Made by a program: the position numbers and the translations under genes. Under the pieces are notes generated by a model. The model was not told where the DNA came from. It was given only the letters and a program-made list of their open reading frames with translations, and did no database searches. From Patescibacteria group bacterium (GTDB lineage: Bacteria; Patescibacteriota; Minisyncoccia; Phycocordibacterales; PALSA-1337): 64,000 bases of DNA. This document shows, piece by piece, positions 1 through 64,000 of the stretch. Numbering within the stretch: the stretch's first letter is position 1; every line of letters begins with the position of its first letter. The stretch lies in contig JAGXAG010000004.1 in the NCBI GenBank assembly GCA_018971685.1, positions 2,416-66,415 of the forward strand, in the 5' to 3' direction.

Positions 1-151
1 CTAGTCCGTAGGAAATTTTGATTTTGGGAGACATAACGGCTTTGGGTTAAATTTTCCGTACTATGAACAATGGTAACAGATTTTGATGAATGTTTCTGGG
101 GGCGCGAGTGGATAAATATATGACTGCTTTGCCGGCTGGTCCGGCGCGTCG

Positions 152-1546
152 TCATACCCCTTGCCGTGAAAGTATTGCTTGGGCGGTTTGTAGAGCAATG
201 CGGATATCCAGAGTGAGTGAACGGTTTTTGATATAATACATATCATAGAACAATTTATTGCGCGCTTCGCTTGCATTGACTTCGTGATGGGGATGTTTTT
301 TGTGGTATATTTGCGCCCAGCCGGATAGGCCCGGTTTTATCAGATGTCTGATGTCGTAATAAGGGATTTCTTTTTTGTAAATGGCGACAAGCGACGGAAA
401 TTCCGGCCTGGGGCCTATCAACGATTGGTCGCCTTTGAGAACGCTCCAAAGCTGGGGCAGTTCGTCTATGCGAGTGAAGCGCAATATTTTGCCCACGCGC
501 GTAACCGTCAAAGAAGTTTTACCGCCGTTAGAACCGTACGCACCGCCGTCGTTGCCCGTCATACTCCTAAATTTAGTAATCTCGATCGGCTTACCATTAC
601 GGCCTATGCGCTCTTGGCGGATGAAAATCCGACCGCGATCTTCGATCTTTATCGCCAGGTAGATGAACGGGTAAACGGCAAGCGAAACCAGCCCGACAAC
701 AGACGCTATGGCTATGTCCATAACCCTTTTGAGCGAATCGTAGACCTTATGGCCGCCGAGCGCGCCGGCGTTTTCCAACAGCCATCTTTCGCCGACCATG
801 GAAAGCGGGATGCGGTCGAATACAGCTTCATAAAGCCTGCCGGCATCGATCACTTGTTTGCCAGAGAAAATCTGGGAATACAGAAACGGCATAGCCGATT
901 CCACAGTCTTGTCGTGTAAATCAGCCACTATTATCGACGCGGCGTTTTTCGACAAGGATTCGGAAATTCTTTCCGGCAAACCGGCGGTGTTCGGGCCGAG
1001 AGCGATCCGATCGGTAAAAAGCACGCCGTAATTGCCGCCGGCATTGATTTCGTCGAAAAGATCATCGATATCGTCGCCGACACCTACAAGAATCGCCGCC
1101 TGCGGCTTGGACACGATCAAAACCGGAAACATTATCGTCCGCCAGAGGAATAGAAGCGCGGTCGATATTACGAAAAATATCGCGAGATTGGCTTTCGGCG
1201 TGATCAATACCGGCGCCAGATAGAAAAAAGTGGTGCCGACGAATATATTTGCGATTTGTGCTTTTATGAGCAGTCCTTGGATCTTTCCGCGGCCGAAAGC
1301 GGATTGTTTGTCGTAAAGCCCGGCGCTGAAGTTAACTATCACGAACAACACAAAAAGTACGGAAAATGACGGTATGTGGTCGGAAAGCAAGTTGCGGTCC
1401 GGCAATTGGCCGTAGCGAACAGTCAAGGTGAGTATGAGCGAGAACAGATAGGCGACCAGATCGCCCGCAATCAGTATTAAAGCCCTTTTTGAATTGGTCA
1501 CGCGCGTCATGGCGCGTACAATACCATGATTTGCCCGATAATTCAA
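152..1546 (-). CDS. polyprenyl-phosphate sugar-1-phosphate transferase (bacterial sugar transferase, WbaP/PssY-like)
   Basis: 464-aa ORF. N-terminal hydrophobic segments, then the conserved C-terminal block IGPRPEFPSLVAIYKKEIPYYDIRHLIKPGLSGWAQI...YDMYYIKNRSLTLDIRI, which is the signature of bacterial sugar transferases (PF02397). Confidence 0.8.
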   Translation of the reverse strand: MNYRANHGIVRAMTRVTNSKRALILIAGDLVAYLFSLILTLTVRYGQLPDRNLLSDHIPSFSVLFVLFVIVNFSAGLYDKQSAFGRGKIQGLLIKAQIANIFVGTTFFYLAPVLITPKANLAIFFVISTALLFLWRTIMFPVLIVSKPQAAILVGVGDDIDDLFDEINAGGNYGVLFTDRIALGPNTAGLPERISESLSKNAASIIVADLHDKTVESAMPFLYSQIFSGKQVIDAGRLYEAVFDRIPLSMVGERWLLENAGALGGHKVYDSLKRVMDIAIASVVGLVSLAVYPFIYLAIKIEDRGRIFIRQERIGRNGKPIEITKFRSMTGNDGGAYGSNGGKTSLTVTRVGKILRFTRIDELPQLWSVLKGDQSLIGPRPEFPSLVAIYKKEIPYYDIRHLIKPGLSGWAQIYHKKHPHHEVNASEARNKLFYDMYYIKNRSLTLDIRIALQTAQAILSRQGV

Positions 1547-1565
1547 TGCATGGTACTTTTAGGAT

Positions 1566-2732
1566 GTGAAGATTCTATACATAATCACCAAATCCAATTG
1601 GGGCGGCGCGCAAAGGCATGTTTACGACCTTGCGACGGCCGTAAAAAGCAAAGGCCATACGCCGATTGTGGCCCTTGGCGGCGATGGCGTGTTGATGAAA
1701 CGACTCGAGGACGCCGGCGTCAAGACGCATACCATAAGCCAGCTTGGCAAGAATATTTCCTTGGATAAAGACGCGGCTTCATTCAAGGATATATTTAGGA
1801 TAATAAAAAGGGAGAAACCCGATATTTTGCACCTGCACAGTCCGAAGGCTGCCGGACTGGGCGCGCTGGCCGGCAGAACATCTGGGGTGAAAAAGATATT
1901 AGTGACCGTGCACGGCTTTTCATTCAATGAAGATCGGCCGACTGCGCAAAAATTGTTGATAACTTTTTTCTCTTGGCTGACGATGCTCCTCGCGCACAAA
2001 ACTGTCCTACTTTCGGAAAAGGAGTATTCTCAGGCGCTTCGTTTCCCCGGCGTGAAAAACAAACTGTCTTTGATTCCGCTAGGCATAAAACAACCCGTAT
2101 TCATCTCCATTGACGGCGCTAAACGAGAAATCAGCCGCCTGATCTGTATGGACCCAAATGAGTTCAGCAAACGGATCTTGATAGGCACGCTTGCCGAGCT
2201 TCATCCGAACAAAGGACTGCCTTATCTAGTCAATGCCTTGGAACAGACAGTAAAAAGTCACCCGAATGTTGCGTGTGTGATCGTCGGAGACGGCCAAGAC
2301 GCAGCCGCACTCCACCTAATGGTAAAAGACAAGAAACTCGAGAACAATGTTTTTTTGACCGGTTATTTGGAAAACGCCTCGGAATATTTGAAAGCGTTCA
2401 ACATATTCGTCCTGCCGTCGATCAAAGAGGGCTTGCCTTATGCCATATTGGAAGCGGCCTACGCTTCTTTGCCGGTTGTCGCCACTACCGTCGGCGGCAT
2501 ACCGGAAATCGTCGAAGACATGAAATCCGGCGTCCTGGTCCAACCAAAAAATTCCAAAGAGTTGGCTCACGCGCTTTCCTTCATGATCGAGCATCCTCAC
2601 ATGCGCCGCGAATACGGCGCTGCCCTGCGCGAGTCCGTGGCGCAGAAGTTCTCATTGGAAAAGATGATTGACGCGATATCAGCATTGTATAACCAAACGA
2701 GGTGGAACCTCGTTAACGATGTTCCACATTAA
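1566..2732 (+). CDS. glycosyltransferase, GT4 (GT-B fold) family
   Basis: 388-aa ORF. C-terminal EGLPYAILEAAYASLPVVATTVGGIPEIVED is the GT4 E-x7-E nucleotide-sugar binding region. Divergently adjacent to the sugar transferase. Confidence 0.8.
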   Translation: MKILYIITKSNWGGAQRHVYDLATAVKSKGHTPIVALGGDGVLMKRLEDAGVKTHTISQLGKNISLDKDAASFKDIFRIIKREKPDILHLHSPKAAGLGALAGRTSGVKKILVTVHGFSFNEDRPTAQKLLITFFSWLTMLLAHKTVLLSEKEYSQALRFPGVKNKLSLIPLGIKQPVFISIDGAKREISRLICMDPNEFSKRILIGTLAELHPNKGLPYLVNALEQTVKSHPNVACVIVGDGQDAAALHLMVKDKKLENNVFLTGYLENASEYLKAFNIFVLPSIKEGLPYAILEAAYASLPVVATTVGGIPEIVEDMKSGVLVQPKNSKELAHALSFMIEHPHMRREYGAALRESVAQKFSLEKMIDAISALYNQTRWNLVNDVPH

Positions 2733-2733
2733 G

Positions 2734-3858
2734 TCATTGCGGCCCAACAAACTCATTCTTCACCTCCGACTTGTGCGCCGGGCGTTCGTATTTCCGCATT
2801 GCCATCAATAGGCCGAGCGCAACAAATTCCGTAAACAGGTGCGTACCGCCATAACTCATGAGCGGCAAAGGTGTGCCGGTCACCGGCAGGATGTGAATGT
2901 TCATTCCCACATTCACGGCAATATGAACAACGAAAAAGATCGCCACCCCGGCGCCGTATAGAATCTCGAAATTGGTCGCGCCGCGTGTGGCGTTTTTGAT
3001 GATGCGCCAAATGATCACTCCGTAAAGCGAAAAGAGGATGACTATGCCGGCAAAGCCCCATTCTTCAGCAAAAGCCGCAAAAATAAAATCTGTTTGGTAT
3101 TCCGGCAGAAACTTCAGGCGAGACTGCGTGCCGTAACCGACTCCTTTGCCCCAAAGCTCGCCAGAACCGACCGCGATCATCGATTGATAGGCGTTATATC
3201 CTGCGCCTTGGATATCAGCCAGAGGGTGGATGAAATTGCGTATGCGGTCTTTCTGATATCCCTTGAAACCGAAATTCCAAAGCAAAATAAATGCCAATAT
3301 TGCAACCGCCATCATGCCGAAAAGGTGCTTCTTGGAAATTCCCGAGACCATGACAATACCGAGCCAAATCAAGAAAATTATCATCGCCGAACCAAGATCG
3401 GGGTGTAACAATACCAAGATGAAAAAAACAAAAGCATAAAAGCCTGACACCAGAATGTGGCGGATATTGGCGATCTCGATATGCCGCCGCGAAAAATATT
3501 TCGCCAGAATGACGATGAGCGCCAATTTTGCGAAATCAGACGGCTGGAAAGAAAATCCGCCGAACGAAAACCAGCTCTGCGCGCCGTGTGAAATCTTGCC
3601 GAGTCCGAACAGAGCCGCCAGCAAAATCACCGATACGGCAAAGAGCGCAGCCGAAGCCCAGGTTGACCGCAAGAAGCGCAGATCTGCGGTACTCAGGGCG
3701 AAAAAAACCGCAATAGATACGATTATCCAGATGAATTGATGCGCCGCAAACGAAGTATCGCCAGTGAACGAATGCATCGTCACCAGGCTGGCGGCCAATA
3801 TGGGAAGTGTCGCCAGGAATAGCACCCAATCGATGTTGTCGAAAGCTTTCCTGATCAT
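2734..3858 (-). CDS. FtsW/RodA/SpoVE family peptidoglycan glycosyltransferase (SEDS)
   Basis: Polytopic membrane protein with SEDS-family blocks (…GAGYNAYQSMIAVGSGELWGKGVGYGTQS…FIFAAFAEEWGF…). The ORF track extends to 3957, but the likely start is the internal Met (MIRKAFDNIDW), which removes the overlap with the upstream gene. Confidence 0.8.
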   Translation of the reverse strand: MIRKAFDNIDWVLFLATLPILAASLVTMHSFTGDTSFAAHQFIWIIVSIAVFFALSTADLRFLRSTWASAALFAVSVILLAALFGLGKISHGAQSWFSFGGFSFQPSDFAKLALIVILAKYFSRRHIEIANIRHILVSGFYAFVFFILVLLHPDLGSAMIIFLIWLGIVMVSGISKKHLFGMMAVAILAFILLWNFGFKGYQKDRIRNFIHPLADIQGAGYNAYQSMIAVGSGELWGKGVGYGTQSRLKFLPEYQTDFIFAAFAEEWGFAGIVILFSLYGVIIWRIIKNATRGATNFEILYGAGVAIFFVVHIAVNVGMNIHILPVTGTPLPLMSYGGTHLFTEFVALGLLMAMRKYERPAHKSEVKNEFVGPQ

Positions 3859-3862
3859 TTCT

Positions 3863-4618
3863 CTATTCTGCCACAGGAAGAACTTCAATGGAAACAACCG
3901 CGCCATGGCGGTCAACCGGCCAGGTGAAAGGCGCAGTAACGGTCGCGCCGGCGGCAATGCTGTCGATTATTGTCTTGGAAAATCCGATTGCATTGTTGTT
4001 TTTGTCATAAAGCACGACATAGACCGAAATACGGCCTACCGGCAATACACCGTTATTTTTCAAAGTCGCCGTAAGCGCCGAACCGGTTTCGTCTTCACGG
4101 TATTGCTTGTCTGTTACCGATAAATACACCAGGCGATCAGCTTGTTTGTGCCAATTAGGTATGCCGGTAAATTCAAAAAGCGCTTTGGACGGTACTCTTT
4201 GACCGGTATTGACCGCACCTTGAAAAGCCAAGACATTTCGGTGGGGCGGCAAAGTCACCGTGCCGTCGTATTCGACAATGAGTACGCCGCGATTGTCGTA
4301 TAACTGCACATGATACGGCACGCCGAACGCTTCGCCATCTATGTTCGGATTCTCTATGTATGTCGCAATGTTGTACAAACCCGGCGCAACCTCTTCAAAC
4401 CTGGTCCAATCCGTAACCGGCGTCAGAAAGGCGCTCGGACAGAGTTTGACGCACGAGCCGCCGCAATCGACCCCCGTTTCGTTGCCATCTTTGATACCGT
4501 CAAAACAGCTCGGCGCTTTGTAGAATACCTTCCACGCCGGCACGGCGATAGCTACGAGCAATATTATTATCACCCCGCCGCCATATAATAATTTTCTTTG
4601 CTTAGCCCAGGAAACCAT
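3863..4618 (-). CDS. hypothetical membrane-anchored exported protein
   Basis: 251 aa. Single N-terminal TM helix (GVIIILLVAIAV), Cys-rich segment (CFDGIKDGNETGVDCGGSCVKLC). No recognisable catalytic motif. Confidence 0.45.
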   Translation of the reverse strand: MVSWAKQRKLLYGGGVIIILLVAIAVPAWKVFYKAPSCFDGIKDGNETGVDCGGSCVKLCPSAFLTPVTDWTRFEEVAPGLYNIATYIENPNIDGEAFGVPYHVQLYDNRGVLIVEYDGTVTLPPHRNVLAFQGAVNTGQRVPSKALFEFTGIPNWHKQADRLVYLSVTDKQYREDETGSALTATLKNNGVLPVGRISVYVVLYDKNNNAIGFSKTIIDSIAAGATVTAPFTWPVDRHGAVVSIEVLPVAE

Positions 4619-4625
4619 TTGGATT

Positions 4626-5546
4626 TTACAATTGTCGAGATGTTGGTGGCGTATATGTTCTCAATTCTTGAGTAGAATATTGGCCGGTAATGACAACAAA
4701 ACCAATGATAATCAAAACTAATACGGCCACTGCGCCAAAAACTAAGAAAACTTTAAGCCAGATCCTGAATGTCTCGGTAAGAACTTGGCCGGAACGGGTA
4801 GCCTTTAGCGACTCGTACATTTTGTAGAGGTAGGCGGTAGCGAACGGACCTACCGTAACAGCCATTACTATATTTGCAAGCGATGTCAATACAACGGACG
4901 AAAACGACCCTATGCCAAACAATACGCTTATAAGCGACACGACAATGCCTTCAATGACCACATAGCAAGCCAACACCAACAAGGCCAATATTATCAACCG
5001 GCCGAATACTTTCCACCACCTGCCTTTTATTAGACTGAAGCTCTCCGAAAAGGCGTTGAAACCTCTTTTGTTGTCAACGAACAAGGTCATCGCGTACACG
5101 GCCGCATATACGCTGATTATTATTCCCGGAAAGACAAATAGAATAAACGATCCTCCGAATACTAGAGCTTGTATTACAATGATCAATACGAAAGGCCAAA
5201 AGTATCTGAAACCGAAAGAATACTGATCTCCGACAGAAAGTTTCGCCGAGGCATTGTTGGAATATTGCTTAACAGCGTCTATTAGCGCACCCTGCATAAC
5301 AAACGACAGTATGACGGCCAAAATTGACAGTATTAGAGCAACGATAACCATAACGCCTGCCCCAGTGGCCATGAGCATCTGGCTTACGAATGTCAATATC
5401 GACGGTATGACGGCTATGGCCGCCAACATTCGCCAATGTGCCTTGAATAAATTCCAGGCGCTCTTTATAAGCTCGCTCGGACCCGCCAAGCGAAAATTCA
5501 CCGAGGTGTTTTCGGGCGTGATATTGGAAATGACATTTGGTTCCAT
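4626..5546 (-). CDS. hypothetical polytopic membrane protein
   Basis: 306 aa, about 6 predicted hydrophobic helices. No family recognised by eye. Confidence 0.45.
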   Translation of the reverse strand: MEPNVISNITPENTSVNFRLAGPSELIKSAWNLFKAHWRMLAAIAVIPSILTFVSQMLMATGAGVMVIVALILSILAVILSFVMQGALIDAVKQYSNNASAKLSVGDQYSFGFRYFWPFVLIIVIQALVFGGSFILFVFPGIIISVYAAVYAMTLFVDNKRGFNAFSESFSLIKGRWWKVFGRLIILALLVLACYVVIEGIVVSLISVLFGIGSFSSVVLTSLANIVMAVTVGPFATAYLYKMYESLKATRSGQVLTETFRIWLKVFLVFGAVAVLVLIIIGFVVITGQYSTQELRTYTPPTSRQL

Positions 5547-5663
5547 GTTAGTAATGATTGCTTAATGATAATTGTAACATTACCATTATCCCAAAAAGAA
5601 CGGAAAAAACCAAATGCCGATAATTTGTCATTCGGCCTTTAGTATTTGAAATTTTCTTCATTG

Positions 5664-5783
5664 AATCCTCCGTTCTGGCGGCTAGCTACTTTCGCCAAAA
5701 AGACTATCATCGCCGCAACTGCGTTTCACTGCCGTGTTCGGAATGAGAACGGGTGGTGCCACAGCGCCAAACCACCAGAACGC
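5664..5783 (-). rRNA. rrf: 5S ribosomal RNA
   Basis: The reverse complement reads cctgcgttctggtgg...ccgttctcattccgaacacggcagtgaaacgc...ccgccagaacggagg. Helix I ends pair, and the sequence aligns with the E. coli 5S internal blocks (CCGAACTCAGAAGTGAAACGCCGTAGCGCCGATGG). Confidence 0.85.
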
Positions 5784-6004
5784 AGGATTCAATTTTGACT
5801 GTTGCGCATTCGGTGACGAATGTTAGTTGTGCGTTTCGGCAAATGCTACTCGTAAATGTTGGCATTTTCACAAAGCACAATAGCTCTCGGACATGCACGC
5901 CATTGTGCTTTGGAAAATGCATCAACATTTACTTCACAGCAGAATTGCCTCAACTTACAACTAACATTCGTCACCGAACTAAATAGGTAAACAAAACAAG
6001 CGAC

Positions 6005-9080
<3,076 letters not shown>

Positions 9081-9284
9081 AGAACCGCTTGTTGTTATTT
9101 TACCTACATTGTCCCGGATAGCTCCGATAGGAGCGAAATGGGACATTACTTACTATGTATACCGGAGACGACCGCCGACAGGCGGATAATCCGGTAAACA
9201 TTGCTTGAAGTATTCTATTTTCAAATTTCATTCGTTCTGGGTCGCCAGTCTCAGCTTCTTATGGCTTCGGCTGGGCAAAGAAAA

Positions 9285-9410
9285 ACCGCTTCTTTGAGCG
9301 GCTTAAGGTCACGCTCCCTAAAGAGTGTGGCTCAAGGCCGCGGTATGCAGTTAGTCTCGATAATCATTCTGTGTAGTTGCCATACTACACCATCGGTTTT
9401 TACTGTCAAG
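9285..9410 (-). promoter_or_regulatory. rRNA promoter (-35 TTGACA / 16-nt spacer / -10 TAGTAT) followed by a boxB-like hairpin and a boxA-like element
   Basis: On the minus strand: TTGACAgtaaaaaccgatggtgTAGTAT (plus-strand coordinates about 9409-9382). Downstream leader contains gagccaCACTCTTTAGGgagc (boxA-like, compare GCTCTTTAACAA) and the hairpin ccgctcaaagaagcgg. Confidence 0.5.
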
Positions 9411-9427
9411 ATGGGGACATCTTTGAA

Positions 9428-9506
9428 AACTCAAGGCGAGTCCTCGATATCAATAACTCGCCTTGAGTTTTTATAAAACAGGCGGCCATTCAAGGCCGCC
9501 TGTTTC
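9428..9506. terminator. pair of back-to-back rho-independent terminator hairpins
   Basis: aactcaaggcgag...ctcgccttgagtt followed by ttttt on the plus strand. aaacaggcggcc-attcaa-ggccgcctgttt followed by UUUUAUAA on the minus strand; this one terminates the 9527..10216 gene. Confidence 0.6.
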
Positions 9507-9526
9507 AACAAAACATCCAAGGAAAA

Positions 9527-10216
9527 CTAATCTCTCTCCTGCAAATGCTGGGAAGTTTTTTCGATCCACTTTTGCGCGGCATCCTTGCCGCCGAGTCCAA
9601 AAGCCAGGCCGATCGCCAGAGCCGCTCCGGCAAAAATCGCCGTAATGATCATCTGGATCAGCGCCGGAGCGATACCGAGGGTGATAAGCGCTGTCAGGAT
9701 AGCGAAAATCCAGATCGCCCATTTCGTGACTTTGCCTAGAAATTCTGCTGATTTGATATGGCCGGCCTTGGAACTCGCCACCACCGTCTTGTTCATGGCG
9801 TTTGCAACGACTGCCGAGACCATAAGTATCAAGACCGCGACGATCACTTGCGGCAGATAATTGACGACTTGGCGCAAAAAGTCATTCACTTGTTGCAAAC
9901 CCAAGACATCGAACGCCGCCATCAGGAAGACAACGATGACGAACCATTTGCATAGAACGCCGACAAAGCGACCTGAGTTGAGGTTGTACCCCGCGCGCTT
10001 GACCACATCTTCCATACCGGCGCTCTTCAAGGCCGCGTCCAGCTTCAAAGATTTCAAAATGCTTTCGACCAACCGTTCGACAAGGGCCGCAAGCACCCAG
10101 CCGATGGCAAATATGATAATGGCGATCACTAAACCAGGCACGAAGTTGGCGACTCCATACCATACGCTCTGGAGCGATTGTGTGAAGACATCTCCCCAAT
10201 TTTGAATATACATCAT
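9527..10216 (-). CDS. membrane protein with repeated conserved-TM-helix motifs (mechanosensitive-channel-like, PF05552-like)
   Basis: 229 aa. Three similar hydrophobic repeats (…LVIAIIIFAIGWVLAALVERLV…, …QVIVAVLILMVSAVVANAMNK…, …WAIWIFAILTALITLGIAPALIQ…). Family assignment is from memory of PF05552 and is tentative. Confidence 0.5.
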   Translation of the reverse strand: MMYIQNWGDVFTQSLQSVWYGVANFVPGLVIAIIIFAIGWVLAALVERLVESILKSLKLDAALKSAGMEDVVKRAGYNLNSGRFVGVLCKWFVIVVFLMAAFDVLGLQQVNDFLRQVVNYLPQVIVAVLILMVSAVVANAMNKTVVASSKAGHIKSAEFLGKVTKWAIWIFAILTALITLGIAPALIQMIITAIFAGAALAIGLAFGLGGKDAAQKWIEKTSQHLQERD

Positions 10217-10324
10217 TGTATTATGATTTTAGCTGTTAAATAACATCTTGTAATGCCTCCATTGTATCATGAATAGAAATAGCACCTGCAACAGGCGACT
10301 GTGGATAGGTAAAAGATGGTTCCA

Positions 10325-10951
10325 TCACTGCGGCTCTATACCCAAACGATCAAGCAAGGTGACATGTGGATAGTCAAGTATATCGCGCACTAGACGGTCA
10401 TGGATGCCAAGACGATATTCGAAATCAGGCGTTTCGAATGCCGAATATGAGATTTCTTTGCCGATATCGGCCTCGATATTCGATATGATCGCTTCGATCT
10501 TGTGCATGTTCAATTCATCGCCGACGATCAACAAATCCACGCGCGAATCCCAATTCTGGATAAAAATGCCAGCCGCAATCACCAGCTTTGTTTTGCCGAC
10601 CGCGGAAAAACGCTTTGCCAATGATTCATCGGCTTGTATGCTCACCACGGTCAGCAAATTCTTGAGCGGATCCTTGTAGGCAAATTTCTCGTTGAATACG
10701 AAACCTGCGCCGTTTACTCTCTTCACGGACAGCTTCTTGCCTTTTTTGATTTCGATATCTTTTGCAACCTGTTTTTTCCTGATCAAATCGGCTTTCGCGA
10801 GCAGGTTCAGCTCTTTCTTTACGGCCGCGGCATTGCATTTCGTCCTGGCAACAATCTCTTTCAGGAAAAAAGGCTTTGCTTCATTGAACAGAAACAGTCT
10901 GAGCAGTTTTATTTTGACCTCATTGCCGAATATTGCCGTAAGTGCGTCCAT
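10325..10951 (-). CDS. hypothetical protein with N-terminal winged-helix-like segment
   Basis: 208 aa. N-terminal KIKLLRLFLFNEAKPFFLKEIVARTKCNAAAVKKELNLLAKADLIRKK resembles a wHTH. The remainder is unassigned. Confidence 0.4.
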   Translation of the reverse strand: MDALTAIFGNEVKIKLLRLFLFNEAKPFFLKEIVARTKCNAAAVKKELNLLAKADLIRKKQVAKDIEIKKGKKLSVKRVNGAGFVFNEKFAYKDPLKNLLTVVSIQADESLAKRFSAVGKTKLVIAAGIFIQNWDSRVDLLIVGDELNMHKIEAIISNIEADIGKEISYSAFETPDFEYRLGIHDRLVRDILDYPHVTLLDRLGIEPQ

Positions 10952-11015
10952 TGAATTGAATTACTGCAATATTCTAGCAGACATCGCGGTTTCCTGCACG
11001 GCAAGTTTCGCGAAA

Positions 11016-11480
11016 TTATTTCAACTCAACTTTTCCGCCCGCGGCCTCTATTTGCTTCTTCCAATTTTCGGCGTCTTCTTTCTTCACGCCGTCTTTGAGT
11101 AGAGCCGGCGCGCCATCGACCAAGTCTTTGGCTTCTTTCAAGCCCAATCCCAACACTTCCTTGATCACTTTGATAACTGCAATTTTCTGATCGCCCGCCG
11201 CCGCCAAATGCACCGCGAACACACTCTTTTCATCGCTCGCCGCCGCGCCGGCCGCAGGAGCCGCCGCTTGAGCCGCCGCTTGCGCCGAGACGCCGAACTT
11301 CTTTTCCAGCAATTTCACCAATTCATTCAAGTCAATAACCGACATTTTCTCGATCGCAGTCACAATTTCCTTGAATTTGGCCGGAATGGCTACCGCCTCC
11401 TGATTTGCCTGAACGGTTTCCGTTGTTTTGTTTGTTTCCATGTTTGTTTGATTTGTATAATTTGTATACTTTGATATCAC
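11016..11480 (-). CDS. rplL: 50S ribosomal protein L7/L12
   Basis: …[20 protein letters not shown]…[10 protein letters not shown]…[56 protein letters not shown]. The true start is probably the internal Met (METNK…). Confidence 0.9.
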
Positions 11481-11965
11481 GATTTCTTTTTACTGATGCT
11501 ATCCAGGGCTATCACCAATCCCTGTATCGGCGAATTGACCACATTCACGAACATGCCATACAGAGTCTGCAGAGGCGGTATGGCGGCAATCGCCGTCATT
11601 TCTTCCTTCGCCATGAATTTGCCGTCGAAAACGCCGCCGACAATCGATACCTGGTCCTTGAATTTCTTTTGGAATTCATACACGCCTCTGGCCGGTGCGA
11701 CCAGATCGGTGCCATACGCCAAGCCGGACTCGCCAACCAATGTTGGTTGCGTGCCCGAGAATTTTTTGGCCTCGAGCGCTTTTTCGGTCAAGGTCTTCTT
11801 GGCTACAAAATAGCCCACGCCGTCTTGTTTCAATTGCCGGCGCATCGCCGAAGCATCGGCCACCTTGAGTCCGTGGAAATTGACGAAAACTAGCGACTTG
11901 GACGCGTCGATGATTTTGCCCAATTTCTCGATGATTTCTTTCTTTTGTTCTTTTGTTCTTGCCAT
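11477..11965 (-). CDS. rplJ: 50S ribosomal protein L10
   Basis: [50 protein letters not shown]…, typical L10. Overlaps rplL by 4 nt, consistent with an operon. Confidence 0.9.
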
Positions 11966-12164
11966 GCTTGTTAGTCTTATTTTTGTAAATAAAATCGACC
12001 TTTATTGGTTAAAGGCCGACTTTAAGAGAGAAAACCTCGGGAGGACTTACTGATCGCCTCCTGTCTTTGGCCTTGTAGTTAAATTATTATCATAACAGCC
12101 GATCGAACGCAAGGTCTTCATCATTTTCCTGTATTCGATAACTATCCATGGAATTCCTCGGAAC
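11966..12164 (-). promoter_or_regulatory. putative structured rplJ leader (candidate L10 autoregulatory leader)
   Basis: A 200-nt untranslated stretch upstream of rplJ with several local hairpins (ttaaag-gccga-cttta-a; ggagg…cctcc). Structure and function not verified. Confidence 0.3.
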
Positions 12165-15113
12165 TCACTGTTCGAATTGGGAGATGAACAAATCGATTTG
12201 GCTGATAATCTTATCCTTATCGGCTTGCGTCAGCTCCTTGAATTTCTTGTGTCCGATATTGGCCTTGAATTTATCGGCGGCCTTAATGATTTTTTCGGTA
12301 ATTTTACCGGCTTTTTTATCATCCTTTTCGCCACCCTTTTCATTACCACTTCTCTCATTCTTCGCACTCTTTGTCGACTCTTTCTCTATCTTATCGATGC
12401 GTTTGAATAATTCTTTGGCTTTTTTCGAATCGCCGAGCATGTTCGTTATCAGGCTTCTCAAGGAATTCAGATAATCGATTGCAGTTAATTTTTGGTTTGG
12501 CTTGGCTTCCAGGTCGACCGCGCCATCGCCATCCACATCGATTTCCAAAGGCCTGGCCGCTGAAACTATCAATCCCGTAGTTGTTGCCGGATTTTCACCG
12601 AGCGGCGGGATTTCTATAGTAGTCGAAGCGGCTGTTAATGGGATTACGGGCTGGCCGACATATTCGACACGGTCTATGGTGTTTAGATCGCCTCCAATGG
12701 TTCGATCGATATCGAGGGTGAAGGTGCCCGATCCGGTACCTTTGACTGCCACCGTGTATTTCTTTCCGGTATCCGGCAATGTGACATATTGATCTATATC
12801 GTCATCGCCTTTTTCGTCAAGGCTGAAATAACTGCCGGGAATTTGCGTCTCGTAGAAAGTGAGTATGTCATCTTCGACTTCCGGCGGCCTGGAAATAGTG
12901 CCGGTATGATTGCCATTTTCGTCGTATACATGAAGGTCCACCGGCGAATGCGTGCTGATGACGATGTTTACGGGCGCAACATCTTTTGAATAGTCAGGTT
13001 CGCCGCAGGTCACTCCCGGAAGTTTCGTCACAGCATCACAAACAGATTGGTACTCTTGTTTCGTCAAAGCGTTTCCGATCAGCTGTTGGGTTGTCGATGA
13101 TTCCAATATGGTCGCATGATCTGTCGAGTTCTTGTCCGCACGAGACGCGGATTCCAAATCTATAGACATTGCGTTGCCGGCATCGTAAGCGGCGCTTTTG
13201 GCCATCACAGTGCCGTCACCCATACTGGACATATCTTTTGATACCATAGGAGCGTCGGCATATTTTACTTCTTTTGTGGTGTTCAAGCCCCATCCCAATA
13301 TGGCCCATCTGGTTATAGCCGCCGGCCAAGTAAAAGTGTCGATAAATGCATGGAGCGTATCGGCGGCCGCCATCAATACGCTATTGCCTTTTATCGGCAT
13401 ATCCGTATTCGAAGGACGAGGGTCAACGCGTATATTGTTTGAATCTGTTATAAATCTTGATTGCTCAGCTCCCGATCGGATATTTTGCTGATAAGATCCG
13501 TCGTTAACGCCTGCAACCGTCGTGGAAGCGAATGCTATAGTCGGACCAAGCACATTTGAAAAATATGCGGCAGACGGAAGCAACGAATAGGCGCTAGGCA
13601 TATTTTGCCCCAATTGTCTGGCTACTGATTTTTTCAAAATTATGCCTGATAAGATCGACTCCCCGTCTCCATGCAAAATACTTGCGATCGCCTGGGGCGT
13701 GCCCAGATACGGAACGGCGACGGAAATGACGGAATCGATCAGGCCGGCTTTGCCGAGGTCGGATAGGGTCTTTACGAGATATTTCGCGACCAGGCCGCCG
13801 TTGGAGTGGGCGATGAGCGTGACTTTGCCGGTTCTGGAGCGGGCGGCCAAGTCTTCGACATCCTTGACCAGATATTCGGTCGTCGTCGCCTTTTGTTCCG
13901 GCCCCGCAACCACTTCCGCAATGGGCTTGCGCCAATCATAGCCGAAAGACTTCCACTCATTCACGGTTCCATTCCGGACCAAACCGTCCAAAAAATCCAT
14001 GAATTTGCCGTAGATGCGGTACAAGCCGAAGACGCTGGCGATGGGATCGCCGGAATAAATGGCCGGATCGGGATTGGTGCCATCGGGATTCAAAAACAGT
14101 TTGCGGACATCGTCATTCCTGTTGGGAGGCCAGAGCGTGTTGGTGATCGGGCCCAGCTCGAGCGGCAGAGATTCCGGGCGATAAATGGCGGTACCTTCGA
14201 GGCCGGGCAGGAATAAAACGCTGGAACAGCATTCCGGCTTGTCTTGGCCGGGATCAAGCGGCGGCTCGGACATGAGCCACGGGTCGTAATCAACCGCGCC
14301 AACGACAACATTGCCGTATTTTGTAATGTCGGTAACAGGCCCCTCGGCGCTGCCCCACCAATTATTCTCGGCGATAACGGTGCCGGTTGAATAATTCCTG
14401 AGGGCATAACTGCTATTGCCGGCGAGCGACGAGTTGACGACGGTAAGCGACGGCACGGCTTGGGACTGATCGAGCGCATTGCCGATGCCGCCGATGTCGA
14501 GCGGCGTTTCATTCGCGACCAGCTGCGGATTGCCGGAAGCTTGAACGGTTATGCCGCGGCGGGAGTTGGTAAATTTGCTGCCTTGAATGGAGACGACGCT
14601 GTTTTTCATGACGAATCCGTCGTACCCGCCGGAAACGGTGCTGGTGGCAATGATTCCACTGGATCCATCCAAGGTTATATTGTTAACTTGTCGGAAATCG
14701 GCGTTCTTGCTCGAGAAAGAGCCGTTTATGGCGCCCACGGTCATCAAATCGCGGATGATCACTCTGGCCGATCCTTTGCCTTGGATGTCGATAACGCCGC
14801 CGTTTGTCACGATGCCTGTAAAAACATTGGCGGGATCGCCGGCTATTTCGACGCCGTCTTTGACAGTCAAAGTCACGCCGGGATTTACTGTGACATAGTC
14901 CTCAAGTATATACGGGCTTCCGGTTTTGTCCCAGATCGTGTCATGATCAATAAAATTGTTAATGGGAACTCTGGTTTCCGCTCGCGCCGAACTGACGGGG
15001 ATCGTGAATGCCAACAACGCGGCGCACAGAATGACGCCGAAAAATGATTTGTGGTTTGATGCGTATTTCATGGTGTTTATGCTCATTGGCTTGTAATGCC
15101 AAGAGCGTATCAC
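12165..15113 (-). CDS. large secreted protein: right-handed beta-helix domain plus alpha/beta-hydrolase (lipase/esterase-like, GxSxG) domain plus KE-rich tail
   Basis: 982 aa. The likely true start is MKYASNHK… (15071), which gives a signal peptide FFGVILCAALLAFTIPVSSARA. Repetitive V-x-G/N-rich beta-helix region. Nucleophile elbow VTLIAHSNGGLVAKYL. C-terminal K/E-rich low-complexity tail. Confidence 0.6.
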   Translation of the reverse strand: MIRSWHYKPMSINTMKYASNHKSFFGVILCAALLAFTIPVSSARAETRVPINNFIDHDTIWDKTGSPYILEDYVTVNPGVTLTVKDGVEIAGDPANVFTGIVTNGGVIDIQGKGSARVIIRDLMTVGAINGSFSSKNADFRQVNNITLDGSSGIIATSTVSGGYDGFVMKNSVVSIQGSKFTNSRRGITVQASGNPQLVANETPLDIGGIGNALDQSQAVPSLTVVNSSLAGNSSYALRNYSTGTVIAENNWWGSAEGPVTDITKYGNVVVGAVDYDPWLMSEPPLDPGQDKPECCSSVLFLPGLEGTAIYRPESLPLELGPITNTLWPPNRNDDVRKLFLNPDGTNPDPAIYSGDPIASVFGLYRIYGKFMDFLDGLVRNGTVNEWKSFGYDWRKPIAEVVAGPEQKATTTEYLVKDVEDLAARSRTGKVTLIAHSNGGLVAKYLVKTLSDLGKAGLIDSVISVAVPYLGTPQAIASILHGDGESILSGIILKKSVARQLGQNMPSAYSLLPSAAYFSNVLGPTIAFASTTVAGVNDGSYQQNIRSGAEQSRFITDSNNIRVDPRPSNTDMPIKGNSVLMAAADTLHAFIDTFTWPAAITRWAILGWGLNTTKEVKYADAPMVSKDMSSMGDGTVMAKSAAYDAGNAMSIDLESASRADKNSTDHATILESSTTQQLIGNALTKQEYQSVCDAVTKLPGVTCGEPDYSKDVAPVNIVISTHSPVDLHVYDENGNHTGTISRPPEVEDDILTFYETQIPGSYFSLDEKGDDDIDQYVTLPDTGKKYTVAVKGTGSGTFTLDIDRTIGGDLNTIDRVEYVGQPVIPLTAASTTIEIPPLGENPATTTGLIVSAARPLEIDVDGDGAVDLEAKPNQKLTAIDYLNSLRSLITNMLGDSKKAKELFKRIDKIEKESTKSAKNERSGNEKGGEKDDKKAGKITEKIIKAADKFKANIGHKKFKELTQADKDKIISQIDLFISQFEQ

Positions 15114-15120
15114 ACCGTTA

Positions 15121-15185
15121 TTACGGCTCGATTACAAACCGATAACATTTTAATGACAAAGGTCTAACGGAATGGTGACTTTTTC
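15121..15185 (-). promoter_or_regulatory. conserved promoter module copy A (TTGTCA - identical 17-nt spacer - TGTAAT), oriented toward the 12165..15113 gene
   Basis: The reverse complement reads cctTTGTCAttaaaatgttatcggttTGTAATcgagccGTAAT. Same module as copies B, C and D. Confidence 0.5.
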
Positions 15186-15193
15186 CGCCGAAT

Positions 15194-15231
15194 GCTAGGT
15201 TAGTCCTCGTTTAGACGAGGACTAACCTAGC
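15194..15231. terminator. perfect 16-bp stem hairpin gctaggttagtcctcg-ttta-cgaggactaacctagc
   Basis: Read directly from the sequence. No clean U-tract, so it may be an RNA structure or insulator rather than a simple terminator. Confidence 0.45.
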
Positions 15232-15342
15232 AATGGGCCGCCAAATTTGCCGGCCAGAAACAGGATAATGAAAATTGCGGCCAGGATCAGCAGAAAACCG
15301 AATAGAAATTTGAAGAAGACGCGGTCGAATGGATTTACCATG
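15226..15342 (-). CDS. possible 38-aa hydrophobic micro-protein (MVNPFDRVFFKFLFGFLLILAAIFIILFLAGKFGGPLL)
   Basis: Short ORF below the ORF-track cutoff. Pure TM peptide. No RBS evidence. Confidence 0.2.
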
Positions 15343-15351
15343 CTCTAAATA

Positions 15352-15410
15352 ATAACAAATTCGTCATTAAAATGTTATCAGTTTGTAATCAGATTGTAAT
15401 TTCGAATCGG
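15352..15410 (+). promoter_or_regulatory. conserved promoter module copy B upstream of toxin gene 1
   Basis: tTCGTCAttaaaatgttatcagttTGTAATcagatTGTAAT. The ATG of MPYEKD… lies about 15 nt downstream, giving a near-leaderless transcript. Confidence 0.5.
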
Positions 15411-15845
15411 TATAGTTTACTGATGCCATACGAGAAAGACCTAAACAGCTGGAACGAATTCAGTAAGAAACTCGAAACTGTCGAGCCGCCCTATTTCAGA
15501 GAACAAGAAATCTGGTGGATTGCATTCGGCACTAACATAGGCGTAGAAATCGACGGCAAACACGAACTCTTTGAGCGGCCCGGCATCATATTCAAAAAAT
15601 TGAATCGCGAATACGCCTTGGTCATTCCCATAACAAGAACCGAGAATAAAATTCCAAAAATACATGTGCCAATATCGTGCGCGGGAATAAAGAAAGGATC
15701 AGTTGCCACCATCAGTCAGATAAGATCTATGAGCTCCAAAAGATTGTTGCGTAAAGCAGGAGTATTGCCGCTGAATCAATTTGCGAAATTGCTGGATAAA
15801 TTCATGGTAATGGTTTCAACGGCGGATATGCAAGTTACGGACTGA
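15372..15845 (+). CDS. MazF/PemK/EndoA-family endoribonuclease toxin (paralog 1) with a ~27-aa N-terminal extension
   Basis: REQEIWWIAFGTNIGVEIDGKHELFERPGIIFKK…YALVIPITRTENK matches the MazF/Kid core (GDIWxVxFxPxxGxExxKxRPxLVIS…PxTS). Probable true start MPYEKD at 15423, since the ORF-track start lies inside the promoter. Confidence 0.7.
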   Translation: MLSVCNQIVISNRYSLLMPYEKDLNSWNEFSKKLETVEPPYFREQEIWWIAFGTNIGVEIDGKHELFERPGIIFKKLNREYALVIPITRTENKIPKIHVPISCAGIKKGSVATISQIRSMSSKRLLRKAGVLPLNQFAKLLDKFMVMVSTADMQVTD

Positions 15846-15854
15846 CAGAAATAA

Positions 15855-15882
15855 GGCGCCTCCGTTTTTCACGGAGGCGCCG
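15855..15882 (+). terminator. rho-independent terminator (ggcgcctccg-ttttt-cacggaggcgcc)
   Basis: GC-rich 10-bp stem with a T-run, 10 nt after the toxin 1 stop. Confidence 0.6.
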
Positions 15883-15961
15883 GAGCCCGAAGGCAACAAT
15901 CACGATCATGGTAGCAGACCTAGATTGAAAGTCAATCTCTTGAGATTATTTGAAGTACTAC

Positions 15962-15998
15962 ACTCCCCCTACTTCCCCGCGTTCAAGAGCGCCCTGGC
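15962..15998 (-). pseudogene. fossil 3' end of a peptidoglycan-binding-domain gene (…ARALLNAGK*)
   Basis: ccccctacttccccgcgttcaagagcgccctgg is about 85% identical to 16597-16633, which encodes …ATRALMNAGK* of the intact gene 16604..18367. It is part of the tandemly duplicated toxin unit. Confidence 0.4.
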
Positions 15999-16004
15999 GT
16001 TAAA

Positions 16005-16057
16005 TTTTCGTCATTAAAATGTTATCGGTTTGTAATCAGATTGTAATTTCGAATCGG
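16005..16057 (+). promoter_or_regulatory. conserved promoter module copy C upstream of toxin gene 2
   Basis: cgttaaattTTCGTCAttaaaatgttatcggttTGTAATcagatTGTAAT. Confidence 0.5.
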
Positions 16058-16459
16058 TATAGTTTACTGATGCCATACGAGAAAGACCGAAACAGCTGGA
16101 ACGAATTCAGTAAGAAACTCGAAGCCGTCGAGCCGCCCTATTTCAAGGAACGGGAAGTTTGGTGGACCTCAATTGGCGTTAATATCGGCCATGAGGAGGA
16201 TGGTAAAGGCCCCGCTCTCTCAAGGCCGGTTTTGATACTGAAAAAATTCGGAAAATATACTTTCCTTGGAATACCTTTGTCGACGACAAAAAGAGTTGGA
16301 GCGCTTTATCGCCATTTCTCTTTTCTCCCGGAAGTAGATAGTGTAGCCTTGCTCGCACATACAAAATCATTTGACTCCAGAAGACTGATCAAGAAGATCG
16401 GAACCATTGCGGATAAAGATTTTTGCGCCATGAGAAAAGCCGTCAAAGATTTACTCTGA
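16019..16459 (+). CDS. MazF/PemK/EndoA-family endoribonuclease toxin (paralog 2)
   Basis: KEREVWWTSIGVNIGHEEDGKGPALSRPVLILKK…FLGIPLSTTKR…SVALLAHTKSFDSRRLIKKIGTIADKDFCAMRKAVKDLL aligns end to end with B. subtilis EndoA/MazF. Probable true start MPYEKD at 16070. Confidence 0.7.
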   Translation: MLSVCNQIVISNRYSLLMPYEKDRNSWNEFSKKLEAVEPPYFKEREVWWTSIGVNIGHEEDGKGPALSRPVLILKKFGKYTFLGIPLSTTKRVGALYRHFSFLPEVDSVALLAHTKSFDSRRLIKKIGTIADKDFCAMRKAVKDLL

Positions 16460-16603
16460 CGGCTTTTCTCATGATTTGATTCCGCGCCCCGGTTTTCGTT
16501 TTTCGACGGAACCGAGCCCGAAGGCCAATGTAGCTTCATGATAGCGAACTCAATCGCAAAGTCAATATTGACAAGTTCTTTGAAGCATTGCGCCGCTCCC
16601 CCC

Positions 16604-18367
16604 CTACTTCCCCGCGTTCATCAGTGCCCTGGTCGCCGGCCCGACCACGCCCAAAGTATCGAGCCCATGCGCCTTCTGATACGCTTGGACGGCGGCTTTG
16701 GTGAGGGGGCCGAAGTAGCCGGTTACGGGGCCGGAATAAAATCCGGCCTTGGCGAGATACTTCTGCAATGCCGTCACATCGGGATCCGCGACGCCTTGCT
16801 TGGTCATGCCCATGTACAAATATCGCCCGAAGACATAACTGTCAATCCCGGAGACAGTCGAAACGGCAGAAACATGTGTAACTGTCGATGGAACCGGTGT
16901 GCCGACCAGATTGGCGGACGAATCGTTTCCTATCCATAGAAAAGCCTGACCACCCGTTCCCTGAGGATTAGCAAAAGTAATAACGATTGGTATGGGAGTT
17001 GTCGTATTAATCGGCACCGTGTAAGAGGCGGTATAAGGCCCACTGCCACTGCCAGAAACAGTAACCGGCAAACCGCCTATGGACAGATCGGGTACGCTTA
17101 TTGATTGGTTGAATGAAATAGATATTGACAACACACTTCCAGCTCCGGCAAATCCGCCGGTGTCGTTGGACAGAACTGACAATGAAGCGACTGCTGGTTT
17201 CGAAACATTTGATGCCGGCGAAATAGTGGCAGAAGAGCCGCTGACACTAGGCGCTACATAAACATAGAAAGTGCCACAAGGACCGCCAGATTGGCAAACA
17301 GTTATGTTGGCTCCACCGAAAGCCATGGCCGAGAGTGATACGGTCGCTCCATTGGTATTGGCAGAAACCGAATCTGGAGCTGAATTCTGAGACACATAAT
17401 AAACCTGCGGAGCTCCGTTACCGCCATAAATAGAGACCATTTGCGTCTGACCTATACTCATGTTCACCTGGCTTTGGCTGAATGAAAGGGAGGGAGTGAT
17501 TGTTGTACTTGTATTGACGGCAGAAGATGCGACCGTGACAGACAGATTGGCACAGGTCGTACTTCCACCGGAATATGAACATACGCTTAGAGAATCAGTG
17601 CCAGTGGATACGCCGACAACAGTCAGGGTGGAACCGGATATACTAGCGGTGGCTACGCCTGAATTTGAATTTGACGACAAATAATACGAACCTGAGCCGG
17701 TGATAAAGATCTGTTGCGACTGGCCGGCAGAAATCGAGACTGCGCTTTGGCTTAAAGATACGCTGGCTGTCGCCGCGGCTGACGCACTTACTGATACCTG
17801 CACATTGCCGCACCCTATATTGGAGGCACATACAGTGATGTTGGTAGTACCGAAAGCCAGACCTGTTATAGTTATCTGATTACCGGAAATTACCGCTCCG
17901 GCTATTGCCGGATTGACATTATTACCCAGAGACAATGGAGCGGATACGGAAGCCGAGACTACTGCCGTCTGTCCCACCAACAAGGATATCATGCTTTGAC
18001 TCAATGACAGTCCGCCAGAGGCGGTATAATTTGGCCACACTTGAGTCATTGACTGGATATTGTCAACCGATGCGTACACAGGCACTCCGGCGGCAATACC
18101 GTACTGGGTTGAGTTTACAGATGTAGTCAAATAGCCACTAGAATTGGTCGTACCTATGTTGACTGATGTGTATCCACCGGATGACGGGTAATACAACAAG
18201 ACGGATGCGTTCGGATCTGCTTGTAATATAGTCACTGTGACTGCACTACTTCCGGAACTGTTGCTGAGTGATATGGACGGGATATTTGCCGCCAATGTCG
18301 GCGACGCCGCTACCAAACACAATACAACAAATAAGATACTGCTGATTATTGTATTTCTTGTATTCAT
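16604..18367 (-). CDS. secreted S/T-rich surface protein with C-terminal peptidoglycan-binding domain (PG_binding_1-like)
   Basis: 587 aa. Signal peptide (ILFVVLCLVAASPTLA), long Ser/Thr/Gly-rich repetitive region, C-terminus DPDVTALQKYLAKAGFYSGPVTGYFGPLTKAAVQAYQKAHGLDTLGVVGPATRAL. Confidence 0.6.
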   Translation of the reverse strand: MNTRNTIISSILFVVLCLVAASPTLAANIPSISLSNSSGSSAVTVTILQADPNASVLLYYPSSGGYTSVNIGTTNSSGYLTTSVNSTQYGIAAGVPVYASVDNIQSMTQVWPNYTASGGLSLSQSMISLLVGQTAVVSASVSAPLSLGNNVNPAIAGAVISGNQITITGLAFGTTNITVCASNIGCGNVQVSVSASAAATASVSLSQSAVSISAGQSQQIFITGSGSYYLSSNSNSGVATASISGSTLTVVGVSTGTDSLSVCSYSGGSTTCANLSVTVASSAVNTSTTITPSLSFSQSQVNMSIGQTQMVSIYGGNGAPQVYYVSQNSAPDSVSANTNGATVSLSAMAFGGANITVCQSGGPCGTFYVYVAPSVSGSSATISPASNVSKPAVASLSVLSNDTGGFAGAGSVLSISISFNQSISVPDLSIGGLPVTVSGSGSGPYTASYTVPINTTTPIPIVITFANPQGTGGQAFLWIGNDSSANLVGTPVPSTVTHVSAVSTVSGIDSYVFGRYLYMGMTKQGVADPDVTALQKYLAKAGFYSGPVTGYFGPLTKAAVQAYQKAHGLDTLGVVGPATRALMNAGK

Positions 18368-18495
18368 ATGAGTTTATCCTTTATCTTGTAAACCTTTTTA
18401 TTATACAATAAAAAGGACTTGTAAAGTTTATTATATACGACTGACGAGACCTAATCTGGCGCAAGATCATCTCCTAACAATCTTTTGAAAAAAGC

Positions 18496-18519
18496 AAAAA
18501 CCGCCTTAAGGCGGTTTTT
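18496..18519. terminator. bidirectional terminator aaaaaccgcc-ttaa-ggcggttttt
   Basis: Read directly from the sequence. Lies 3' of gene 18556..20649. Confidence 0.6.
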
Positions 18520-18555
18520 GCTGACATTAAACTGTTTGGCTTATACCAACAGAGT

Positions 18556-20649
18556 TTAAATTGTCGGAGTCCTCCACGTAGTCAGACCAGACATGAAGGT
18601 AGTGGTAGCCGAACCAGTATTGTACCCCACACCTTGAAGTTGGACGGAATAAGTGTTGGCACCAGGATCGGTTACGGTGAACGAGTAGGTAACCGGTATT
18701 GTCACGCTCTGGTTGATACCGAGAGTGAAGTTGTTACCCGAGGTCGTTGTGTTGTTCGGGGCCACATAAGCGGCGATCAAAGCAGGATTGAAGTTGTTCG
18801 CCGTATTGTCCGGATTGGCTCCATTGCCAGTAACTGCAACCTGGTTCTGGTAGATCTGAGCAAGCGTCTTGCTTGTCGATGTGGTTCCAAACGAAGCTGT
18901 GGCAGAAGCCGGGAGACTGAAGGTCACTGTTTGACCTACAGCCTGGGCCACTACATTGAATGTAGCCACATAGCTGAATGTCGTCGATCCAGTAGTCGAG
19001 TTGCTTGAAGTCTGCGTCTTGGTTATCGTGGGAGTACCAGAGAGCGACAAGTTCAAACCGCTTCCGAGAACAGAGAGCTGGTTGCCCTGAGCCGAACCGT
19101 TAACGGTAACCGAGCTGTCAGCCGAATTGTAAACAATCATAGCTGAAGTCGAAGCCGTTACATTTTCGCTAGAGCCAGTAGCTGTCAAACCGTTTACATC
19201 AACCTTGACGGTAAACGGAACGGTCTGATTGATCGGAATACCGGCACCAGTCGTGCCATCTGGAATATTATTGAACGAGGCACTGCAGTTATTGCCGGTG
19301 CAAGTAACCGTTCCTGACATGATTGGCGTCGAACCTTGATACAGGTAAGCCGCGGAAACGCTGCCCCCTGAAGACGAACCGGTGGTGTTAATGTTAACCG
19401 ACACACTATGCAGGTGCAGGTTGTCTCCCTGGGAGTTGACATCGAAAACCAAGACCGGTAAGCCTAAGTACTGTCCAGTCGTCACATTGGTGACGGGGAT
19501 GGAGCTGACCAAGGGCGAAGTCGAATCGAGAGCGATGTTGGCCGAAGCGTTAAGAGTCAAGTTCTGATTGACAACTATAGCCTGAGCAACACTACCCGAG
19601 GGACCACCGTTGTAAGTAACCGGGCCTCCATTGAGAGGACCATACTGATTGATACCGGCGCCGTCAACCGCACGTATGCCGTTGGCGTCTATACCCATAT
19701 ACCATGTCTGCAAGTACTGCGTCAGGATAGTCGGGTAGGTATCTACGGCAATCTGCAAATCCTTGAAAGTGCCCTTCGGGACAATGAAGTTGAAGCCCGA
19801 GAGACCGACAATGTAGTTGCTACTGCTCTGAACGACCGTAGAGCTGTTCAGGGGTTCGGAAGTAAGAACTTTATTGGTCGAGGGATCAATCAAGTAGATC
19901 TTGCTATACACATAGTTATATATGGCAGTCGAAGTGCCCAAGTCAACCTGTACAGCCTGGACCGCGAGGTCAGAATATTGAGCCTGGATACGCGCATCCA
20001 ATACTGGGATCATTGTCTGGCCGGCATAAGCGCTCGAAATTGAAACCGGACCCTGCGTTACTGACATTATACCTTGAACACCGGGGGTGGTAATACCTTG
20101 AGTTGACCCTTCAACCGGAGCTGTTCCAGGAGTTGTCGGAGTGCAGGTGTAACCGACTGGACAAGTGACCGCGACCGGAGTCGGGGTTGTCGGAGTGCAG
20201 GTGAATCCTGCGGGACAACTGGCGACCGTAGTGCTAGTACCGCCAGCGGTGGCAGTCGTACCGGCATTCAACGCCGCGCGAGTAAGAGGACCGACGAAAC
20301 CTGTATTCGGAATGCTGTGAGCGGACTGATATGCCATGACAGCTGTCTTCGTCTGCGAACCAAAGTAACCTTTGGCGGCAGCGCCAGAAGCAACGGCCGG
20401 AATGTTATAACCAGCTGCGATCAAAGCTGTTTGGAGAGCAACAACATCAGGACCAGTCGAACCTACCGTGAGGTTAGTGTTGAACTGATACGCTTGAGCT
20501 CCCGCAACAAGGGTAAGAGCCAAAATGGCCGCACCCGTTGTCATAAGAATTTTTTTCATTTTTGAATAATTAACTTTAACTTGTAATATTTGTAATACTT
20601 TCTTTGCACGCATGTTCCTTATAAAGGAACCGACTAGCGCGCGTTCCAC
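18556..20649 (-). CDS. secreted S/T/N-rich surface protein with N-proximal peptidoglycan-binding domain and CPxGxTCTPTTP repeats
   Basis: 697 aa. Likely true start MKKILMTTGAAILALTLVAGAQA (signal peptide) at about 20559. PG-binding-like segment GSTGPDVVALQTALIAAGYN…YFGSQTKTAVMAYQSAHSIPNTGFVGPLTRAAL. Two copies of CP(A/V)G(F/Y)TCTPTTP. Very long Thr/Ser/Asn/Gly-rich region. Confidence 0.6.
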   Translation of the reverse strand: MERALVGSFIRNMRAKKVLQILQVKVNYSKMKKILMTTGAAILALTLVAGAQAYQFNTNLTVGSTGPDVVALQTALIAAGYNIPAVASGAAAKGYFGSQTKTAVMAYQSAHSIPNTGFVGPLTRAALNAGTTATAGGTSTTVASCPAGFTCTPTTPTPVAVTCPVGYTCTPTTPGTAPVEGSTQGITTPGVQGIMSVTQGPVSISSAYAGQTMIPVLDARIQAQYSDLAVQAVQVDLGTSTAIYNYVYSKIYLIDPSTNKVLTSEPLNSSTVVQSSSNYIVGLSGFNFIVPKGTFKDLQIAVDTYPTILTQYLQTWYMGIDANGIRAVDGAGINQYGPLNGGPVTYNGGPSGSVAQAIVVNQNLTLNASANIALDSTSPLVSSIPVTNVTTGQYLGLPVLVFDVNSQGDNLHLHSVSVNINTTGSSSGGSVSAAYLYQGSTPIMSGTVTCTGNNCSASFNNIPDGTTGAGIPINQTVPFTVKVDVNGLTATGSSENVTASTSAMIVYNSADSSVTVNGSAQGNQLSVLGSGLNLSLSGTPTITKTQTSSNSTTGSTTFSYVATFNVVAQAVGQTVTFSLPASATASFGTTSTSKTLAQIYQNQVAVTGNGANPDNTANNFNPALIAAYVAPNNTTTSGNNFTLGINQSVTIPVTYSFTVTDPGANTYSVQLQGVGYNTGSATTTFMSGLTTWRTPTI

Positions 20650-20904
20650 ATCTTACTTACACCCGCTATCGAAACGGATACAAGCAAGAGTCAGTGGTAA
20701 ATAAATAGACGAACAAACTTTAACAAACTTACTTTACTTATTGCTTTGTCAAAGTCCTTAACAAACGGATAACGCGATTCGACCGCATCAGGCGTTTGTT
20801 ACGCTTCATTATCGCACAACGCTAAAACCATTCAAAATGGTCGCATGTGGATAACTTGAAGCCATATTAAGCACTTATTGCCCACAAGTCAAGCACCCCC
20901 ACCA

Positions 20905-21013
20905 AACAAAGCGACATTTTCCCTTTCCGGAAGGTTCATTTTGTGCCAAGTGTAAACAGGATCGCTGTTTTCATTTCGCGAACCTTCCGGAAAGGGAAAA
21001 TGTCGCTTTGTTT
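20905..21013. repeat. perfect 33-bp inverted repeat with 42-nt spacer (aaacaaagcgacattttccctttccggaaggttc / its reverse complement)
   Basis: Arms at 20905-20937 and 20980-21013 are identical in reverse complement. The spacer contains tgtaaac. The element lies 12 nt downstream of the stop of gene 21027..21785. Confidence 0.7.
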
Positions 21014-21026
21014 CGGGGCGCTAGCA

Positions 21027-21785
21027 CTAATTGAGCGAATACCGACTCCACCGGCGTTCTCCTTCTTTGCGAATAAGGCCTTTTTCGACCATTTCTATAA
21101 GCTCGCGCTGGATCGTCTTCTCACTGCAGTCTTTGATCACTTTTGCAAAGTCCTTTATGGTCAGATTCGACTGGCCTTTTAAGACATTTATGATATCGTC
21201 GCGGCGCTTGGCCTTTTTCTCCTCTACGGCTGAATGTCCGCTGGAAACATCCGATAATTGGCGGCTTTTGTGACTATTGGCTTCGTTCTTCGATTTTGTC
21301 GCGGCCTTGAATCCACCGGTAAACAAACTTGGTGTTTTGAAGAATTGCTCCGAAAGGACCAAACCGGCGCTTTGGGCGCTTTCGGATAGGCGATCTTTCA
21401 TCAGGGCAACAATCTGGTCTATCTCTTTGACCAGTACCGAATAATTCATTTCCGAAATCAAGTTGGAAACCTTGGCGACATTGAGCAAAGATATCGTTTC
21501 CAGAGCGGCCGTAAACAATGACTGGATAATGTAATTCTTATCCCCCGGCACGGCATTTGAAGCGCTAAAGGACGACGACAACAAGTCCATGCCTCTGTCT
21601 CTAAGTTCCCATTTCATCGGTTCGTCGTCCTTGAGCAATCCGGAAACAAGATAGAGGGCGGAAGTGATCTTTTCTGTCTTTTTGAAGACATACAACAGAT
21701 AATCTTCAACAGAGAAAAAACCAAGCGATTGCCAGTTTATTGGATCGTTAAACTCAGGAGACGGATTGTTGTTAATATCGGACAT
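21027..21785 (-). CDS. hypothetical protein with C-terminal winged-HTH (DeoR-like) domain
   Basis: 252 aa. C-terminus LTIKDFAKVIKDCSEKTIQRELIEMVEKGLIRKEGERRWSRYSL is wHTH-like. The N-terminal two-thirds is unassigned. Confidence 0.4.
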   Translation of the reverse strand: MSDINNNPSPEFNDPINWQSLGFFSVEDYLLYVFKKTEKITSALYLVSGLLKDDEPMKWELRDRGMDLLSSSFSASNAVPGDKNYIIQSLFTAALETISLLNVAKVSNLISEMNYSVLVKEIDQIVALMKDRLSESAQSAGLVLSEQFFKTPSLFTGGFKAATKSKNEANSHKSRQLSDVSSGHSAVEEKKAKRRDDIINVLKGQSNLTIKDFAKVIKDCSEKTIQRELIEMVEKGLIRKEGERRWSRYSLN

Positions 21786-21943
21786 TGATGGTTAAAAAGT
21801 CAAAATATTGAAATATTAAAAAGTCTTTTATCGTATATTGTGTCCTTTATTAAAAGCCATTTATTCGCTTATGACCTTTACATGTCTATTATAGTCACAA
21901 ACAAAAAAGACGCAAGCGTGCAACTATACCATGCCTGTCAAGT

Positions 21944-24307
21944 GTGCTAATATTAGTGATCATGGCAAGAAAAAAAGAGTCGGAGGGATCGCAAAAAGGG
22001 TTGCGGCATGAGATCAGAGACGAAACATTACAAGCGATATTGGCGATATTTTCGTTCTTATTGGCATTACTATCGCTTTTGGCCGCATTCGGCAAAGCCG
22101 GCATCGTGGGCGAATACACATTCATTTGGCTGTCGAAACTGTTCGGCTTCGGATACTACCTCATACCGGCGATACTCATCATATTGGCATTCGTATTCCT
22201 GCGCGGCATCAAGAAGAAATTCGAAACCTCGAAAGCGGTCGGCGCAATTGTCTTATTCATATCCGGACTCGGATTTATCGACATTATGCAAACAAACTCC
22301 GGCGGCGTCGCCGGCAGGTGGATAGCCGCACCACTTTTGAAATTGCTGGATGTCTGGGCGTCGACCGCCCTGCTCATTGCACTCGCGATAATATCGATAT
22401 TTGTCATCTTCGAGGCGCGAATAACGATAGAACAGCTGAAATTCTGGAAATGGTTCCGTAAAAAGGACACGGACAATGGCAAGAAAGCTGTTACCGGAAT
22501 GGACGAAAGCGAGGAAGCGCAAGTGGAAAAAGCCGTCGCCGATGTCGAAAAATCATCAAAAGCGATCGACAGCGCTGCGCCCGGCGGCACGGCCGCGACC
22601 AAAGACAGTGTCGCGAGGCAAACGACGGAAATGGCACGCGGCAAGAAAGACCGCTCGGAATTCGACGACGAAGAAAACAGCTTCGGCTTCGCCATTCAGG
22701 CGCCTTTGCTGAAACCGTTCACTCCGCCGCCGATATCGCTCCTGGAAAAGGACCGCGGCAAGCCGGAAACCGGCGACATCAAGGCCAATGCCAATATCAT
22801 CAAGCGGACCCTGCAAAATTTCGGCATCACCGTAGAAATGGACGAGATTTCGATCGGGCCGTCCGTCACCCGATATGCCCTGAAACCCGCCGAGGGCGTC
22901 AAACTATCCAAAATCGTCGCTTTGAATAACGATCTGGCGCTCGCTCTGGCGGCGCATCCGATCCGCATCGAAGCGCCCATCCCCGGCAAATCATTGGTCG
23001 GCATCGAAGTGCCGAATACCGCCAAAACCACCGTCGGTTTGGCGACCATTCTGGCTTCCGCCAAATTTAAAGAATCGGAAAAGCCGCTCTTGGCTTCGCT
23101 TGGCAAGGACATTACCGGCGGCGCGCACTTCGTCAACCTGGCCAAGGCGCCGCACATGCTCGTCGCCGGCGCGACCGGCTCGGGCAAATCGGTGGCGATC
23201 CACGCCCTGATCACTTCCCTTCTCTACCGCAATTCGCCGGAGAATTTGAAATTCATCTTGATCGATCCGAAACGCGTTGAGCTGACTCTTTACAATAAGA
23301 TCCCGCATCTCTTGACGCCGGTCATTACCGAGGCTAAGAAGGCGATCCTGGCCTTGAAGTGGGCCGCGAAGGAAATGAGTCGCAGGTATGACATCTTGGA
23401 GCAGAGTGCGGCGAGGGATATTGATTCGTATCACAGGAACATAGTCATGCCGGCGATCGAAAAACTGAGGTCCGCGCCAGCCGCCTCTCCCTCCTCGGCG
23501 CGACGAAGCGTCTCACATTCGGCTTCGCCTCGTTCGACACTTGTCGCCGCCTCGACGGGAGAAGCGGCTGGCGCGGACGCAGAGAATGCGAACGCGGCTG
23601 ATAGATTGCCGGAAACTATGCCATATATAGTAATAGTCATTGATGAGCTGGCGGACATAATGCAGGCATATCCGAGAGAACTTGAGGCGGCGGTGGTACG
23701 ATTGGCACAAATGAGCCGCGCGGTTGGCATACATTTGGTATTGTCGACACAGCGGCCAAGCGTCAATGTCATCACCGGCCTGATCAAGGCGAATATTCCC
23801 ACCAGGATCGCATTGCAGGTCGCTTCGCAGATCGATTCGCGCACGATCCTCGACCAAATGGGCGCCGAAAAGCTGCTGGGCGCCGGCGACATGCTCTATC
23901 TGGGCGGTGAAATGTCAAAGCCGGTGCGCCTGCAATCGGCCTTCATCTCCGAATCCGAAGTCAAACGCGTGGTCAAATTCCTGGCCGACCAATACAAAGA
24001 CGAGATCATGAGCGAGATCAGCTTGACCACGCCCGAAGCGGGCTCTTCCGCGGCTTTCGACGCGATGATGGACAACGATTCGCTCGAAGAAGAAGACGAA
24101 TTGTATGAAACTGCCCGCGAATCGGTCATGGCGGCGGGCAAAGCTTCCACATCTTACATCCAGAGAAAGCTTGGTGTCGGCTATTCTCGCGCGGCCAAGC
24201 TGATGGACATGCTCGAAGAAAAAGGCGTCATCGGGCCGGCCAACGGATCGAAGCCGAGAGAAGTCATCGGAAAAGAAAATAGTGGCGAGGCTGGCGAAAG
24301 CTTATAA
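21944..24307 (+). CDS. ftsK: DNA translocase FtsK/SpoIIIE
   Basis: N-terminal TM helices, linker, then a motor domain with Walker A (VAGATGSGKSVAIHALITSL) and Walker B (YIVIVIDELADIM), and a C-terminal gamma wHTH (SYIQRKLGVGYSRAAKLMDMLEEKGVIG). The start is likely the internal MARKKESEG (21962), directly after a TAATAT -10. Confidence 0.9.
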   Translation: MLILVIMARKKESEGSQKGLRHEIRDETLQAILAIFSFLLALLSLLAAFGKAGIVGEYTFIWLSKLFGFGYYLIPAILIILAFVFLRGIKKKFETSKAVGAIVLFISGLGFIDIMQTNSGGVAGRWIAAPLLKLLDVWASTALLIALAIISIFVIFEARITIEQLKFWKWFRKKDTDNGKKAVTGMDESEEAQVEKAVADVEKSSKAIDSAAPGGTAATKDSVARQTTEMARGKKDRSEFDDEENSFGFAIQAPLLKPFTPPPISLLEKDRGKPETGDIKANANIIKRTLQNFGITVEMDEISIGPSVTRYALKPAEGVKLSKIVALNNDLALALAAHPIRIEAPIPGKSLVGIEVPNTAKTTVGLATILASAKFKESEKPLLASLGKDITGGAHFVNLAKAPHMLVAGATGSGKSVAIHALITSLLYRNSPENLKFILIDPKRVELTLYNKIPHLLTPVITEAKKAILALKWAAKEMSRRYDILEQSAARDIDSYHRNIVMPAIEKLRSAPAASPSSARRSVSHSASPRSTLVAASTGEAAGADAENANAADRLPETMPYIVIVIDELADIMQAYPRELEAAVVRLAQMSRAVGIHLVLSTQRPSVNVITGLIKANIPTRIALQVASQIDSRTILDQMGAEKLLGAGDMLYLGGEMSKPVRLQSAFISESEVKRVVKFLADQYKDEIMSEISLTTPEAGSSAAFDAMMDNDSLEEEDELYETARESVMAAGKASTSYIQRKLGVGYSRAAKLMDMLEEKGVIGPANGSKPREVIGKENSGEAGESL

Positions 24308-24665
24308 ACTTACCATGACTCGCACTTCCACTATCCGCCTGTTAAAAATCGGGACGATCGCGCTTGCGGCCATTTTGATCGCAGCTTACGCCGTATGGCG
24401 TTCGCTCGATTACGCCCGCGGACCGGAAATCGAAATCATTTCGCCCTCAAACGGCGCCTCAACCGCCAGCTCGACCGTCGAAATAACGGGGCGCGCCTTG
24501 CGTGCGAGCGATTTGTCGATGAACGGCGCTCAAATTTCAGTCGACCAACAAGGCAAATTTGACGAGACTGTTGTCATTTTTCCCGGCGTGAATTTCATAA
24601 CCTTTGACTCCGGAGATCGCTTCGGGCGCACCGCCGAAAAAATACTCGAAGTTGTCGGGAGGTAG
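24282..24665 (+). CDS. hypothetical small membrane-anchored protein
   Basis: 127 aa. TM segment LLKIGTIALAAILIAAYAVW. Overlaps the ftsK 3' end. Confidence 0.35.
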   Translation: MARLAKAYKLTMTRTSTIRLLKIGTIALAAILIAAYAVWRSLDYARGPEIEIISPSNGASTASSTVEITGRALRASDLSMNGAQISVDQQGKFDETVVIFPGVNFITFDSGDRFGRTAEKILEVVGR

Positions 24666-24718
24666 TCGCCGTTCGCTGAAATAGCACCACATTCTCGCAA
24701 TGTTTTCAATATTTCCTA

Positions 24719-25909
24719 TTGCTTTCATTTACTATACAATGTAGTAACCATTGTTCGGCACGAATCATAAAAATGATAACAAAAAAATCCAAAGGAAAGG
24801 TCGGGAAAATTCGCGGCCTTTCCGAAACAGAGAACGATAATGAAGCAAGCGAGCAAGTCAGTGTCGCGAACGAGTTCGTGGAAACCGGTTCGAAAAGATC
24901 CGCCGAAGGCGTGGCGAGCGCGCTCGACGCCATCCGTGCCAAATTTGGCGACGAAGCCATAATGAAGCTCGGCGAAAAGCCCAAGGTAAATGTCGGCGCT
25001 ATATCGTCAGGGTCGCTCGGTCTTGATTGGGCGCTCGGCATCGGCGGTTTCCCGCGCGGGCGCATCGTCGAAATATTCGGCCCTGAATCGTCAGGCAAAA
25101 CCACCCTAGCCTTGCACGCCGTCGCCGAAGCGCAAAAGCATGGCGGTATTTGCGCTTATATAGACGCCGAACACGCCATGGATCCGGAATATGCTCGCAA
25201 AATCGGCGTCAGGATCGATGACCTGCTCATATCCCAGCCCGATACCGGCGAACAAGCACTCGAGATTGTAGAGAGTTTGGTCAGGACAGGCAAGATGGAT
25301 ATTATCGTCATCGACTCCGTGGCCGCGCTCACGCCCAAAGCCGAGATCGAAGGCGATATGGGCGCGCACCATGTCGGCACCCAGGCGCGACTAATGTCGC
25401 AAGCTTTGCGCAAATTGACCGCTATCGCCGCCAAGTCCAAGACTGTCATCATATTCATCAACCAGATCCGCATGCAAATAGGCGTCATGTTCGGCAATCC
25501 GGAGACCACGCCCGGCGGCAAAGCGCTCAAGTTTTACGCCAGCGTGCGCCTCGATATCCGCCGTATCGCGCAGATCAAAAAAGGCGACGAGATCATGGGC
25601 GGCCGTTGCCGCGTCAAGGTAGTCAAGAATAAAGTCGCGGCGCCGTTCAAGCAAACCGAATTTGACCTGATGTACAACGAAGGCATATCCCGCGAGGGTG
25701 AAATCCTGGCCTTGGGCGAAAAATACGGCATTATTTCCAAGTCCGGAGCTTCATACGCTTATCAGCCGACCGATAAAGCCGGCGAAAAAACAGGCGATGA
25801 GATCAAACTCGGCCGCGGCTACGACGCCACCCGCCAATTCCTAAAAGAAAACGCCAAAGTTCGCGACGAAATTCTGGGAAAAATAAGAGCGAAGCTGAAT
25901 GAGCAGTAA
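24719..25909 (+). CDS. recA: recombinase RecA
   Basis: …[18 protein letters not shown]…[36 protein letters not shown]…VIDSVAAL…[37 protein letters not shown]…, a canonical RecA. Carries a ~35-50 aa Lys-rich N-terminal extension relative to E. coli RecA. The true start may be MITKK (24770). Confidence 0.95.
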
Positions 25910-26019
25910 AGACGGCGTATATCTTTTTGAAATCAATTCTGAAACAAGTACAGATCACCGAGGAAGAATTCAAGAGCTTGCTGTAACCAAAATCCCCGCC
26001 GGAGCGGGGATTTTGCTTT

Positions 26020-26649
26020 TTGACTGGAATTATGCGAGACTGGCTCTATTATCCGGCATTAAATCTATCGCCAATCATGTCAATACTCGAATACAACGAA
26101 ATCACCGAGAAGAAATTCATCGTCATGGACGGTACGCCATACGAAGTCCTGTCTTCGCATGTCTTCCGCAAACAACAGCGCAAACCGGTCAACGCCACCA
26201 AGCTCAAAAACCTCATGACAGGCAAAGTCACCGAGTACTCGTTCCACCAGTCCGAGAAGGCCGAGGAAGCCGAGATCGATTCCAAAGAAGTAAAATATCT
26301 CTACAACAACCGCGGCAAATGGTGGTTTTCGGAGGTGAGCGACCCGTCCAAACGCTTCGAGGTCGCCGAAGAGGCCGTCGGATCGCAGGGTAAATTCCTG
26401 AAGCCGAATACCGCCGTTAAGCAATTATTGTTCCGGGAAAAACCGATGGGCTTCCAATTCCCCATTACCGTCGAATTGAAAGTCACCGAGGCTCCGCCCG
26501 CCATCAAGGGCGACACCGCCACCGGCGGACAGAAAGTTGTCACTGTGGAGACCGGCGCCACCGTAAACGCCCCCCTCTTCGTCAATGAAGGCGACATCAT
26601 CCGCGTCAATACCGACACCGGCGAATATCGCGAGCGCGTGAACAAATAA
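26020..26649 (+). CDS. efp: elongation factor P
   Basis: MSILEYNEITEKKFIVMDGTPYEVLSSHVFRKQQRKPVNATKLKNLMTGKVTEYSF… Probable true start at MSILEY (about 26077). Confidence 0.9.
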   Translation: MTGIMRDWLYYPALNLSPIMSILEYNEITEKKFIVMDGTPYEVLSSHVFRKQQRKPVNATKLKNLMTGKVTEYSFHQSEKAEEAEIDSKEVKYLYNNRGKWWFSEVSDPSKRFEVAEEAVGSQGKFLKPNTAVKQLLFREKPMGFQFPITVELKVTEAPPAIKGDTATGGQKVVTVETGATVNAPLFVNEGDIIRVNTDTGEYRERVNK

Positions 26650-26652
26650 AGA

Positions 26653-26856
26653 TTAACTTGCCACATACGGCAAAAGCCCCATGAAGCGGGCGCGCTTGAC
26701 TGCCGTCGCCAACTGCCGCTGATACTTCGCCGATATGCCTGTGCGTTTGCGGCTTATGATGCGGCCGTGCGGATTCAAGAACCGCTTTAATACATCCGTA
26801 TCTTTGTAGTCTATGTACTTGATATTATGCTGGTTGAAATAACACTGTTTTTTCAT
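26653..26856 (-). CDS. rpsR: 30S ribosomal protein S18
   Basis: …[51 protein letters not shown]. Confidence 0.9.
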
Positions 26857-26885
26857 GTGATTTTTTTTAATTGGTAATCTTACCC

Positions 26886-27365
26886 CTAGAATGGAATGTC
26901 GTCCGGATTAATCTCCTCTTGCGGATAGTCAATCTTTTCACCTCCTTCCGCTGACGGCGCGCTTTCATCGGCCGCAGACATCGCTCCCCCTTCATCTGTG
27001 GGAGATCCGGCGGCTGCGCTTTTGCCAGCCGGGCTCGTCGGCTTGGATCCGAACTGGATATTGTCGGCGATTATTTCGGTTCGATATTTCTTCACTCCTT
27101 CTTGCGTATCCCAAGAACGGGTCTGTATGCGCCCTTCAACCAGGACTTGCTGGCCTTTTCGGAGATACTGGCCGGCCAACTCACCCAACCTGTTAAAGGC
27201 GGAAACATTGTGAAATTCGACCATCTCTTGCTTTACACCATCTTTATTCTTGAACACACGGTTGGTAGCCACGCCGAACGAAGATACTTTGGAACCCGAC
27301 GGCAACGCCTTGATTTCCGGATCACGGGTCAAGTTCCCTATGATAAACACTTTATTTAGATACAT
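26886..27365 (-). CDS. ssb: single-stranded DNA-binding protein
   Basis: [43 protein letters not shown]…[36 protein letters not shown]… with the acidic tail …DDIPF. Confidence 0.9.
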
Positions 27366-27397
27366 GTTTTTATTTTGGCTTAAACCTGGTAAATTGT

Positions 27398-27928
27398 TCA
27401 GATTACCTCTTTGACCATCTCGTCAATACTCCTGTCCATATCTTCGACTGAGGCGGCGGTCGCTGGCGCGGCTTCTTTCTTGTCGCGCTTGTTATCTCCC
27501 TGATCAGTCTCGGCTTTGGTTTCGATCGCTCGATCAGAGCCGGTCAATTCGGCGGCGATTTGCATGGCGCGCTTTCCGAGATAAGTGTTCTCGCGCACCG
27601 TCGACAAAAGGAGTGTGCGCAAGACAGACGGATTGGTTTCGAATGATTTTTTCACACCTTCGATCTTGCCGGCTTCGAGTTCGAATTTGAGCCAGCCGAA
27701 ATATGCATCGGCGTATTTTTCATACGAACCGGAAACGGTCTTCCTGCGCATTACATACGCCAACTTTTGCCTATGGGGCAACTCGTCGGCAATTATAGCT
27801 GCGCCGGCGCCGGTTATTATTTTGCGGAGTGCGTCAACCTCGTCGGAAATCTTTTCTTCGGGCACGGCCGGAGAAAGCAGATATCCGATCTCATATACGG
27901 ACATGTCGCCATTTATTGTGTCGTCCAT
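27398..27928 (-). CDS. rpsF: 30S ribosomal protein S6 (with C-terminal extension)
   Basis: YEIGYLLSPAVPEEKISDEVDALRKIITGAGAAIIADELPHRQKLAYVMRRKTVSG…YFGWLKFELEAG… The order rpsF-ssb-rpsR is conserved. Confidence 0.9.
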   Translation of the reverse strand: MDDTINGDMSVYEIGYLLSPAVPEEKISDEVDALRKIITGAGAAIIADELPHRQKLAYVMRRKTVSGSYEKYADAYFGWLKFELEAGKIEGVKKSFETNPSVLRTLLLSTVRENTYLGKRAMQIAAELTGSDRAIETKAETDQGDNKRDKKEAAPATAASVEDMDRSIDEMVKEVI

Positions 27929-28084
27929 GGTTTTTTGCGGCCGGAGACTCCTCTTCGCGAGGAGACCTTGATTGCAAGGACCGGCTGCGATTACCTATTA
28001 ATAACGATACGCTAACATTTTATTTGCCTTTGCGCAAGAGCGTCCCCGGACCGGCGATTTCCGAGGCGCTTTTATAGTATCAGA

Positions 28085-28150
28085 CGCTGATTACAGTCTG
28101 ATTACAAACCGATAACATTCTGATGACAAAAGTTTAACGGAATGATGACT
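28085..28150 (-). promoter_or_regulatory. conserved promoter module copy D, about 160 nt upstream of the rpsF-ssb-rpsR operon
   Basis: The reverse complement reads ccgttaaactTTTGTCAtcagaatgttatcggttTGTAATcagacTGTAATc. Same -35/17-nt spacer/-10 as copies A-C. Confidence 0.45.
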
Positions 28151-28263
28151 TTTTTGGCGCCGGTGGCATTTACTTTTTGTGAGCCGAGGACTTGTTTGAG
28201 CGCAGTGTAATCGCTTCGCTTGGACTTTGTATAAGCTTCGCTTCCACAAGTCTTCGCTTGACG

Positions 28264-29160
28264 CTATAAATATTGGCAAAAGACTGCCGATGTGGGAATT
28301 GCTACGCCGAAAAAGTCGACAGAATTCGCCACTAACTGTTCCGAGACTTCTCCGAACTTTTGGCCGCGTATTTCCGCAATTGCTTTGACCGTCTCGACGA
28401 CAAATGCCGGCTCGTTTCTTTTGCCCCTGAATGGGACCGGCGCCACGAATGGGCAGTCTGTCTCGGACATGAGACGGTCGATCGGCGCGTATTTCACCAG
28501 TTCGTCGTAATCGCGCGTGAAAGTCACGACTCCGGTAAATGAAACCGTACCGCCGATCTCGAGTATTTCTTTCAAATCTTTGATCGTGCCCGCGAAGAAA
28601 TGAAAATTCGCGCGGACTTTTGCCGACTTTTTCAACATCGCAACCGCATCGTGATAAGCATTTATCTGATTACCGGCATCATTGTCGGCTTTGCCGCCAA
28701 TGTCATTTTTGGTTTTACCGTTGCGAATGTGCAACATCAGGGGCTTATTCAATTCATTCGCCAGCGCTATGTGGTCTTCGAATATTTTCCTCTGAACATC
28801 AAATCCATCCGGCTTCGAATGGAAATAATCGAGTCCGCATTCCCCTATCGCCACCACTTTATTGTGTTTTGCTAGCTCTTTAAGAGATTCAACCTTAGTA
28901 TTTTGATGGCCGGCGTCGTCGATCGGATGAATTCCTGCGGTTGCCCAGATGCCTTCATGCACCTCCGCCAACTCAATTGCTTTCTTTGAAGACTCGTAAT
29001 CCACGCCTACCGTTATCATGCCCACCCCGGCCTCTTTCGTACGCCCAATAACCTCATTCCTGTCGGCATCAAATTCCGGGAAATTGATGTGCCCGTGAAT
29101 GTCGAAAAATTTAATTCCTTTTGACATTTGGCTGTACGACATGCAAAACCGCTTTTTCAC
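28264..29160 (-). CDS. tatD: TatD-family metal-dependent DNase/hydrolase
   Basis: FDIHGHINFPEFDADRNEVIGRTKEAGVGMITVG…WATAGIHP…AIGECGLDY… Overlaps metG by 4 nt (metG-tatD operon). Confidence 0.85.
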   Translation of the reverse strand: MKKRFCMSYSQMSKGIKFFDIHGHINFPEFDADRNEVIGRTKEAGVGMITVGVDYESSKKAIELAEVHEGIWATAGIHPIDDAGHQNTKVESLKELAKHNKVVAIGECGLDYFHSKPDGFDVQRKIFEDHIALANELNKPLMLHIRNGKTKNDIGGKADNDAGNQINAYHDAVAMLKKSAKVRANFHFFAGTIKDLKEILEIGGTVSFTGVVTFTRDYDELVKYAPIDRLMSETDCPFVAPVPFRGKRNEPAFVVETVKAIAEIRGQKFGEVSEQLVANSVDFFGVAIPTSAVFCQYL

Positions 29161-30785
29161 TTTCTGACGAACAACGGCCGCTCGGGCATTTTGTTTTCTT
29201 TGATCAAGTCAAGAATCGTTTCGGCGGTCTGCGGCAAAATCGGCAAGAGCAATCCGGCGATGATTTTCAAATATGCGAGCAATTCGGCGATATCGCGCTT
29301 GGCGGCGGATGCGTCAGTCTTGATTTTCTTGAATGGTTCCCGTTCTTGGACGATCGCATCGGCTTTGGAGATGAGAGTCCAAACGGCATTCGACGCTTGT
29401 TGGATATTGTAACCGCCGAAACCTTTTTCATACTCTTTCATGGCCATAATTATTTCCGAGGACTTTTCGATAGACTGCGCCGTTTTTTCATCCAGTTTGA
29501 CATCATTCGCGACTGCCATTTTCATCACGCGGCTTACCAGGTTTCCCAGGCCGTTCGCCAAATGTGCGTTGTAAGCTTCCTTGAATTTTTCCGGCGTAAA
29601 CGGACTGTCCTCGAAAGGATGCAATTCCCGCAAAACGAAATACCGCAAAGCATCAGTGCCGTATTCTTTGACTATTTCGAACGGGTCGACCGTGTTGCCG
29701 AGCGATTTTGACATTTTGACACCGCCATCGCCGGTGATAAAGCCGTCGACGACGATGGTCCTTGAATTGGGCAACCCGGCGGCCATGAGCATGGCTTGCC
29801 ACATCGCCGCTTGCTGACGAAGATTATCTTTGCCGCAGTACTGGACGACGCCGCCGGTTTCTATCCACCAATGTTGGAATTTCTGATCGATTAACTCGCC
29901 TTTCCGTGAGACGGCTGACGACAATTCACTTGGTTGGTCGCCGGATAGCTCGTCAGGCCAGCCGACGGCCGAAATATAATTGACCAGCGCGTCGAACCAG
30001 ACATACATGACCTGGGTATCGTCGTCCGGCACCGGAATGCCCCACGGCATCTTGCTCGCCAGTCGGGAAATGCTGAAATCCTCGAGGCCTTTCCTCACGA
30101 ACGATTTGATCTCGTTCAACCTGGAGTCCGGAATGACGAAGTCCGGCTTGGTTTCATACAATTCCAACAACTGTTTTTGGAACGCGCTCGCTTTGAAAAA
30201 ATAATTCTCCTCCTCGATGGTTTCCAATTCCTGCAAGGGATGCAGAGGACATTTGCCGTCGACCAGTTCCGATTCGGTCTTTTCGAGCTCACAGCCGACG
30301 CAATATTTGACCTTATAATTTTTCTTGTATATGTAGCCGTTCTGTTCGACCGCTTTCCAGAATGCCTGCGCCGCGCGGACATGATGAGGATCGGTGGTGC
30401 GGATAAAATTGGTATCCGGCATGAGTCCGAGCGCGGGTATCAAGGCCTTGAATTTGGCGGCGTATTCGTCGACATATTCTTGCGGAGAAACACCTCGCGA
30501 CTGGGCGTTCTGGTAAATTTTCATGCCATGCTCGTCGGTGCCGGTGTTGGAGAAGACCCCGAAGCCATCAAGCTTTTTCGCTCGCGCCACGGTGTCGGCG
30601 CGGATGGCTTCCATGGCAAAGCCGATATGGGGATCAGAATTGACATAAGGCAAGGTAGTCGTTATGTAAAAAGGTTTTTGCCATTCTGGCCCCGTCTGCC
30701 ACGCTTTTTCCGTTTTCCTCGTTTTTTTCGCCATGCCTGAAGTGTACCGCGAAAAATTCAAAACGCAAAATCGCCGCGTCCGCAA
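29157..30785 (-). CDS. metG: methionine--tRNA ligase
   Basis: Class I HIGH region (PYVNSDPHIGFAMEAIRADTVARAKKL) and KMSKSLGN. Likely start at MAKKTRK (about 30734). Confidence 0.9.
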   Translation of the reverse strand: MRTRRFCVLNFSRYTSGMAKKTRKTEKAWQTGPEWQKPFYITTTLPYVNSDPHIGFAMEAIRADTVARAKKLDGFGVFSNTGTDEHGMKIYQNAQSRGVSPQEYVDEYAAKFKALIPALGLMPDTNFIRTTDPHHVRAAQAFWKAVEQNGYIYKKNYKVKYCVGCELEKTESELVDGKCPLHPLQELETIEEENYFFKASAFQKQLLELYETKPDFVIPDSRLNEIKSFVRKGLEDFSISRLASKMPWGIPVPDDDTQVMYVWFDALVNYISAVGWPDELSGDQPSELSSAVSRKGELIDQKFQHWWIETGGVVQYCGKDNLRQQAAMWQAMLMAAGLPNSRTIVVDGFITGDGGVKMSKSLGNTVDPFEIVKEYGTDALRYFVLRELHPFEDSPFTPEKFKEAYNAHLANGLGNLVSRVMKMAVANDVKLDEKTAQSIEKSSEIIMAMKEYEKGFGGYNIQQASNAVWTLISKADAIVQEREPFKKIKTDASAAKRDIAELLAYLKIIAGLLLPILPQTAETILDLIKENKMPERPLFVRK

Positions 30786-30827
30786 GAATTTTAGGCCAAT
30801 ATCTGCCGCATCTGGCCGAGGTTTTAT

Positions 30828-31943
30828 TTACATCCCCACCTTCACAACATCGTGCTCCGCGTGCTTGCGCGCCTCTATATCGTGAACATATTCCATGAGA
30901 GCCGCGGAGAGAGGAACCGCAATGATCGCGCCTAGCACGCCGGCAAGCTTCGCACCGATAATAAGCGCCAAAATGACAACAACCGGATTGATGCCGACGA
31001 TCTTCTTCACCACCAACGGATAGAACAATTGGCTTTCGAATTGGTAGACGATCAAGTACAAGCCGATGAGAAGCAAGCCTGTGCCCAAGCCCCTGTCCGC
31101 GAAGGCGATCATGATCGCCGGAATCGACGAGATGATCGGCCCGAATACCGGAATGATCTCGAAAACCGCCGCCAGAACCGACAACGCCAAAGCGTACGGT
31201 ATGCCTACCACCATCAAAACCAAATACACCAACACCCCCACCACTAAGCCCAGGAGCAACTGCCCTTGCAGCCACAAGGCTATCTTTCTCTGGGAGCGTT
31301 TCCACAGATTGATGACATATTCATGGCGCTTGACCGGAGTCACGATGCGCAAGAAATCGTCCACGCCGTCTTCCTGCACCGCCAGATAAAAAGACAAAAC
31401 TACGATGAGAAGCAGGCTCAAAAATCCGCCAAAGATGATGCTCGCCGTCTGGAATGCGCTGTCGCTCGTACCCACCAATATGCCTTGCAGGCCGTTCAGG
31501 AATTCCGCCAACGAAATAGTATGCGTCGACAACGAAGCTGTCGAACCGATATTCACGCCGATACTTTGTATCGGGCTCCACAAATCAGAGAGAGATATTG
31601 TTTTCGGAATACTGCCGATGAAACCAGCAGCCTCGTTCACCACTGCCGGCATAAAGAATACCAAAATAGCTGAAAGTGCCGCTGCAGTAACTATGTATAT
31701 AAGCACTACCGACAAAACCCTGTGCACGCCCAGGCGCTTGAGCCGCCGAACCAACGGCTCGATCGCAGACGCTATGACCACCGCAGCCAGCACGACCAAC
31801 AAAACATCCGACAAGTAATACAATGCCAATATTAAAACCGCCACGACAAAAAATCGCACGATGGTTCCGGTACTGATCGACAGCCGATTCTCTCCGAGCA
31901 AATCCGTCATGCCTTTATTGTACCACTTTTTCCGAGAATGCAA
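30828..31943 (-). CDS. AI-2E family (UPF0118/PerM-like) transporter
   Basis: 371 aa, about 8 TM helices with AI-2E-like topology. From memory, the block LILALIIGAKLAGVLGAIIAVPL is typical. Confidence 0.7.
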   Translation of the reverse strand: MHSRKKWYNKGMTDLLGENRLSISTGTIVRFFVVAVLILALYYLSDVLLVVLAAVVIASAIEPLVRRLKRLGVHRVLSVVLIYIVTAAALSAILVFFMPAVVNEAAGFIGSIPKTISLSDLWSPIQSIGVNIGSTASLSTHTISLAEFLNGLQGILVGTSDSAFQTASIIFGGFLSLLLIVVLSFYLAVQEDGVDDFLRIVTPVKRHEYVINLWKRSQRKIALWLQGQLLLGLVVGVLVYLVLMVVGIPYALALSVLAAVFEIIPVFGPIISSIPAIMIAFADRGLGTGLLLIGLYLIVYQFESQLFYPLVVKKIVGINPVVVILALIIGAKLAGVLGAIIAVPLSAALMEYVHDIEARKHAEHDVVKVGM

Positions 31944-31968
31944 CCGCCGCCATTACGCCGCGCGGCCA

Positions 31969-33237
31969 TCACAACGAGAAATGTTTCCGGAAATTCGAGT
32001 CGTCTTTGAAGCGCCCGATCATCGCCATATTAAGGCCTTCATTCACGCAAACTTGCCGCGCCAACGCGCGAATATCATCCGCCGTAACCGCATTGATCTT
32101 ATCGATCAATTCATTCGGATCTTCAATCCGCCCTTTGATCGCTTCCTGAAAGCCGCAGAATTCCGCGCGCGCATCCGAAGTCTCCAGTTCCAGCATCGTC
32201 GTACCCGCAATATAATCTTTCGCCTTCCTCAACTCTTCTCCCGACACCGACTCGTCCTTGAGCCGTTTACATTCCTCCATTATTCCTTTAATACCCTCGT
32301 CGATCCTGGAATTGTCCAAACCCGCCACGGTAGTCAAGACGCCGTGATCGGTAAACGCCTCGTGATCCGCCTTTATATAATAACAAATGCCCAACTGGTC
32401 CCTCATCTTCGAGAACAGTCGCGAGCTCATACCGCGCCCCAGTATCGTAGCCAATAAATTCACAGCCGGGATCCTCGGATCGTTCACGCCAAAAGTGCGC
32501 ATACCGATAATAATATGCGCCTGGTCGGTTTCCTTGAATAAAGTGCGGGATCTTGGTGCTGTCTGAGCTTCGATTACCGGCGCTTTGCCCGGCTTCGGAT
32601 CGTCCGGGATGCCGGCAAAAGCTTGCTCGACCTTGCCGGCGATCGTCTTTTCATCGAAAGCGCCCGCGACGATAACCGTCGTACCCTTGGCCACATAATA
32701 TTTTTGCCGATAATCCGCCAGCTGTTCCCGTGTGAACATGCGCACATTTTCTTCGGTGCCGGCGATGTTCATCCCGGCCGGCTGACCGTCGTAGAGCAGC
32801 GCCAAAAATTCGTCTTGGACTTTCTTCTGCGGCAAATCGTTGTACATGCGGATCTCTTCGATGATCACGCCCTTCTCTTTCTGCACTTCATGCTCGTCAA
32901 AAAGCGGATTGAGATACATGTCGGACACGATGTCCAGAATGGAACCAATGTGTTTCTTATCGGCCTTGGCGTAATAGCCGGTGAATTCTTGCGCGGTGAA
33001 GGCGTTGTAATGCGCGCCGATCGAGTCCAGTTCTCGGGAAATGTCGCTCGCCTTAGGCCTTTTTTCGCTCCCCTTGAAAACCATGTGCTCCAAGAAATGC
33101 GAAATGCCGTTGTTATCGCGATTTTCGTACTTTGATCCGACTTCCGACATGACTAACACCGTAACCGCCGGGTTGTCGCGCATCGGGATGGTCACCAATC
33201 TAAGGCCGCTTTGTAGTGTTGTTTTGATGAAGTTCAT
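31969..33237 (-). CDS. M16-family zinc peptidase (pitrilysin/insulinase-like)
   Basis: Inverted zinc motif HFLEHMVFKGSEKRP…NAFTAQEFTGYY. Confidence 0.85.
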   Translation of the reverse strand: MNFIKTTLQSGLRLVTIPMRDNPAVTVLVMSEVGSKYENRDNNGISHFLEHMVFKGSEKRPKASDISRELDSIGAHYNAFTAQEFTGYYAKADKKHIGSILDIVSDMYLNPLFDEHEVQKEKGVIIEEIRMYNDLPQKKVQDEFLALLYDGQPAGMNIAGTEENVRMFTREQLADYRQKYYVAKGTTVIVAGAFDEKTIAGKVEQAFAGIPDDPKPGKAPVIEAQTAPRSRTLFKETDQAHIIIGMRTFGVNDPRIPAVNLLATILGRGMSSRLFSKMRDQLGICYYIKADHEAFTDHGVLTTVAGLDNSRIDEGIKGIMEECKRLKDESVSGEELRKAKDYIAGTTMLELETSDARAEFCGFQEAIKGRIEDPNELIDKINAVTADDIRALARQVCVNEGLNMAMIGRFKDDSNFRKHFSL

Positions 33238-33253
33238 TTTTAGTTCTTTGGCT

Positions 33254-34609
33254 TCAGCCCATAATTTTCTGGCAACGCCGTGATATGTCTTTTTCCATCA
33301 CCCTCTCCTGTTTCCCGGTATCCCGATCCCTCACCGTCACGCCAGCGCCTTTTTCGACAGTTTCAAAATCAACAGTGACGCAAAACGGCGTGCCGATTTC
33401 GTCTTGTCTGCGATACCTCTTGCCGATATTGCCGTTGTCGTCAAATTCCACCGCGGCAAACTCTTTCTTCAACATGCCGAACACTTCCCTCGCCTTTTCA
33501 ACCAGCTGTGGCTTGTTGCGCAATAATGGAAATACCGCGATTTTCACAGGCGCAAGTTTGGGCGGAAGTTTCAAGAAGACGCGCTTGTCTTTTGCAGTAT
33601 CCGCATCCGTCGCCGCGGCGCCCATCTCATCTTCGGAATAGGAATTGCATAAAACCGCTTCGACCAGCCGATCAACGCCCAAAGACGGCTCGATCACATG
33701 CGGAATAAAACGGCTCTTTGATCCTTCGTCAAGATATGAAAGGTCGACTCTGCTCTGTTCCGTGTGATTCTTCAGGTCGAAATCTGTGCGATAAGCGATG
33801 CCGAATAGTTCTTTGCGGCCGAACGGATAGTCATATTCCACATCGATCGTCCGCTTCGAATAGTGCGCGCGCTCGCCGTCCGGGACTTCAAATTCATGGA
33901 CTTTGTCATTACCGATGCCCAGATCGGCCAGATACGCGAGCGATTCGTTCTTCAATTCATCGAAAGACTTTTGCCATTCGTCCGGCCGAACAAAATACTC
34001 TATCTCCATTTGCTCGAATTCGCGCGAACGGAATAAAAAGTCGCGCGGCGCTATTTCATTCCGGAATGCCTTGCCGATTTGGGCCATGCCGAAAGACAGT
34101 TTCGGGTGGAAAGAGTCAACCACATTTTTGAAATTCACGAACATGCCCTGCGCCGTCTCCGGGCGCAAATACGAAACCGACGACTCGTCTTCGACCGCGC
34201 CGACATGCGTTTTGAACATCATGTTGAACTTCTTCGCCTCGCCCAAGGTACCGCCGCATTCCGGGCATACTGTTTTTCCAAGGTCCGACTTTGGGATTTG
34301 GTCGGCGCGAAAGCGGCTCTTGCACTTTTTGCATTCGACCAGCGGATCCGAGAATCCCGAGACATGCCCGCTTGCCTGCCACGCCTCCTGACGCATCACG
34401 ATCGCCGCGTCGATGCCGTACATATCTTCCCTGTCCTCTACAAACCTCTTCCACCAAAGCTTCTTAATATTATTCTTCAGCGCCAAACCGTAATGCGCAT
34501 AATCCCAAAACCCGGCCAATCCGCCGTAAATTTCCGACCCTTGATAAATAAAACCGCGCCGTTTGCACAGCGAAACTATTTTATCCGTCAATTCGTTTTT
34601 GTTTGCCAT
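33254..34609 (-). CDS. glyQS: glycine--tRNA ligase (alpha2 homodimeric type)
   Basis: MANKNELTDKIVSLCKRRGFIYQGSEIYGGLAGFWDY…FRNEIAPRDFLFRSREFEQMEIEYF…, class II motifs. Confidence 0.9.
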   Translation of the reverse strand: MANKNELTDKIVSLCKRRGFIYQGSEIYGGLAGFWDYAHYGLALKNNIKKLWWKRFVEDREDMYGIDAAIVMRQEAWQASGHVSGFSDPLVECKKCKSRFRADQIPKSDLGKTVCPECGGTLGEAKKFNMMFKTHVGAVEDESSVSYLRPETAQGMFVNFKNVVDSFHPKLSFGMAQIGKAFRNEIAPRDFLFRSREFEQMEIEYFVRPDEWQKSFDELKNESLAYLADLGIGNDKVHEFEVPDGERAHYSKRTIDVEYDYPFGRKELFGIAYRTDFDLKNHTEQSRVDLSYLDEGSKSRFIPHVIEPSLGVDRLVEAVLCNSYSEDEMGAAATDADTAKDKRVFLKLPPKLAPVKIAVFPLLRNKPQLVEKAREVFGMLKKEFAAVEFDDNGNIGKRYRRQDEIGTPFCVTVDFETVEKGAGVTVRDRDTGKQERVMEKDISRRCQKIMG

Positions 34610-34615
34610 GTAAAA

Positions 34616-34731
34616 TTTACAGTTTACAATGATAAGTTATCAGTTTAAGTGAAAAAAATAAAATTTCAAGTCCTTTGTCGTCATTCATATTAGTCATATC
34701 TCGCTAATAACTTATCATTGTAAACTGTAAA
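34616..34731. repeat. REP-like palindromic element, copy i (24-nt perfect arms ttacagtttacaatgataagttat / its reverse complement, about 66-nt spacer)
   Basis: Lies between the stop of 34732..36675 and the start of glyQS. The core is GATAAGTTATC. The spacer contains tttgtcgtcat, which resembles the module -35. Confidence 0.55.
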
Positions 34732-36675
34732 CTACCTCACCACCGTCTCCATGCCGTTTTTGTAACTCGGGTCTGTACTGAACCTTGTCGTCAAATAACT
34801 CTGCGTGGCTGTCAATTTTTGGCCGGTAAAGTCGTCCATGGCTGTCATGGCCGCATCGTTCACGATCGTCGGAATACTGTTCACTTGGTTAACATTCGGC
34901 TGTACCGACACTTGGAAATCGAGCTCTTTGCGCGTGCCGTTACCAACCGTGTAAGTTCCGACAGTACCGGCATTCCAAACAACCGAGTTCGTAGAAGACG
35001 AGAAGCTCACATCTTCCGTCTGCGGACTGAAATTCCCGGTCCATGTCACATATGGCGGCAGAGTCGCAGTCACTTGAGCATTGTCTATGATATTTGTCGT
35101 ATTGTCGATTGTCCAGATGACAGTATAGGTTGTTTGTTGGTCGGCTTTTGGCGGTATTGGACCGGTATTAACGAACGGACCTATTGTCCGCGCCACTCTG
35201 CCTGACAAAGTCGGCACGGTTGAGATGCGCACCGTTCTGGCCGCGATCGAATTTAGGGACTCGGGAACTCCCGTCTCCTGCGTGCGTTTTCCCGTGACAG
35301 CCGCCGAAAATGACAGTGTCGGATTTACCACCGGCTGGCCCGACAAACTGAGGTCGCGTGGCGTGATGGAGAACGACACTGTGCCGCTTTCTCCCGCACC
35401 TACCGAAGCCAGCTGTGGTACTGTTTGCTGATTCCAAATGATTTGGTCGGTAGCGGAATTATAATATCCTTGTCCGGGCTGGACCAGCGTACGGTCATAA
35501 GCCGTACCCGAAAGCTTGAGTGTGATTTGCGCATCTGACACCGCGTCCGGCAGATTGTTGAACCATGAGACATCCACGCGCACCGGCTGGTTGAAACTGC
35601 CTGTAGCCGGCGCCGCGGACTGATCGCCGTCTATCGATATACCCACCGTCATGAACGGCTTCTGGATGGCAATATCCTGCTCCGCCGATACGAACTCTGT
35701 GCCGATCACGCTATGATCCGTATTGCTCCGTGCGCCGACATTGAACCTGAAGACGCGCGTATCCGTGTTTTCTCCCTCCAATTTGCCATGAATGGTGAAA
35801 ATTTTCTCCGCGCCCGGCGGCAAATCACCTAGACTCCAAGTGGCGTTGTCCGGCAACGGTTTCAAGTCCGAAGAGACAAAAGTGTACCCGAAGGGATACG
35901 ATGCCGCAACCAGCACATTCTTCAAGATGTCGCTAGTATTGGACTTGACATCGACTTTCATGTCGAATTCTTGACCTGAAGTTATTTCCTTGAATGAAGT
36001 AACTGTCAGGTTTACCGGCGAAGAATTGATGAGTACGGCATAAGTTTGTTCCTTGGTAAATGAAGACGATGAACCCTTTATCTGGTAAGTCAAATCGGCG
36101 GTTATTTGCTTTTGCAAGTTTTCTTCGCCGAAAATGATCGCTTGTACGGTCCGGTGTACGCTCGCACCCGACGGTATGTCGCCCAAAAGCTCGCGATAAG
36201 TGGTCAGAGCGGTTCCGGGATTTTGCGGATCGGTCGCGCCGGCCGGAAAATTCACTGCCAGGTCAACAAGCTGGAGATCAACGCTGTTCTTATTGGTTAC
36301 GGTTATATCGAAAGATACGGGGGTGCCGCCGGGTATAGATACGGGGCCGCTTATGGTTATGTCTATATTGTCGGCAGATATTAGATTGGAACCGTTAAAA
36401 AAGAGGTAAGCGCCGATGCTCACGGCAATCACGCAAAATATGGCGGATCCTATCAACAACTTGGTAAAAAATGACATGGAATGGTCTTCATATTCTCTGT
36501 TCAAAACGGGCTTTATCGGTTCTTCCGGCGGTCTGTCCCAACCGGTTTTTATGCCGCTTACATTGTCGCCGAACCTGAACTTTCTCCTGGTACGCACATC
36601 GGGCGAGCCCCTCGAGTATAGGGAATTTTGCAATTCATTTATTTGATTCCCGCCTTCTCCTTGCACGGAATCCAT
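34732..36675 (-). CDS. hypothetical large membrane-anchored extracytoplasmic protein
   Basis: 647 aa. One N-terminal TM helix (LIGSAIFCVIAVSIGAYLFF). Repeated beta-rich, Ig-like segments. Unassigned. Confidence 0.45.
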   Translation of the reverse strand: MDSVQGEGGNQINELQNSLYSRGSPDVRTRRKFRFGDNVSGIKTGWDRPPEEPIKPVLNREYEDHSMSFFTKLLIGSAIFCVIAVSIGAYLFFNGSNLISADNIDITISGPVSIPGGTPVSFDITVTNKNSVDLQLVDLAVNFPAGATDPQNPGTALTTYRELLGDIPSGASVHRTVQAIIFGEENLQKQITADLTYQIKGSSSSFTKEQTYAVLINSSPVNLTVTSFKEITSGQEFDMKVDVKSNTSDILKNVLVAASYPFGYTFVSSDLKPLPDNATWSLGDLPPGAEKIFTIHGKLEGENTDTRVFRFNVGARSNTDHSVIGTEFVSAEQDIAIQKPFMTVGISIDGDQSAAPATGSFNQPVRVDVSWFNNLPDAVSDAQITLKLSGTAYDRTLVQPGQGYYNSATDQIIWNQQTVPQLASVGAGESGTVSFSITPRDLSLSGQPVVNPTLSFSAAVTGKRTQETGVPESLNSIAARTVRISTVPTLSGRVARTIGPFVNTGPIPPKADQQTTYTVIWTIDNTTNIIDNAQVTATLPPYVTWTGNFSPQTEDVSFSSSTNSVVWNAGTVGTYTVGNGTRKELDFQVSVQPNVNQVNSIPTIVNDAAMTAMDDFTGQKLTATQSYLTTRFSTDPSYKNGMETVVR

Positions 36676-36705
36676 TGTAGCAAAAAACCGCGAGATTTAC
36701 ACATG

Positions 36706-36746
36706 CACCGGTCCGACCCATGACACCGGTCGGACCGGTGTAATGG
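36706..36746 (-). terminator. hairpin caccggtccgacc-catgaca-ggtcggaccggtg, 3' of recO
   Basis: 13-bp perfect stem, read from the sequence. Confidence 0.45.
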
Positions 36747-36748
36747 CA

Positions 36749-37396
36749 TTACAGGTGTGATTCCTTTATGGCCTTATTTATGTGTTTGTTCAAAAGCACC
36801 CGCTTTGGAACCAACACATCCAATAATTCAGTGTTGATTTCGCATGATTTCAAACGATCGCCGAACTCAGCCGAGTCGCCTATATAACCAAGCAGGCGCA
36901 AAATCCTGGCGACGGTCAATGACTCCAGTGTCGACAGTCTCTCCGCGTTCAACTCCGGTTGTTCGCAATTTTCCAAGAATTTATTGCACTCCAAGACGCA
37001 GTCGAACAATTCCGGATGCGCCTCTTCGCCGTGAAGAAACTGCTTCAATAATGCAGCAATCTTCGCGACGAGTTCGAGGGAGTCGCCCGAGACGGAACAA
37101 GCCGGTTTTTGCGCAATCGGCGAATGCTGCTCGCAAAAACCGGCTTGTTCCGTTTCGGGCGCCACTATTTCACATGCATCCGTCAATCGCCAAAATTCCC
37201 TGCCGCGCACGAACGAAAATTCACCGAAAGAATAATTCTGGACAAATGGCCGCAATTTCGACTTTTCCAACCGTATTCCCTGCGCCGATGCCATGACCAG
37301 TCCCAGATCCTTCGTGAAGATGAATAAAATCTTGCCGGCGTCGCCGTAGGTTTTCGACGCGATTACCAATCCACAAGTGGTGCGTATTTCATGCAT
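36749..37396 (-). CDS. recO: DNA repair protein RecO
   Basis: N-terminal OB-fold-like GLVIASKTYGDAGKILFIFTKDLGLVMASAQGIRLEKSKLRPFVQNYSFGEF. Start overlaps the ileS stop. Confidence 0.65.
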   Translation of the reverse strand: MHEIRTTCGLVIASKTYGDAGKILFIFTKDLGLVMASAQGIRLEKSKLRPFVQNYSFGEFSFVRGREFWRLTDACEIVAPETEQAGFCEQHSPIAQKPACSVSGDSLELVAKIAALLKQFLHGEEAHPELFDCVLECNKFLENCEQPELNAERLSTLESLTVARILRLLGYIGDSAEFGDRLKSCEINTELLDVLVPKRVLLNKHINKAIKESHL

Positions 37397-40300
37397 TATT
37401 CTTTCAGGCCGAATGATTCTCCGACCTCAATCGCTCTAAGTCCCGTTGCCTTCTTCAGTTCATTGCCATATTTTTTCACCAAGCCTTCCAGATCTTTCGT
37501 AACTTCAAGTACGGCAATATCGCCCACCGTCAATCCTTTTTCCTTGCGCAAGTCCTGAATTTTTCTTATAAGTTCGCGAAGGTCGCCCTCCTCTTTCAAT
37601 TCCGGCGTGATATTCGTGTCCAACTCCACTTCACCGGCGATCGAATCGTCGAATACGACTTCTTTTACATTTACTTCATCCCTTATAAGTCTCAATAATT
37701 CCTCATTCAAGGCCTCGGATTTTTTATTCGATTTGCCATTTGAATTTTTTACTTTAAGCTTTGCCAACGGCTGGCGAACATTTATTTTGGCCGCCATTCT
37801 CGCCTCCAACCCTTTCGACGCGATTCTTCTCACTTCTTCCATATCATCCAATAATTTATGCTCACCTGTGTCGGGTTTGCCCCGCGAAGCTTCGGCGTAG
37901 TGGGGCCACTCTTCCAAGTGTACGCTTTCCAGCTGACCACCCGCTTCTTGGTACAAATAATCAGCGAAGAACGGCGTAAACGGCGCCATTATTTTCGCCA
38001 GCGTGATGAGAATATACTTCGTCGTATTCAAGGCCTCTTCCCTGCTTTTACCGTCTTCTTTGAACCGATCCCTGGATCTCCTCAGATACCACTGCGAGAG
38101 ATCGCCTACGAAATCGCGGATAGCGCGCGTCGGCTCGAAGAATAAATAGTCGTCGAGATTTTTCGTGACATTCTCGATCAGCCAATTCATTCTGGAAACA
38201 ATCCACGCGTCAAGAACATTTTTCGAAGCGGTTTTGGTTATTGTTTCTTGGTTATTGGTTATTCCCCCTGTATACAGCTTATAAAACGCCAGTACATTCC
38301 CTGCCAAGTTGAAAACTTTCTTGACCGTTTCGTCCACCGTCTTCTCGTCGAAATTTTTTGAATCCCCCGCCTGATTGATCGAATACATCCAGAAGCGCAA
38401 GGCATCCACGCCGTATTTTTCCATCATTTCCCACGGATTGACCACATTGCCTATATGCTTAGACATTTTCTTACCCTTGGCGTCCAATAAATGTCCGAGG
38501 CACACGACATTCCGGTAAGCCTTGCCTTTGCCCATCAAAGTTCCCACGGCATGCAATGTGTAGAACCAGCCGCGCGTCTGATCGATGGCTTCGGAAATGA
38601 AATCCGCCGGATAACTCTTTGATTGGTTTTCGCCAGGCGCACCATCTATGTATTCTTTGTTCTCGAACGGATAGTGGTCCTGCGCAAACGGCATCGCACC
38701 GGAATCGAACCATACATCCATGACTTCTTTCACTCGCGACATTTCACCGCCGCATTCGCACTTGAGCTTAACTTCGTCGATGAACGGGCGGTGCAGATCT
38801 AGCTCGTATTCGGCATTGTGAGGCAATATTGAGAAATCGATTTTGCGCACCTCGGCTTTATCCAAGTATTCGTTCATTTCGTACTCGATTGATCCCGCCC
38901 TATCCAACCCTTTAGCAACCGCCAGAAGCATGACGGCAGGCGTACCATGGGTGATGATTAAAATTTTTTTACCTTGGTATTTCGATTCTATTTCATATAA
39001 AAAGTCGCCAACTCGGTTTTTTATCGAACCGTACAGTTCGCCCCTGAGCGGCATTATCTCGAACCTCTGTTGGAAAGGGTATGAATCGGCAAAACCGGCG
39101 CCATTTTTTCTGTCCCAATCACCGAAACCTAGTTCGTGCAGACGCTCGTCCGTTATCACCCGACTTTTATCGAGGCCGAGCTTCCCCCTCAATATCTCAG
39201 CCGTCTCCTGAGTTCGAGTCAGAGGTGAAGTGAATATGATATCCGGCAACGCTTCCTTGAATATATCTGCGGCTTTTTCTACTTGTTGCCTACCGGCTTC
39301 AGTGAGATGATATCGTTCTTTCGGATCGTCATCCAAAATGCCCGCCACATTATTTTCCGCCTCGCCGTGACGCATGACAAAATAGGTATTGCGCGGCTTT
39401 TGCTTGATCTCTTCGACCGAACCGACAACTCGCCTCTTGCCGCATTTATCGCATGACCATACCGGCAGCGGCGTGCCCCAGTAACGCTCGCGGGAAATCG
39501 CCCAATCTTTTACTTCGCGCAACCATTCGCCGAAACGGCCTTCCTTGATGTGTTCCGGTTCCCAATGGATACCTTCGTTCTCTTTGACCAGCACATCGCG
39601 CAATTTCGACATGGCGATATACCAAGAATCGCGCGCGTAATAAATAAGCGGCGTATGGCAGCGCCAGCAAAAAGGATAATTGTGCTCGTATTTTTCCTTG
39701 GCGAACAAAAGCTTGCGACTCGCCAAGTCTTTTATTATCGCCACATCGGTCTTCTCATCTTTGACAAAAGCACCTGCCAAGAACCCAGCCTCTTTCTTGA
39801 ATGTTCCGTCTTCATTCACCAGATGATACTTCGGCAAACCGACTTTGCCGCCAAGCACAAAATCATCCTGACCGTACATGACCGCCGTATGTACGATGCC
39901 CGTACCGTCATCCGTAGTGACGAAGTCAGCACCACAGACCTTGAATGCATTGCCGAGTTTTTTCTTCTCTTCACCGGAAATATTGTCGGACAGGAACGGA
40001 TATAGAGGTTCGTATTGAAGATTGACGATGTTGTATCCTTTTAATTGGGAATTCACTTCAACAAAAGCGTGATGCCCTTGAGGTATAGGCATAAATGTAA
40101 GCCTGTCTTTTGCAATAAAATAAACCTCCGGCAATATTTTATCTGAGACATCTTCAATCAATCTTACTCGTACATAATCAATTTTTGCACCGACTGCCAG
40201 AGCAACATTCCCTGGCAAAGTCCATGGCGTCGTTGTCCAGGCTAATATAAATGTATTGTCATCACTCATGAAATCACCGATTTTCTGCCCGACTTTGACT

Positions 40301-40932
40301 TTAAACTTCACCGTCACCGCCAAATCCTTAACATCTTCATACCCTTGCGCCAATTCATGGGAAGATAATGCGGTGCCGCATCTGGGACACCACGGCACTA
40401 CCTTGTAGTCCTTGTAAAGCAATCCGTCGTCGTCAACCTTTTTGACAATATTCCAAAGGGATTCAATATATTCCGGCTTGTAGGTAATATATGGTTTTTT
40501 CAGATCAATCCAATAACCGATCCGATCGGTGAACTCTTCCCATTCGTGCACGAATTTCCACACGCTTTCTTTGCATTTGTCGTTGAATTTGGCGATGCCG
40601 TAGCTTTCGACTTCTTTCTTAGACTTCAGGCCGAGCTCTTTTTCAACCTGTATTTCAACAGGCAAACCATGCGTATCCCAGCCGCCCTTGCGCCGCACAT
40701 GGTAGCCGCGCATGGTTTTGTAGCGCGGTATAGCGTCCTTGAAGGCGCGCGCCTCGAGATGGTGTATGCCCGGGTGGCCATTCGCGGTCGGAGGACCTTC
40801 ATAGAAAATAAATTCTCCTTTTGGCGCCTTGCCCGCCGGCCATTTATTCAGGGACTTTTCGAAAATACCCTTCTCTTTCCAAAAAACCAGTACCTTCTCC
40901 TCGCGCTTTGCGTAAACGGATTTTTTATCCAT
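37396..40932 (-). CDS. ileS: isoleucine--tRNA ligase carrying an internal histidine-phosphatase (PGAM-like) domain insertion
   Basis: HIGH-type motif PPTANGHPGIHH; DWAISRERYWGTPLPVW; KMSKHIGN. Between the two zinc-knuckle halves (CDKCGKRR … KCECGG) sits a ~197-aa segment RNTYFVMRHGEAENN…ITHGTPA with the RHG/H motifs of the histidine phosphatase superfamily. Confidence 0.9.
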   Translation of the reverse strand: MDKKSVYAKREEKVLVFWKEKGIFEKSLNKWPAGKAPKGEFIFYEGPPTANGHPGIHHLEARAFKDAIPRYKTMRGYHVRRKGGWDTHGLPVEIQVEKELGLKSKKEVESYGIAKFNDKCKESVWKFVHEWEEFTDRIGYWIDLKKPYITYKPEYIESLWNIVKKVDDDGLLYKDYKVVPWCPRCGTALSSHELAQGYEDVKDLAVTVKFKVKVGQKIGDFMSDDNTFILAWTTTPWTLPGNVALAVGAKIDYVRVRLIEDVSDKILPEVYFIAKDRLTFMPIPQGHHAFVEVNSQLKGYNIVNLQYEPLYPFLSDNISGEEKKKLGNAFKVCGADFVTTDDGTGIVHTAVMYGQDDFVLGGKVGLPKYHLVNEDGTFKKEAGFLAGAFVKDEKTDVAIIKDLASRKLLFAKEKYEHNYPFCWRCHTPLIYYARDSWYIAMSKLRDVLVKENEGIHWEPEHIKEGRFGEWLREVKDWAISRERYWGTPLPVWSCDKCGKRRVVGSVEEIKQKPRNTYFVMRHGEAENNVAGILDDDPKERYHLTEAGRQQVEKAADIFKEALPDIIFTSPLTRTQETAEILRGKLGLDKSRVITDERLHELGFGDWDRKNGAGFADSYPFQQRFEIMPLRGELYGSIKNRVGDFLYEIESKYQGKKILIITHGTPAVMLLAVAKGLDRAGSIEYEMNEYLDKAEVRKIDFSILPHNAEYELDLHRPFIDEVKLKCECGGEMSRVKEVMDVWFDSGAMPFAQDHYPFENKEYIDGAPGENQSKSYPADFISEAIDQTRGWFYTLHAVGTLMGKGKAYRNVVCLGHLLDAKGKKMSKHIGNVVNPWEMMEKYGVDALRFWMYSINQAGDSKNFDEKTVDETVKKVFNLAGNVLAFYKLYTGGITNNQETITKTASKNVLDAWIVSRMNWLIENVTKNLDDYLFFEPTRAIRDFVGDLSQWYLRRSRDRFKEDGKSREEALNTTKYILITLAKIMAPFTPFFADYLYQEAGGQLESVHLEEWPHYAEASRGKPDTGEHKLLDDMEEVRRIASKGLEARMAAKINVRQPLAKLKVKNSNGKSNKKSEALNEELLRLIRDEVNVKEVVFDDSIAGEVELDTNITPELKEEGDLRELIRKIQDLRKEKGLTVGDIAVLEVTKDLEGLVKKYGNELKKATGLRAIEVGESFGLKE

Positions 40933-41265
40933 GCCTTACAGCTTACGGCAATTCCGGCTGTTTTTCAATTCGCCTGTATACACCTGCAAATGCGGTCCGG
41001 AATCATATCAACCCACCAATGATTCCGCTACCTTAGATAAGCCGTGGAAGTATTTTCTCCTTCATGCGGACATTCTAGCAGAGAGTTCGCAGAAAATATG
41101 CTTGACAAATAATGTAAAATTTGATAAATAATAATCGGGGTTGGTCCAATAGATAAGGTTCGGAGGTTATCCGCACGCGCAAAGCTCCGGTCCAGTGTGC
41201 GCCGTGCGTACCTTGTCATCCGATCACCGGCTGATCCTATCAGCCGATCGGTTCCTCACAAAATC

Positions 41266-41313
41266 TCCTTCTCTCCCCTCCGCAGTTTGCCATAGATTGC
41301 GGAGCGGGAGAGA
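41266..41313 (-). terminator. glyA terminator hairpin (ctctccc-c-tccgcag … ctgcgga-g-cgggagag)
   Basis: Immediately 3' of the glyA stop. Confidence 0.5.
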
Positions 41314-41318
41314 AATCA

Positions 41319-42608
41319 TCATTGACTCCCCAAGATTCCGTCGATTTTCTTTGCAATCATTTTGAAATCTTTCTCTTTCCTCCCCCTCGTCGTTTCCGCC
41401 GCCGTACCCAATCGAATACCGGAGGGGTCTGCCGGCGAGCGTATGTCGAACGGTATGGTGTTCTTGTTGACGATTATGCCCGCTTTTTCCAAACGATCAC
41501 TCGCCTCTTTGCCGGAAATGCCTCCGGCGCCTTGGCTGTTTTTCTTGCCGTTATTCCAAGTGTCAACCAGGATCAAATGCGAATCAGTACCGCCGGAAAT
41601 CAGTCGCCAGCCGCGGCGGTGTAATTCGTCGGCCAAAACCCGCGCATTCTTGACGATTTGAAAAGCGTATTTTTTGAAAGCAGGAGCGGCGGCTTCCTTC
41701 AGAGCAACGGCAACCGCGGCGATTTGATTGGCATGCGGGCCGCCCTGAAGCCCCGGAAAAACCGCTTTGTCTATCTTCTTATCCAATTCCATCGGATTGC
41801 CGGCTTTGTCTCTCTTGTCTTTCCGTGCGAATACAATCGCCGCCCGAGGTCCGCGCAATGTCTTGTGCGTGGTAGTCGTGACGATATCGGCATAAGGAAA
41901 AGGCGACGGATACGCGCCGCCGGCTACAAGCCCGGCGATGTGAGACATGTCCACCATGAGTAGCGCGCCGGCGGCGTTGGCGACTTCTTTCATTCCGATC
42001 CAATCGATGATTCTCGGATACGCAGTGTAGCCGGAAACAACCACGGCCGGCTTTTCATTCATGGCCAGTTCCATCAATTGGTCGTAATTGATCGTTTCGG
42101 TCGTCGCATCCAAGCCGTAAGGCACCTGCGTCCAGAATTTGCCGCTGGCGGAGACCTTGTGTCCGTGCGTCAAGTGTCCGCCATGGTCGAGCTTCATGCC
42201 CATGATTTTGAAAGTCCCTGAACCTGACGCCGACTGCGTCCGGCTGCCGGAAAGCGCGGTATAGACGGCCAGATTTGCCGGCGATCCCGACAGTGGCTGC
42301 ACATTGGCATGCCATTCATTCGGGTCGAGCTTGAATAATTCCAGGGCGCGCTTGATGCAGAGCGTCTCTGTTTTGTCGATGATTTCATTGCCGCCGTAAT
42401 AGCGCCGGCCGGGATATCCCTCGGCGTATTTGTTGGTCAATTCGGAGCCCAATGCTTCCAACACATCCTTGGAAACATAATTCTCCGAAGCGATCAAATT
42501 TATCACCTTCTTTTGTCGCTTCTTCTCCGCCTCTATCAGCTTTTTGACCTGAATGTCTTTCATGCCGGAGATTATATGGCTATTTTCGACAAAAAGAAAG
42601 CGCGCCAC
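41319..42608 (-). CDS. glyA: serine hydroxymethyltransferase
   Basis: …LIASENYVSKDVLEALGSELTNKYAEGYPGRRYYGG…HLTHGH…TTTTHKTLRGPR…, a canonical SHMT. Likely start MKDIQV. Confidence 0.9.
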   Translation of the reverse strand: MARFLFVENSHIISGMKDIQVKKLIEAEKKRQKKVINLIASENYVSKDVLEALGSELTNKYAEGYPGRRYYGGNEIIDKTETLCIKRALELFKLDPNEWHANVQPLSGSPANLAVYTALSGSRTQSASGSGTFKIMGMKLDHGGHLTHGHKVSASGKFWTQVPYGLDATTETINYDQLMELAMNEKPAVVVSGYTAYPRIIDWIGMKEVANAAGALLMVDMSHIAGLVAGGAYPSPFPYADIVTTTTHKTLRGPRAAIVFARKDKRDKAGNPMELDKKIDKAVFPGLQGGPHANQIAAVAVALKEAAAPAFKKYAFQIVKNARVLADELHRRGWRLISGGTDSHLILVDTWNNGKKNSQGAGGISGKEASDRLEKAGIIVNKNTIPFDIRSPADPSGIRLGTAAETTRGRKEKDFKMIAKKIDGILGSQ

Positions 42609-43058
42609 CCTGACTTAACTGCAGTCGGGTAGCGCGCGATGTTCTCCCAGCCAGTAAGGAGAACCGAAAATTTGGACCTGCCGCACGCATAAAGAATCGT
42701 GCGGCAGGCAACCAACCCAACTTCTCGGAGGAAGTCCGCCAGCGAATGCGGACACAAAAATGCCGGAGAAGTTGTCGAAATTGTGGTCGGCACAGGAACT
42801 TTGTGGCCGTGTTTGGTTTATGGGCCTCGTTGCTGTGTCCGACCATGAGTCCGTAGAAAGGTCTCATCAAAGAGCCACTCTCTACATCGTCAGGATCCAA
42901 GACTGGATCCGGGTTGCCCTTGTTACAGGGCTTTTTTCTGGAAAGGAGCATGTCACCGCGCGCTCCGGATAATAAGCTACACCCATGCAAATAAACTGTC
43001 AAGGACTTATCCACAGTCAGTACACATGTCCGGCATGTGTAATTTGGGGCAGTAAAAA

Positions 43059-43697
43059 TCAGCTGAAACCGCCGATCTCGCGCCGAATGACCGCCAAAAA
43101 ATCTTTTTTGACATCTTCAAGCGGACGATTGGCGTCAATGATAACCGATCTTGACTGGATATAATTCGGAAATTCAAGCAGGGCCCTTCTAACCATTTGG
43201 TGAAATTCGATCGGGCGCGTGTCTATGTGATTGACACGATTCGTCGCTTTGCGGCGGCTAAGGCCTACTTCAGGATCGACATCAAGAACGACATAAAGGA
43301 GCGGCACTAAAACTAACCCCTTTCTGTATTCCCAGAATTTCGCTTCGAGAATACCGCGCGTTGCAATATTCGACCCGGCGTTTACTTGATAAGCCCACGA
43401 TGACGCGTCAGAACGGTCAGTCACCACACATATGCCGGCGTCAACCTTTGGCTTTACGACTTCTTTGACATGATCATAACGATCAACAAACATGAGGTGC
43501 AGTTCCGCCTCGGCGCCGGCCATGGGCGAGAACGGATGATTGAGCAGAACTCTGCGGATGACTTTGCCGTCCGGCGAACCGCCCGGTTCGCGTGTCGTAA
43601 AGACCAGCTCGCCGAAGATGTCAGGTAGCGTTTTGATCAGGGTTGATTTACCTGATCCTTCGCCGCCATCTACTGCTATGTATTTTGGTGTTTTCAT
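43059..43697 (-). CDS. tmk: thymidylate kinase
   Basis: P-loop IAVDGGEGSGKST, FTTREPGG, DRY-like VVTDRSDASSWAYQ and lid LDVDPEVGLSRR align block by block with E. coli Tmk. Confidence 0.8.
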   Translation of the reverse strand: MKTPKYIAVDGGEGSGKSTLIKTLPDIFGELVFTTREPGGSPDGKVIRRVLLNHPFSPMAGAEAELHLMFVDRYDHVKEVVKPKVDAGICVVTDRSDASSWAYQVNAGSNIATRGILEAKFWEYRKGLVLVPLLYVVLDVDPEVGLSRRKATNRVNHIDTRPIEFHQMVRRALLEFPNYIQSRSVIIDANRPLEDVKKDFLAVIRREIGGFS

Positions 43698-43753
43698 AAA
43701 TTCTTTAGTCCTTGATTATACTAACAAAAAGAGTATAAATAACAACCGGAACA

Positions 43754-44704
43754 ATGTATAATCGAACTATGAAAACACTACATCCAGACATTACTTACTG
43801 CAACCTTCTCCGGAATATTATCGAGAATGGTACTCACAAATCAGACCGCACCGGCACCGGAACCATTACAGTCTTTGGTACACAAATGCGATTTAATCTC
43901 GAAGAAAACTTCCCCCTCCTTACGACCAAACGGCTTGGTCCGCGTACTATTATCCGCGAACTGCTTTGGTTCATCGCCGGCGACACTAAATTGCGCACTT
44001 TGCTGGCCAATAAAGTGCACATTTGGGATGAGTGGCCGTTCAAACATTACTTGATCGCCAACAAATTGCCCATCCCAAAAGTTAACAGCCCGGAATGGAC
44101 TGTCCAGATGAAACAGTTTACGGATAAAATCTTGGGTGACGACAATTTCAACGAACAATACGGCGACTTGGGACCGGTATATGGCAAGCAATGGCGAACA
44201 TGGGGAACGCCGGATGGCCGTGTCATCGACCAACTAAAAGACGCGGTGGAAATGATCCGTAACAATCCGGATTCTCGCCGTATCATAGTGACGGCATGGA
44301 ATCCGTCCGACATCGACGAAATGGCTAAAGCCGGATTGCCGCCGTGTCATTGCCTGTTTCAATTCTTTGTCGCCGACGGCAAATTGTCTTGCCAACTGTA
44401 CCAGAGAAGCTGCGACACTTTTCTGGGAGTACCCTTCAACATCGCGTCATATTCATTGCTCACTTTGATGGTGGCGCATGTGACCGGACTTAAGCCCGGC
44501 GAATTCATTTGGACCGGCGGCGATACGCACATTTACCTGAATCATATGGATCAGGTCTATGAACAAATGTCTCGCACACCGAAACCGGCTCCAACGGTGA
44601 AAATCAAACGGCAGGTGCCAGAGTTGTGGGATTTCACCGTCGATGATTTCGAACTTGTTGGATATGATCCGCATCCGCCAATCTCTGCACCGATTGCGGT
44701 GTAG
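43754..44704 (+). CDS. thyA: thymidylate synthase ThyA
   Basis: …[62 protein letters not shown]… Likely start MKTLHPD (43769), directly after an extended -10 TGTATAAT, so the transcript would be leaderless. Confidence 0.9.
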
Positions 44705-44786
44705 TCACTAAGGTCTTTACGCAACGCGCCAACCATCCGGTTGGCGCGATTTTATTACGCCTAGGTCCGACCTTGGTAAAACTCCG

Positions 44787-45209
44787 CTATTTACCCGTAG
44801 AACCGAAACCGTTACCGCCCCTGTCGGATCCGGACAATTCTTCGACTTCTTCGAAGTCGGCCGTTTCGATCTTTTGTATCAGAAGCTGGGCTATTTTATG
44901 CCCTTTTTCAAATTTAAATACTGTGTCAGACAAATTCATAAGGCCAACTAGAATTTCACCCCTGTAACCTGAATCTATTACACCACCAAACACTTTGAGT
45001 CCAAACTTTTGAGAAAGCCCGCTTTTATCCCATATAAGGCCAACATAACCATAAGGTATCTCAATTGCGATACCCGTGGATACACTTTTGCGCTCATGTG
45101 GTTTTATTTCAAGATCTTGCGTACAATAAAGATCAAAACCGGCATCGCTTGTATGGGCATAAGACGGGTTTTTAGAATCAGCACTTAATTTTTTAAATTT
45201 TAATTTCAT
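44787..45209 (-). CDS. dut: dUTP diphosphatase
   Basis: …AHTSDAGFDLYCTQDLEIKP…GLIWDKSGLSQKFGLKVFGGVIDSGYRGEI…. Confidence 0.85.
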   Translation of the reverse strand: MKLKFKKLSADSKNPSYAHTSDAGFDLYCTQDLEIKPHERKSVSTGIAIEIPYGYVGLIWDKSGLSQKFGLKVFGGVIDSGYRGEILVGLMNLSDTVFKFEKGHKIAQLLIQKIETADFEEVEELSGSDRGGNGFGSTGK

Positions 45210-45784
45210 TTATTTACCAATTTTGTTATGGTAATTTCTTCTTCTTTTGGATCTACAAAATGTTGCCAGTCTCTACCGTGGTACCGACCGGTATTTTTAT
45301 AATCTTTAATCGGCTTACTGGATAGCTCGGAAAATAATATCTGTCCTATGCGCATTTTCGGACGCAAAATTATAGGTATCTGATTCATATTGCACAATTC
45401 AAATGTAATATTTAAAAAATGCCCCGGATTAATTATACCTGCGGTATTATGAATAACCAACCCTATTCTAGCCAAACTGCTTTTGCCTGAAAGTTGAATC
45501 AAGTATTTATCTGACCCGAAATAATCAATAGAAGTGCCAAGTATATTCACCCCCGGATGTAAAATAAATACACCTTCTTCTTCGGAAATTATAATCTCTT
45601 TTGGCTCCGGATATATCTTTTTGACAGGATCGATCGCGGGGGTTGACTGGGTATTGTGGACAATAAATTTATTGCCCAGAAGTATATCATAACTCGCCGG
45701 TTGTAAGCGGGTCTCGTCAAAACCTTCGATTAAAATCGAACCATCTTCGATAGCTTTTCTTATGTCTCTGTCCGATAAATACAT
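45206..45784 (-). CDS. dcd: dCTP deaminase
   Basis: MYLSDRDIRKAIEDGSILIEGFDETRLQPASYDILLG…, a trimeric dUTPase-fold deaminase. Overlaps dut by 4 nt. Confidence 0.85.
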   Translation of the reverse strand: MYLSDRDIRKAIEDGSILIEGFDETRLQPASYDILLGNKFIVHNTQSTPAIDPVKKIYPEPKEIIISEEEGVFILHPGVNILGTSIDYFGSDKYLIQLSGKSSLARIGLVIHNTAGIINPGHFLNITFELCNMNQIPIILRPKMRIGQILFSELSSKPIKDYKNTGRYHGRDWQHFVDPKEEEITITKLVNK

Positions 45785-45844
45785 GGATATAACTTATGGT
45801 TACTTTTATAGTATAATACAGATTAAAGACAATTGTAACAATAA

Positions 45845-46375
45845 ATGCTCAAAACCTTCATCGTCGCCGCTCTGTCCGCCGACGGATATATTGCCAGAGA
45901 CGAACGCCATCCGGCGTTTTGGACGAGCAAAGAGGACAAGAAGCGGTTCGTGAAATTGACCAGACGGGCGGGCGTGGTCGTTATGGGCGCCAATACATTC
46001 ACGACCATTGCAAGGCCGTTAAAAGAGCGCGTCAATATAGTCTATTCCCGCTCCAGAAGCTTCGAGGGCGCCGAGATGACCCAAGACTCCCCTTTAGACC
46101 TCCTCGCCAAGCTGGAAGCGCGCGGTTTCAAAGAGGCCGCTATCTGCGGCGGCTCCCATATTTACACCATGTTCATGAAAGCCGATGTCGTCGACCGCCT
46201 GTACCTGACCGTCGAGCCCATCATATTCGGCGCCGGCATCCGCCTATTCAACGAACCGCTTGATAATTATCACCTCGAATTATTGTCCTTGAATAAAGCC
46301 GGAAACGGCGCCATTCTCCTCGAATACAAAGTCGACTATTCCGGTTCGCCGAAAAGTGAACTCGAGGTCAAATAA
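45845..46375 (+). CDS. dihydrofolate reductase-like protein (RibD-C/DHFR family)
   Basis: FIVAALSADGYIARDERHPAFWTSKEDKKRFVKLTRRAGVVVMGANTFTTIARPLKERVNIVYSRS follows the DHFR nucleotide-binding pattern. Co-located with thyA. Confidence 0.65.
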   Translation: MLKTFIVAALSADGYIARDERHPAFWTSKEDKKRFVKLTRRAGVVVMGANTFTTIARPLKERVNIVYSRSRSFEGAEMTQDSPLDLLAKLEARGFKEAAICGGSHIYTMFMKADVVDRLYLTVEPIIFGAGIRLFNEPLDNYHLELLSLNKAGNGAILLEYKVDYSGSPKSELEVK

Positions 46376-46537
46376 AAGTGAGGTGTCGCATTTTCAAAGG
46401 AGGAAACTGTCCGAGCGCGGTTGAAATTTCCGGACAAAACACGAACCGTCATGTCCTCGTGAGTGTTTTGTCCTGAAATTTCCCGCGCGAGTTTTTCCGA
46501 CTTTGAAAATACGACACCTCACTTTTATTTGACCTCA
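46365..46537. repeat. 173-nt nested quasi-palindrome (outer 36-nt arms with 1 mismatch, inner 20-nt arms) spanning the convergent stops of the DHFR-like gene and rplK
   Basis: Outer arms gaggtcaaataaaagtgaggtgtcgcattttcaaag (46365-46400) and its reverse complement (46502-46537). Inner arms gaaatttccggacaaaacac / gtgttttgtcctgaaatttcc. Both flanking proteins end …EVK*, encoded by the arm sequence gaggtcaaataa. Confidence 0.7.
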
Positions 46538-46947
46538 ACCCCCATCTGCCGCGCAGTCCCAGCAATAATCTTCATCGCCGCCTCGACATCGCCGGCATTC
46601 AAGTCCGGCATTTTCTTTTCCGCTATTTCCTTCAATTGCGCTTTCGTGATCGTGCCGATCTTTTCCGTATTCGGCTTGCCCGAGCCCTTTTCCTTATTTA
46701 AGGCTTTCAAAATCAGGCTCGAAGCCGGCGGCGTCTTCAGGACGAAATCATAAGTCCTGTCTTCGTAAACCGAGATGACCACCGGGATCATGTCTCCCAT
46801 CATATTCTTGGTGGCGTCGTTGAACTTCTTCGTGAAATCGCCGATATTCACGCCCGCTTGGCCCAATGTCGGACCCAACGGCGGCGCCGGGGTAGCTTTG
46901 CCGGCGGGAGCGATCACCTTTACCTTTTTGATTACCTTTTTGGCCAT
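46525..46947 (-). CDS. rplK: 50S ribosomal protein L11
   Basis: [48 protein letters not shown]…. Confidence 0.9.
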
Positions 46948-46986
46948 ATTGTTTGGTATGCTAGCATAAGTTGATTAATAAACAAG

Positions 46987-47043
46987 TTTACAGTTTACAA
47001 TGATAAATCATCAATTCGCTAATAACTTATCATTGTAAACTGA
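46987..47043. repeat. REP-like palindromic element, copy ii (gtttacagtttacaatgataa … ttatcattgtaaactg)
   Basis: Lies between the nusG stop and the rplK start. Shares tcgctaataacttatcattgtaaactg…cctcac with copy i. Confidence 0.55.
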
Positions 47044-47052
47044 AAATTATCC

Positions 47053-47598
47053 TCACACTTTTTTCACTTGCAAGAAATCCAATTCCACCGGCGTTTCCCT
47101 GCCAAACATCGACACTAGTACTTTAATCTTGCCCCTCTGCGTATCAACTTCCGAGACCTTGCCTTCGAAATCTTTGAACGGTCCGTCGATAACCTTGATG
47201 AGATCGCCGACAGACACATCTATCGAGTGTTCCGCGCCGGCTTTTGACATTCGCGCAAAGAGCGTCTCGACTTCGTTTTTGTCCAATGGCACCGGGAACA
47301 CGCCCGACCCCACGAAACCGGTCACTCGCGGAGTATTCCTGACCACATACCACGAATCATCGGTCACGATCATTTCCACCAAGACATATCCGGGGTATAT
47401 TTTCTCCTCTTCCTCGACTCGTTTGCCGGCCTTGATCTTTATCTTTTTCTCATTCGGCACGATGACCGCGAATATTTTGTCCTCCATGCCGAGAGACTCT
47501 ATGCGTTGTTTCAGATTGCGCGCCACGGCATTTTCATATCCCGCATATGTGTGGATCGCATACCACGCGCGCTCTCCGGTTGATTGTTGTTTTGACAT
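47053..47598 (-). CDS. nusG: transcription termination/antitermination factor NusG
   Basis: WYAIHTYAGYENAVARNLKQRIESLGMEDKI… (NGN) and C-terminal KOW GDLIKVIDGPFKDFEGKVSEVD. Confidence 0.9.
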   Translation of the reverse strand: MSKQQSTGERAWYAIHTYAGYENAVARNLKQRIESLGMEDKIFAVIVPNEKKIKIKAGKRVEEEEKIYPGYVLVEMIVTDDSWYVVRNTPRVTGFVGSGVFPVPLDKNEVETLFARMSKAGAEHSIDVSVGDLIKVIDGPFKDFEGKVSEVDTQRGKIKVLVSMFGRETPVELDFLQVKKV

Positions 47599-47686
47599 CG
47601 TAAGTAAAGAGTAAATTATAAATTATAAACAAATCATAATATTTAAAATTTACAAATTACGAATTGTTTATAATTTAAAATAACAG

Positions 47687-47863
47687 CGTCAGCAGTTTCG
47701 AAAAAACAAAATCCGAGACGCCCAATAATATCGCCGTCGCGATGGAAACCAGTATTACAAGCACGGTAAAACGGATCGTCAACTGCCTGGACGGCCAATT
47801 AACATGCTTCATTTCCGCTTGCGTCTCTTTCACATATTCCGTGATTTTCATTTTCTTTATCTT
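47687..47863 (-). CDS. secE: preprotein translocase subunit SecE (58 aa, below ORF-track cutoff)
   Basis: Translation of the reverse complement: MKITEYVKETQAEMKHVNWPSRQLTIRFTVLVILVSIATAILLGVSDFVFSKLLTLLF. Canonical position upstream of nusG. Confidence 0.65.
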
Positions 47864-47904
47864 TGGCTTTGCCTTGAATTTAACGCCGACTGAATTTACC
47901 CATT

Positions 47905-47930
47905 TTTATTAAAAAACCCCTGCCGGGGAC
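47905..47930 (-). terminator. terminator (cccctgccgggg + U-run on the minus strand) after gene 48003..48866
   Basis: Read from the sequence. Confidence 0.45.
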
Positions 47931-48002
47931 TTGCAGTTATAAAGGTATCATATTCAGTTTGCCAAAGTCAATGGCCTGGTCTGATCGCGGTATAAATACC
48001 GA

Positions 48003-48866
48003 TCAGTCAATCTCGTAAGTGATCGTCACATTGCTTGTCACTTTCTGTTCGCCCGTCGGCACTTCAGGCACGGGCGCGGCCGATGTTTCCATCGCTGCCG
48101 CTTTTATGCCGCCGCCAAGGCCGTAGATCGGCATCGGACCGCTTGATTCATAGAAACCGGTGATGCGCCCCAGCGACACGCCCAATTGTTTCGCCAGCGT
48201 AGCCGCCTTGTCTTTGGCATCGCTTATCGCTTTCGCGCGAGCTTCAGCTTTCACCGTTTCCGGCTGGTCAACCGAGAAAGCCAGACTGTCAACATTTTGC
48301 ACACCCAGCGATCCGATCGAAGTGAATATCGAACCCGCTTTGCTCAAATCGCGCACTTTGACTTGGATTGTCTGGCTCACTTCATAGCCCGTCAAGACTG
48401 ATTTGCCGGGCGGGCAATATCTTATTGCGGTTACTGGCACAGATACGGTAGCAACACCGGCTCCCGAAACCATCGGCGGTACCGGAGCGGAAGCGTTTTC
48501 CGTTGTGCAGACCGCATTTTGGTATTCATAGTGGGGGTTGATGTTGTATGACAATGTCGAAATATCTTTGTCGGAAACGCCGGCATCGCGTACGGCTTTC
48601 AAGGCATCGTTTATTTTCGCAGTCGCGGCGGCTTGTGCGTCCGCTACGGTTTTGGCCGTTTCCGAAACTGTGAACGAGAATGTCGCGACATCCGGCACCG
48701 AAAGCGCATCGCCGGTGCCATTTATCGTTATCGTGTTCACGGCCGGCACATCTTTGCCGACGAAACCGATCGACTTTAATTCTTTTACAGACATCACTGC
48801 CAGGAATATGACAAGCAATATTCCCACAAACATGCCCGTTTTCCACACTTTTTCGTGAGTATTCAT
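48003..48866 (-). CDS. SIMPL-domain (DUF541, Omp28-like) periplasmic protein
   Basis: Signal/TM anchor, then TITINGTGDALSVPDVATFSFTVSE…LTGYEVSQTIQVKVRDLSKAGSIFTSIGSLGVQNVDSLAFSVDQPETVKAEARAKAISDAKDKA, typical of SIMPL. Confidence 0.7.
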   Translation of the reverse strand: MNTHEKVWKTGMFVGILLVIFLAVMSVKELKSIGFVGKDVPAVNTITINGTGDALSVPDVATFSFTVSETAKTVADAQAAATAKINDALKAVRDAGVSDKDISTLSYNINPHYEYQNAVCTTENASAPVPPMVSGAGVATVSVPVTAIRYCPPGKSVLTGYEVSQTIQVKVRDLSKAGSIFTSIGSLGVQNVDSLAFSVDQPETVKAEARAKAISDAKDKAATLAKQLGVSLGRITGFYESSGPMPIYGLGGGIKAAAMETSAAPVPEVPTGEQKVTSNVTITYEID

Positions 48867-48935
48867 TGTTTTTATATTTTTAAATAGTGTTTAGTAATAA
48901 ATACAAATATACGAATGATATTTCTATTAAAAATA

Positions 48936-49793
48936 TCACAAATCCAATAAATTTTCAAAAAGCGCCAACACCGTCATCGGTCCCACTCCTCCGGGCACCG
49001 GCGTGATCGCCGCAATAACATCTTTCACCGCGTCAAAGTCAACATCTCCCACTAACTTTCCATCTGCGGTTTTCGAAATACCGACATCGATGATCACTTG
49101 GCCTCTTCTCACATGCTCTTTGCCTACCAATCCCGGCTTGCCCGCAGCGGAAATGATAATATCCGCGGTTTTCGTCTCGTCCGCAAGATCGGCCGTTTTG
49201 CTGTGGCATATCGTCACCGTTGCGCCTTCATTCAGGCACATCGCCGCCACCGGCTTGCCGACCAGCATCGATCGCCCTATTACGACCACTTTCTTGCCGA
49301 AGAGTTTCATCCCATAATGCGCCATGATCTCGCTCACGCCGCGCGCAGTCGCTGGAAATATCGCGTCTTTTTCGCCGCCAAGCCATCTTCTTATGTTTGC
49401 GGCCGTCAATCCGTCCGCGTCTTTCTTGGGGTCGATTGCGTCGATAACCGCATCTTTATCTATATGTGCCGGCAGGGGCAGCTGTACGATTATTCCTTGA
49501 ATGTCATGCTCGGCATTACATTCGCGAACAATGCCGATCAGATCGGTCTCAGAAATATTTTCATCCGCTTGCATATGCTTCACCGCCGCCCCGATCCTTT
49601 CCGCAAACGCCTTTTTGGCACGGACATACGAGTCGGAATCGGCGCGCGCGCCGACTTGAATAATGGCCAAGGTCGGAACATTTCCGGAAACACTCGAAAA
49701 TGCCTTCACTTTCTCTACAAGTTGCGGCATGAACGCCTCGCGCGCCTTCCGTCCGTCCAAGATGATGGATTGCATTTTAACAACAAACAACAT
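48936..49793 (-). CDS. folD: bifunctional 5,10-methylene-THF dehydrogenase / methenyl-THF cyclohydrolase
   Basis: …AIIQVGARADSDSYVRAKKAF…DIQGIIVQLPLP…DPKKDADGL…VVVIGRSMLVGKPVAAM…TPVPGGVGPMT. Confidence 0.9.
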   Translation of the reverse strand: MLFVVKMQSIILDGRKAREAFMPQLVEKVKAFSSVSGNVPTLAIIQVGARADSDSYVRAKKAFAERIGAAVKHMQADENISETDLIGIVRECNAEHDIQGIIVQLPLPAHIDKDAVIDAIDPKKDADGLTAANIRRWLGGEKDAIFPATARGVSEIMAHYGMKLFGKKVVVIGRSMLVGKPVAAMCLNEGATVTICHSKTADLADETKTADIIISAAGKPGLVGKEHVRRGQVIIDVGISKTADGKLVGDVDFDAVKDVIAAITPVPGGVGPMTVLALFENLLDL

Positions 49794-49830
49794 AACACAT
49801 TTTATTGACTTTTAGTATATAGAGAGTAGT

Positions 49831-50349
49831 GTGTTATCTCAGGAGTTACTTATGAAAAACGATATTATTGCGGTGTTCAAACATCATGTGCCGAGCCAGG
49901 ACAGGCCATTCGGTTTTTTCTCTTCACTGCACCCGATCGGTTCGGTATTCAGAGGCGCCTTTGAATTGAGAGAGGGCAAGGATTCAATCTGCGTGGGGTT
50001 CCTGTCACGAAACATGCCGATGCTGAGGCCGAGCCATGAGCTATCCCTGTATGCGGCGTCGGATAATGTCCACTCTCTGGCGGACGCTATCATCGAATGC
50101 GATCGTGACGGATTCGGCGTCGAACCGTGCGGTGACGACGCGTCGTGGCCTTTGTGGAAATGGCAACTCTTCGTAGCATGCCACGCAATAGTGCAGATAT
50201 GCATCCCCAGCATCTCGATGTTAGTTACAACATGTCCGCAAGAGGAGATTTACGGTTTCTCTTTCACTAGAGAACACGCGGAAGGGATCCGGAATGTGAC
50301 CATGCGTGATACCGGGGAACTGATTAAAAATTTCGGTCAATTTCTGTAA
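49831..50349 (+). CDS. hypothetical Cys-rich protein
   Basis: 172 aa, no recognised motif. Codon usage is plausible. Lies between folD and rlmI-like on the opposite strand. Confidence 0.3.
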   Translation: MLSQELLMKNDIIAVFKHHVPSQDRPFGFFSSLHPIGSVFRGAFELREGKDSICVGFLSRNMPMLRPSHELSLYAASDNVHSLADAIIECDRDGFGVEPCGDDASWPLWKWQLFVACHAIVQICIPSISMLVTTCPQEEIYGFSFTREHAEGIRNVTMRDTGELIKNFGQFL

Positions 50350-50411
50350 TTTCGGTGAGAAATCCGGCCTGCCGCGTTCATCCGCGGCATTTTCATTGCG
50401 GAGATTATCCG

Positions 50412-51302
50412 TCACTTTGCTTGCCACATGCCAAAAATACCGCAGGGCAATGTCCGAGAGTCAAGGCCGTTCATCTCCGACTCTTTGATCGCCAACTCCC
50501 CTTTTTTGACTTTTCCACCAAATCTCGCTATGAGCGGAAGCAGGACATTCTCGTAAGCGATCGCCGAATAACCGGCCGCATAGCCGTTTATCAGGAAAAA
50601 GAGCGGTTTTTCGGCAAGCAAAGAAAAACACGACTCCATAAGCGGTAGCAAATCTTCTTCGATTTTCCACAATTCCCCGTCCGGGCCGTGGCCGAATGCC
50701 GGCGGATCCATGATTATTCCGGCATACTTGCGTCCGCGCTTGATCTCCCTCTTCACGAATGTCCGCGCATCATCCAAAATCCATCTTACCGGCTTATCTT
50801 TCAAACCCGACAATTCCATGTTTTCTCTCGCCCAAGCGATGGCCGCTTTCGACCCGTCAACATGCACAACTTTCGCCCCCGCCCGCGCGCACGCCATGGT
50901 CGCGCCGCCGGTATAACCGAACAAATTGAGTATTTCAATGTCACCGCTATCCGCAGATTCTGGTACGGTCACATTCTCGGCAATAACATTCCGCAACCAT
51001 TCCCAATTCGCCGCCTGTTCCGGAAAAATCCCCGTGTGTTTGAAAGGCGTCGGTTTGATCCAGAATTTCATGCCCGCAAAATCGATCGGCCAGCGCGCGG
51101 GGACATTCTTGCCCAAAGACCAATCGCCCTTATTCTCATCACGGCTGAATACGCCGTCCGCTTTTCTCCATTCCTTGGCATCAAGCCTTTTGCGCCACAA
51201 CGATTGCGGATCCGGCCGCGATAGAACGACTTTCCCGTAACGCTCCAATTTCTCTCCTTCTCCGGAATCTAGAAGTTCATAGTTTTCTGACGATTCGGTC
51301 AT
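50412..51302 (-). CDS. class I SAM-dependent rRNA methyltransferase (RlmI/RlmK-like)
   Basis: …ILNLFGYTGGATMACARAGAKVVHVDGSKAAIAWAREN…ILDDARTF…AGIIMDPPAFGHG…. Confidence 0.75.
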   Translation of the reverse strand: MTESSENYELLDSGEGEKLERYGKVVLSRPDPQSLWRKRLDAKEWRKADGVFSRDENKGDWSLGKNVPARWPIDFAGMKFWIKPTPFKHTGIFPEQAANWEWLRNVIAENVTVPESADSGDIEILNLFGYTGGATMACARAGAKVVHVDGSKAAIAWARENMELSGLKDKPVRWILDDARTFVKREIKRGRKYAGIIMDPPAFGHGPDGELWKIEEDLLPLMESCFSLLAEKPLFFLINGYAAGYSAIAYENVLLPLIARFGGKVKKGELAIKESEMNGLDSRTLPCGIFGMWQAK

Positions 51303-51304
51303 AT

Positions 51305-51358
51305 AAAGTTTACGGTTTGCAATTTAAACTGATAACTTATCACCGTGGACTGTAAACT
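51305..51358. repeat. REP-like palindromic element, copy iii (aagtttacgg…gataacttatca…ccgtggactgtaaactt)
   Basis: Abuts the rlmI-like ATG. Its right half lies inside the last 12 codons of the VKOR gene (…TVHGDKLSV*). Confidence 0.5.
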
Positions 51359-51863
51359 TCTTTAGGATTTCCATCGCTGTGACAAAAAGCACCGTCGAAG
51401 TGATCGCTGATCCTATGCAATATACGCAATAGGAGTGAATAACAAACACTTGCAAATAGACAAACCACAATGATGCCGCCAGTCCAAAAACAGTGAACCA
51501 TAGGGCAAAGCGCATCATCCATTCATGCTTGCCCTCAAGATAAGCGAACGCACAAATAAGGATAGTGAGATAATACAATGCGCCCAAAAGCGAGACCGGT
51601 ATCCCCAAAAAAGTCGAGAACGGACTCGAGAGCACCGTTTCGCAGCCGCCGGTCAGGGAACATGGCGGTATCGCGCCCTGGAAATGTTCGATGGTCAAAT
51701 ACGATGCATCGACAAAGCCGGCAAGCGCGACAACGAGCAAGAAGACAACAGCGCTAACGGGCAGTCGACGAAGCGGCCGCGTCAATAATTGATTTAAATT
51801 GGTCATAACTGGATGGATTGGTGATCGCCTTGCCGTTAACGAAGAAGGTTGGCGTGGCGTCAA
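51324..51863 (-). CDS. vitamin K epoxide reductase (VKOR) family thiol-disulfide oxidoreductase
   Basis: CSLTGGCETV… and HSYCVYCIGSAI Cys pairs in TM helices. Likely start MTNLNQ (about 51806). Confidence 0.8.
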   Translation of the reverse strand: MTPRQPSSLTARRSPIHPVMTNLNQLLTRPLRRLPVSAVVFLLVVALAGFVDASYLTIEHFQGAIPPCSLTGGCETVLSSPFSTFLGIPVSLLGALYYLTILICAFAYLEGKHEWMMRFALWFTVFGLAASLWFVYLQVFVIHSYCVYCIGSAITSTVLFVTAMEILKKFTVHGDKLSV

Positions 51864-52404
51864 TGCCTATTTGTGTGCCTTCTTGCAAATCGGCGTTTAT
51901 CCTGTCGCGCAAAGTCGAACTGGCGAGATCCGTTTTGAATTGATCGACATTCAGGCCCAATTTGGTGGCGTAACCGACAAATACGCTCGTCGGATCGGAC
52001 AAATCAACCCAATCTGCATGGTTGGTAAACAAGAGATCGTACATGTCCCAAAATTTACCTTGCGCGGCGGCGGCCTCCGAAGCCATTGCCGCCGGAACAG
52101 CGTTGGTGTGTTGCGGCAATGGGAAATGACGATACACAAATTGTATTTTGCCGGCTTCATCGGACAACAGTTGCGTTACCACCGGATAATATTGCTCACA
52201 CGCGGGGCATTCAAAGTCGCTGTACTCGATGAGCGTAACCGGAGCATTCGACGGACCTTTGACATGGTCAGTGGCTGATATCGGTGCCGGCGCAGTTACA
52301 GTCGCGGTCGGCAACGGTTTTTTCATGGCTATCGCCAAACCCCAAATTATCAATCCGATAATGAGAACGAATATCGTCCAGAACAAAATCCGTTTTGTGT
52401 TCAT
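51754..52404 (-). CDS. DsbA-family thioredoxin-fold thiol:disulfide oxidoreductase
   Basis: N-terminal anchor, then SNAPVTLIEYSDFECPACEQYYPVV (CPAC active site). The 3' end overlaps the VKOR 5' end. Confidence 0.75.
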   Translation of the reverse strand: MNTKRILFWTIFVLIIGLIIWGLAIAMKKPLPTATVTAPAPISATDHVKGPSNAPVTLIEYSDFECPACEQYYPVVTQLLSDEAGKIQFVYRHFPLPQHTNAVPAAMASEAAAAQGKFWDMYDLLFTNHADWVDLSDPTSVFVGYATKLGLNVDQFKTDLASSTLRDRINADLQEGTQIGIDATPTFFVNGKAITNPSSYDQFKSIIDAAASSTAR

Positions 52405-52487
52405 AGGATTCGATTATTGCAAATCCCCGCCTCAAACGCAAGTAATAGTGGAATACTGCTGTGTTATTTGCGTTTTGGGCGTGGATT

Positions 52488-53105
52488 TTAAATCGTGTGC
52501 GCCAGCCAAACAATACCGTAGATCGCGAACAAATTCATGGTAAAGGAAATCGGCATCAAGACCGCCACGCGCGTTTTCGACAAGCCCATGAGCGCAAGCC
52601 CCATCTCGTCCGGCAAAGGTGAGAATATGATGACGGCGCCTGCGAGCGGGGCCAGCCATTTCATAAATCCCAAATGAAATGAAGATAAAATATGCTTCTT
52701 TACCGACGGTTTGACCGAAGCCGCAAGGTCGTCAACGAAACGATCGCGGATAAAGTAAAAGAGTATAAGATCGCCGCACATCGCGCCCAATGCGCCCCAA
52801 AGCGCGATCGTCCAAGGATCGGCCAAAAACGCGATCCTCGATAGGGCCACCGACGCCGGAGCAATCGTAAACGCCGAGGTGAAAAATACGCCCGAAACAA
52901 AACTGGCTATCACCGTACCGCCAAAAAGCTTGATCAGACCATCAATCACTCCCATCCACGAGAATAAAAGCGCGATCATGGCGCCGACAAACATAAAAAA
53001 AATATCTTTCGCCAATTCTTGTTGCGCTTTTTCCTTTCTCAAAATTTTCATGGAAACATTATAACATTTTCCGCCGCACCCGTTCTCGTTTGGCGACAGT
53101 AACAA
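52488..53105 (-). CDS. hypothetical membrane protein (possibly DedA/VTT-like)
   Basis: 205 aa, about 5 TM helices. Weak resemblance to DedA (…GDLILFYFIRDRF…). Confidence 0.4.
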   Translation of the reverse strand: MLLSPNENGCGGKCYNVSMKILRKEKAQQELAKDIFFMFVGAMIALLFSWMGVIDGLIKLFGGTVIASFVSGVFFTSAFTIAPASVALSRIAFLADPWTIALWGALGAMCGDLILFYFIRDRFVDDLAASVKPSVKKHILSSFHLGFMKWLAPLAGAVIIFSPLPDEMGLALMGLSKTRVAVLMPISFTMNLFAIYGIVWLAHTI

Positions 53106-53589
53106 TAACTGCGACAGTTTGGAAAATCAGTCGCATTTCCATATCGGCGGGTGCTTGCCCGGACCGTACGGCAACGGTCAGACGCCGCTCATCAGAGACA
53201 ACGGCGAACCGGTGGTTGCGGGGATAGCGTCTTCGATAAACAGTAATTAGATACTCTATTCTACACCTCACTTATCACCTCAAATCCGCTGAAGCTTCCT
53301 GTAATAGCCAGTCCAATGATTGTCTTCGCCAATCCTTGCTTCTTTGAACGAGATGATCTCAAACAGAAAATTGAGCGTATGCAAGCCCGACTACGGGAGA
53401 CGGAGAACCGCGCACAGAAATGGTTAGAACTAACCGAGGAAACTTTCAGCGTGGCTGCGGTTTTAGCAGAAAAATAAGAAACTCCAACTTTCGATTGATC
53501 AACCATAATTTATTGAATGTAATTCAACTCCATATCCATTTGCGCTTTGATCTGCAGTGCCCGATCTATAAGGTGATCGCCGATTTCTG

Positions 53590-53844
53590 TTGGTGGAGAG
53601 TATGGAAGCGGTAGCTACAGCCAGCTTCCTACAATCCCAAGACAAAGCTCCGTATATCCGCCTTGCCATACGAAAAATTGATACCTTGCGCGTCCTCCTC
53701 ATGGTCCTCTGGGAAACGAAGTCACTAGATGACAAGAAATACATCGCTCTTTCTACAAAGATAGACGAAGTTGGGAGGATGCTCGGCGGATGGATTGGCA
53801 AGCTCTCTACGCAAAACTCTCCCGTAAAGACGGGAGAGAAATGA
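53590..53844 (+). CDS. four-helix-bundle protein (23S rRNA intervening-sequence protein family, TIGR02436-like), possibly truncated/degenerate
   Basis: …APYIRLAIRKIDTLRVLLMVLWETKSLDDKKYIALSTKIDEVGRMLGGWIGKL matches the C-terminal two helices of the family. The in-frame upstream sequence (RFDLQCPIYKVIADF from a TTG at about 53527) matches helix 1. The conserved middle segment (…SQIRRAAxSIPxNIAEG…) is missing. Confidence 0.45.
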   Translation: MVESMEAVATASFLQSQDKAPYIRLAIRKIDTLRVLLMVLWETKSLDDKKYIALSTKIDEVGRMLGGWIGKLSTQNSPVKTGEK

Positions 53845-53846
53845 AG

Positions 53847-53990
53847 TGAGTTGCGGAAGACAAACCAGTCGTTGGTGTTGTCGAAGTTCTCGACCCAATT
53901 GAGGTTCGCCTTGCGCTTCGAGTCATTCCACCAGACATAGCACGCGTTGCGGTTGCCCTCGAAGGAATTGTACAGGATGCCATCCGTGCC
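53847..53990 (-). pseudogene. partial duplicate (about 80% identity) of the 3' end of gene 54337..54960
   Basis: 53847-53990 aligns with 54337-54480 (ttgcggaagacaaaccagtcg(t/c)tggtg…ccaccagacatagcacgcg…ccctcgaagga…). No intact ORF. Confidence 0.4.
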
Positions 53991-54336
53991 ACTGCCCCTC
54001 GAATACTCTCAAGGCTGTATCGCATTCGGCATCTATAATGCCCTAGCATCTCGTACCAAGTAGCTTCATTTTTGTGAAGTGTCTGCATACACCACTCTAC
54101 CTGAAACCGTAATCGCAGGTACTCTCGATGTATGGATACTGGCTTCGGTAGCAGGAAACCGTAATCTCCCGCGTATTCACCTATCGCCACATCGAATTTT
54201 ATCACATATACAAAAGTTTAACCCCCGCACACATCGCTGTATGCAGGGGCTGAATGTTTTAGGCTCGTCATTCTTATCCAAAGTTTCGGACAAAGGGCAA
54301 AAGTTCCAAAAGGACCGAGTGCCAGAGTCCCGAGAG

Positions 54337-54960
54337 CTACTTGCGGAAGACAAACCAGTCGCTGGTGAGGCCGAAGCCCTCGACCCAATCGAGGCTCGCC
54401 CTGCGCTTCGAGGCACGCCACCAGACATAGCACGCGTCGCGGCGGCCCTCGAAGGAACAGTCCGTCGTAGCCACAGCATACATCGGATTTTGTCCGAGTT
54501 GTTCGGGGAGCCTCGGGTGCTGTTCACCGATAGCGAAGGCTTCGCGCGGATGAGTCCGCTTGAGGCCTTTAGTTTCCGCCCATGCAATAGCCTTGTCCCA
54601 GTTGCCGTCGCCGTTCGGGAAGTTCAGGAGGATGAGTTTCTCCTTGACTTTGCCCTTACCGACAGGAGCATATTGGTCCCCCACCTTGCGGACATTGTAA
54701 TCGTTGGGGGTATTGGGACCAGCGGCGTTCACAGCGGCCTGCCACTCGCGGTCCTGTTTCACTTCGACTTCAAGGATATGGACGCGAGCACCTTTCGGCG
54801 CTTCGATGTCCGTGAGTTCAACCTTGAGCGAGTCGAGGAAACGGCCGAATGAGCCATCGTCGAGGGCTTGCTGGAAGCGAGCGCGGCCTACTTGCTTCTC
54901 ATTGGCGATTTTGCGGCCGCATTCCATCTGACTGACAGTTACGGGCATGTATTTGCTCAT
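54337..54960 (-). CDS. hypothetical protein
   Basis: 207 aa, GC-rich coding, no recognised motif. Its 3' end has a decayed copy 350 nt downstream. Confidence 0.45.
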   Translation of the reverse strand: MSKYMPVTVSQMECGRKIANEKQVGRARFQQALDDGSFGRFLDSLKVELTDIEAPKGARVHILEVEVKQDREWQAAVNAAGPNTPNDYNVRKVGDQYAPVGKGKVKEKLILLNFPNGDGNWDKAIAWAETKGLKRTHPREAFAIGEQHPRLPEQLGQNPMYAVATTDCSFEGRRDACYVWWRASKRRASLDWVEGFGLTSDWFVFRK

Positions 54961-55044
54961 AACCTTCCTTTCACTGCTTCTCCGATGCCTTTCGCATGCT
55001 CCGGCAGAAAGCCGTGCAGTTCAATGTTCATGATTTAGTCCTTT

Positions 55045-55665
55045 CTACTGATGCTGTTGCACGTTTGTATTTCCGAAGTTTGCGAGCCGAAACTCATCGA
55101 TCGTCATCGGCTTCGCCCAATTGCTCACCACGAGGTCCATCGTCTGACGCCGAGATTCCTCACCGCCATCATAGGTGTCGGTGGCATCGAGCAAAATCCT
55201 GACATCGTAACCTTTGAACCGAATGGCCTGCGCCGTGCAGAGCACGCAGCAGTCGAGCGTCAAGCCAAAGAGCACGACTGTGTCGTCCGGCTTAACGAAC
55301 GATGCGAGCCAGTCATAGAAGAGCTCCGGAAACGCTCGAGGCAGGCCTGGCGGCTTATCGGCGACGCCGATGTTGTCGCGGGTGAAGAAGGGCGAATTCA
55401 TGCATTTAACCCAGCGTGATCCGACAAGGACATCGGGAATCTCCGAGGTGTAACCCCAGGTCCCCGGATTGCATGAATCGTCCAAATCCCCCGGTCGAGG
55501 CTGGCGGTAGTCGGAAATTATCTCTCCGATATCCACCTCCGCGTGCAGAAGAATCGGGATGACGTTGAGCTTGATAGTCTCGAGACATGTCCGGCTTGAC
55601 TTGAAGTGCTTGCCTTCCGGCCGGGTGAAGTCGTACTGCAAATCTACAGCAATGACTTTGACCAT
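55045..55665 (-). CDS. isochorismatase-family cysteine hydrolase
   Basis: MVKVIAVDLQYDF… (D of the triad) and …VVLFGLTLDCCVLCTAQ (nucleophile Cys), the canonical isochorismatase/nicotinamidase fold motifs. Confidence 0.7.
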   Translation of the reverse strand: MVKVIAVDLQYDFTRPEGKHFKSSRTCLETIKLNVIPILLHAEVDIGEIISDYRQPRPGDLDDSCNPGTWGYTSEIPDVLVGSRWVKCMNSPFFTRDNIGVADKPPGLPRAFPELFYDWLASFVKPDDTVVLFGLTLDCCVLCTAQAIRFKGYDVRILLDATDTYDGGEESRRQTMDLVVSNWAKPMTIDEFRLANFGNTNVQQHQ

Positions 55666-55767
55666 AATTGATCCTTTGGTTGATTGTTATTGTGCTTTGA
55701 AAACCAGGGCCACCCTAGCATTTCTGCTTGCAAAAGTCAAGAAACTATGGCAATATAATTTCAGGTT

Positions 55768-56523
55768 TTGAAAGGAGATATTATGAGCTTTTTTAACAAC
55801 TTTCATCTTCTGGCAAAGCCTTACCAAGGTACTGACCAGAAGCCTGACAAGCACTACTCGATTTTACCGACCGTACTAAAGCTAGTCGGCGATCCGAGAG
55901 GCAAAGCAGTACTCGACGTAGCGTGTGGAAGCGGGTTCTTTAGCTTCCCTATCGCTGCAATGGGTGCCACGCGAGTCATTGGCATCGATAACTCCGAGCA
56001 GCAACTTGAAATCGCCAGGTGTAACTCCGTTGCTAATACAGAGTTCCATCTGTGTGACATCTTCGACGGTGAACTGCCGTCCGCAGATATTGCCGTGATT
56101 CCGTTCGCGGCGAATTACTCGAAGGACTTGCGGATGTTGGCAGAGTTGTTCGCACGACTCTTTCGCTGTCTGAACCAAGATGGCCATGCAGTCTTCGTCA
56201 TGGATCTGCCTGGCGAACGAGGTGGCTTGCCATACAAACGCATGAGAAGTTTCGGTGCAGTCAAATGGTGGGCACAAGGACCATATGACGGCGCGATGTT
56301 CTGCAACCACCTATTCGATGGTCGAGGAAAGGAAATCTGCTCACTCTGGGCATATTACTACTCGCCCCTCACTATCCAGTTCGCTTTACAGGATGCTGGC
56401 TTCCGAGACATCCGCTGGCATAAGCCTGTTGTGTCTGATGAAGGTCTCAGGACCCTGGGCCAAGAGTTCTGGCAAGGATACCAGGACAATTGCGAGCTCG
56501 GGTATATCACGGCGGAAAAATGA
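55768..56523 (+). CDS. class I SAM-dependent methyltransferase
   Basis: Motif I VLDVACGSGFFSFPIAAMGATRVIGIDNSEQQLEIAR. Substrate unknown. Confidence 0.75.
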   Translation: MKGDIMSFFNNFHLLAKPYQGTDQKPDKHYSILPTVLKLVGDPRGKAVLDVACGSGFFSFPIAAMGATRVIGIDNSEQQLEIARCNSVANTEFHLCDIFDGELPSADIAVIPFAANYSKDLRMLAELFARLFRCLNQDGHAVFVMDLPGERGGLPYKRMRSFGAVKWWAQGPYDGAMFCNHLFDGRGKEICSLWAYYYSPLTIQFALQDAGFRDIRWHKPVVSDEGLRTLGQEFWQGYQDNCELGYITAEK

Positions 56524-56569
56524 TCCACAATAATTCACACAAACGGTGACGCGCAAGCGCCGCCGTTTT

Positions 56570-57208
56570 TTATTTCCAACCAATCATCTCTTGGACAACC
56601 GGCCTAATAGCGTTGAACATGAGCTCATGACCTTTATCGTTCGGATGCAAACCATCATCCTGTATAAATAATTTCTCGTGACCCGTCTCTATAAAGAGTG
56701 AGTATGCGTCAACAAATCTCAATCCGAATTGATCTGCCAACTGCTTCAACACTTGATTGTATTCCTCCATGTATTTATTCGATCTAGTCTTACCATTTCT
56801 GTCTCGATTCATTACTTCGATCACTGGAAGAATGTTTACTATCAAAATATTCTTCGAAATATCTAATGCTTTTTTGATGACAGTCTCGAGATTGGTCCAG
56901 AAGTCCTCCTTTGAGACTCTGAATTTGTTTTGAGCCGCAAGGAAGGCGGCGTCATTGGCACCAAAAGCAAAGATAAATACGGCTTCTTCGCCTTCCCGTT
57001 CGCGTGCGTTGGTTTCATTCTCAAATCTTTTGACCAGACCATCAGTCGTCTCACCGGGAATGCCTAGATTGTAAAACAGCCCGTAATAATTCGGATTCTT
57101 CTCTTGGATATCGTCCAGATAAGCTCGCAACCGCGTTGCCCATCCTGAATTTTTGATATCCCAAGCACCGTAGGTGATACTATCGCCGAATGCATATATT
57201 ACTGCCAT
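56570..57208 (-). CDS. SGNH/GDSL-family hydrolase
   Basis: MAVIYAFGDSITYG (block I GDS), GAND (block III), and C-terminal DGLHPN (catalytic D/H). Confidence 0.75.
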   Translation of the reverse strand: MAVIYAFGDSITYGAWDIKNSGWATRLRAYLDDIQEKNPNYYGLFYNLGIPGETTDGLVKRFENETNAREREGEEAVFIFAFGANDAAFLAAQNKFRVSKEDFWTNLETVIKKALDISKNILIVNILPVIEVMNRDRNGKTRSNKYMEEYNQVLKQLADQFGLRFVDAYSLFIETGHEKLFIQDDGLHPNDKGHELMFNAIRPVVQEMIGWK

Positions 57209-57319
57209 AATTCTTTGATTATACGATAATTTGCGCGATTATGCAGCGAAAAATTAACGACAAAAATGACTCCGCGGTTAGACGGAGTCAGTGTGGTGAC
57301 ATTTAAACAACGGGTAGCT

Positions 57320-58633
57320 TCAAGGAACCTTGACCTCTTCCTTGAGAAGCCGCCGGACTTCAGCAACAGGATCGGCTGCACCGAGGACTTGCCTGCCCAT
57401 GACAAGAAACGAAGCGCCCGCCTCGAGAGCACCCTGTGGTGTTCCGATTCGCTCCTGGTCCCCTTTGTCGGCACCTGGCGAACGGACTCCCGGGATAACC
57501 AACTCGAATTTAGGATAATCGGCCTTGAGAGCCGCCGCTTCTTGGGGCGAACAGACGAGACCGTGGGCACCAGCGCGATTGGCGATAGCGGCGAGTTTCT
57601 TCACCTGATCCAGGGGCAGCCGGCTATAGACTTCCTCGCAGTTGGCTTGATCCATCGAGGTCAGAACCGTCACCGCAAGAACCTTGGTCGGCGTCCCTTC
57701 AAAGGCTTTAACCACGGCCTTGATCATCGCTTCCCCGCCGGAGGCATGGACCGTCACAGCCCAGGGCGGATTGATGGCGAAACGCTTGGCGATATTCTCC
57801 AGGGTATTCGGAATGTCATGGCCTTTGAGGTCAACCATGACGCGTCCATAGACCTGCAAATCCGGCACCAGGTTGCGATAGCCTTCCCAGAAGAACAGGT
57901 CGTTCACCTTGAGAATACAACCAGTGGTGCGAAGCTGGTCGATGAGAGGCAACACATCCGACCAGCTCTTGCCGTCAAGAGCAACGATGATCGGATTCTT
58001 GGCTTCGACGTCCTTTTTGCAGCGTTCCATGATGCCGTGGCCGATGAGATACCGGCGAACATCGTGGAGCGTCATGCCGGACCAGACTTCGAGGTCGAGC
58101 TTCTCGTCGGAGAACTTTTTCCGCCATCCCTGCTGCCGGTCAACGAGGACGATGAGCGGACCGAGGTCCACTTCGGCCGAGAGGCACGTCCGAGCCGGGA
58201 TAATCTTCGAAGCGCCGTCTGTAACGACATCATCGATGATGACGAACGGCTCCTCACGGACCAGGCGGCCGATAGTGTTCGCTTTCGAGACGCGGCCTTC
58301 CTTGGCCTGTTCGCGAATTGTCGTGTAAGGCAGGCCCGTTTTGAGCGACAGCGGTCCCGCGAAACAGGAAACCGCATCAGGAACCTCGCCGAACCGTTTG
58401 ACCTTGAGGCGCAGAAGCGGAATCGTGTAGAGGTCCGCCAAGAGCTCAATAGCGTTCGGATCGTTGCGAGCATTACGGAGATTCATGTAGATATCCGTTG
58501 TGCCGCCACTCTTCAGGGGAAGACTGCGGTTATTGTCGTGCTTCACCAGTTCGGCATCGGATTCAACCAACTCCTTGATGACTTCTTCCTGCTCCCACGG
58601 AGCAAGCCAGTGTGAATTTCCAACTTTTTTCAT
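57320..58633 (-). CDS. bifunctional orotate phosphoribosyltransferase / orotidine-5'-phosphate decarboxylase (PyrE-PyrF fusion, UMP-synthase-like)
   Basis: N-terminal half has the PRTase signature VIIDDVVTDGASK and LKSGGTTDIYMN. C-terminal half has IIVALDGKSW (ODCase D-x-K), ILKVNDLFF, VMVDLKGHDIPNT, and VIPGVRSPGADKGDQ…GASFLVMGRQV. Confidence 0.8.
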   Translation of the reverse strand: MKKVGNSHWLAPWEQEEVIKELVESDAELVKHDNNRSLPLKSGGTTDIYMNLRNARNDPNAIELLADLYTIPLLRLKVKRFGEVPDAVSCFAGPLSLKTGLPYTTIREQAKEGRVSKANTIGRLVREEPFVIIDDVVTDGASKIIPARTCLSAEVDLGPLIVLVDRQQGWRKKFSDEKLDLEVWSGMTLHDVRRYLIGHGIMERCKKDVEAKNPIIVALDGKSWSDVLPLIDQLRTTGCILKVNDLFFWEGYRNLVPDLQVYGRVMVDLKGHDIPNTLENIAKRFAINPPWAVTVHASGGEAMIKAVVKAFEGTPTKVLAVTVLTSMDQANCEEVYSRLPLDQVKKLAAIANRAGAHGLVCSPQEAAALKADYPKFELVIPGVRSPGADKGDQERIGTPQGALEAGASFLVMGRQVLGAADPVAEVRRLLKEEVKVP

Positions 58634-58782
58634 AGCTTTTATTCCAGTTTTCCGTCATTTTGTTTTCAAACCTATCTGCCACCAGATTACAAGCATTTTG
58701 ACCAAAGTCAATGTTTTTGAAAATGACAACAAAAAAAGACTCGCACACCGAAGCATGCGAGCCGTTTGTAAGTAATTCTGAA

Positions 58783-59958
58783 TTAACCAACGAGTTTCCA
58801 CGGGAGCTCTGTGCCTCCCTTGAAAACCTGAACGGCTCCAACCTTGACTGGAACCTTGAGGGGCGTTCGCTCGATTGTCATCTGCTCCGAACTCACCCTC
58901 ATGCCATACGTGCCAAGGAAGTTTTCGGAAAGAAACGCGCCGAGATGTTCCAGGGCATTATCTTCATCAAAGGCTGTCGTGTACATCTCGACGGCTGTAG
59001 GTGCGGTGAAGATTCCTGCCGCGCAACCGTAGCAACGAGACTTCATCTGCTCATCGTGCGGTGCAGAATCAGTACCAGCACCAAAGCGCCGGTGCCCTCC
59101 AGTCACGTATTTGCGAACCCGCTGCCGATGCGATTCACGCTTCGGCACCGGTTTGCAGTAGTGACCGGCATTCATGCCGCCCCAAAACATGGCGTTACGG
59201 TTGATCATCAGGTGATGGGCAGTCACTGTCGCGAATAGCGTGGCATGCTCATCGCAACAGCCATACCCCGCTACAAAGTCCGCCGCACGACCATCAGTCA
59301 GGTGTTCGAAGACCACCGGCAGTCCCGGGAAGGACTTGAGGATGGGCTTGAGGTCGCGGTCAACGGAGACAATCTCTCGATCGAACTCGTCGACGTCTTC
59401 CTCGACCGCTTCGAAGTGTCCAAGGAGTGGGATTTTGTGTTTCTCCATCGCTTCGAACACTGGATAGCGACCAAGAAGATCTTTCACGCCATGCGCCGAG
59501 CCGGTAGTCCCGCCCTGACCTTTTTGATTGGCCATGTAGAGCTTTACTGCTCGCCAGACGCCTTCCTGAAATCCCCGCACGACTTCGTCAGGACTGGTAC
59601 TGTCGGTCAGGTAACACGTCATGCAGGGCTCAAACCGAGAGTAATATCCGGGAGTGCCTTCAGCGTGAGCTTGATACACCACCGTTATACGTTCTCTGTA
59701 GGCCTTCGCTTTCTCGATCGAAGAGATCGGGTCTGCGAGGTTAGGCATGATGATCGCTCCAGTAGCACGCTGTTTGAGTGTACACGGAAGGACTGTTTTC
59801 ATCATCTCACTGTCTCGGATGTGAAGGTGGCGATCAAACCACCGAGGGATTGTAATTCTATTCAGCATTTTGTTCCTTTCTATCGGTGAGGGACTCGTCA
59901 AGAATCGTGGTGATAGTGGCCGTGCATAGATCCTTGTCATCCTTGACATAATGATCAA
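58783..59958 (-). CDS. pyrC: dihydroorotase (class II, E. coli PyrC-like)
   Basis: ITIPRWFDRHLHIRDSEMMKTVLPCTLKQRATGAIIMPNLADPISSIEKAKAYRERI aligns almost residue by residue with E. coli PyrC ([20 protein letters not shown]…[24 protein letters not shown]). Also …GTDSAPH… Likely start MLNRITIP (about 59868). Confidence 0.85.
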   Translation of the reverse strand: MIIMSRMTRIYARPLSPRFLTSPSPIERNKMLNRITIPRWFDRHLHIRDSEMMKTVLPCTLKQRATGAIIMPNLADPISSIEKAKAYRERITVVYQAHAEGTPGYYSRFEPCMTCYLTDSTSPDEVVRGFQEGVWRAVKLYMANQKGQGGTTGSAHGVKDLLGRYPVFEAMEKHKIPLLGHFEAVEEDVDEFDREIVSVDRDLKPILKSFPGLPVVFEHLTDGRAADFVAGYGCCDEHATLFATVTAHHLMINRNAMFWGGMNAGHYCKPVPKRESHRQRVRKYVTGGHRRFGAGTDSAPHDEQMKSRCYGCAAGIFTAPTAVEMYTTAFDEDNALEHLGAFLSENFLGTYGMRVSSEQMTIERTPLKVPVKVGAVQVFKGGTELPWKLVG

Positions 59959-60124
59959 GCCGATGCCGGTTCATCTTTTCAGAGTAACGATCCTCCGTTT
60001 CCCACTCATCTGTACTGGTTACTTTGTTTATAGCCTGCCAGATTTTTTCGGCAAGTTGCCGATAGTCCGTCTTTGTCACAGTTTGCATATTCCTTCCTTT
60101 CTGACGAATGATGTTGGCGCCCAT
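59858..60124 (-). CDS. hypothetical small acidic protein between pyrD and pyrC
   Basis: 88-aa ORF in an operon-internal position. No motif. Confidence 0.3.
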   Translation of the reverse strand: MGANIIRQKGRNMQTVTKTDYRQLAEKIWQAINKVTSTDEWETEDRYSEKMNRHRLDHYVKDDKDLCTATITTILDESLTDRKEQNAE

Positions 60125-60954
60125 GGAGTTCTCAAATGAATCGCGCCGAAGCTCACGGCTTTCGCTCCAAGCCTGCGTACACGATCCATGTCTTCAAATT
60201 CCATGACGCTTGGACCGATCACCGGGAGCGGTCCTTGTTTGGCAAGAGCTTCGACCGCCGCCCAGTTGTGTTTCTGTGCCGGTTTGCCAGACACTCCACC
60301 GCCCCCGCCGCCGACTCGTTGCTCGAGCTTCCACAAAGGTGTCCGCTCGCCGTTGATGAAGACCGTCTTCCACGGCACACTGTTCAAAGATATCGCTTCA
60401 GCAACACCTTCGAGGCCGTGCGCTATAGACAAGTAGTCTTGATCTACTGAAACTTTGACAATAACTGGGTGACGCGAAACGCGTTTGACCGCTTTTACGC
60501 TATTCACCACGGCCTCAGCCGTCTGCATCGCATGACCGGTGTTCGGACACGAAGGGTTGACCTCCATACCGACCAGATCAAAGCGATTGAGCTTCTCGGT
60601 CATTTCCACCAACTCCTTCTCTTCGCCGAAGATCGATCCGACGAGAGGAATCTTGTGGAAGTCGAGTGTCGGACCGATGTCCCTGCACCACCATTCGACA
60701 CCCGGGTTGGTCAGACCGACTTTATTGACCGAACCACCGGGAATGAGGCGTACGCAGGTCCACGGTTTCCACATCCGCAGATTGCCCGGACGCGGATTGC
60801 GCGTCAGGGTCTTGATGACAACAGTAAAGAGTTTAGGTTTGATAAGCCCGAACCAGACTAACGGCCGTTCCCACGGCCACCCCTTGCCATCGAAGGCAAG
60901 CGAACCGCTGGCGACCATGTATTTGAAAGCATGGCCGTTTGAAAGAGTGATCAT
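60076..60954 (-). CDS. pyrD: dihydroorotate dehydrogenase (class 1-like, Cys in active-site loop)
   Basis: NKVGLTNPG, EVNPSCPNT (catalytic Cys, as in class 1A), and GGGGGVSGKP (FMN phosphate-binding). Confidence 0.8.
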   Translation of the reverse strand: MITLSNGHAFKYMVASGSLAFDGKGWPWERPLVWFGLIKPKLFTVVIKTLTRNPRPGNLRMWKPWTCVRLIPGGSVNKVGLTNPGVEWWCRDIGPTLDFHKIPLVGSIFGEEKELVEMTEKLNRFDLVGMEVNPSCPNTGHAMQTAEAVVNSVKAVKRVSRHPVIVKVSVDQDYLSIAHGLEGVAEAISLNSVPWKTVFINGERTPLWKLEQRVGGGGGGVSGKPAQKHNWAAVEALAKQGPLPVIGPSVMEFEDMDRVRRLGAKAVSFGAIHLRTPWAPTSFVRKEGICKL

Positions 60955-61265
60955 AAAAATCCTCCGTTTGTTGGTTTATTTCAACGTCCAATTACACACT
61001 TAAAGCTGTGTGACGAGCTTATCGATAACATCGACTCTGTGGCCCACACTAACCGAAAAGACCTCCAAAATCAACGTTCCGCCGCCAATCTCCGAAAATA
61101 GCGCCCCCTTCTTGCCACCTGTTCGCCCCAAGGTGCCCTTTTCTGCCCCAAGTAAGGCATTTCCACGACTTTGACCCTAATCAGAGCCGTGTCGCGAGAT
61201 TTCGAACAATTCAATCACGACCACAAATTGACTTCAAAAACGCGCTGGCGTATGTTCGTCCGTGC

Positions 61266-61625
61266 ATGAAAAATCGATTCATAAAAGCGAATCCGAAAGA
61301 CATCGAGCATTCGAGCTTCGCCGGCTACCTGCAAGCTTCATACAAAGACCTCGTCGCTTGCTTCGGCGAACCGAATGACCGGACCAAAGACGGTCCGTGG
61401 CAATCTTATGATTGGAAGGTCCGCGCCGAATGGACATGGAAGAGCACGGCTCGGAGAGATCGGGCCGTCATAACCATCTACGATTACAAGGAAACCCAGC
61501 CTGTCGATGAGGTAACGCTGTGGCATGTCGGACTGAAGGGATCAGCAAAGCGGCTCAGGGAGTTTATGACCAAGAACAGAGCCAACCTGATCCGTCTGCC
61601 AAAAAGTTTAGTGAATTTAGGTTAG
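61266..61625 (+). CDS. hypothetical protein
   Basis: 119 aa, no motif. Confidence 0.3.
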   Translation: MKNRFIKANPKDIEHSSFAGYLQASYKDLVACFGEPNDRTKDGPWQSYDWKVRAEWTWKSTARRDRAVITIYDYKETQPVDEVTLWHVGLKGSAKRLREFMTKNRANLIRLPKSLVNLG

Positions 61626-61668
61626 TTTGAAGCAAAATTCACTAAAAAATAGCAAAAAGACGTGAAAA

Positions 61669-62187
61669 TTACTTTCTCTTTGGTCTTTCCCCTTTTATCA
61701 GTCTATCGAACGCCTCGAGATTACCCATAGCATCATGGACCGGATTGTGATCATGCTTCGTGATACGCAAATGCTTCCAGGACGACGAGTCCATGAAATC
61801 GCCAATGAGACCAGCATAGAAATCGCCGATTCTCCTTGCGGAATATCCGAACGGATTCCGGCCGAGAGTCCTCCAGAAGCTATCATTGATCCACTGCCAA
61901 TCAAACGCCGGATTATCACTGACGAATTTCGGCCGCTCTTCTCCGCACACCTCAAACAGCCACTTCTCGAATTTCTCGAACACTTCCTTTTCATTAAATA
62001 CTTTTCCGGTATAGACACGAGTAGTCGGATTCTCGGCCGACCTATGACCTTCGATAATAACACCGTGGAATGTCGCCCGCGACGGGTACGCGGCCACGCC
62101 AAATTCGGTGAGCTTCCCCAAGCTCGGACATTTGCCATTGGCTTCGCAGTCGATGAAGATTAGGTTTTTGATGTCGGAATTGTTCAT
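61669..62187 (-). CDS. DEDDh 3'-5' exonuclease (DnaQ/RNase T-like)
   Basis: Exo I IFIDCEANG (D-x-E). Exo III HNPVHDAMGN (H-x4-D-A). Confidence 0.6.
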   Translation of the reverse strand: MNNSDIKNLIFIDCEANGKCPSLGKLTEFGVAAYPSRATFHGVIIEGHRSAENPTTRVYTGKVFNEKEVFEKFEKWLFEVCGEERPKFVSDNPAFDWQWINDSFWRTLGRNPFGYSARRIGDFYAGLIGDFMDSSSWKHLRITKHDHNPVHDAMGNLEAFDRLIKGERPKRK

Positions 62188-62276
62188 ATTGATACAGTCT
62201 AGCTAAAATAATATTCTTTAGAAACAAAACTGCCCTCCTTCCTGGGCAGCATTGTTGCGTTGTATTCAGGACTGCA

Positions 62277-62615
62277 TTACCAAGGTAGATTCACTGCCAT
62301 TGGAACTGCATTCGGAAACGCATCGCCTATTAGCGGACGTAGAGTATTTGCAAGGTAACGCTCTACCCCATTACGGTATGTTGCTAGAACTGGAGCCCAG
62401 GTCACGTACAGATTGTTATATCTTGTGATTGCCGGGTCATTTCTATGGGCTGAGAGACGATCTTTAATGATGCCTTGTCCTACTCTGACGACTTGTCCGT
62501 TGGCCTGCCAGATAATGTAGACTCCTTCCATGCTGTCGAAATGGGAATGTCCCAAATCTACCCATAAAAGTGAACCCCATACATTACCAAGACATTTCTG
62601 CCAGGAAAGTTGCAT
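62277..62615 (-). CDS. GIY-YIG domain protein (short)
   Basis: GVYIIWQANGQVVRVGQGIIKDRLSAHRN matches the GIY-x10-YIG…R…H pattern. Confidence 0.45.
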   Translation of the reverse strand: MQLSWQKCLGNVWGSLLWVDLGHSHFDSMEGVYIIWQANGQVVRVGQGIIKDRLSAHRNDPAITRYNNLYVTWAPVLATYRNGVERYLANTLRPLIGDAFPNAVPMAVNLPW

Positions 62616-62698
62616 GACTATGTGATACCAGAGTAATAACTATTTACTTTTTGGTGTCGCCGTAGCCGGAGAGTCTATTTTTTATTCGCGTAATTACA

Positions 62699-62953
62699 AT
62701 GAGTATGAAAACAATCCACGAGACCGACTTCTATCGCACCTCCGACCTCGCTTGCGCGGCGGCTATTTCCCTGTTCGTGCGGCTCGATAACATCGACAAA
62801 ACCGACAGACGCCGGGCATTTTTCATATTCGAACGTAATAGCGAATTGGATGGACTGCTTGAGTCATTCTGGAAAGGCACGCTCACGGTCGAGCCGCGTG
62901 CTTATTTTGATCAGATCAAGGCGCTGAAGACACGACTGTACGAAATCGACTAG
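62699..62953 (+). CDS. DUF5659-like small protein
   Basis: …FYRTSDLACAAAISLFVRLDNIDKTDRRRAFFIFERNSELDGLLESFWKGTL… follows the DUF5659 pattern (T.DL.LAA.L…G..L…….R..F.FE.S.EL…..YW.G) as recalled. Not verified. Confidence 0.45.
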   Translation: MSMKTIHETDFYRTSDLACAAAISLFVRLDNIDKTDRRRAFFIFERNSELDGLLESFWKGTLTVEPRAYFDQIKALKTRLYEID

Positions 62954-63063
62954 CATGGCCAAGAAATCTACCAAGCCAAATACGGTCCCCGCACCATCGT
63001 CTAAAGAAGAGCGGATCTTTATCGATCGCTTGGTGGAGATTTTGATCATGCAGGTCGAGGCTA

Positions 63064-63615
63064 ATGAAAATAACAATGAACATCAACGGGTACTTGAAAC
63101 TGTATAGATATGACTTCCTCATGAGGCTGAAAGGCCTCACTGATCAGGAAATGCGCCTGTATCTGACGCTTGTTGCGCTGACCAAATGGGATCGCAAAAA
63201 CAAGGAAACATTCGGCTTGGTACACATATCAGTCAGGAAATTGAAAGAGAAATATCTGAAAAAGTGGTCAATCGGCAAAATCGGCACGATCAGGAAATCC
63301 CTGGTTACTAAGGAATTTTTGACACCAGCCGAAGGAGGTGGATATCTTGTTGAAAACTACTGGATCTATCAGGCAACCATGCCGCGGGCTGAACTGGCTT
63401 TTCAGTGTATCGAACAAGGAATTCAACCCACCGAACAGAATGTTCGGGAGATTGAACAGCGCCCAATTCTGGCATTGGAGGCGGGCAAGCAAAATCTGTT
63501 GCAAAGATTCACCAATACGTTTCCGCCTGTTCAGCCCACTGAACAGAATCGTGAGGCAGAGAATGAAAAGAAAGAAAAAGAAGATAAGAGAATCGAACCG
63601 TCCCAATCCATATAG
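63064..63615 (+). CDS. phage replisome-organizer-like (N-terminal wHTH) protein with QPTEQN repeats
   Basis: GYLKLYRYDFLMRLKGLTDQEMRLYLTLVALTKWDRKNKETFG resembles the Phage_rep_org_N pattern (W.KLY…L…A….NG). Two QPTEQN(V)RE repeats near the C-terminus. Confidence 0.4.
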   Translation: MKITMNINGYLKLYRYDFLMRLKGLTDQEMRLYLTLVALTKWDRKNKETFGLVHISVRKLKEKYLKKWSIGKIGTIRKSLVTKEFLTPAEGGGYLVENYWIYQATMPRAELAFQCIEQGIQPTEQNVREIEQRPILALEAGKQNLLQRFTNTFPPVQPTEQNREAENEKKEKEDKRIEPSQSI

Positions 63616-63761
63616 GATCGAATGAAGGCGAACCGGACGGAAAATCGCAACCCATCGCAATCCACATAACCGTACATCACCACCAACACATCTCAAAATA
63701 GCAGACCATCACAGTCCAGATAGATGGACAAAGATGACCAAAAACCCCCAAATCGCAATCC

Positions 63762-64000
63762 ATGAAATATTCGCCAGAACAGATAAAAATTTTTGAAGAC
63801 ACCATTTACGACATCGTATGTCGTGACCCTGGAGTAAGCACGCGATCGCTGTGCTACGAGCTTGAACAACAGCATATAAAGCTCAGCCGAGCCTATGCGA
63901 CCAAGCTTATGTGGCAGGCATGCAGGAAGCTCACAGATAAGAAAAAAGAGGCTACGGAACGACGAGTTGAATTTGAAGCCTGGAGAGAAAAGCTTAGAGA
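63762..64000 (+). CDS. partial ORF running off the window end (HTH-like: MKYSPEQIKIFEDTIYDIVCRDPGVSTRSLCYELEQ…)
   Basis: Open frame with no stop before the window end. Confidence 0.25.
   Translation, partial: MKYSPEQIKIFEDTIYDIVCRDPGVSTRSLCYELEQQHIKLSRAYATKLMWQACRKLTDKKKEATERRVEFEAWREKLR

Follow-up and report, generated by a model that had tools for sequence, protein, structure and literature searches.

A probable integrative island with pyrimidine-synthesis genes in a Taylorbacteria-like CPR bacterium

The region at positions 53,106 to 60,954 of the window (the whole analysed stretch of 64,000 nucleotides) carries a set of genes for pyrimidine synthesis and is probably a mobile block exchanged among related bacteria of the ultra-small candidate phyla radiation (CPR). 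We favour an integrative genomic island as the explanation: some 12.7 kb long and located in a Taylorbacteria-like bacterium, it would include the region and reach from 53.1 kb to a point about 1.8 kb beyond the end of the window. We infer that all of the block belongs to a single element, that a recombinase moved it, and in which direction it was transferred.

The host belongs to the CPR and stands near Ca. Taylorbacteria. Its closest species-representative genome is Ca. Taylorbacteria RIFCSPHIGHO2_12_FULL_45_16, which bears out the CPR-like host considered in a first-pass annotation made from the sequence alone. CPR bacteria (Patescibacteria) are thought to depend on their hosts for nucleotides. 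De novo synthesis is reported to be lacking in 93% of genomes, and the distribution of the genes to be scattered (2026 preprint 10.64898/2026.06.21.733656).

Compositional signature and boundaries

A compositional island is real by CpG, dinucleotide and tetranucleotide measures. The oligonucleotide analysis suggested in the first-pass annotation reveals a sharp step at 53.1 kb, with CpG rho declining between 52.3 and 54.5 kb from 1.39–1.56 to 1.08–1.23, and island genes differ from core genes (Mann–Whitney p = 9e-6). The host signature sets in with the gene of a VTT-domain membrane protein (52488..53105, minus strand; weak PF09335 match; CpG rho 1.65), whose 5′ end abuts the island; the protein is 57% identical in amino acids to the neighbour in L006, a diverged Taylorbacterium. 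A right boundary had been placed at 60954, but the low CpG rho persists over the remainder of the window and for about another 1.8 kb, up to window-equivalent 65.8 kb, where a third, AT-rich compartment follows.

Per-gene delta* against the core gives z = 3.0–5.0 for the pyr genes and z = 2.1–5.0 in 7/10 island segments, with core enzyme genes at z ≤ 2.1. The segments with z ≤ 1.0 are the target gene of a diversity-generating retroelement (DGR), the SGNH gene and orf119+exo172. Tetranucleotide correlation with the window is 0.71–0.76 in the block, compared with a typical 0.90–0.96. The tetranucleotide usage (TUD) of the pyr block correlates at 0.60 with the host core and at 0.82 with the non-homologous purCE/B/H genes of L016, and the non-pyr island genes fit the signature of the same pur genes too (delta* 0.056–0.116 vs 0.09–0.24 for core genes). 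This likeness may only mean that both are "generic" beside an extreme host signature.

GC content is weak evidence for acquisition, and the contrast of 55–58% against 45–48% given in the first-pass annotation was overstated. Several genes do stand at 54.6–58.3% (pyrEF 57.1, pyrC 54.6, pyrD 54.7, isochorismatase-like gene 55.4, DGR target gene 58.3%) and the flanking ileS at 47.1%. However, the methyltransferase and SGNH genes reach 51.1% and 42.1%, the flanking ftsK has 54.4%, and the block as a whole has 51.9% vs 49.2% in the rest of the window. Among windows of the same size, the maximum GC is tied between this block and the ftsK-recA block. Such heterogeneity within the block (42–58%) counts against the island reading.

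The island signature continues through 61266..64000, which contains orf119 (plus strand), an exonuclease-like gene of 172 aa (minus), orf112 (minus), a DUF5659 gene (plus) and orf183 (plus). Past the window end, at window-equivalent 64136–65830, a gene with the same signature encodes a large serine recombinase of 564 aa (LSR564), possessing Resolvase, Recombinase and Zn_ribbon_recom domains and matching the phrog_95 integrase (E = 6e-91). Its location outside the window and its connection to the pyr genes through shared signature only speak against the island reading. The first-pass annotation had proposed a search for flanking direct repeats at 53.1 and 61.0 kb; no att-like repeats bracket the block, no tRNA is present there, and no empty insertion site was found in relatives, which likewise counts against an island. 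Because serine recombinase cores can be just 2–12 bp, the missing att repeats are weak evidence. The region contains no phage structural genes.

Pyrimidine and accessory enzyme genes

A pyrD-like gene (60076..60954, minus strand) encodes a putative divergent class 1 dihydroorotate dehydrogenase of 292 aa (PF01180, E = 1e-17). It keeps the catalytic Cys of the class 1 L. lactis PyrD, its NPSCPN motif aligning with L. lactis DHODB, while the best NCBIfam score against curated DHODH models is 87 bits (cutoff 269). No gene for a PyrK partner was found near it, and in five lineages the pyrD-like gene adjoins pyrC. This divergent enzyme, often annotated as "hypothetical", merits biochemical attention.

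The gene pyrC (58783..59868, minus strand; the ORF is open from a TTG at 59958) encodes a class II (E. coli-type) dihydroorotase of 361 aa (TIGR00856, 295.9 bits, cutoff 292.95; PDB match E = 6e-79). In an alignment with E. coli 1j79, its HxH, KLY, HxE, EH and DSAPH motifs have counterparts, and it shares the metal ligands and carboxylated-Lys motif of class II DHOase. Some 210 nt separate pyrD from pyrC and are filled by a 76-aa ORF (59858..60088, minus strand; called in L001), which is missing from relatives; there (L013, L015) pyrD and pyrC overlap. Terminator-like hairpins follow the 3′ ends of pyrC (58738–58763) and of the fused pyrE-pyrF (57267–57290).

The latter gene (57320..58633, minus strand) combines an OPRTase (aa ~30–205) with an OMP decarboxylase (aa 211–432), in the domain order of animal UMPS. 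The ODCase domain scores 135 bits against TIGR01740 (cutoff 92) and displays, by eye, the sequence DLKGHD, corresponding to the DxKxxD motif of ODCase. The OPRTase domain is very divergent and matches weakly (E = 5e-10, 39 bits vs a cutoff of 208), its PRPP loop VIIDDVVTDG, also recognized by eye, being intact. The bacterial fusion model NF004034 fits the protein poorly (22.5 bits, cutoff 656).

Together, the three products are predicted to convert carbamoyl-aspartate to UMP, the last four steps of the pathway, and the enzymes would presumably be active. Profile matches and motifs confirm the class II pyrC and fused pyrE-pyrF named in the first-pass annotation, and a gene that is pyrD-like. 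Its statement that the block lacks pyrB and carAB also stands: window ORFs of at least 140 aa gave no match to pyrB, carA, carB, pyrG or pyrH, and no aspartate carbamoyltransferase or carbamoyl-phosphate synthetase gene was found in the window or in the 10-kb flanks of ten relatives. The partial pathway with scavenged carbamoyl-aspartate, conjectured in the first-pass annotation, draws on the absence of pyrB and carAB from these 64 kb, and bacterial pyr genes are normally dispersed around the genome.

Next to pyrEF lie genes for an isochorismatase-family cysteine hydrolase-like protein (55045..55665, minus strand; PF00857, 28.4 bits, cutoff 27) with Asp/Lys/Cys triad motifs seen by eye, a class I SAM-dependent methyltransferase (55768..56523, plus strand; PF13649 and PF13847, E = 1e-12) and an SGNH/GDSL hydrolase with a GC content of 42% (56570..57208, minus strand; PF13472, E = 3e-29). 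Pfam matches agree with the earlier naming of all three. The accompanying suggestion that the trio may be a separate cassette gains support from its location in what appears to be a variable cargo slot, occupied by purCE-purB-purH in a related lineage.

The DGR region beside the host flank

The first-pass annotation described a decay zone with a partial gene duplication between the host flank and the accessory genes. The zone exists, but the duplication is rejected: 15/15 mismatches between the two repeats fall at template adenines, identifying them as the variable and template repeats of a DGR. Judged by its sequence, the zone is a DGR lacking a reverse transcriptase (RT): either a remnant or a cassette dependent on an RT elsewhere.

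The DGR target gene (54337..54960, minus strand) encodes a protein of 207 aa. The variable repeat, VR (54341–54457), forms the 3′ end of the gene, in frame over the last 39 codons. The template repeat, TR (53851..53967, minus strand; 117 nt), is 87% identical to VR, and confinement of all mismatches to its adenines (29 A in 117 nt) has P ~2.5e-11; the same adenine-limited pattern is repeated in five relatives. A terminator-like hairpin with a 14-bp stem (54220..54251, minus strand) lies between the repeats and may take part in DGR homing. DGRs of CPR/DPANN organisms and phages (Bordetella phage BPP-1 type) share with this one a TR/VR pair of 117 nt that differs at TR adenines only, AAC/AAT-rich TR codons, a target ORF that ends in VR, ~20 nt at the 3′ side that do not vary, and an Avd accessory gene, of which part is left here.

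Five relatives show the order target-VR, TR, avd (minus strand) and RT, with RVT_1 proteins of 327–349 aa. Unlike in these intact relatives and in known DGRs, avd, the DGR accessory four-helix-bundle gene, is truncated here to its C-terminal ~85 aa (53587..53844, plus strand; PF22296 bAvd positions 63–106 of 107), aligning to aa 27–112 of the L023 Avd with 66% identity, and RT is absent. The expected RT site holds a non-coding residue (53106..53586) including an orphan ORF fragment (53334–53495) for which no relatives were found, and tblastn with the RTs of three relatives detected none in the window or 6.9 kb beyond. RT and the first part of avd would have been lost in a deletion, leaving a DGR that would no longer diversify on its own.

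The target protein is 52–62% identical to eight relatives; across them the scaffold does not vary and the VR positions are hypervariable. The seven loci with a VR (two NCBI assemblies, three Logan runs) all have the same VR sequence and thus show no ongoing diversification, a weak test as these loci are near-clonal. The target protein has no Pfam or PDB sequence match, and its single-sequence AlphaFold2 model, considered with regard to a C-type-lectin or Ig-like fold displaying VR, has a pLDDT of 38; this DGR family is distinguished by a target that fits no known family and by an avd transcribed convergently to TR. The RT-less DGR may serve as an example of how diversification cassettes decay.

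Relatives and origin of the pyrimidine genes

PyrD, PyrC and PyrEF each have hundreds of homologues with 58–90% identity, and all named ones are from Patescibacteria. Any donor would thus be another CPR lineage, and the idea that the pyr genes are foreign to the CPR does not hold. Among core genes of L013, L015, L033 and L035, pyrD-pyrC pairs or a pyrD-pyrC-pyrE-pyrF operon are found. By these comparisons, the pyr set appears to be Patescibacteria-specific and highly conserved. In many genomes of Paceibacteria it also stands out by composition, which suggests lateral movement inside the radiation: the pyr genes deviate in GC3 and signature at ten further loci of this group, most clearly in L009, where pyrEF has a GC3 of 0.716 vs 0.15–0.36 in all neighbours but one.

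A tract of ~2 kb, pyrC′-pyrEF, is common to the window and L006, which has only the 3′ half of pyrC beside pyrEF. PyrEF is 96.6% identical between the two in amino acids and the pyrC 3′ half 88.6%, compared with 53–64% for flanking genes (51–57% in BLAST local alignments). The dS of 0.55, against at least 2.7 in the flanks, shows what is apparently a recent shared ancestry of pyrEF with this diverged lineage. There too, in more than 20 contigs from many samples, pyrEF adjoins a VTT-DsbA-VKOR block, and the same side of VTT carries pyrC′-pyrEF-purCE-purB-purH (L006/L016–L019); no homology was found upstream of VTT. The location of pyrEF beside VTT-DsbA-VKOR in a diverged relative could equally be ancestral, which weighs against the island reading.

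We propose that the island was inserted upstream of the VTT-DsbA-VKOR-methyltransferase host block, presumably by LSR564. From the host flank, it would comprise the DGR cassette, the three accessory enzyme genes, pyrEF-pyrC-pyrD, small genes and the recombinase, and the same chromosomal site would have received purCE-purB-purH as different cargo in L006/L016–L019. Horizontal acquisition, as claimed in the first-pass annotation, is retained on account of the signature step, the recombinase at the far end and the pyrEF dS; the GC basis is not, and any transfer would lie within the CPR.

The compositional step could reflect a metagenome assembly chimera of two organisms joined near 53.1 kb: the stretch is part of a MAG contig, a break at window position 54161 is common to three Logan assemblies, and one further contig stops at 53549. 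However, the junction with host genes occurs in several independent assemblies, including contigs of at least 70.9 kb, and the many related-lineage contigs tying pyrEF to VTT-DsbA-VKOR add to making this highly improbable. A more serious contender, though in our view rather unlikely, is a native pyr operon, inherited vertically as an old Paceibacteria trait. Acquisition would then be limited to the DGR remnant, accessory genes and recombinase region, and the pyr composition would be set by constraints on the genes, among them codon selection and the make-up of the proteins. The abundance of Patescibacteria homologues, the pairs and operons among core genes and the linkage of pyrEF to VTT-DsbA-VKOR in two diverged lineages would fit this well. 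So would the ordinary GC3 of the pyr genes (0.59–0.67, inside the host range, the GC excess being mostly at first codon positions) and the normal codon usage of pyrD (z = −1.1), which also speak against an island, and pyr composition is similar even between synonymously saturated copies (dS 1.6–2.3), in keeping with a constraint intrinsic to the genes. Yet the signature shifts regionally, over unrelated genes on both strands and with a sharp edge at 53.1 kb, while the soluble enzymes SHMT, FolD, MetRS and Tmk keep the host signature (ThyA is borderline, z = 2.0). The GC3 excess in L009, up to +0.44, is too big for constraint alone, and the low pyrEF dS beside saturated flanks requires recent exchange.

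Exchange could also have run outward, the window lineage being the donor in which the block was long resident and from which pyrC′-pyrEF pieces were exported to lower-GC relatives (the L006 lineage). The half pyrC in L006 resembles a recombination breakpoint, and pyrEF is a GC3 outlier there and in L016 (0.68, flanks ~0.47) but near-normal in the window (0.67 vs ~0.60). The di- and tetranucleotide signature of the block nevertheless differs from that of the window host, which makes the block something of an outsider here as well, and we consider export improbable. Donor and recipient readings are not mutually exclusive.

The favoured integrative island resembles known LSR islands in its sharp compositional edge, an integrase gene at one of its ends, a cargo of metabolic and accessory genes, cargo that apparently differs at one site in a related lineage and a second island in tandem. 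It differs in the lack of att repeats, empty site and tRNA target and in the integrase–cargo link by signature only. A limited literature search found no case of de novo pyrimidine genes carried by an island in a CPR bacterium. Auxiliary metabolic genes of phages that serve nucleotide metabolism have been reported in Patescibacteria (PMC12911398); in both cases mobile DNA is proposed to ease nucleotide-synthesis deficits of CPR hosts. Unlike those genes, the present set lies without phage structural genes, and no relatives of PyrD, PyrC, PyrEF or LSR564 were found among 2.9 million IMG/VR viral contigs, which also counts against the island reading.

An integrase island, apparently variable cargo at one site and a compositionally outlying pyr set together suggest lateral spread within the radiation. 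We tentatively suggest, as a possibility, that pyrD-pyrC, pyrEF and purCE/purB/purH form a compositionally coherent gene pool circulating laterally among Paceibacteria, partly on serine-recombinase islands at a recurrent site beside VTT-DsbA-VKOR. Patchy nucleotide autonomy in the CPR would then reflect ongoing intra-CPR gain and not only differential loss, and a dihydroorotase-to-OMP decarboxylase set with no pyrB/carAB nearby might use host-derived carbamoyl-aspartate, dihydroorotate or orotate. The locus offers a concrete picture of how nucleotide-synthesis genes may move in the CPR; if this is confirmed genome-wide, the metabolic capacity of these bacteria would change more readily than expected from reductive evolution alone.

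Host and pyrimidine gene content

The first-pass annotation guessed at a CPR-like host, and we place it in Paceibacteria on the grounds that its nearest species-representative genome is a Taylorbacterium and that the rRNA and core gene content of the window agrees. Among species-representative genomes, only that of Ca. Taylorbacteria bacterium RIFCSPHIGHO2_12_FULL_45_16 contains a close relative; a PyrEF protein identical to that of the window is encoded by JAGWKR010000005.1 (GCA_028865255.1) and several further assemblies. The window carries 23S and 5S rRNA genes, no tRNA genes, and, among others, ftsK, recA, efp, metS, an unusual ileS, glyA, tmk, thyA, dut, dcd, folA, folD, dsbA and vkor. 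The 23S rRNA match (5673–9071, minus strand) covers 3057 nt where the model has 2925 nt, suggesting an insertion; the 5S gene lies downstream, and the upstream neighbours are protein genes, with no 16S. In the 1178-aa IleRS-like protein (37396–40932, minus strand), a histidine-phosphatase domain (PF00300, aa 518–686) lies inside the class I catalytic domain and splits its PF00133 match, an unusual domain insertion. Two PemK/MazF-like toxin genes (157 and 146 aa, ~42–43% GC) sit side by side at 15372–16459 (plus strand).

The gene inventory first proposed for 53.1–61.0 kb holds: pyrD-like, pyrC and pyrE-pyrF genes together with isochorismatase-like, methyltransferase and SGNH genes. The pyrD-like gene (60076–60954, minus strand) matches PF01180 and scores far under every curated dihydroorotate dehydrogenase model; in an alignment to the PyrDB subunit of L. 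lactis, its product keeps the catalytic Cys in the SCPN motif. The pyrC gene (58783–59868, minus strand) encodes a class II, E. coli-type dihydroorotase, slightly above the TIGR00856 cutoff, in which every metal-ligand motif is aligned. The pyrE-pyrF fusion (57320–58633, minus strand) possesses a clear C-terminal OMP decarboxylase and a divergent N-terminal OPRTase, whose PRPP loop is nevertheless intact. Terminator-like hairpins follow the 3′ ends of pyrC and pyrEF. A 449-aa stop-free ORF without Pfam match runs antisense to all of pyrEF (57266–58615, plus strand) and is most likely a by-product of pyrEF codon usage, not a gene. The interval from pyrEF to the host VTT-domain gene is occupied by genes for an SGNH hydrolase, SAM methyltransferase and isochorismatase-like hydrolase, and by a 207-aa ORF.

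The reported lack of pyrB and carAB in the block extends to the whole 64-kb window, where no ORF of at least 140 aa resembling pyrB, carA, carB, pyrG or pyrH was found. As bacterial pyr genes are usually dispersed in the genome, this absence is uninformative on the genome as a whole.

Composition and limits of a probable island

The block had been described as a GC-rich, horizontally acquired island. Acquisition remains the likely reading, with different evidence and different limits. High GC applies to individual genes (54.6–58.3% for the three pyr genes, the isochorismatase-like gene and the 207-aa ORF) and not to the block as a whole, which reaches 51.9% against 49.2% in the rest of the window; the low GC given for the flanking comparison genes fails for ftsK, which is at 54.4%. 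GC content was discarded as an island marker, the effect being small and matched by the ftsK–recA block; on GC alone the island would be rejected. GC3 of the pyr genes falls inside the host range, their GC excess sitting in first codon positions, and codon usage deviates strongly in pyrEF (z = 5.8), moderately in pyrC (3.3) and not at all in pyrD (−1.1). The window's clearest GC outlier is dut with dcd (44787–45784, minus strand; 37–40% GC, GC3 0.33–0.35, codon-usage z 5–6), which lies within a cluster of thymidylate and folate genes (glyA, tmk, thyA, folA, folD).

Oligonucleotide signatures argue against reading the block as an ordinary native operon with no island. In tetranucleotide usage, the 53–62 kb stretch correlates with the whole window at 0.71–0.76, vs 0.90–0.96 for ordinary 4-kb windows. 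The host core overuses CG-rich tetramers (GCGC 2.1, CGGC 2.9) and A/T runs, an overuse missing from the pyr block (GCGC 0.61). Dinucleotide distance to the core is elevated for the three pyr genes (z = 3.0–5.0), the methyltransferase (3.5) and the left-end zone (3.0), with SHMT, FolD, MetRS, Tmk and IleRS all at z < 1. Elsewhere in the window, the most deviant tetranucleotide and codon usage belongs to two large PG_binding_1 proteins (587 and 697 aa; 16604–20649, minus strand; TUD r 0.43–0.60, z 6.6–10.6), probably reflecting repetitive, low-complexity sequence.

CpG rho, followed in 1.5-kb steps, stays at 1.39–1.56 up to 52.3–53.8 kb, then at 1.08–1.23 without a break to window-equivalent 65.8 kb, past the window end, and at 0.68–0.83 thereafter, in DNA of 35–37% GC. 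These compartments confirm the left boundary placed at 53106 and refute the right one at 60954. At the far end of the middle compartment lies a 564-aa large serine recombinase (Resolvase, Recombinase and Zn_ribbon_recom domains; phrog_95 integrase, E = 6e-91), and we infer that the 12.7-kb block is one unit in which this recombinase has a role. The third, AT-rich compartment (window-equivalent 65.8–70.9 kb; L011:1–5100) encodes a PIN protein, a 457-aa serine recombinase, ParB and a zinc-ribbon protein, and appears to be an element of its own, placed in tandem with the island. A search for flanking direct repeats, proposed earlier as a check, gave none that bracket the block. Neither att repeats nor a tRNA nor an empty site turned up, and alignment of the regions upstream of VTT for an att site revealed no homology.

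The compositional step could in principle mark a chimeric assembly, as three Logan assemblies break at 54161. Junction-spanning neighbourhoods nevertheless recur in several assemblies, and pyrEF is linked to VTT in more than 20 contigs of a sister Taylorbacteria lineage, making an artefact unlikely.

A retroelement remnant at the left end

The degenerate region previously described as a decay zone (53106–54336) is real; it is in fact a diversity-generating retroelement (DGR) that has lost its reverse transcriptase and retains the adenine pattern between variable (VR) and template (TR) repeats. The VR forms the 3′ end of the 207-aa ORF (54341–54457), and the TR copy, 87% identical and rich in AAC/AAT codons, lies 490 nt downstream (53851–53967). 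All 15 differences between them fall at TR adenines (P ~2.5e-11). Relatives of this target protein are encoded at 12 metagenome loci, and in each of the five with a detected downstream copy mismatches are confined to template adenines. Gene order in three inspected relatives is target with VR, TR, Avd (112–122 aa, opposite strand) and an RVT_1 reverse transcriptase (327–349 aa). Here only the C-terminal ~85 residues of avd remain (53587–53844, plus strand), and no reverse transcriptase was detected in the window (Pfam on all unannotated ORFs; tblastn with the relatives' enzymes) or in the 6.9 kb beyond. One deletion, removing the reverse transcriptase together with the 5′ part of the convergent avd, accounts for the remnant.

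The VR is 100% identical among seven loci and does not differ in any assembly carrying it, so this identity says nothing on DGR activity beyond a lack of recent diversification. PDB and Pfam profile searches with the target family gave no matches, and a structure predicted from the single sequence was unusable (pLDDT 38). Four Logan contigs from three sequencing runs stop at the exact base 54161, which falls between VR and TR. The rest of the window shares no exact repeat of at least 20 nt that would account for these ends, and strain heterogeneity or a second copy elsewhere is possible.

Proposed circulation of pyr genes among Patescibacteria

Homologues number in the hundreds for each of PyrEF, PyrC and PyrD (58–97%, 66–84% and 71–90% identity, respectively), and wherever named they belong to Patescibacteria, including Taylor-, Staskawicz-, Kaiser- and Vogelbacteria. 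Judging by these homologues, the pyr genes are not foreign to CPR bacteria, and any donor of the block would be another CPR bacterium. A phage origin was rejected, PHROGs matches being limited to the recombinases and ParB, and IMG/VR scans with PyrD, PyrC, PyrEF, the 564-aa recombinase and the DGR target returning nothing.

A pyrD-pyrC pair is embedded in core genes of a Taylorbacterium (L013), of a complete Kaiserbacteria genome (L033) and of L035; L015 carries pyrD-pyrC-pyrE-pyrF with unfused pyrE and pyrF (PyrF ~33–36% identical to the window's), and five loci (L007–L010, L020) hold fused pyrEF with no other pyr gene beside it. The pyr genes are compositional outliers at almost all loci compared. 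GC3 of pyrEF is 0.716 in L009 vs 0.15–0.36 in all neighbours but one, 0.68 vs ~0.47 in L016 and 0.58 vs ~0.33 in L010; that of pyrD/pyrC is 0.56–0.59 vs ~0.43 in L013 and 0.56 vs 0.39 in L033, with a smaller positive excess in L015, L034 and L035. The L009 gene (L009:10001–11320, GCA_034680565.1) is a one-gene spike (GC 0.60, CpG 1.12) on a 39% GC, CpG 0.55 background, between an alcohol dehydrogenase gene and a 3-dmu-9_3-mt (PF06983) family gene, and is a very clean transfer of a single gene.

At eight of nine other loci the pyr dinucleotide signature is nearer a common pool than its own host core, a comparison in which homology inflates pyr–pyr similarity. The purine genes purCE, purB and purH of L016 also show GC3 excess; the window pyr block correlates with them at 0.82 in tetranucleotide usage, and the non-pyr island genes fit the same signature, a likeness not attributable to homology. 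Unrelated generic DNA may still look mutually similar here, because the host signature is extreme.

Comparison with the sister Taylorbacteria lineage (L006, L016–L019) provides direct evidence of recent exchange, in the form of a low-dS pyrC′-pyrEF tract next to saturated flanking genes. Its pyrEF is 96.6% identical to the window's in protein and 89% in DNA (dS 0.55), and its pyrC, of which the 3′ half alone is present, is 88.6% identical; the adjoining VTT, DsbA, VKOR and methyltransferase are 53–64% identical (51–57% in BLAST local alignments), with dS saturated. The remaining 175 3′ codons of pyrC lie immediately upstream of pyrEF (L006/L016:9325–9849); the similar lineage L013 has an intact pyrD-pyrC pair at a different locus. 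Relative to VTT, the tract is on the same side in either lineage, next to purCE-purB-purH in the sister and to the SGNH, methyltransferase and isochorismatase-like genes with the DGR in the window, where no remnants of pur genes or L016 left-flank genes were found. The arrangement is best read as related islands sharing a single site, their cargo being exchangeable. That the L006 lineage is the more recent recipient is suggested by its truncated pyrC and larger compositional mismatch.

Patescibacteria mostly lack de novo nucleotide synthesis, its genes being phylogenetically scattered (10.64898/2026.06.21.733656), and some nucleotide-metabolism genes are carried by temperate CPR phages; on pyrimidine synthesis in Parcubacteria/Paceibacteria we found general statements only. 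The element type is already known and the example is new, with an implication for how nucleotide-synthesis genes may move laterally within the radiation.

Follow-up and report, generated by a model that had tools for sequence, protein, structure and literature searches.

Separate pyrE and pyrF genes are the bacterial norm, as the first-pass annotation of this locus held and as we accept, and fusions of the two are a textbook example of repeated, independent gene fusion. Within the 64,000-nucleotide stretch of DNA analysed here (the window), one ORF appears to encode an orotate phosphoribosyltransferase (OPRT, PyrE) followed by an OMP decarboxylase (ODC, PyrF), in the order of eukaryotic UMP synthase (UMPS). 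This raises the questions of whether the fusion is real, whether both halves are the enzymes they resemble, and whether the gene reached this genome from a non-bacterial donor. The window is a chromosome segment of Ca. Taylorbacteria (Parcubacteria, Patescibacteria); its nearest species representative is Ca. Taylorbacteria RIFCSPHIGHO2_12_FULL_45_16, and it matches a contig of MAG GCA_028865255.1 at 100% identity across the overlapping 16.7 kb. As argued below, the gene is very probably a bifunctional UMP synthase native to Parcubacteria, with both catalytic activities predicted. Its parts are as follows.

57320..58633, minus strand: pyrEF, fused OPRT-ODC protein in one 437-aa ORF, UMP-synthase-like
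58019..58633, minus strand: divergent OPRT (PyrE) domain, aa 1-205, assigned by PDB profile search, hhalign and Foldseek
57992..58048, minus strand: domain junction, aa 196-214 (LIGHGIMERCKKDVEAKNP), a short conserved stretch with predicted order
57338..58003, minus strand: ODC (PyrF) TIM-barrel domain, aa 211-432, assigned by PF00215, TIGR01740 and PDB matches

The initial reading of the ORF as one chain in which OPRT precedes ODC, as in eukaryotic UMPS, is borne out: the 437-aa frame begins with ATG, contains no internal stop, and includes every motif quoted in that reading, namely EPFVIIDDVVTDGASK (aa 128-143), DGKSW (aa 220-224), KVNDL (aa 242-246), DLKGHDIPNT (aa 268-277), PGVRSPG and GASFLVMGRQ. 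The native final OPRT helix, GMTLHDVRRYL, occupies aa 186-196, and stand-alone relatives of about 200 aa stop just after this helix. In the junction that follows, L196, G200, M202, R204, C205, E210, N213 and P214 are kept in all or at least 90% of 51 sequences, and the AlphaFold model gives it a pLDDT of 93–96 (90.2 for the whole fused protein, with a pTM of 0.87). Such a short, conserved stretch with a predicted ordered structure is no floppy linker. Compared with the 97% identical relative L001, the only pair for which the ratio is meaningful (dS is saturated for more distant relatives), dN/dS is 0.038 in the N-half and 0.029 in the C-half. Both halves are thus under strong purifying selection (dN/dS 0.03–0.04).

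The C-half is the more readily recognized of the two. PF00215, one of two Pfam models by which the first-pass annotation proposed to verify the domains, matches aa 214-428 with 147 bits (cutoff 27; E 1e-42). The TIGR01740 pyrF model also passes (135.2 bits against a cutoff of 92.3), and NF001273 (PRK00230 equivalog) falls just under its cutoff (191.4 against 193). Foldseek comparison with PyrF structures in the PDB (8cso, 1eix, 3uwq and 1dbt) gives target-normalised TM-scores (TMt) of 0.79–0.86 and E-values down to 4.6e-18. The closest PDB PyrFs are those of E. coli, Klebsiella, Vibrio and Bacillus, identity to gammaproteobacterial PyrF is 35%–39%, and the best 60 PDB matches include no UMPS ODC chain. 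The ODC half is a bacterial-type PyrF. Its catalytic center is marked by the following motif.

57815..57832, minus strand: ODC catalytic DxKxxD motif (D268, K270, D273), from alignment to Klebsiella PyrF

This motif's partners, D220 and K242, sit N-terminal to it, and all five residues align with the Klebsiella PyrF motifs ald, lkv and dlkfhdipnt. At least 90% of family members keep each of them, K242 never varies, and we take this D, K, DxKxxD network to be that of Asp20, Lys42, Asp70, Lys72 and Asp75 in the M. thermautotrophicus enzyme.

The N-half requires more sensitive methods. The second proposed model, PF00156, fails on it (11.5 bits against a cutoff of 26.3), TIGR00336 (pyrE) scores far below threshold (32.8 against 106.8), and NF010382 is likewise below its own (39.2 against 208). 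When a profile of the N-half family is searched against the PDB, 18 distinct OPRT structures (E 5e-31 to 6e-8) precede the other phosphoribosyltransferases (PRTases), beating every one of them by more than four orders of magnitude in E-value; the PurR repressor is among the weak matches (E ~3e-4). Alignment with E. coli PyrE by hhalign has 98% probability at ~23% identity. The PRTase folds within the best 50 Foldseek matches in the PDB are those of human OPRT (2wns; E 1.7e-11, TMt 0.76) and S. pyogenes OPRT (2aee; TMt 0.78–0.79), and a single-sequence search of the PDB ranks the OPRT domains from Leishmania and human UMPS highest. Two catalytic elements can be placed on the sequence.

58280..58321, minus strand: OPRT flexible catalytic loop, aa 105-118 (TIREQAKEGRVSKA), with R107 and K111
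58205..58246, minus strand: PRPP-binding motif, aa 130-143 (FVIIDDVVTDGASK), from alignment to E. coli PyrE

In the loop, R107 (invariant in the family) and K111 (at least 90% conserved) align with E. coli R99 and K103, and the low pLDDT of 68 is consistent with mobility. In the PRPP motif FVIIDDVVTDGAS, D134, D135, T138 and G140 correspond to E. coli D124, D125, T128 and G130, each being kept in all or at least 90% of family members. At the orotate/OMP site, K41 and R166 align with E. coli K26 and R156; R166 is invariant, and K41 is at least 90% conserved among fused forms, with several stand-alone relatives having no equivalent of it. The pyrophosphate contact made by E. coli Tyr72/Lys73 is absent in the alignments, its equivalents being D86/A87; human OPRT also lacks a lysine at the Lys73 position, where it has threonine. 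Two distant fused homologues (P0143 and P0278) have degenerate motifs. Judged by profile, fold and residues together, the N-half is an orotate phosphoribosyltransferase despite its sub-threshold model scores.

If these assignments hold, the N-domain would transfer ribose 5-phosphate from PRPP to orotate, giving OMP and pyrophosphate; it would rely on the DDVVTDGAS motif for PRPP, on R107 and K111 in the mobile loop, and on the orotate/OMP-site residues K41 and R166. Decarboxylation of OMP to UMP would then fall to the C-domain TIM barrel, which would need no cofactor and act through a charge network of D220, K242, D268, K270 and D273. The fused enzyme is probably a dimer, because both parent enzymes are obligate homodimers. 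Fusion would also yield 1:1 expression, with OMP made beside where it is consumed; any channelling, like the dimer and the two activities, is a prediction.

Two other accounts of the ORF bear on this reading. Adjacent pyrE and pyrF genes are the default bacterial expectation, and the two might have been joined in this assembly only, by a sequencing or assembly frameshift or the loss of a stop codon. We found no data in favor of such a merger and give it next to no likelihood: seven contigs encode the identical protein (from two NCBI MAGs and two SRA runs, representing at least four samples), one ORF spans both halves in 51 of the 51 listed species-representative loci that have both, and the junction, conserved and ordered in the model, carries no indels. 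An artefact is rejected on the identity of the ORF across independent assemblies. The other account grants the fusion and makes ODC its sole enzyme. The N-half would be a non-catalytic PRTase-like module with a regulatory or stabilising role and with PRPP, orotate or a nucleotide as its ligand, and the OPRT chemistry would be done by a canonical PyrE encoded at another site in the genome. PyrR and PurR both reuse the PRT fold. The undetected PF00156 domain, the pyrE equivalog scores far under cutoff, the replaced Y72/K73 equivalents and the PurR match are what one would expect of such a module, and the degenerate motifs of P0143 and P0278 indicate that the scaffold can lose catalysis. Against this, the fused family keeps the loop Arg and Lys, the PRPP-motif Asp pair and the orotate-site Arg with no or almost no variation, OPRT structures outrank other PRTases by the wide E-value interval given above, stand-alone members exist with no ODC to regulate, and dN/dS is as low in the N-half as in the ODC half. 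We therefore consider a non-catalytic N-half improbable.

The fusion is not peculiar to this genome. Full-length homologues fall into more than 120 clusters (58%–97% identity) from Patescibacteria, Paceibacterota and Minisyncoccia, and among the 51 listed loci the fused ORF occurs in Taylor-, Falkow-, Buchanan-, Doudna-, Jorgensen-, Staskawicz-, Moran-, Yanofsky- and Kaiserbacteria, among others, its carriers across Parcubacteria placing it in unrelated housekeeping contexts. A scan of a genome collection with two peptide patterns drawn from N-half alignment A4, limited to 80 pattern matches, found at least 55 loci, which are a biased sample. Alignment A3 of the N-half, which is more diverse than A4, has no stretch conserved enough for a pattern scan. 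In many lineages of Parcubacteria the fusion is a typical feature. Stand-alone relatives of the N-half, about 200 aa long, also exist: L050 (Ca. Sungbacteria), P0134 (Paceibacterota) and P0125-P0141. L050 and P0134 are the only stand-alone members with an organism name, and both are from Parcubacteria. In a neighbor-joining (NJ) tree of OPRT domains, fused and stand-alone forms make up one clade with 87% support (100 bootstraps), and plant UMPS falls outside it; the tree, in which stand-alone members sit nested among fused ones, is poorly resolved within the family, and the number of fusion or fission events is not read from it. We found no paper on a pyrE-pyrF fusion in Patescibacteria, but most subscription journals lay outside the coverage of that search, so this is weak evidence of novelty.

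Among known systems, eukaryotic UMPS is the obvious comparison. It too combines the last two steps of UMP synthesis in one chain, with OPRT N-terminal and ODC C-terminal, and its OPRT is of the same short type (28% identity to plant UMPS; human 2wns, TMt 0.76). Unlike it, the protein described here has a PyrF-type ODC half that gives no alignment with the ODC half of Cryptomeria (plant) UMPS, an OPRT half that groups with stand-alone bacterial proteins in the NJ tree, and a junction that is short, conserved and ordered. Because ODC type, OPRT grouping and junction all differ, the origin of the fusion appears to be independent of eukaryotic UMPS. The OPRT-ODC order has been described in plants and metazoa, and the reverse order in some cyanobacteria and several protist groups (PMC2705460). 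Reverse-order ODC-OPRT enzymes (NF004034/PRK05500; some cyanobacteria, kinetoplastids, oomycetes and diatoms) join the same two activities but in the opposite domain order (PMC2705460), and our protein scores 22.5 bits against the NF004034 cutoff of 656. Even so, the OPRT domain of Leishmania UMPS (PDB 3qw4) is the best PDB sequence match of the N-half, and P0153, a metagenomic protein of reverse order, is ~31% identical in both halves. Relative to stand-alone E. coli PyrE (1oro) and PyrF (1eix), the catalytic residues of both are conserved, whereas the two are here one fused chain with an OPRT half that lacks Y72/K73 and is sub-threshold in Pfam and NCBIfam. The stand-alone OPRT-like relatives share 39%–54% identity with the N-half, a WLxPxE N-terminus and the C-terminal GMTLxDVR helix; they differ in having no ODC domain and, in several, in lacking the K26-equivalent lysine.

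The neighborhood of pyrEF contains further genes of the pathway, along with two hairpins.

60076..60954, minus strand: pyrD-like class-1 dihydroorotate dehydrogenase, 292 aa, with NPSCPNT motif and PF01180
59858..60088, minus strand: small ORF of 76 aa between pyrD and pyrC, called as a gene in L004-L007
58783..59868, minus strand: pyrC, dihydroorotase, 361 aa from Met31 of a longer TTG ORF reaching 59958
58738..58763, minus strand: terminator-like hairpin, 11-bp stem then T-run, 20 nt past the pyrC stop and upstream of pyrEF
57267..57290, minus strand: terminator-like hairpin, ~30 nt past the pyrEF stop

Thus pyrC and pyrD lie directly upstream of pyrEF on the same strand, and steps 3–6 of de novo UMP synthesis are encoded in 3.6 kb. 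The pyrC product passes TIGR00856 narrowly (296 bits against 293) and is called as a gene in L004; PyrC homologues in Patescibacteria are 66%–84% identical and span 92% of the ORF. The pyrD-like product scores 64.6 bits with PF01180 (cutoff 27) and is under the cutoffs of the NCBIfam equivalog models, and a 63% identical homologue adjoins pyrEF in L048. The 76-aa ORF has no Pfam match. The hairpin in the pyrC–pyrEF spacer is also conserved in L001. The terminator scan returned five sites against 5.4 expected by chance, and we regard both intergenic hairpins only as candidate terminators, a putative role suggested by their sequence. A UTP-sensitive attenuator is one conceivable reading of the pyrC–pyrEF spacer. 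Rfam at gathering thresholds detects no regulatory RNA near the pyr genes. The surrounding genes perform core functions (L10, L7/L12, RecA, FtsK, aminoacyl-tRNA synthetases, ThyA, Tmk, SHMT and NusG), GC content is 0.49–0.53 near the locus compared with 0.44–0.55 over the window, and a mobile-looking stretch with serine recombinases and a PIN gene lies upstream of pyrD, beyond the pyr genes. In L001, pyrEF occupies the equivalent position, upstream of DsbA-VKOR genes. In this closest relative (L001/L008), pyrC is reduced to a 3' remnant and no pyrD adjoins.

These observations bear on where the gene came from and what it serves. The fusion had been taken to suggest a non-bacterial or otherwise unusual donor and a genomic island, and a horizontal gain from a eukaryote or other non-bacterial source within such an island would accommodate the domain order shared with eukaryotic UMPS, the Leishmania and human UMPS domains at the head of the single-sequence matches, and the recombinase and PIN genes upstream of pyrD. 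Neither part of that proposal finds support. The query and plant UMPS align in their OPRT halves at 28% identity but not in their ODC halves, the C-half is nearest to PyrF of E. coli, Klebsiella, Vibrio and Bacillus, plant UMPS sits outside the family clade, and dozens of Parcubacteria species carry the fusion in unrelated housekeeping contexts; a eukaryotic donor is rejected on the non-aligning ODC halves and on this wide occurrence. As for the island, GC is flat, the neighbors are core genes, the homologues of PyrEF, PyrC and PyrD are all Patescibacterial, and L001 keeps pyrEF in the equivalent place. We judge foreign acquisition very improbable: the pyr genes are lineage-typical, though a mobile-looking region adjoins upstream of pyrD. 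Because the fusion is Parcubacteria-typical, its ODC half is PyrF-type, and its OPRT clade includes stand-alone proteins, we infer an independent bacterial fusion, convergent on the domain order of eukaryotic UMPS, in which a lineage-specific stand-alone pyrE would have been joined to a bacterial pyrF inside Patescibacteria. A further alternative keeps the enzyme and changes its role: in much of the clade it would convert orotate from the host or environment to UMP as a salvage step, with no complete de novo pathway. L001/L008 would fit this, as pyrEF there is under strong purifying selection, yet pyrC is a remnant and no pyrD is adjacent; only ~5 of the 51 listed loci have pyrD or pyrC 4 kb or less from the fusion, and Patescibacteria are generally reported as lacking nucleotide biosynthesis (PMC11809585, PMC12455944). 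However, pyrC and pyrD are intact directly upstream in the window, PyrC homologues are widespread in Patescibacteria, and a gene missing from the flanks is not thereby missing from the genome. We regard a salvage role in much of the clade as a real possibility, if an unlikely one. De novo synthesis across the clade is not guaranteed either, because the upstream pyrC of the closest relative is truncated.

A bifunctional UMP synthase native to Parcubacteria would have practical consequences for annotation. The fused proteins carry only the database name "orotidine-5'-phosphate decarboxylase", because the N-half goes undetected by PF00156 and by the pyrE models of NCBIfam, and pyrE can consequently look absent from such genomes. 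We tentatively suggest, at somewhat less than even odds, that the fused enzyme may be the sole OPRT in much of Parcubacteria, its N-half escaping Pfam, NCBIfam and presumably other thresholded models. In that case, part of what is often reported as a "missing pyrE" or an incomplete pyrimidine pathway in CPR genomes would be an annotation artefact, and lineages that have lost pyrC and pyrD, the 97% identical Taylorbacteria relative among them, would keep a one-protein, host-fed salvage route from orotate to UMP. Since the OPRT half is invisible to the models and the proteins are named only as ODC, metabolic reconstructions of Patescibacteria may undercount pyrimidine biosynthetic or orotate-salvage capacity. 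The family would also be a case of convergence, in which a large bacterial radiation reached the "eukaryotic" order with a bacterial-type ODC and a lineage-specific OPRT, and it suggests that domain order is an unsafe sign of eukaryotic origin.

The gene at 57320..58633 (reverse strand) is one ATG-initiated ORF of 437 aa, with an OPRT (PyrE) half at the N terminus (about aa 1–205) and an ODC (PyrF) half at the C terminus (about aa 211–432). This agrees with the first-pass annotation, which had described a single ORF with these domains in this order, and every motif quoted there was found. The identical protein occurs on seven contigs, from two NCBI MAGs (GCA_028865255.1 and GCA_028870795.1) and two SRA runs, and at least 24 further contigs encode a protein 97% identical to it. 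Full-length homologues (~430–447 aa, 58%–97% identity) form at least 120 clusters in a word-indexed search of 5.8 billion proteins. With each GTDB species represented by one genome, a scan gave at least 55 loci; one ORF spans both halves in all 51 that have both. The junction (aa 196–214) lacks indels among the closer homologues, and eight of its residues are invariant or nearly so; an AlphaFold2 model built from a 51-sequence alignment (mean pLDDT 90.2, pTM 0.87) predicts an ordered junction (pLDDT 93–96). By profile alignment, the helix directly before it (GMTLHDVRRYL) is the counterpart of the last E. coli PyrE helix. Relative to the 97% identical protein, the OPRT half has a dN/dS of 0.038 and the ODC half one of 0.029. 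The alternative, that a frameshift or the assembly had merged separate pyrE and pyrF genes, is therefore excluded by the identity across contigs, the single ORF across species, the conserved, indel-free and ordered junction, and the low dN/dS. The fusion is confirmed.

Two Pfam checks had been proposed for the halves. PF00215 matches the C-half (147 bits, E 1e-42, aa 214–428), and PF00156 fails on the N-half (11.5 bits, cutoff 26.3). The pyrE models NF010382 (E 4.8e-10) and TIGR00336 (E 5.6e-8) also score far under their cutoffs there. Since PF00156 misses the N-half and pyrE models match it weakly, the architecture required independent support. A single-sequence PDB search with the N-half hits Leishmania UMPS (3qw4, E 2.4e-10) and human UMPS (2wns), both in the OPRT domain, as well as the A. 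pernix OPRT. With a family profile, 18 different OPRT structures are found (E from 5e-31 to 6.5e-8) ahead of the first non-OPRT PRTase, an adenine PRTase at E 1e-4. Profile alignment with E. coli PyrE (98% probability; sequence 100% identical to 1oro) places K26, R99, K103, D124, D125, T128, G130, and R156 at K41, R107, K111, D134, D135, T138, G140, and R166, all invariant or at least 90% conserved in the alignment of 51 fused homologues. The E. coli Y72/K73 pair is not retained (D86/A87 instead); human OPRT likewise has no Lys at the K73 position. Foldseek against PDB matches the modeled N-half to the human and S. pyogenes OPRTs, with target-length-normalised TM-scores (TMt) of 0.76–0.79. The low-confidence segments of the model fall at known mobile loops, the OPRT catalytic loop (aa 111–120) and the ODC phosphate-gripper region. 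These lines of sequence and model evidence agree in identifying the N-half as an OPRT.

Judged by sequence, the C-half is unambiguously an OMP decarboxylase. TIGR01740 scores 135 bits (cutoff 92); NF001273, the equivalog model for bacterial PyrF, reaches 191.4 bits (cutoff 193). D220, K242, and D268-x-K270-x-x-D273 align with the Klebsiella PyrF motifs, leaving the catalytic network intact, and Foldseek matches this half to bacterial PyrF structures (TMt 0.79–0.86).

The domain order, OPRT-ODC, is that of eukaryotic UMP synthase, and a non-bacterial or otherwise unusual donor had been suggested on the strength of the fusion. That suggestion is not borne out: the fusion is common in Parcubacteria, and its ODC half is closest to PyrF of the E. 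coli, Klebsiella, Vibrio, Coxiella, and Bacillus type (E 1e-40 to 1e-26, 30%–39% identity). Archaeal enzymes come next (E ~1e-5), and the best 60 PDB hits include no UMPS ODC chain. Comparison with the Cryptomeria (plant) UMPS gives an alignment for the OPRT halves (28% identity) and none for the ODC halves. When the N-half alone was run exhaustively with HMMER against 1.84 billion representative proteins, only 323 matched at E ≤ 1e-3; in the closest of these, fused proteins are mixed with stand-alone proteins of 194–217 aa (39%–48% identity), one of them (P0134) annotated from Paceibacterota. A Sungbacteria genome has a stand-alone 211-aa gene (54% identity) with no pyrF adjacent. A neighbor-joining tree unites the fused with the stand-alone members in a single clade (87% bootstrap), poorly resolved inside, and leaves canonical PyrE, reverse-order fusions, and plant UMPS outside it. 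The most economical reading has a lineage-specific pyrE joining a bacterial pyrF within Patescibacteria, independently both of the eukaryotic OPRT-OMPDC and of the reverse-order OMPDC-OPRT fusions, which are found in some cyanobacteria, kinetoplastids, oomycetes, and diatoms (PMC2705460). Two distant fused homologues (P0143 and P0278, of the P0144 cluster) have the same architecture and degenerate catalytic motifs. The OPRT loop and DD motif are affected in both (loop deleted in P0143; LVDGDVLNG and VTDIIENG replace IIDDVITDG), and the ODC motifs in P0278 (DLNISHTPEV replaces DLKGHDIPNT). They may be pseudoenzymes or repurposed paralogues.

The fusion had also been assigned to an island, a reading that the setting does not support: the pyr genes are typical of the lineage, GC content is even, and the window is ordinary chromosome. 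It encodes 23S-5S rRNA, ribosomal proteins L10, L7/L12, and S6, FtsW, FtsK, RecA, EF-P, SSB, RecO, Met- and Ile-tRNA synthetases, one class-II synthetase, NusG, SecE, SHMT, Tmk, ThyA, Dcd, DHFR, and FolD. It is 100% identical to a 70.9-kb contig of GCA_028865255.1 across the overlapping 16.7 kb, and the nearest species representative is Candidatus Taylorbacteria RIFCSPHIGHO2_12_FULL_45_16. Fusion loci in the species scan are named Taylor-, Falkow-, Buchanan-, Doudna-, Jorgensen-, Staskawicz-, Moran-, Yanofsky-, and Kaiserbacteria, or Parcubacteria, Paceibacterota, and Minisyncoccia; the named lineages fall in the Parcubacteria group of Patescibacteria. A few sit in MAGs deposited as Planctomycetota, Chitinivibrionales, or auto-assigned "uncultured Gammaproteobacteria" or "Saccharibacteria". 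At the 51 fusion loci, the two nearest ORFs per side are a mixed set of housekeeping genes, ParB, Mur ligases, PBPs, tRNA synthetases, and MiaA among them, with no recurrent neighbor. Upstream of pyrD lies a mobile-looking segment, mostly just past the window end (window 61000-64000 and positions 1-7400 of L004, a contig carrying the same locus). It contains several small ORFs, two large serine recombinases, and genes with PIN and DUF5659 domains, and may have been the source of the island idea.

Features around pyrEF in the window
60076..60954, same strand as pyrEF, upstream: class-1-like pyrD (PF01180 65 bits, NPSCPNT motif)
59858-60088, reverse strand: 76-aa ORF between pyrD and pyrC, overlapping each by ~11–13 nt
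58783..59868, same strand as pyrEF, upstream: pyrC (TIGR00856 296 bits, cutoff 293)
58763-58738: strong terminator-like hairpin starting 20 nt past the pyrC stop codon, conserved in the close relative
57290-57267: terminator-like hairpin after pyrEF

With pyrC and pyrD directly upstream of pyrEF, steps 3–6 of UMP synthesis are thus encoded within 3.6 kb; carAB and pyrB are absent from the 64-kb window. The PyrC homologues at 66%–84% identity are Patescibacterial. The 76-aa ORF has no Pfam hit; the gene calls of all four assemblies that cover the locus include it. Terminator-like sites in total are no more than expected by chance, so both hairpins are leads only. The pyrC-pyrEF spacer (58634-58782) has the hairpin followed by a TTGACT...TGTAAT promoter-like stretch and is more conserved with L001, a contig of the closest relative, than is the flanking coding DNA; its organization calls to mind the E. 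coli rph-pyrE attenuator.

Several other features of the window were noted. SHMT, thymidylate kinase, ThyA, dCTP deaminase, DHFR, and FolD (pyrimidine, dTMP, and folate genes) lie at 41319-49793, a few kb from the pyr cluster. The Ile-tRNA synthetase (37396-40932, reverse strand, 1178 aa) has a PF00300 (His_Phos_1) histidine-phosphatase domain inserted at aa 518–686, within the catalytic domain. The 23S rRNA match (5673-9071, reverse strand) covers 3057 nt against a 2925-position model, so insertions are possible, and is followed by 5S rRNA; no 16S rRNA or tRNA was found anywhere in the window. A diversity-generating retroelement (DGR) signature occupies 53602-54960. Two 117-bp repeats (53851-53967 and 54341-54457) are 87% identical. 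At every mismatch the first copy has T on the forward strand (A on the reverse), and the second copy has C, G, or A there; this is the adenine-specific template-repeat/variable-repeat pattern. The variable copy is at the 3′ end of a 207-aa ORF (54337..54960, reverse strand) with no Pfam hit, and a bAvd-like 80-aa ORF (53602..53844, forward strand; PF22296 29 bits, below cutoff) lies directly against the template copy. No gene for a reverse transcriptase was seen near the repeats.

In the 97% identical relative, pyrEF occupies the corresponding position, upstream of DsbA-VKOR genes. The relative's pyrC is reduced to its 3′ third (C-terminal ~175 codons, preceded by a stop codon; L001 9334-10000 and L008, another of its contigs, 3325-3849, versus window 58783-59310), and pyrD is absent from the locus. 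Downstream of pyrEF, before DsbA-VKOR, the relative has purC-purE, purB, and purH, where the window encodes a methyltransferase, a GDSL lipase, and an isochorismatase. The difference suggests recent gene flux around a conserved pyrEF, which in the relative is still under strong purifying selection. Unless that genome encodes pyrC and pyrD elsewhere, orotate salvage is plausible in genomes of this kind.

We infer catalysis, dimerization, and OMP transfer by analogy with the parent families. The OPRT domain would convert orotate and PRPP to OMP, the R107/K111 loop closing over the active site, and the ODC barrel would use its Asp/Lys network to decarboxylate OMP to UMP. A dimeric fusion would be expected, since each parent enzyme is an obligate dimer. 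Fusion would hold the two activities at 1:1 in genomes that have little capacity for regulation, and OMP transfer between the two sites may be favored.

Bifunctional UMP synthase is already a known kind of enzyme; the Parcubacteria version is an independently evolved, bacterial one with the "eukaryotic" domain order, conserved across much of Parcubacteria. No literature linking UMP synthase with CPR or Patescibacteria was found in the searchable library. The sources name the protein only "orotidine-5′-phosphate decarboxylase", and among the matches listed a precomputed PF00156 hit is present in just 2 of the 120 homologues. The finding is of practical value mainly for correcting annotation, as these genomes may contain a hidden pyrE.
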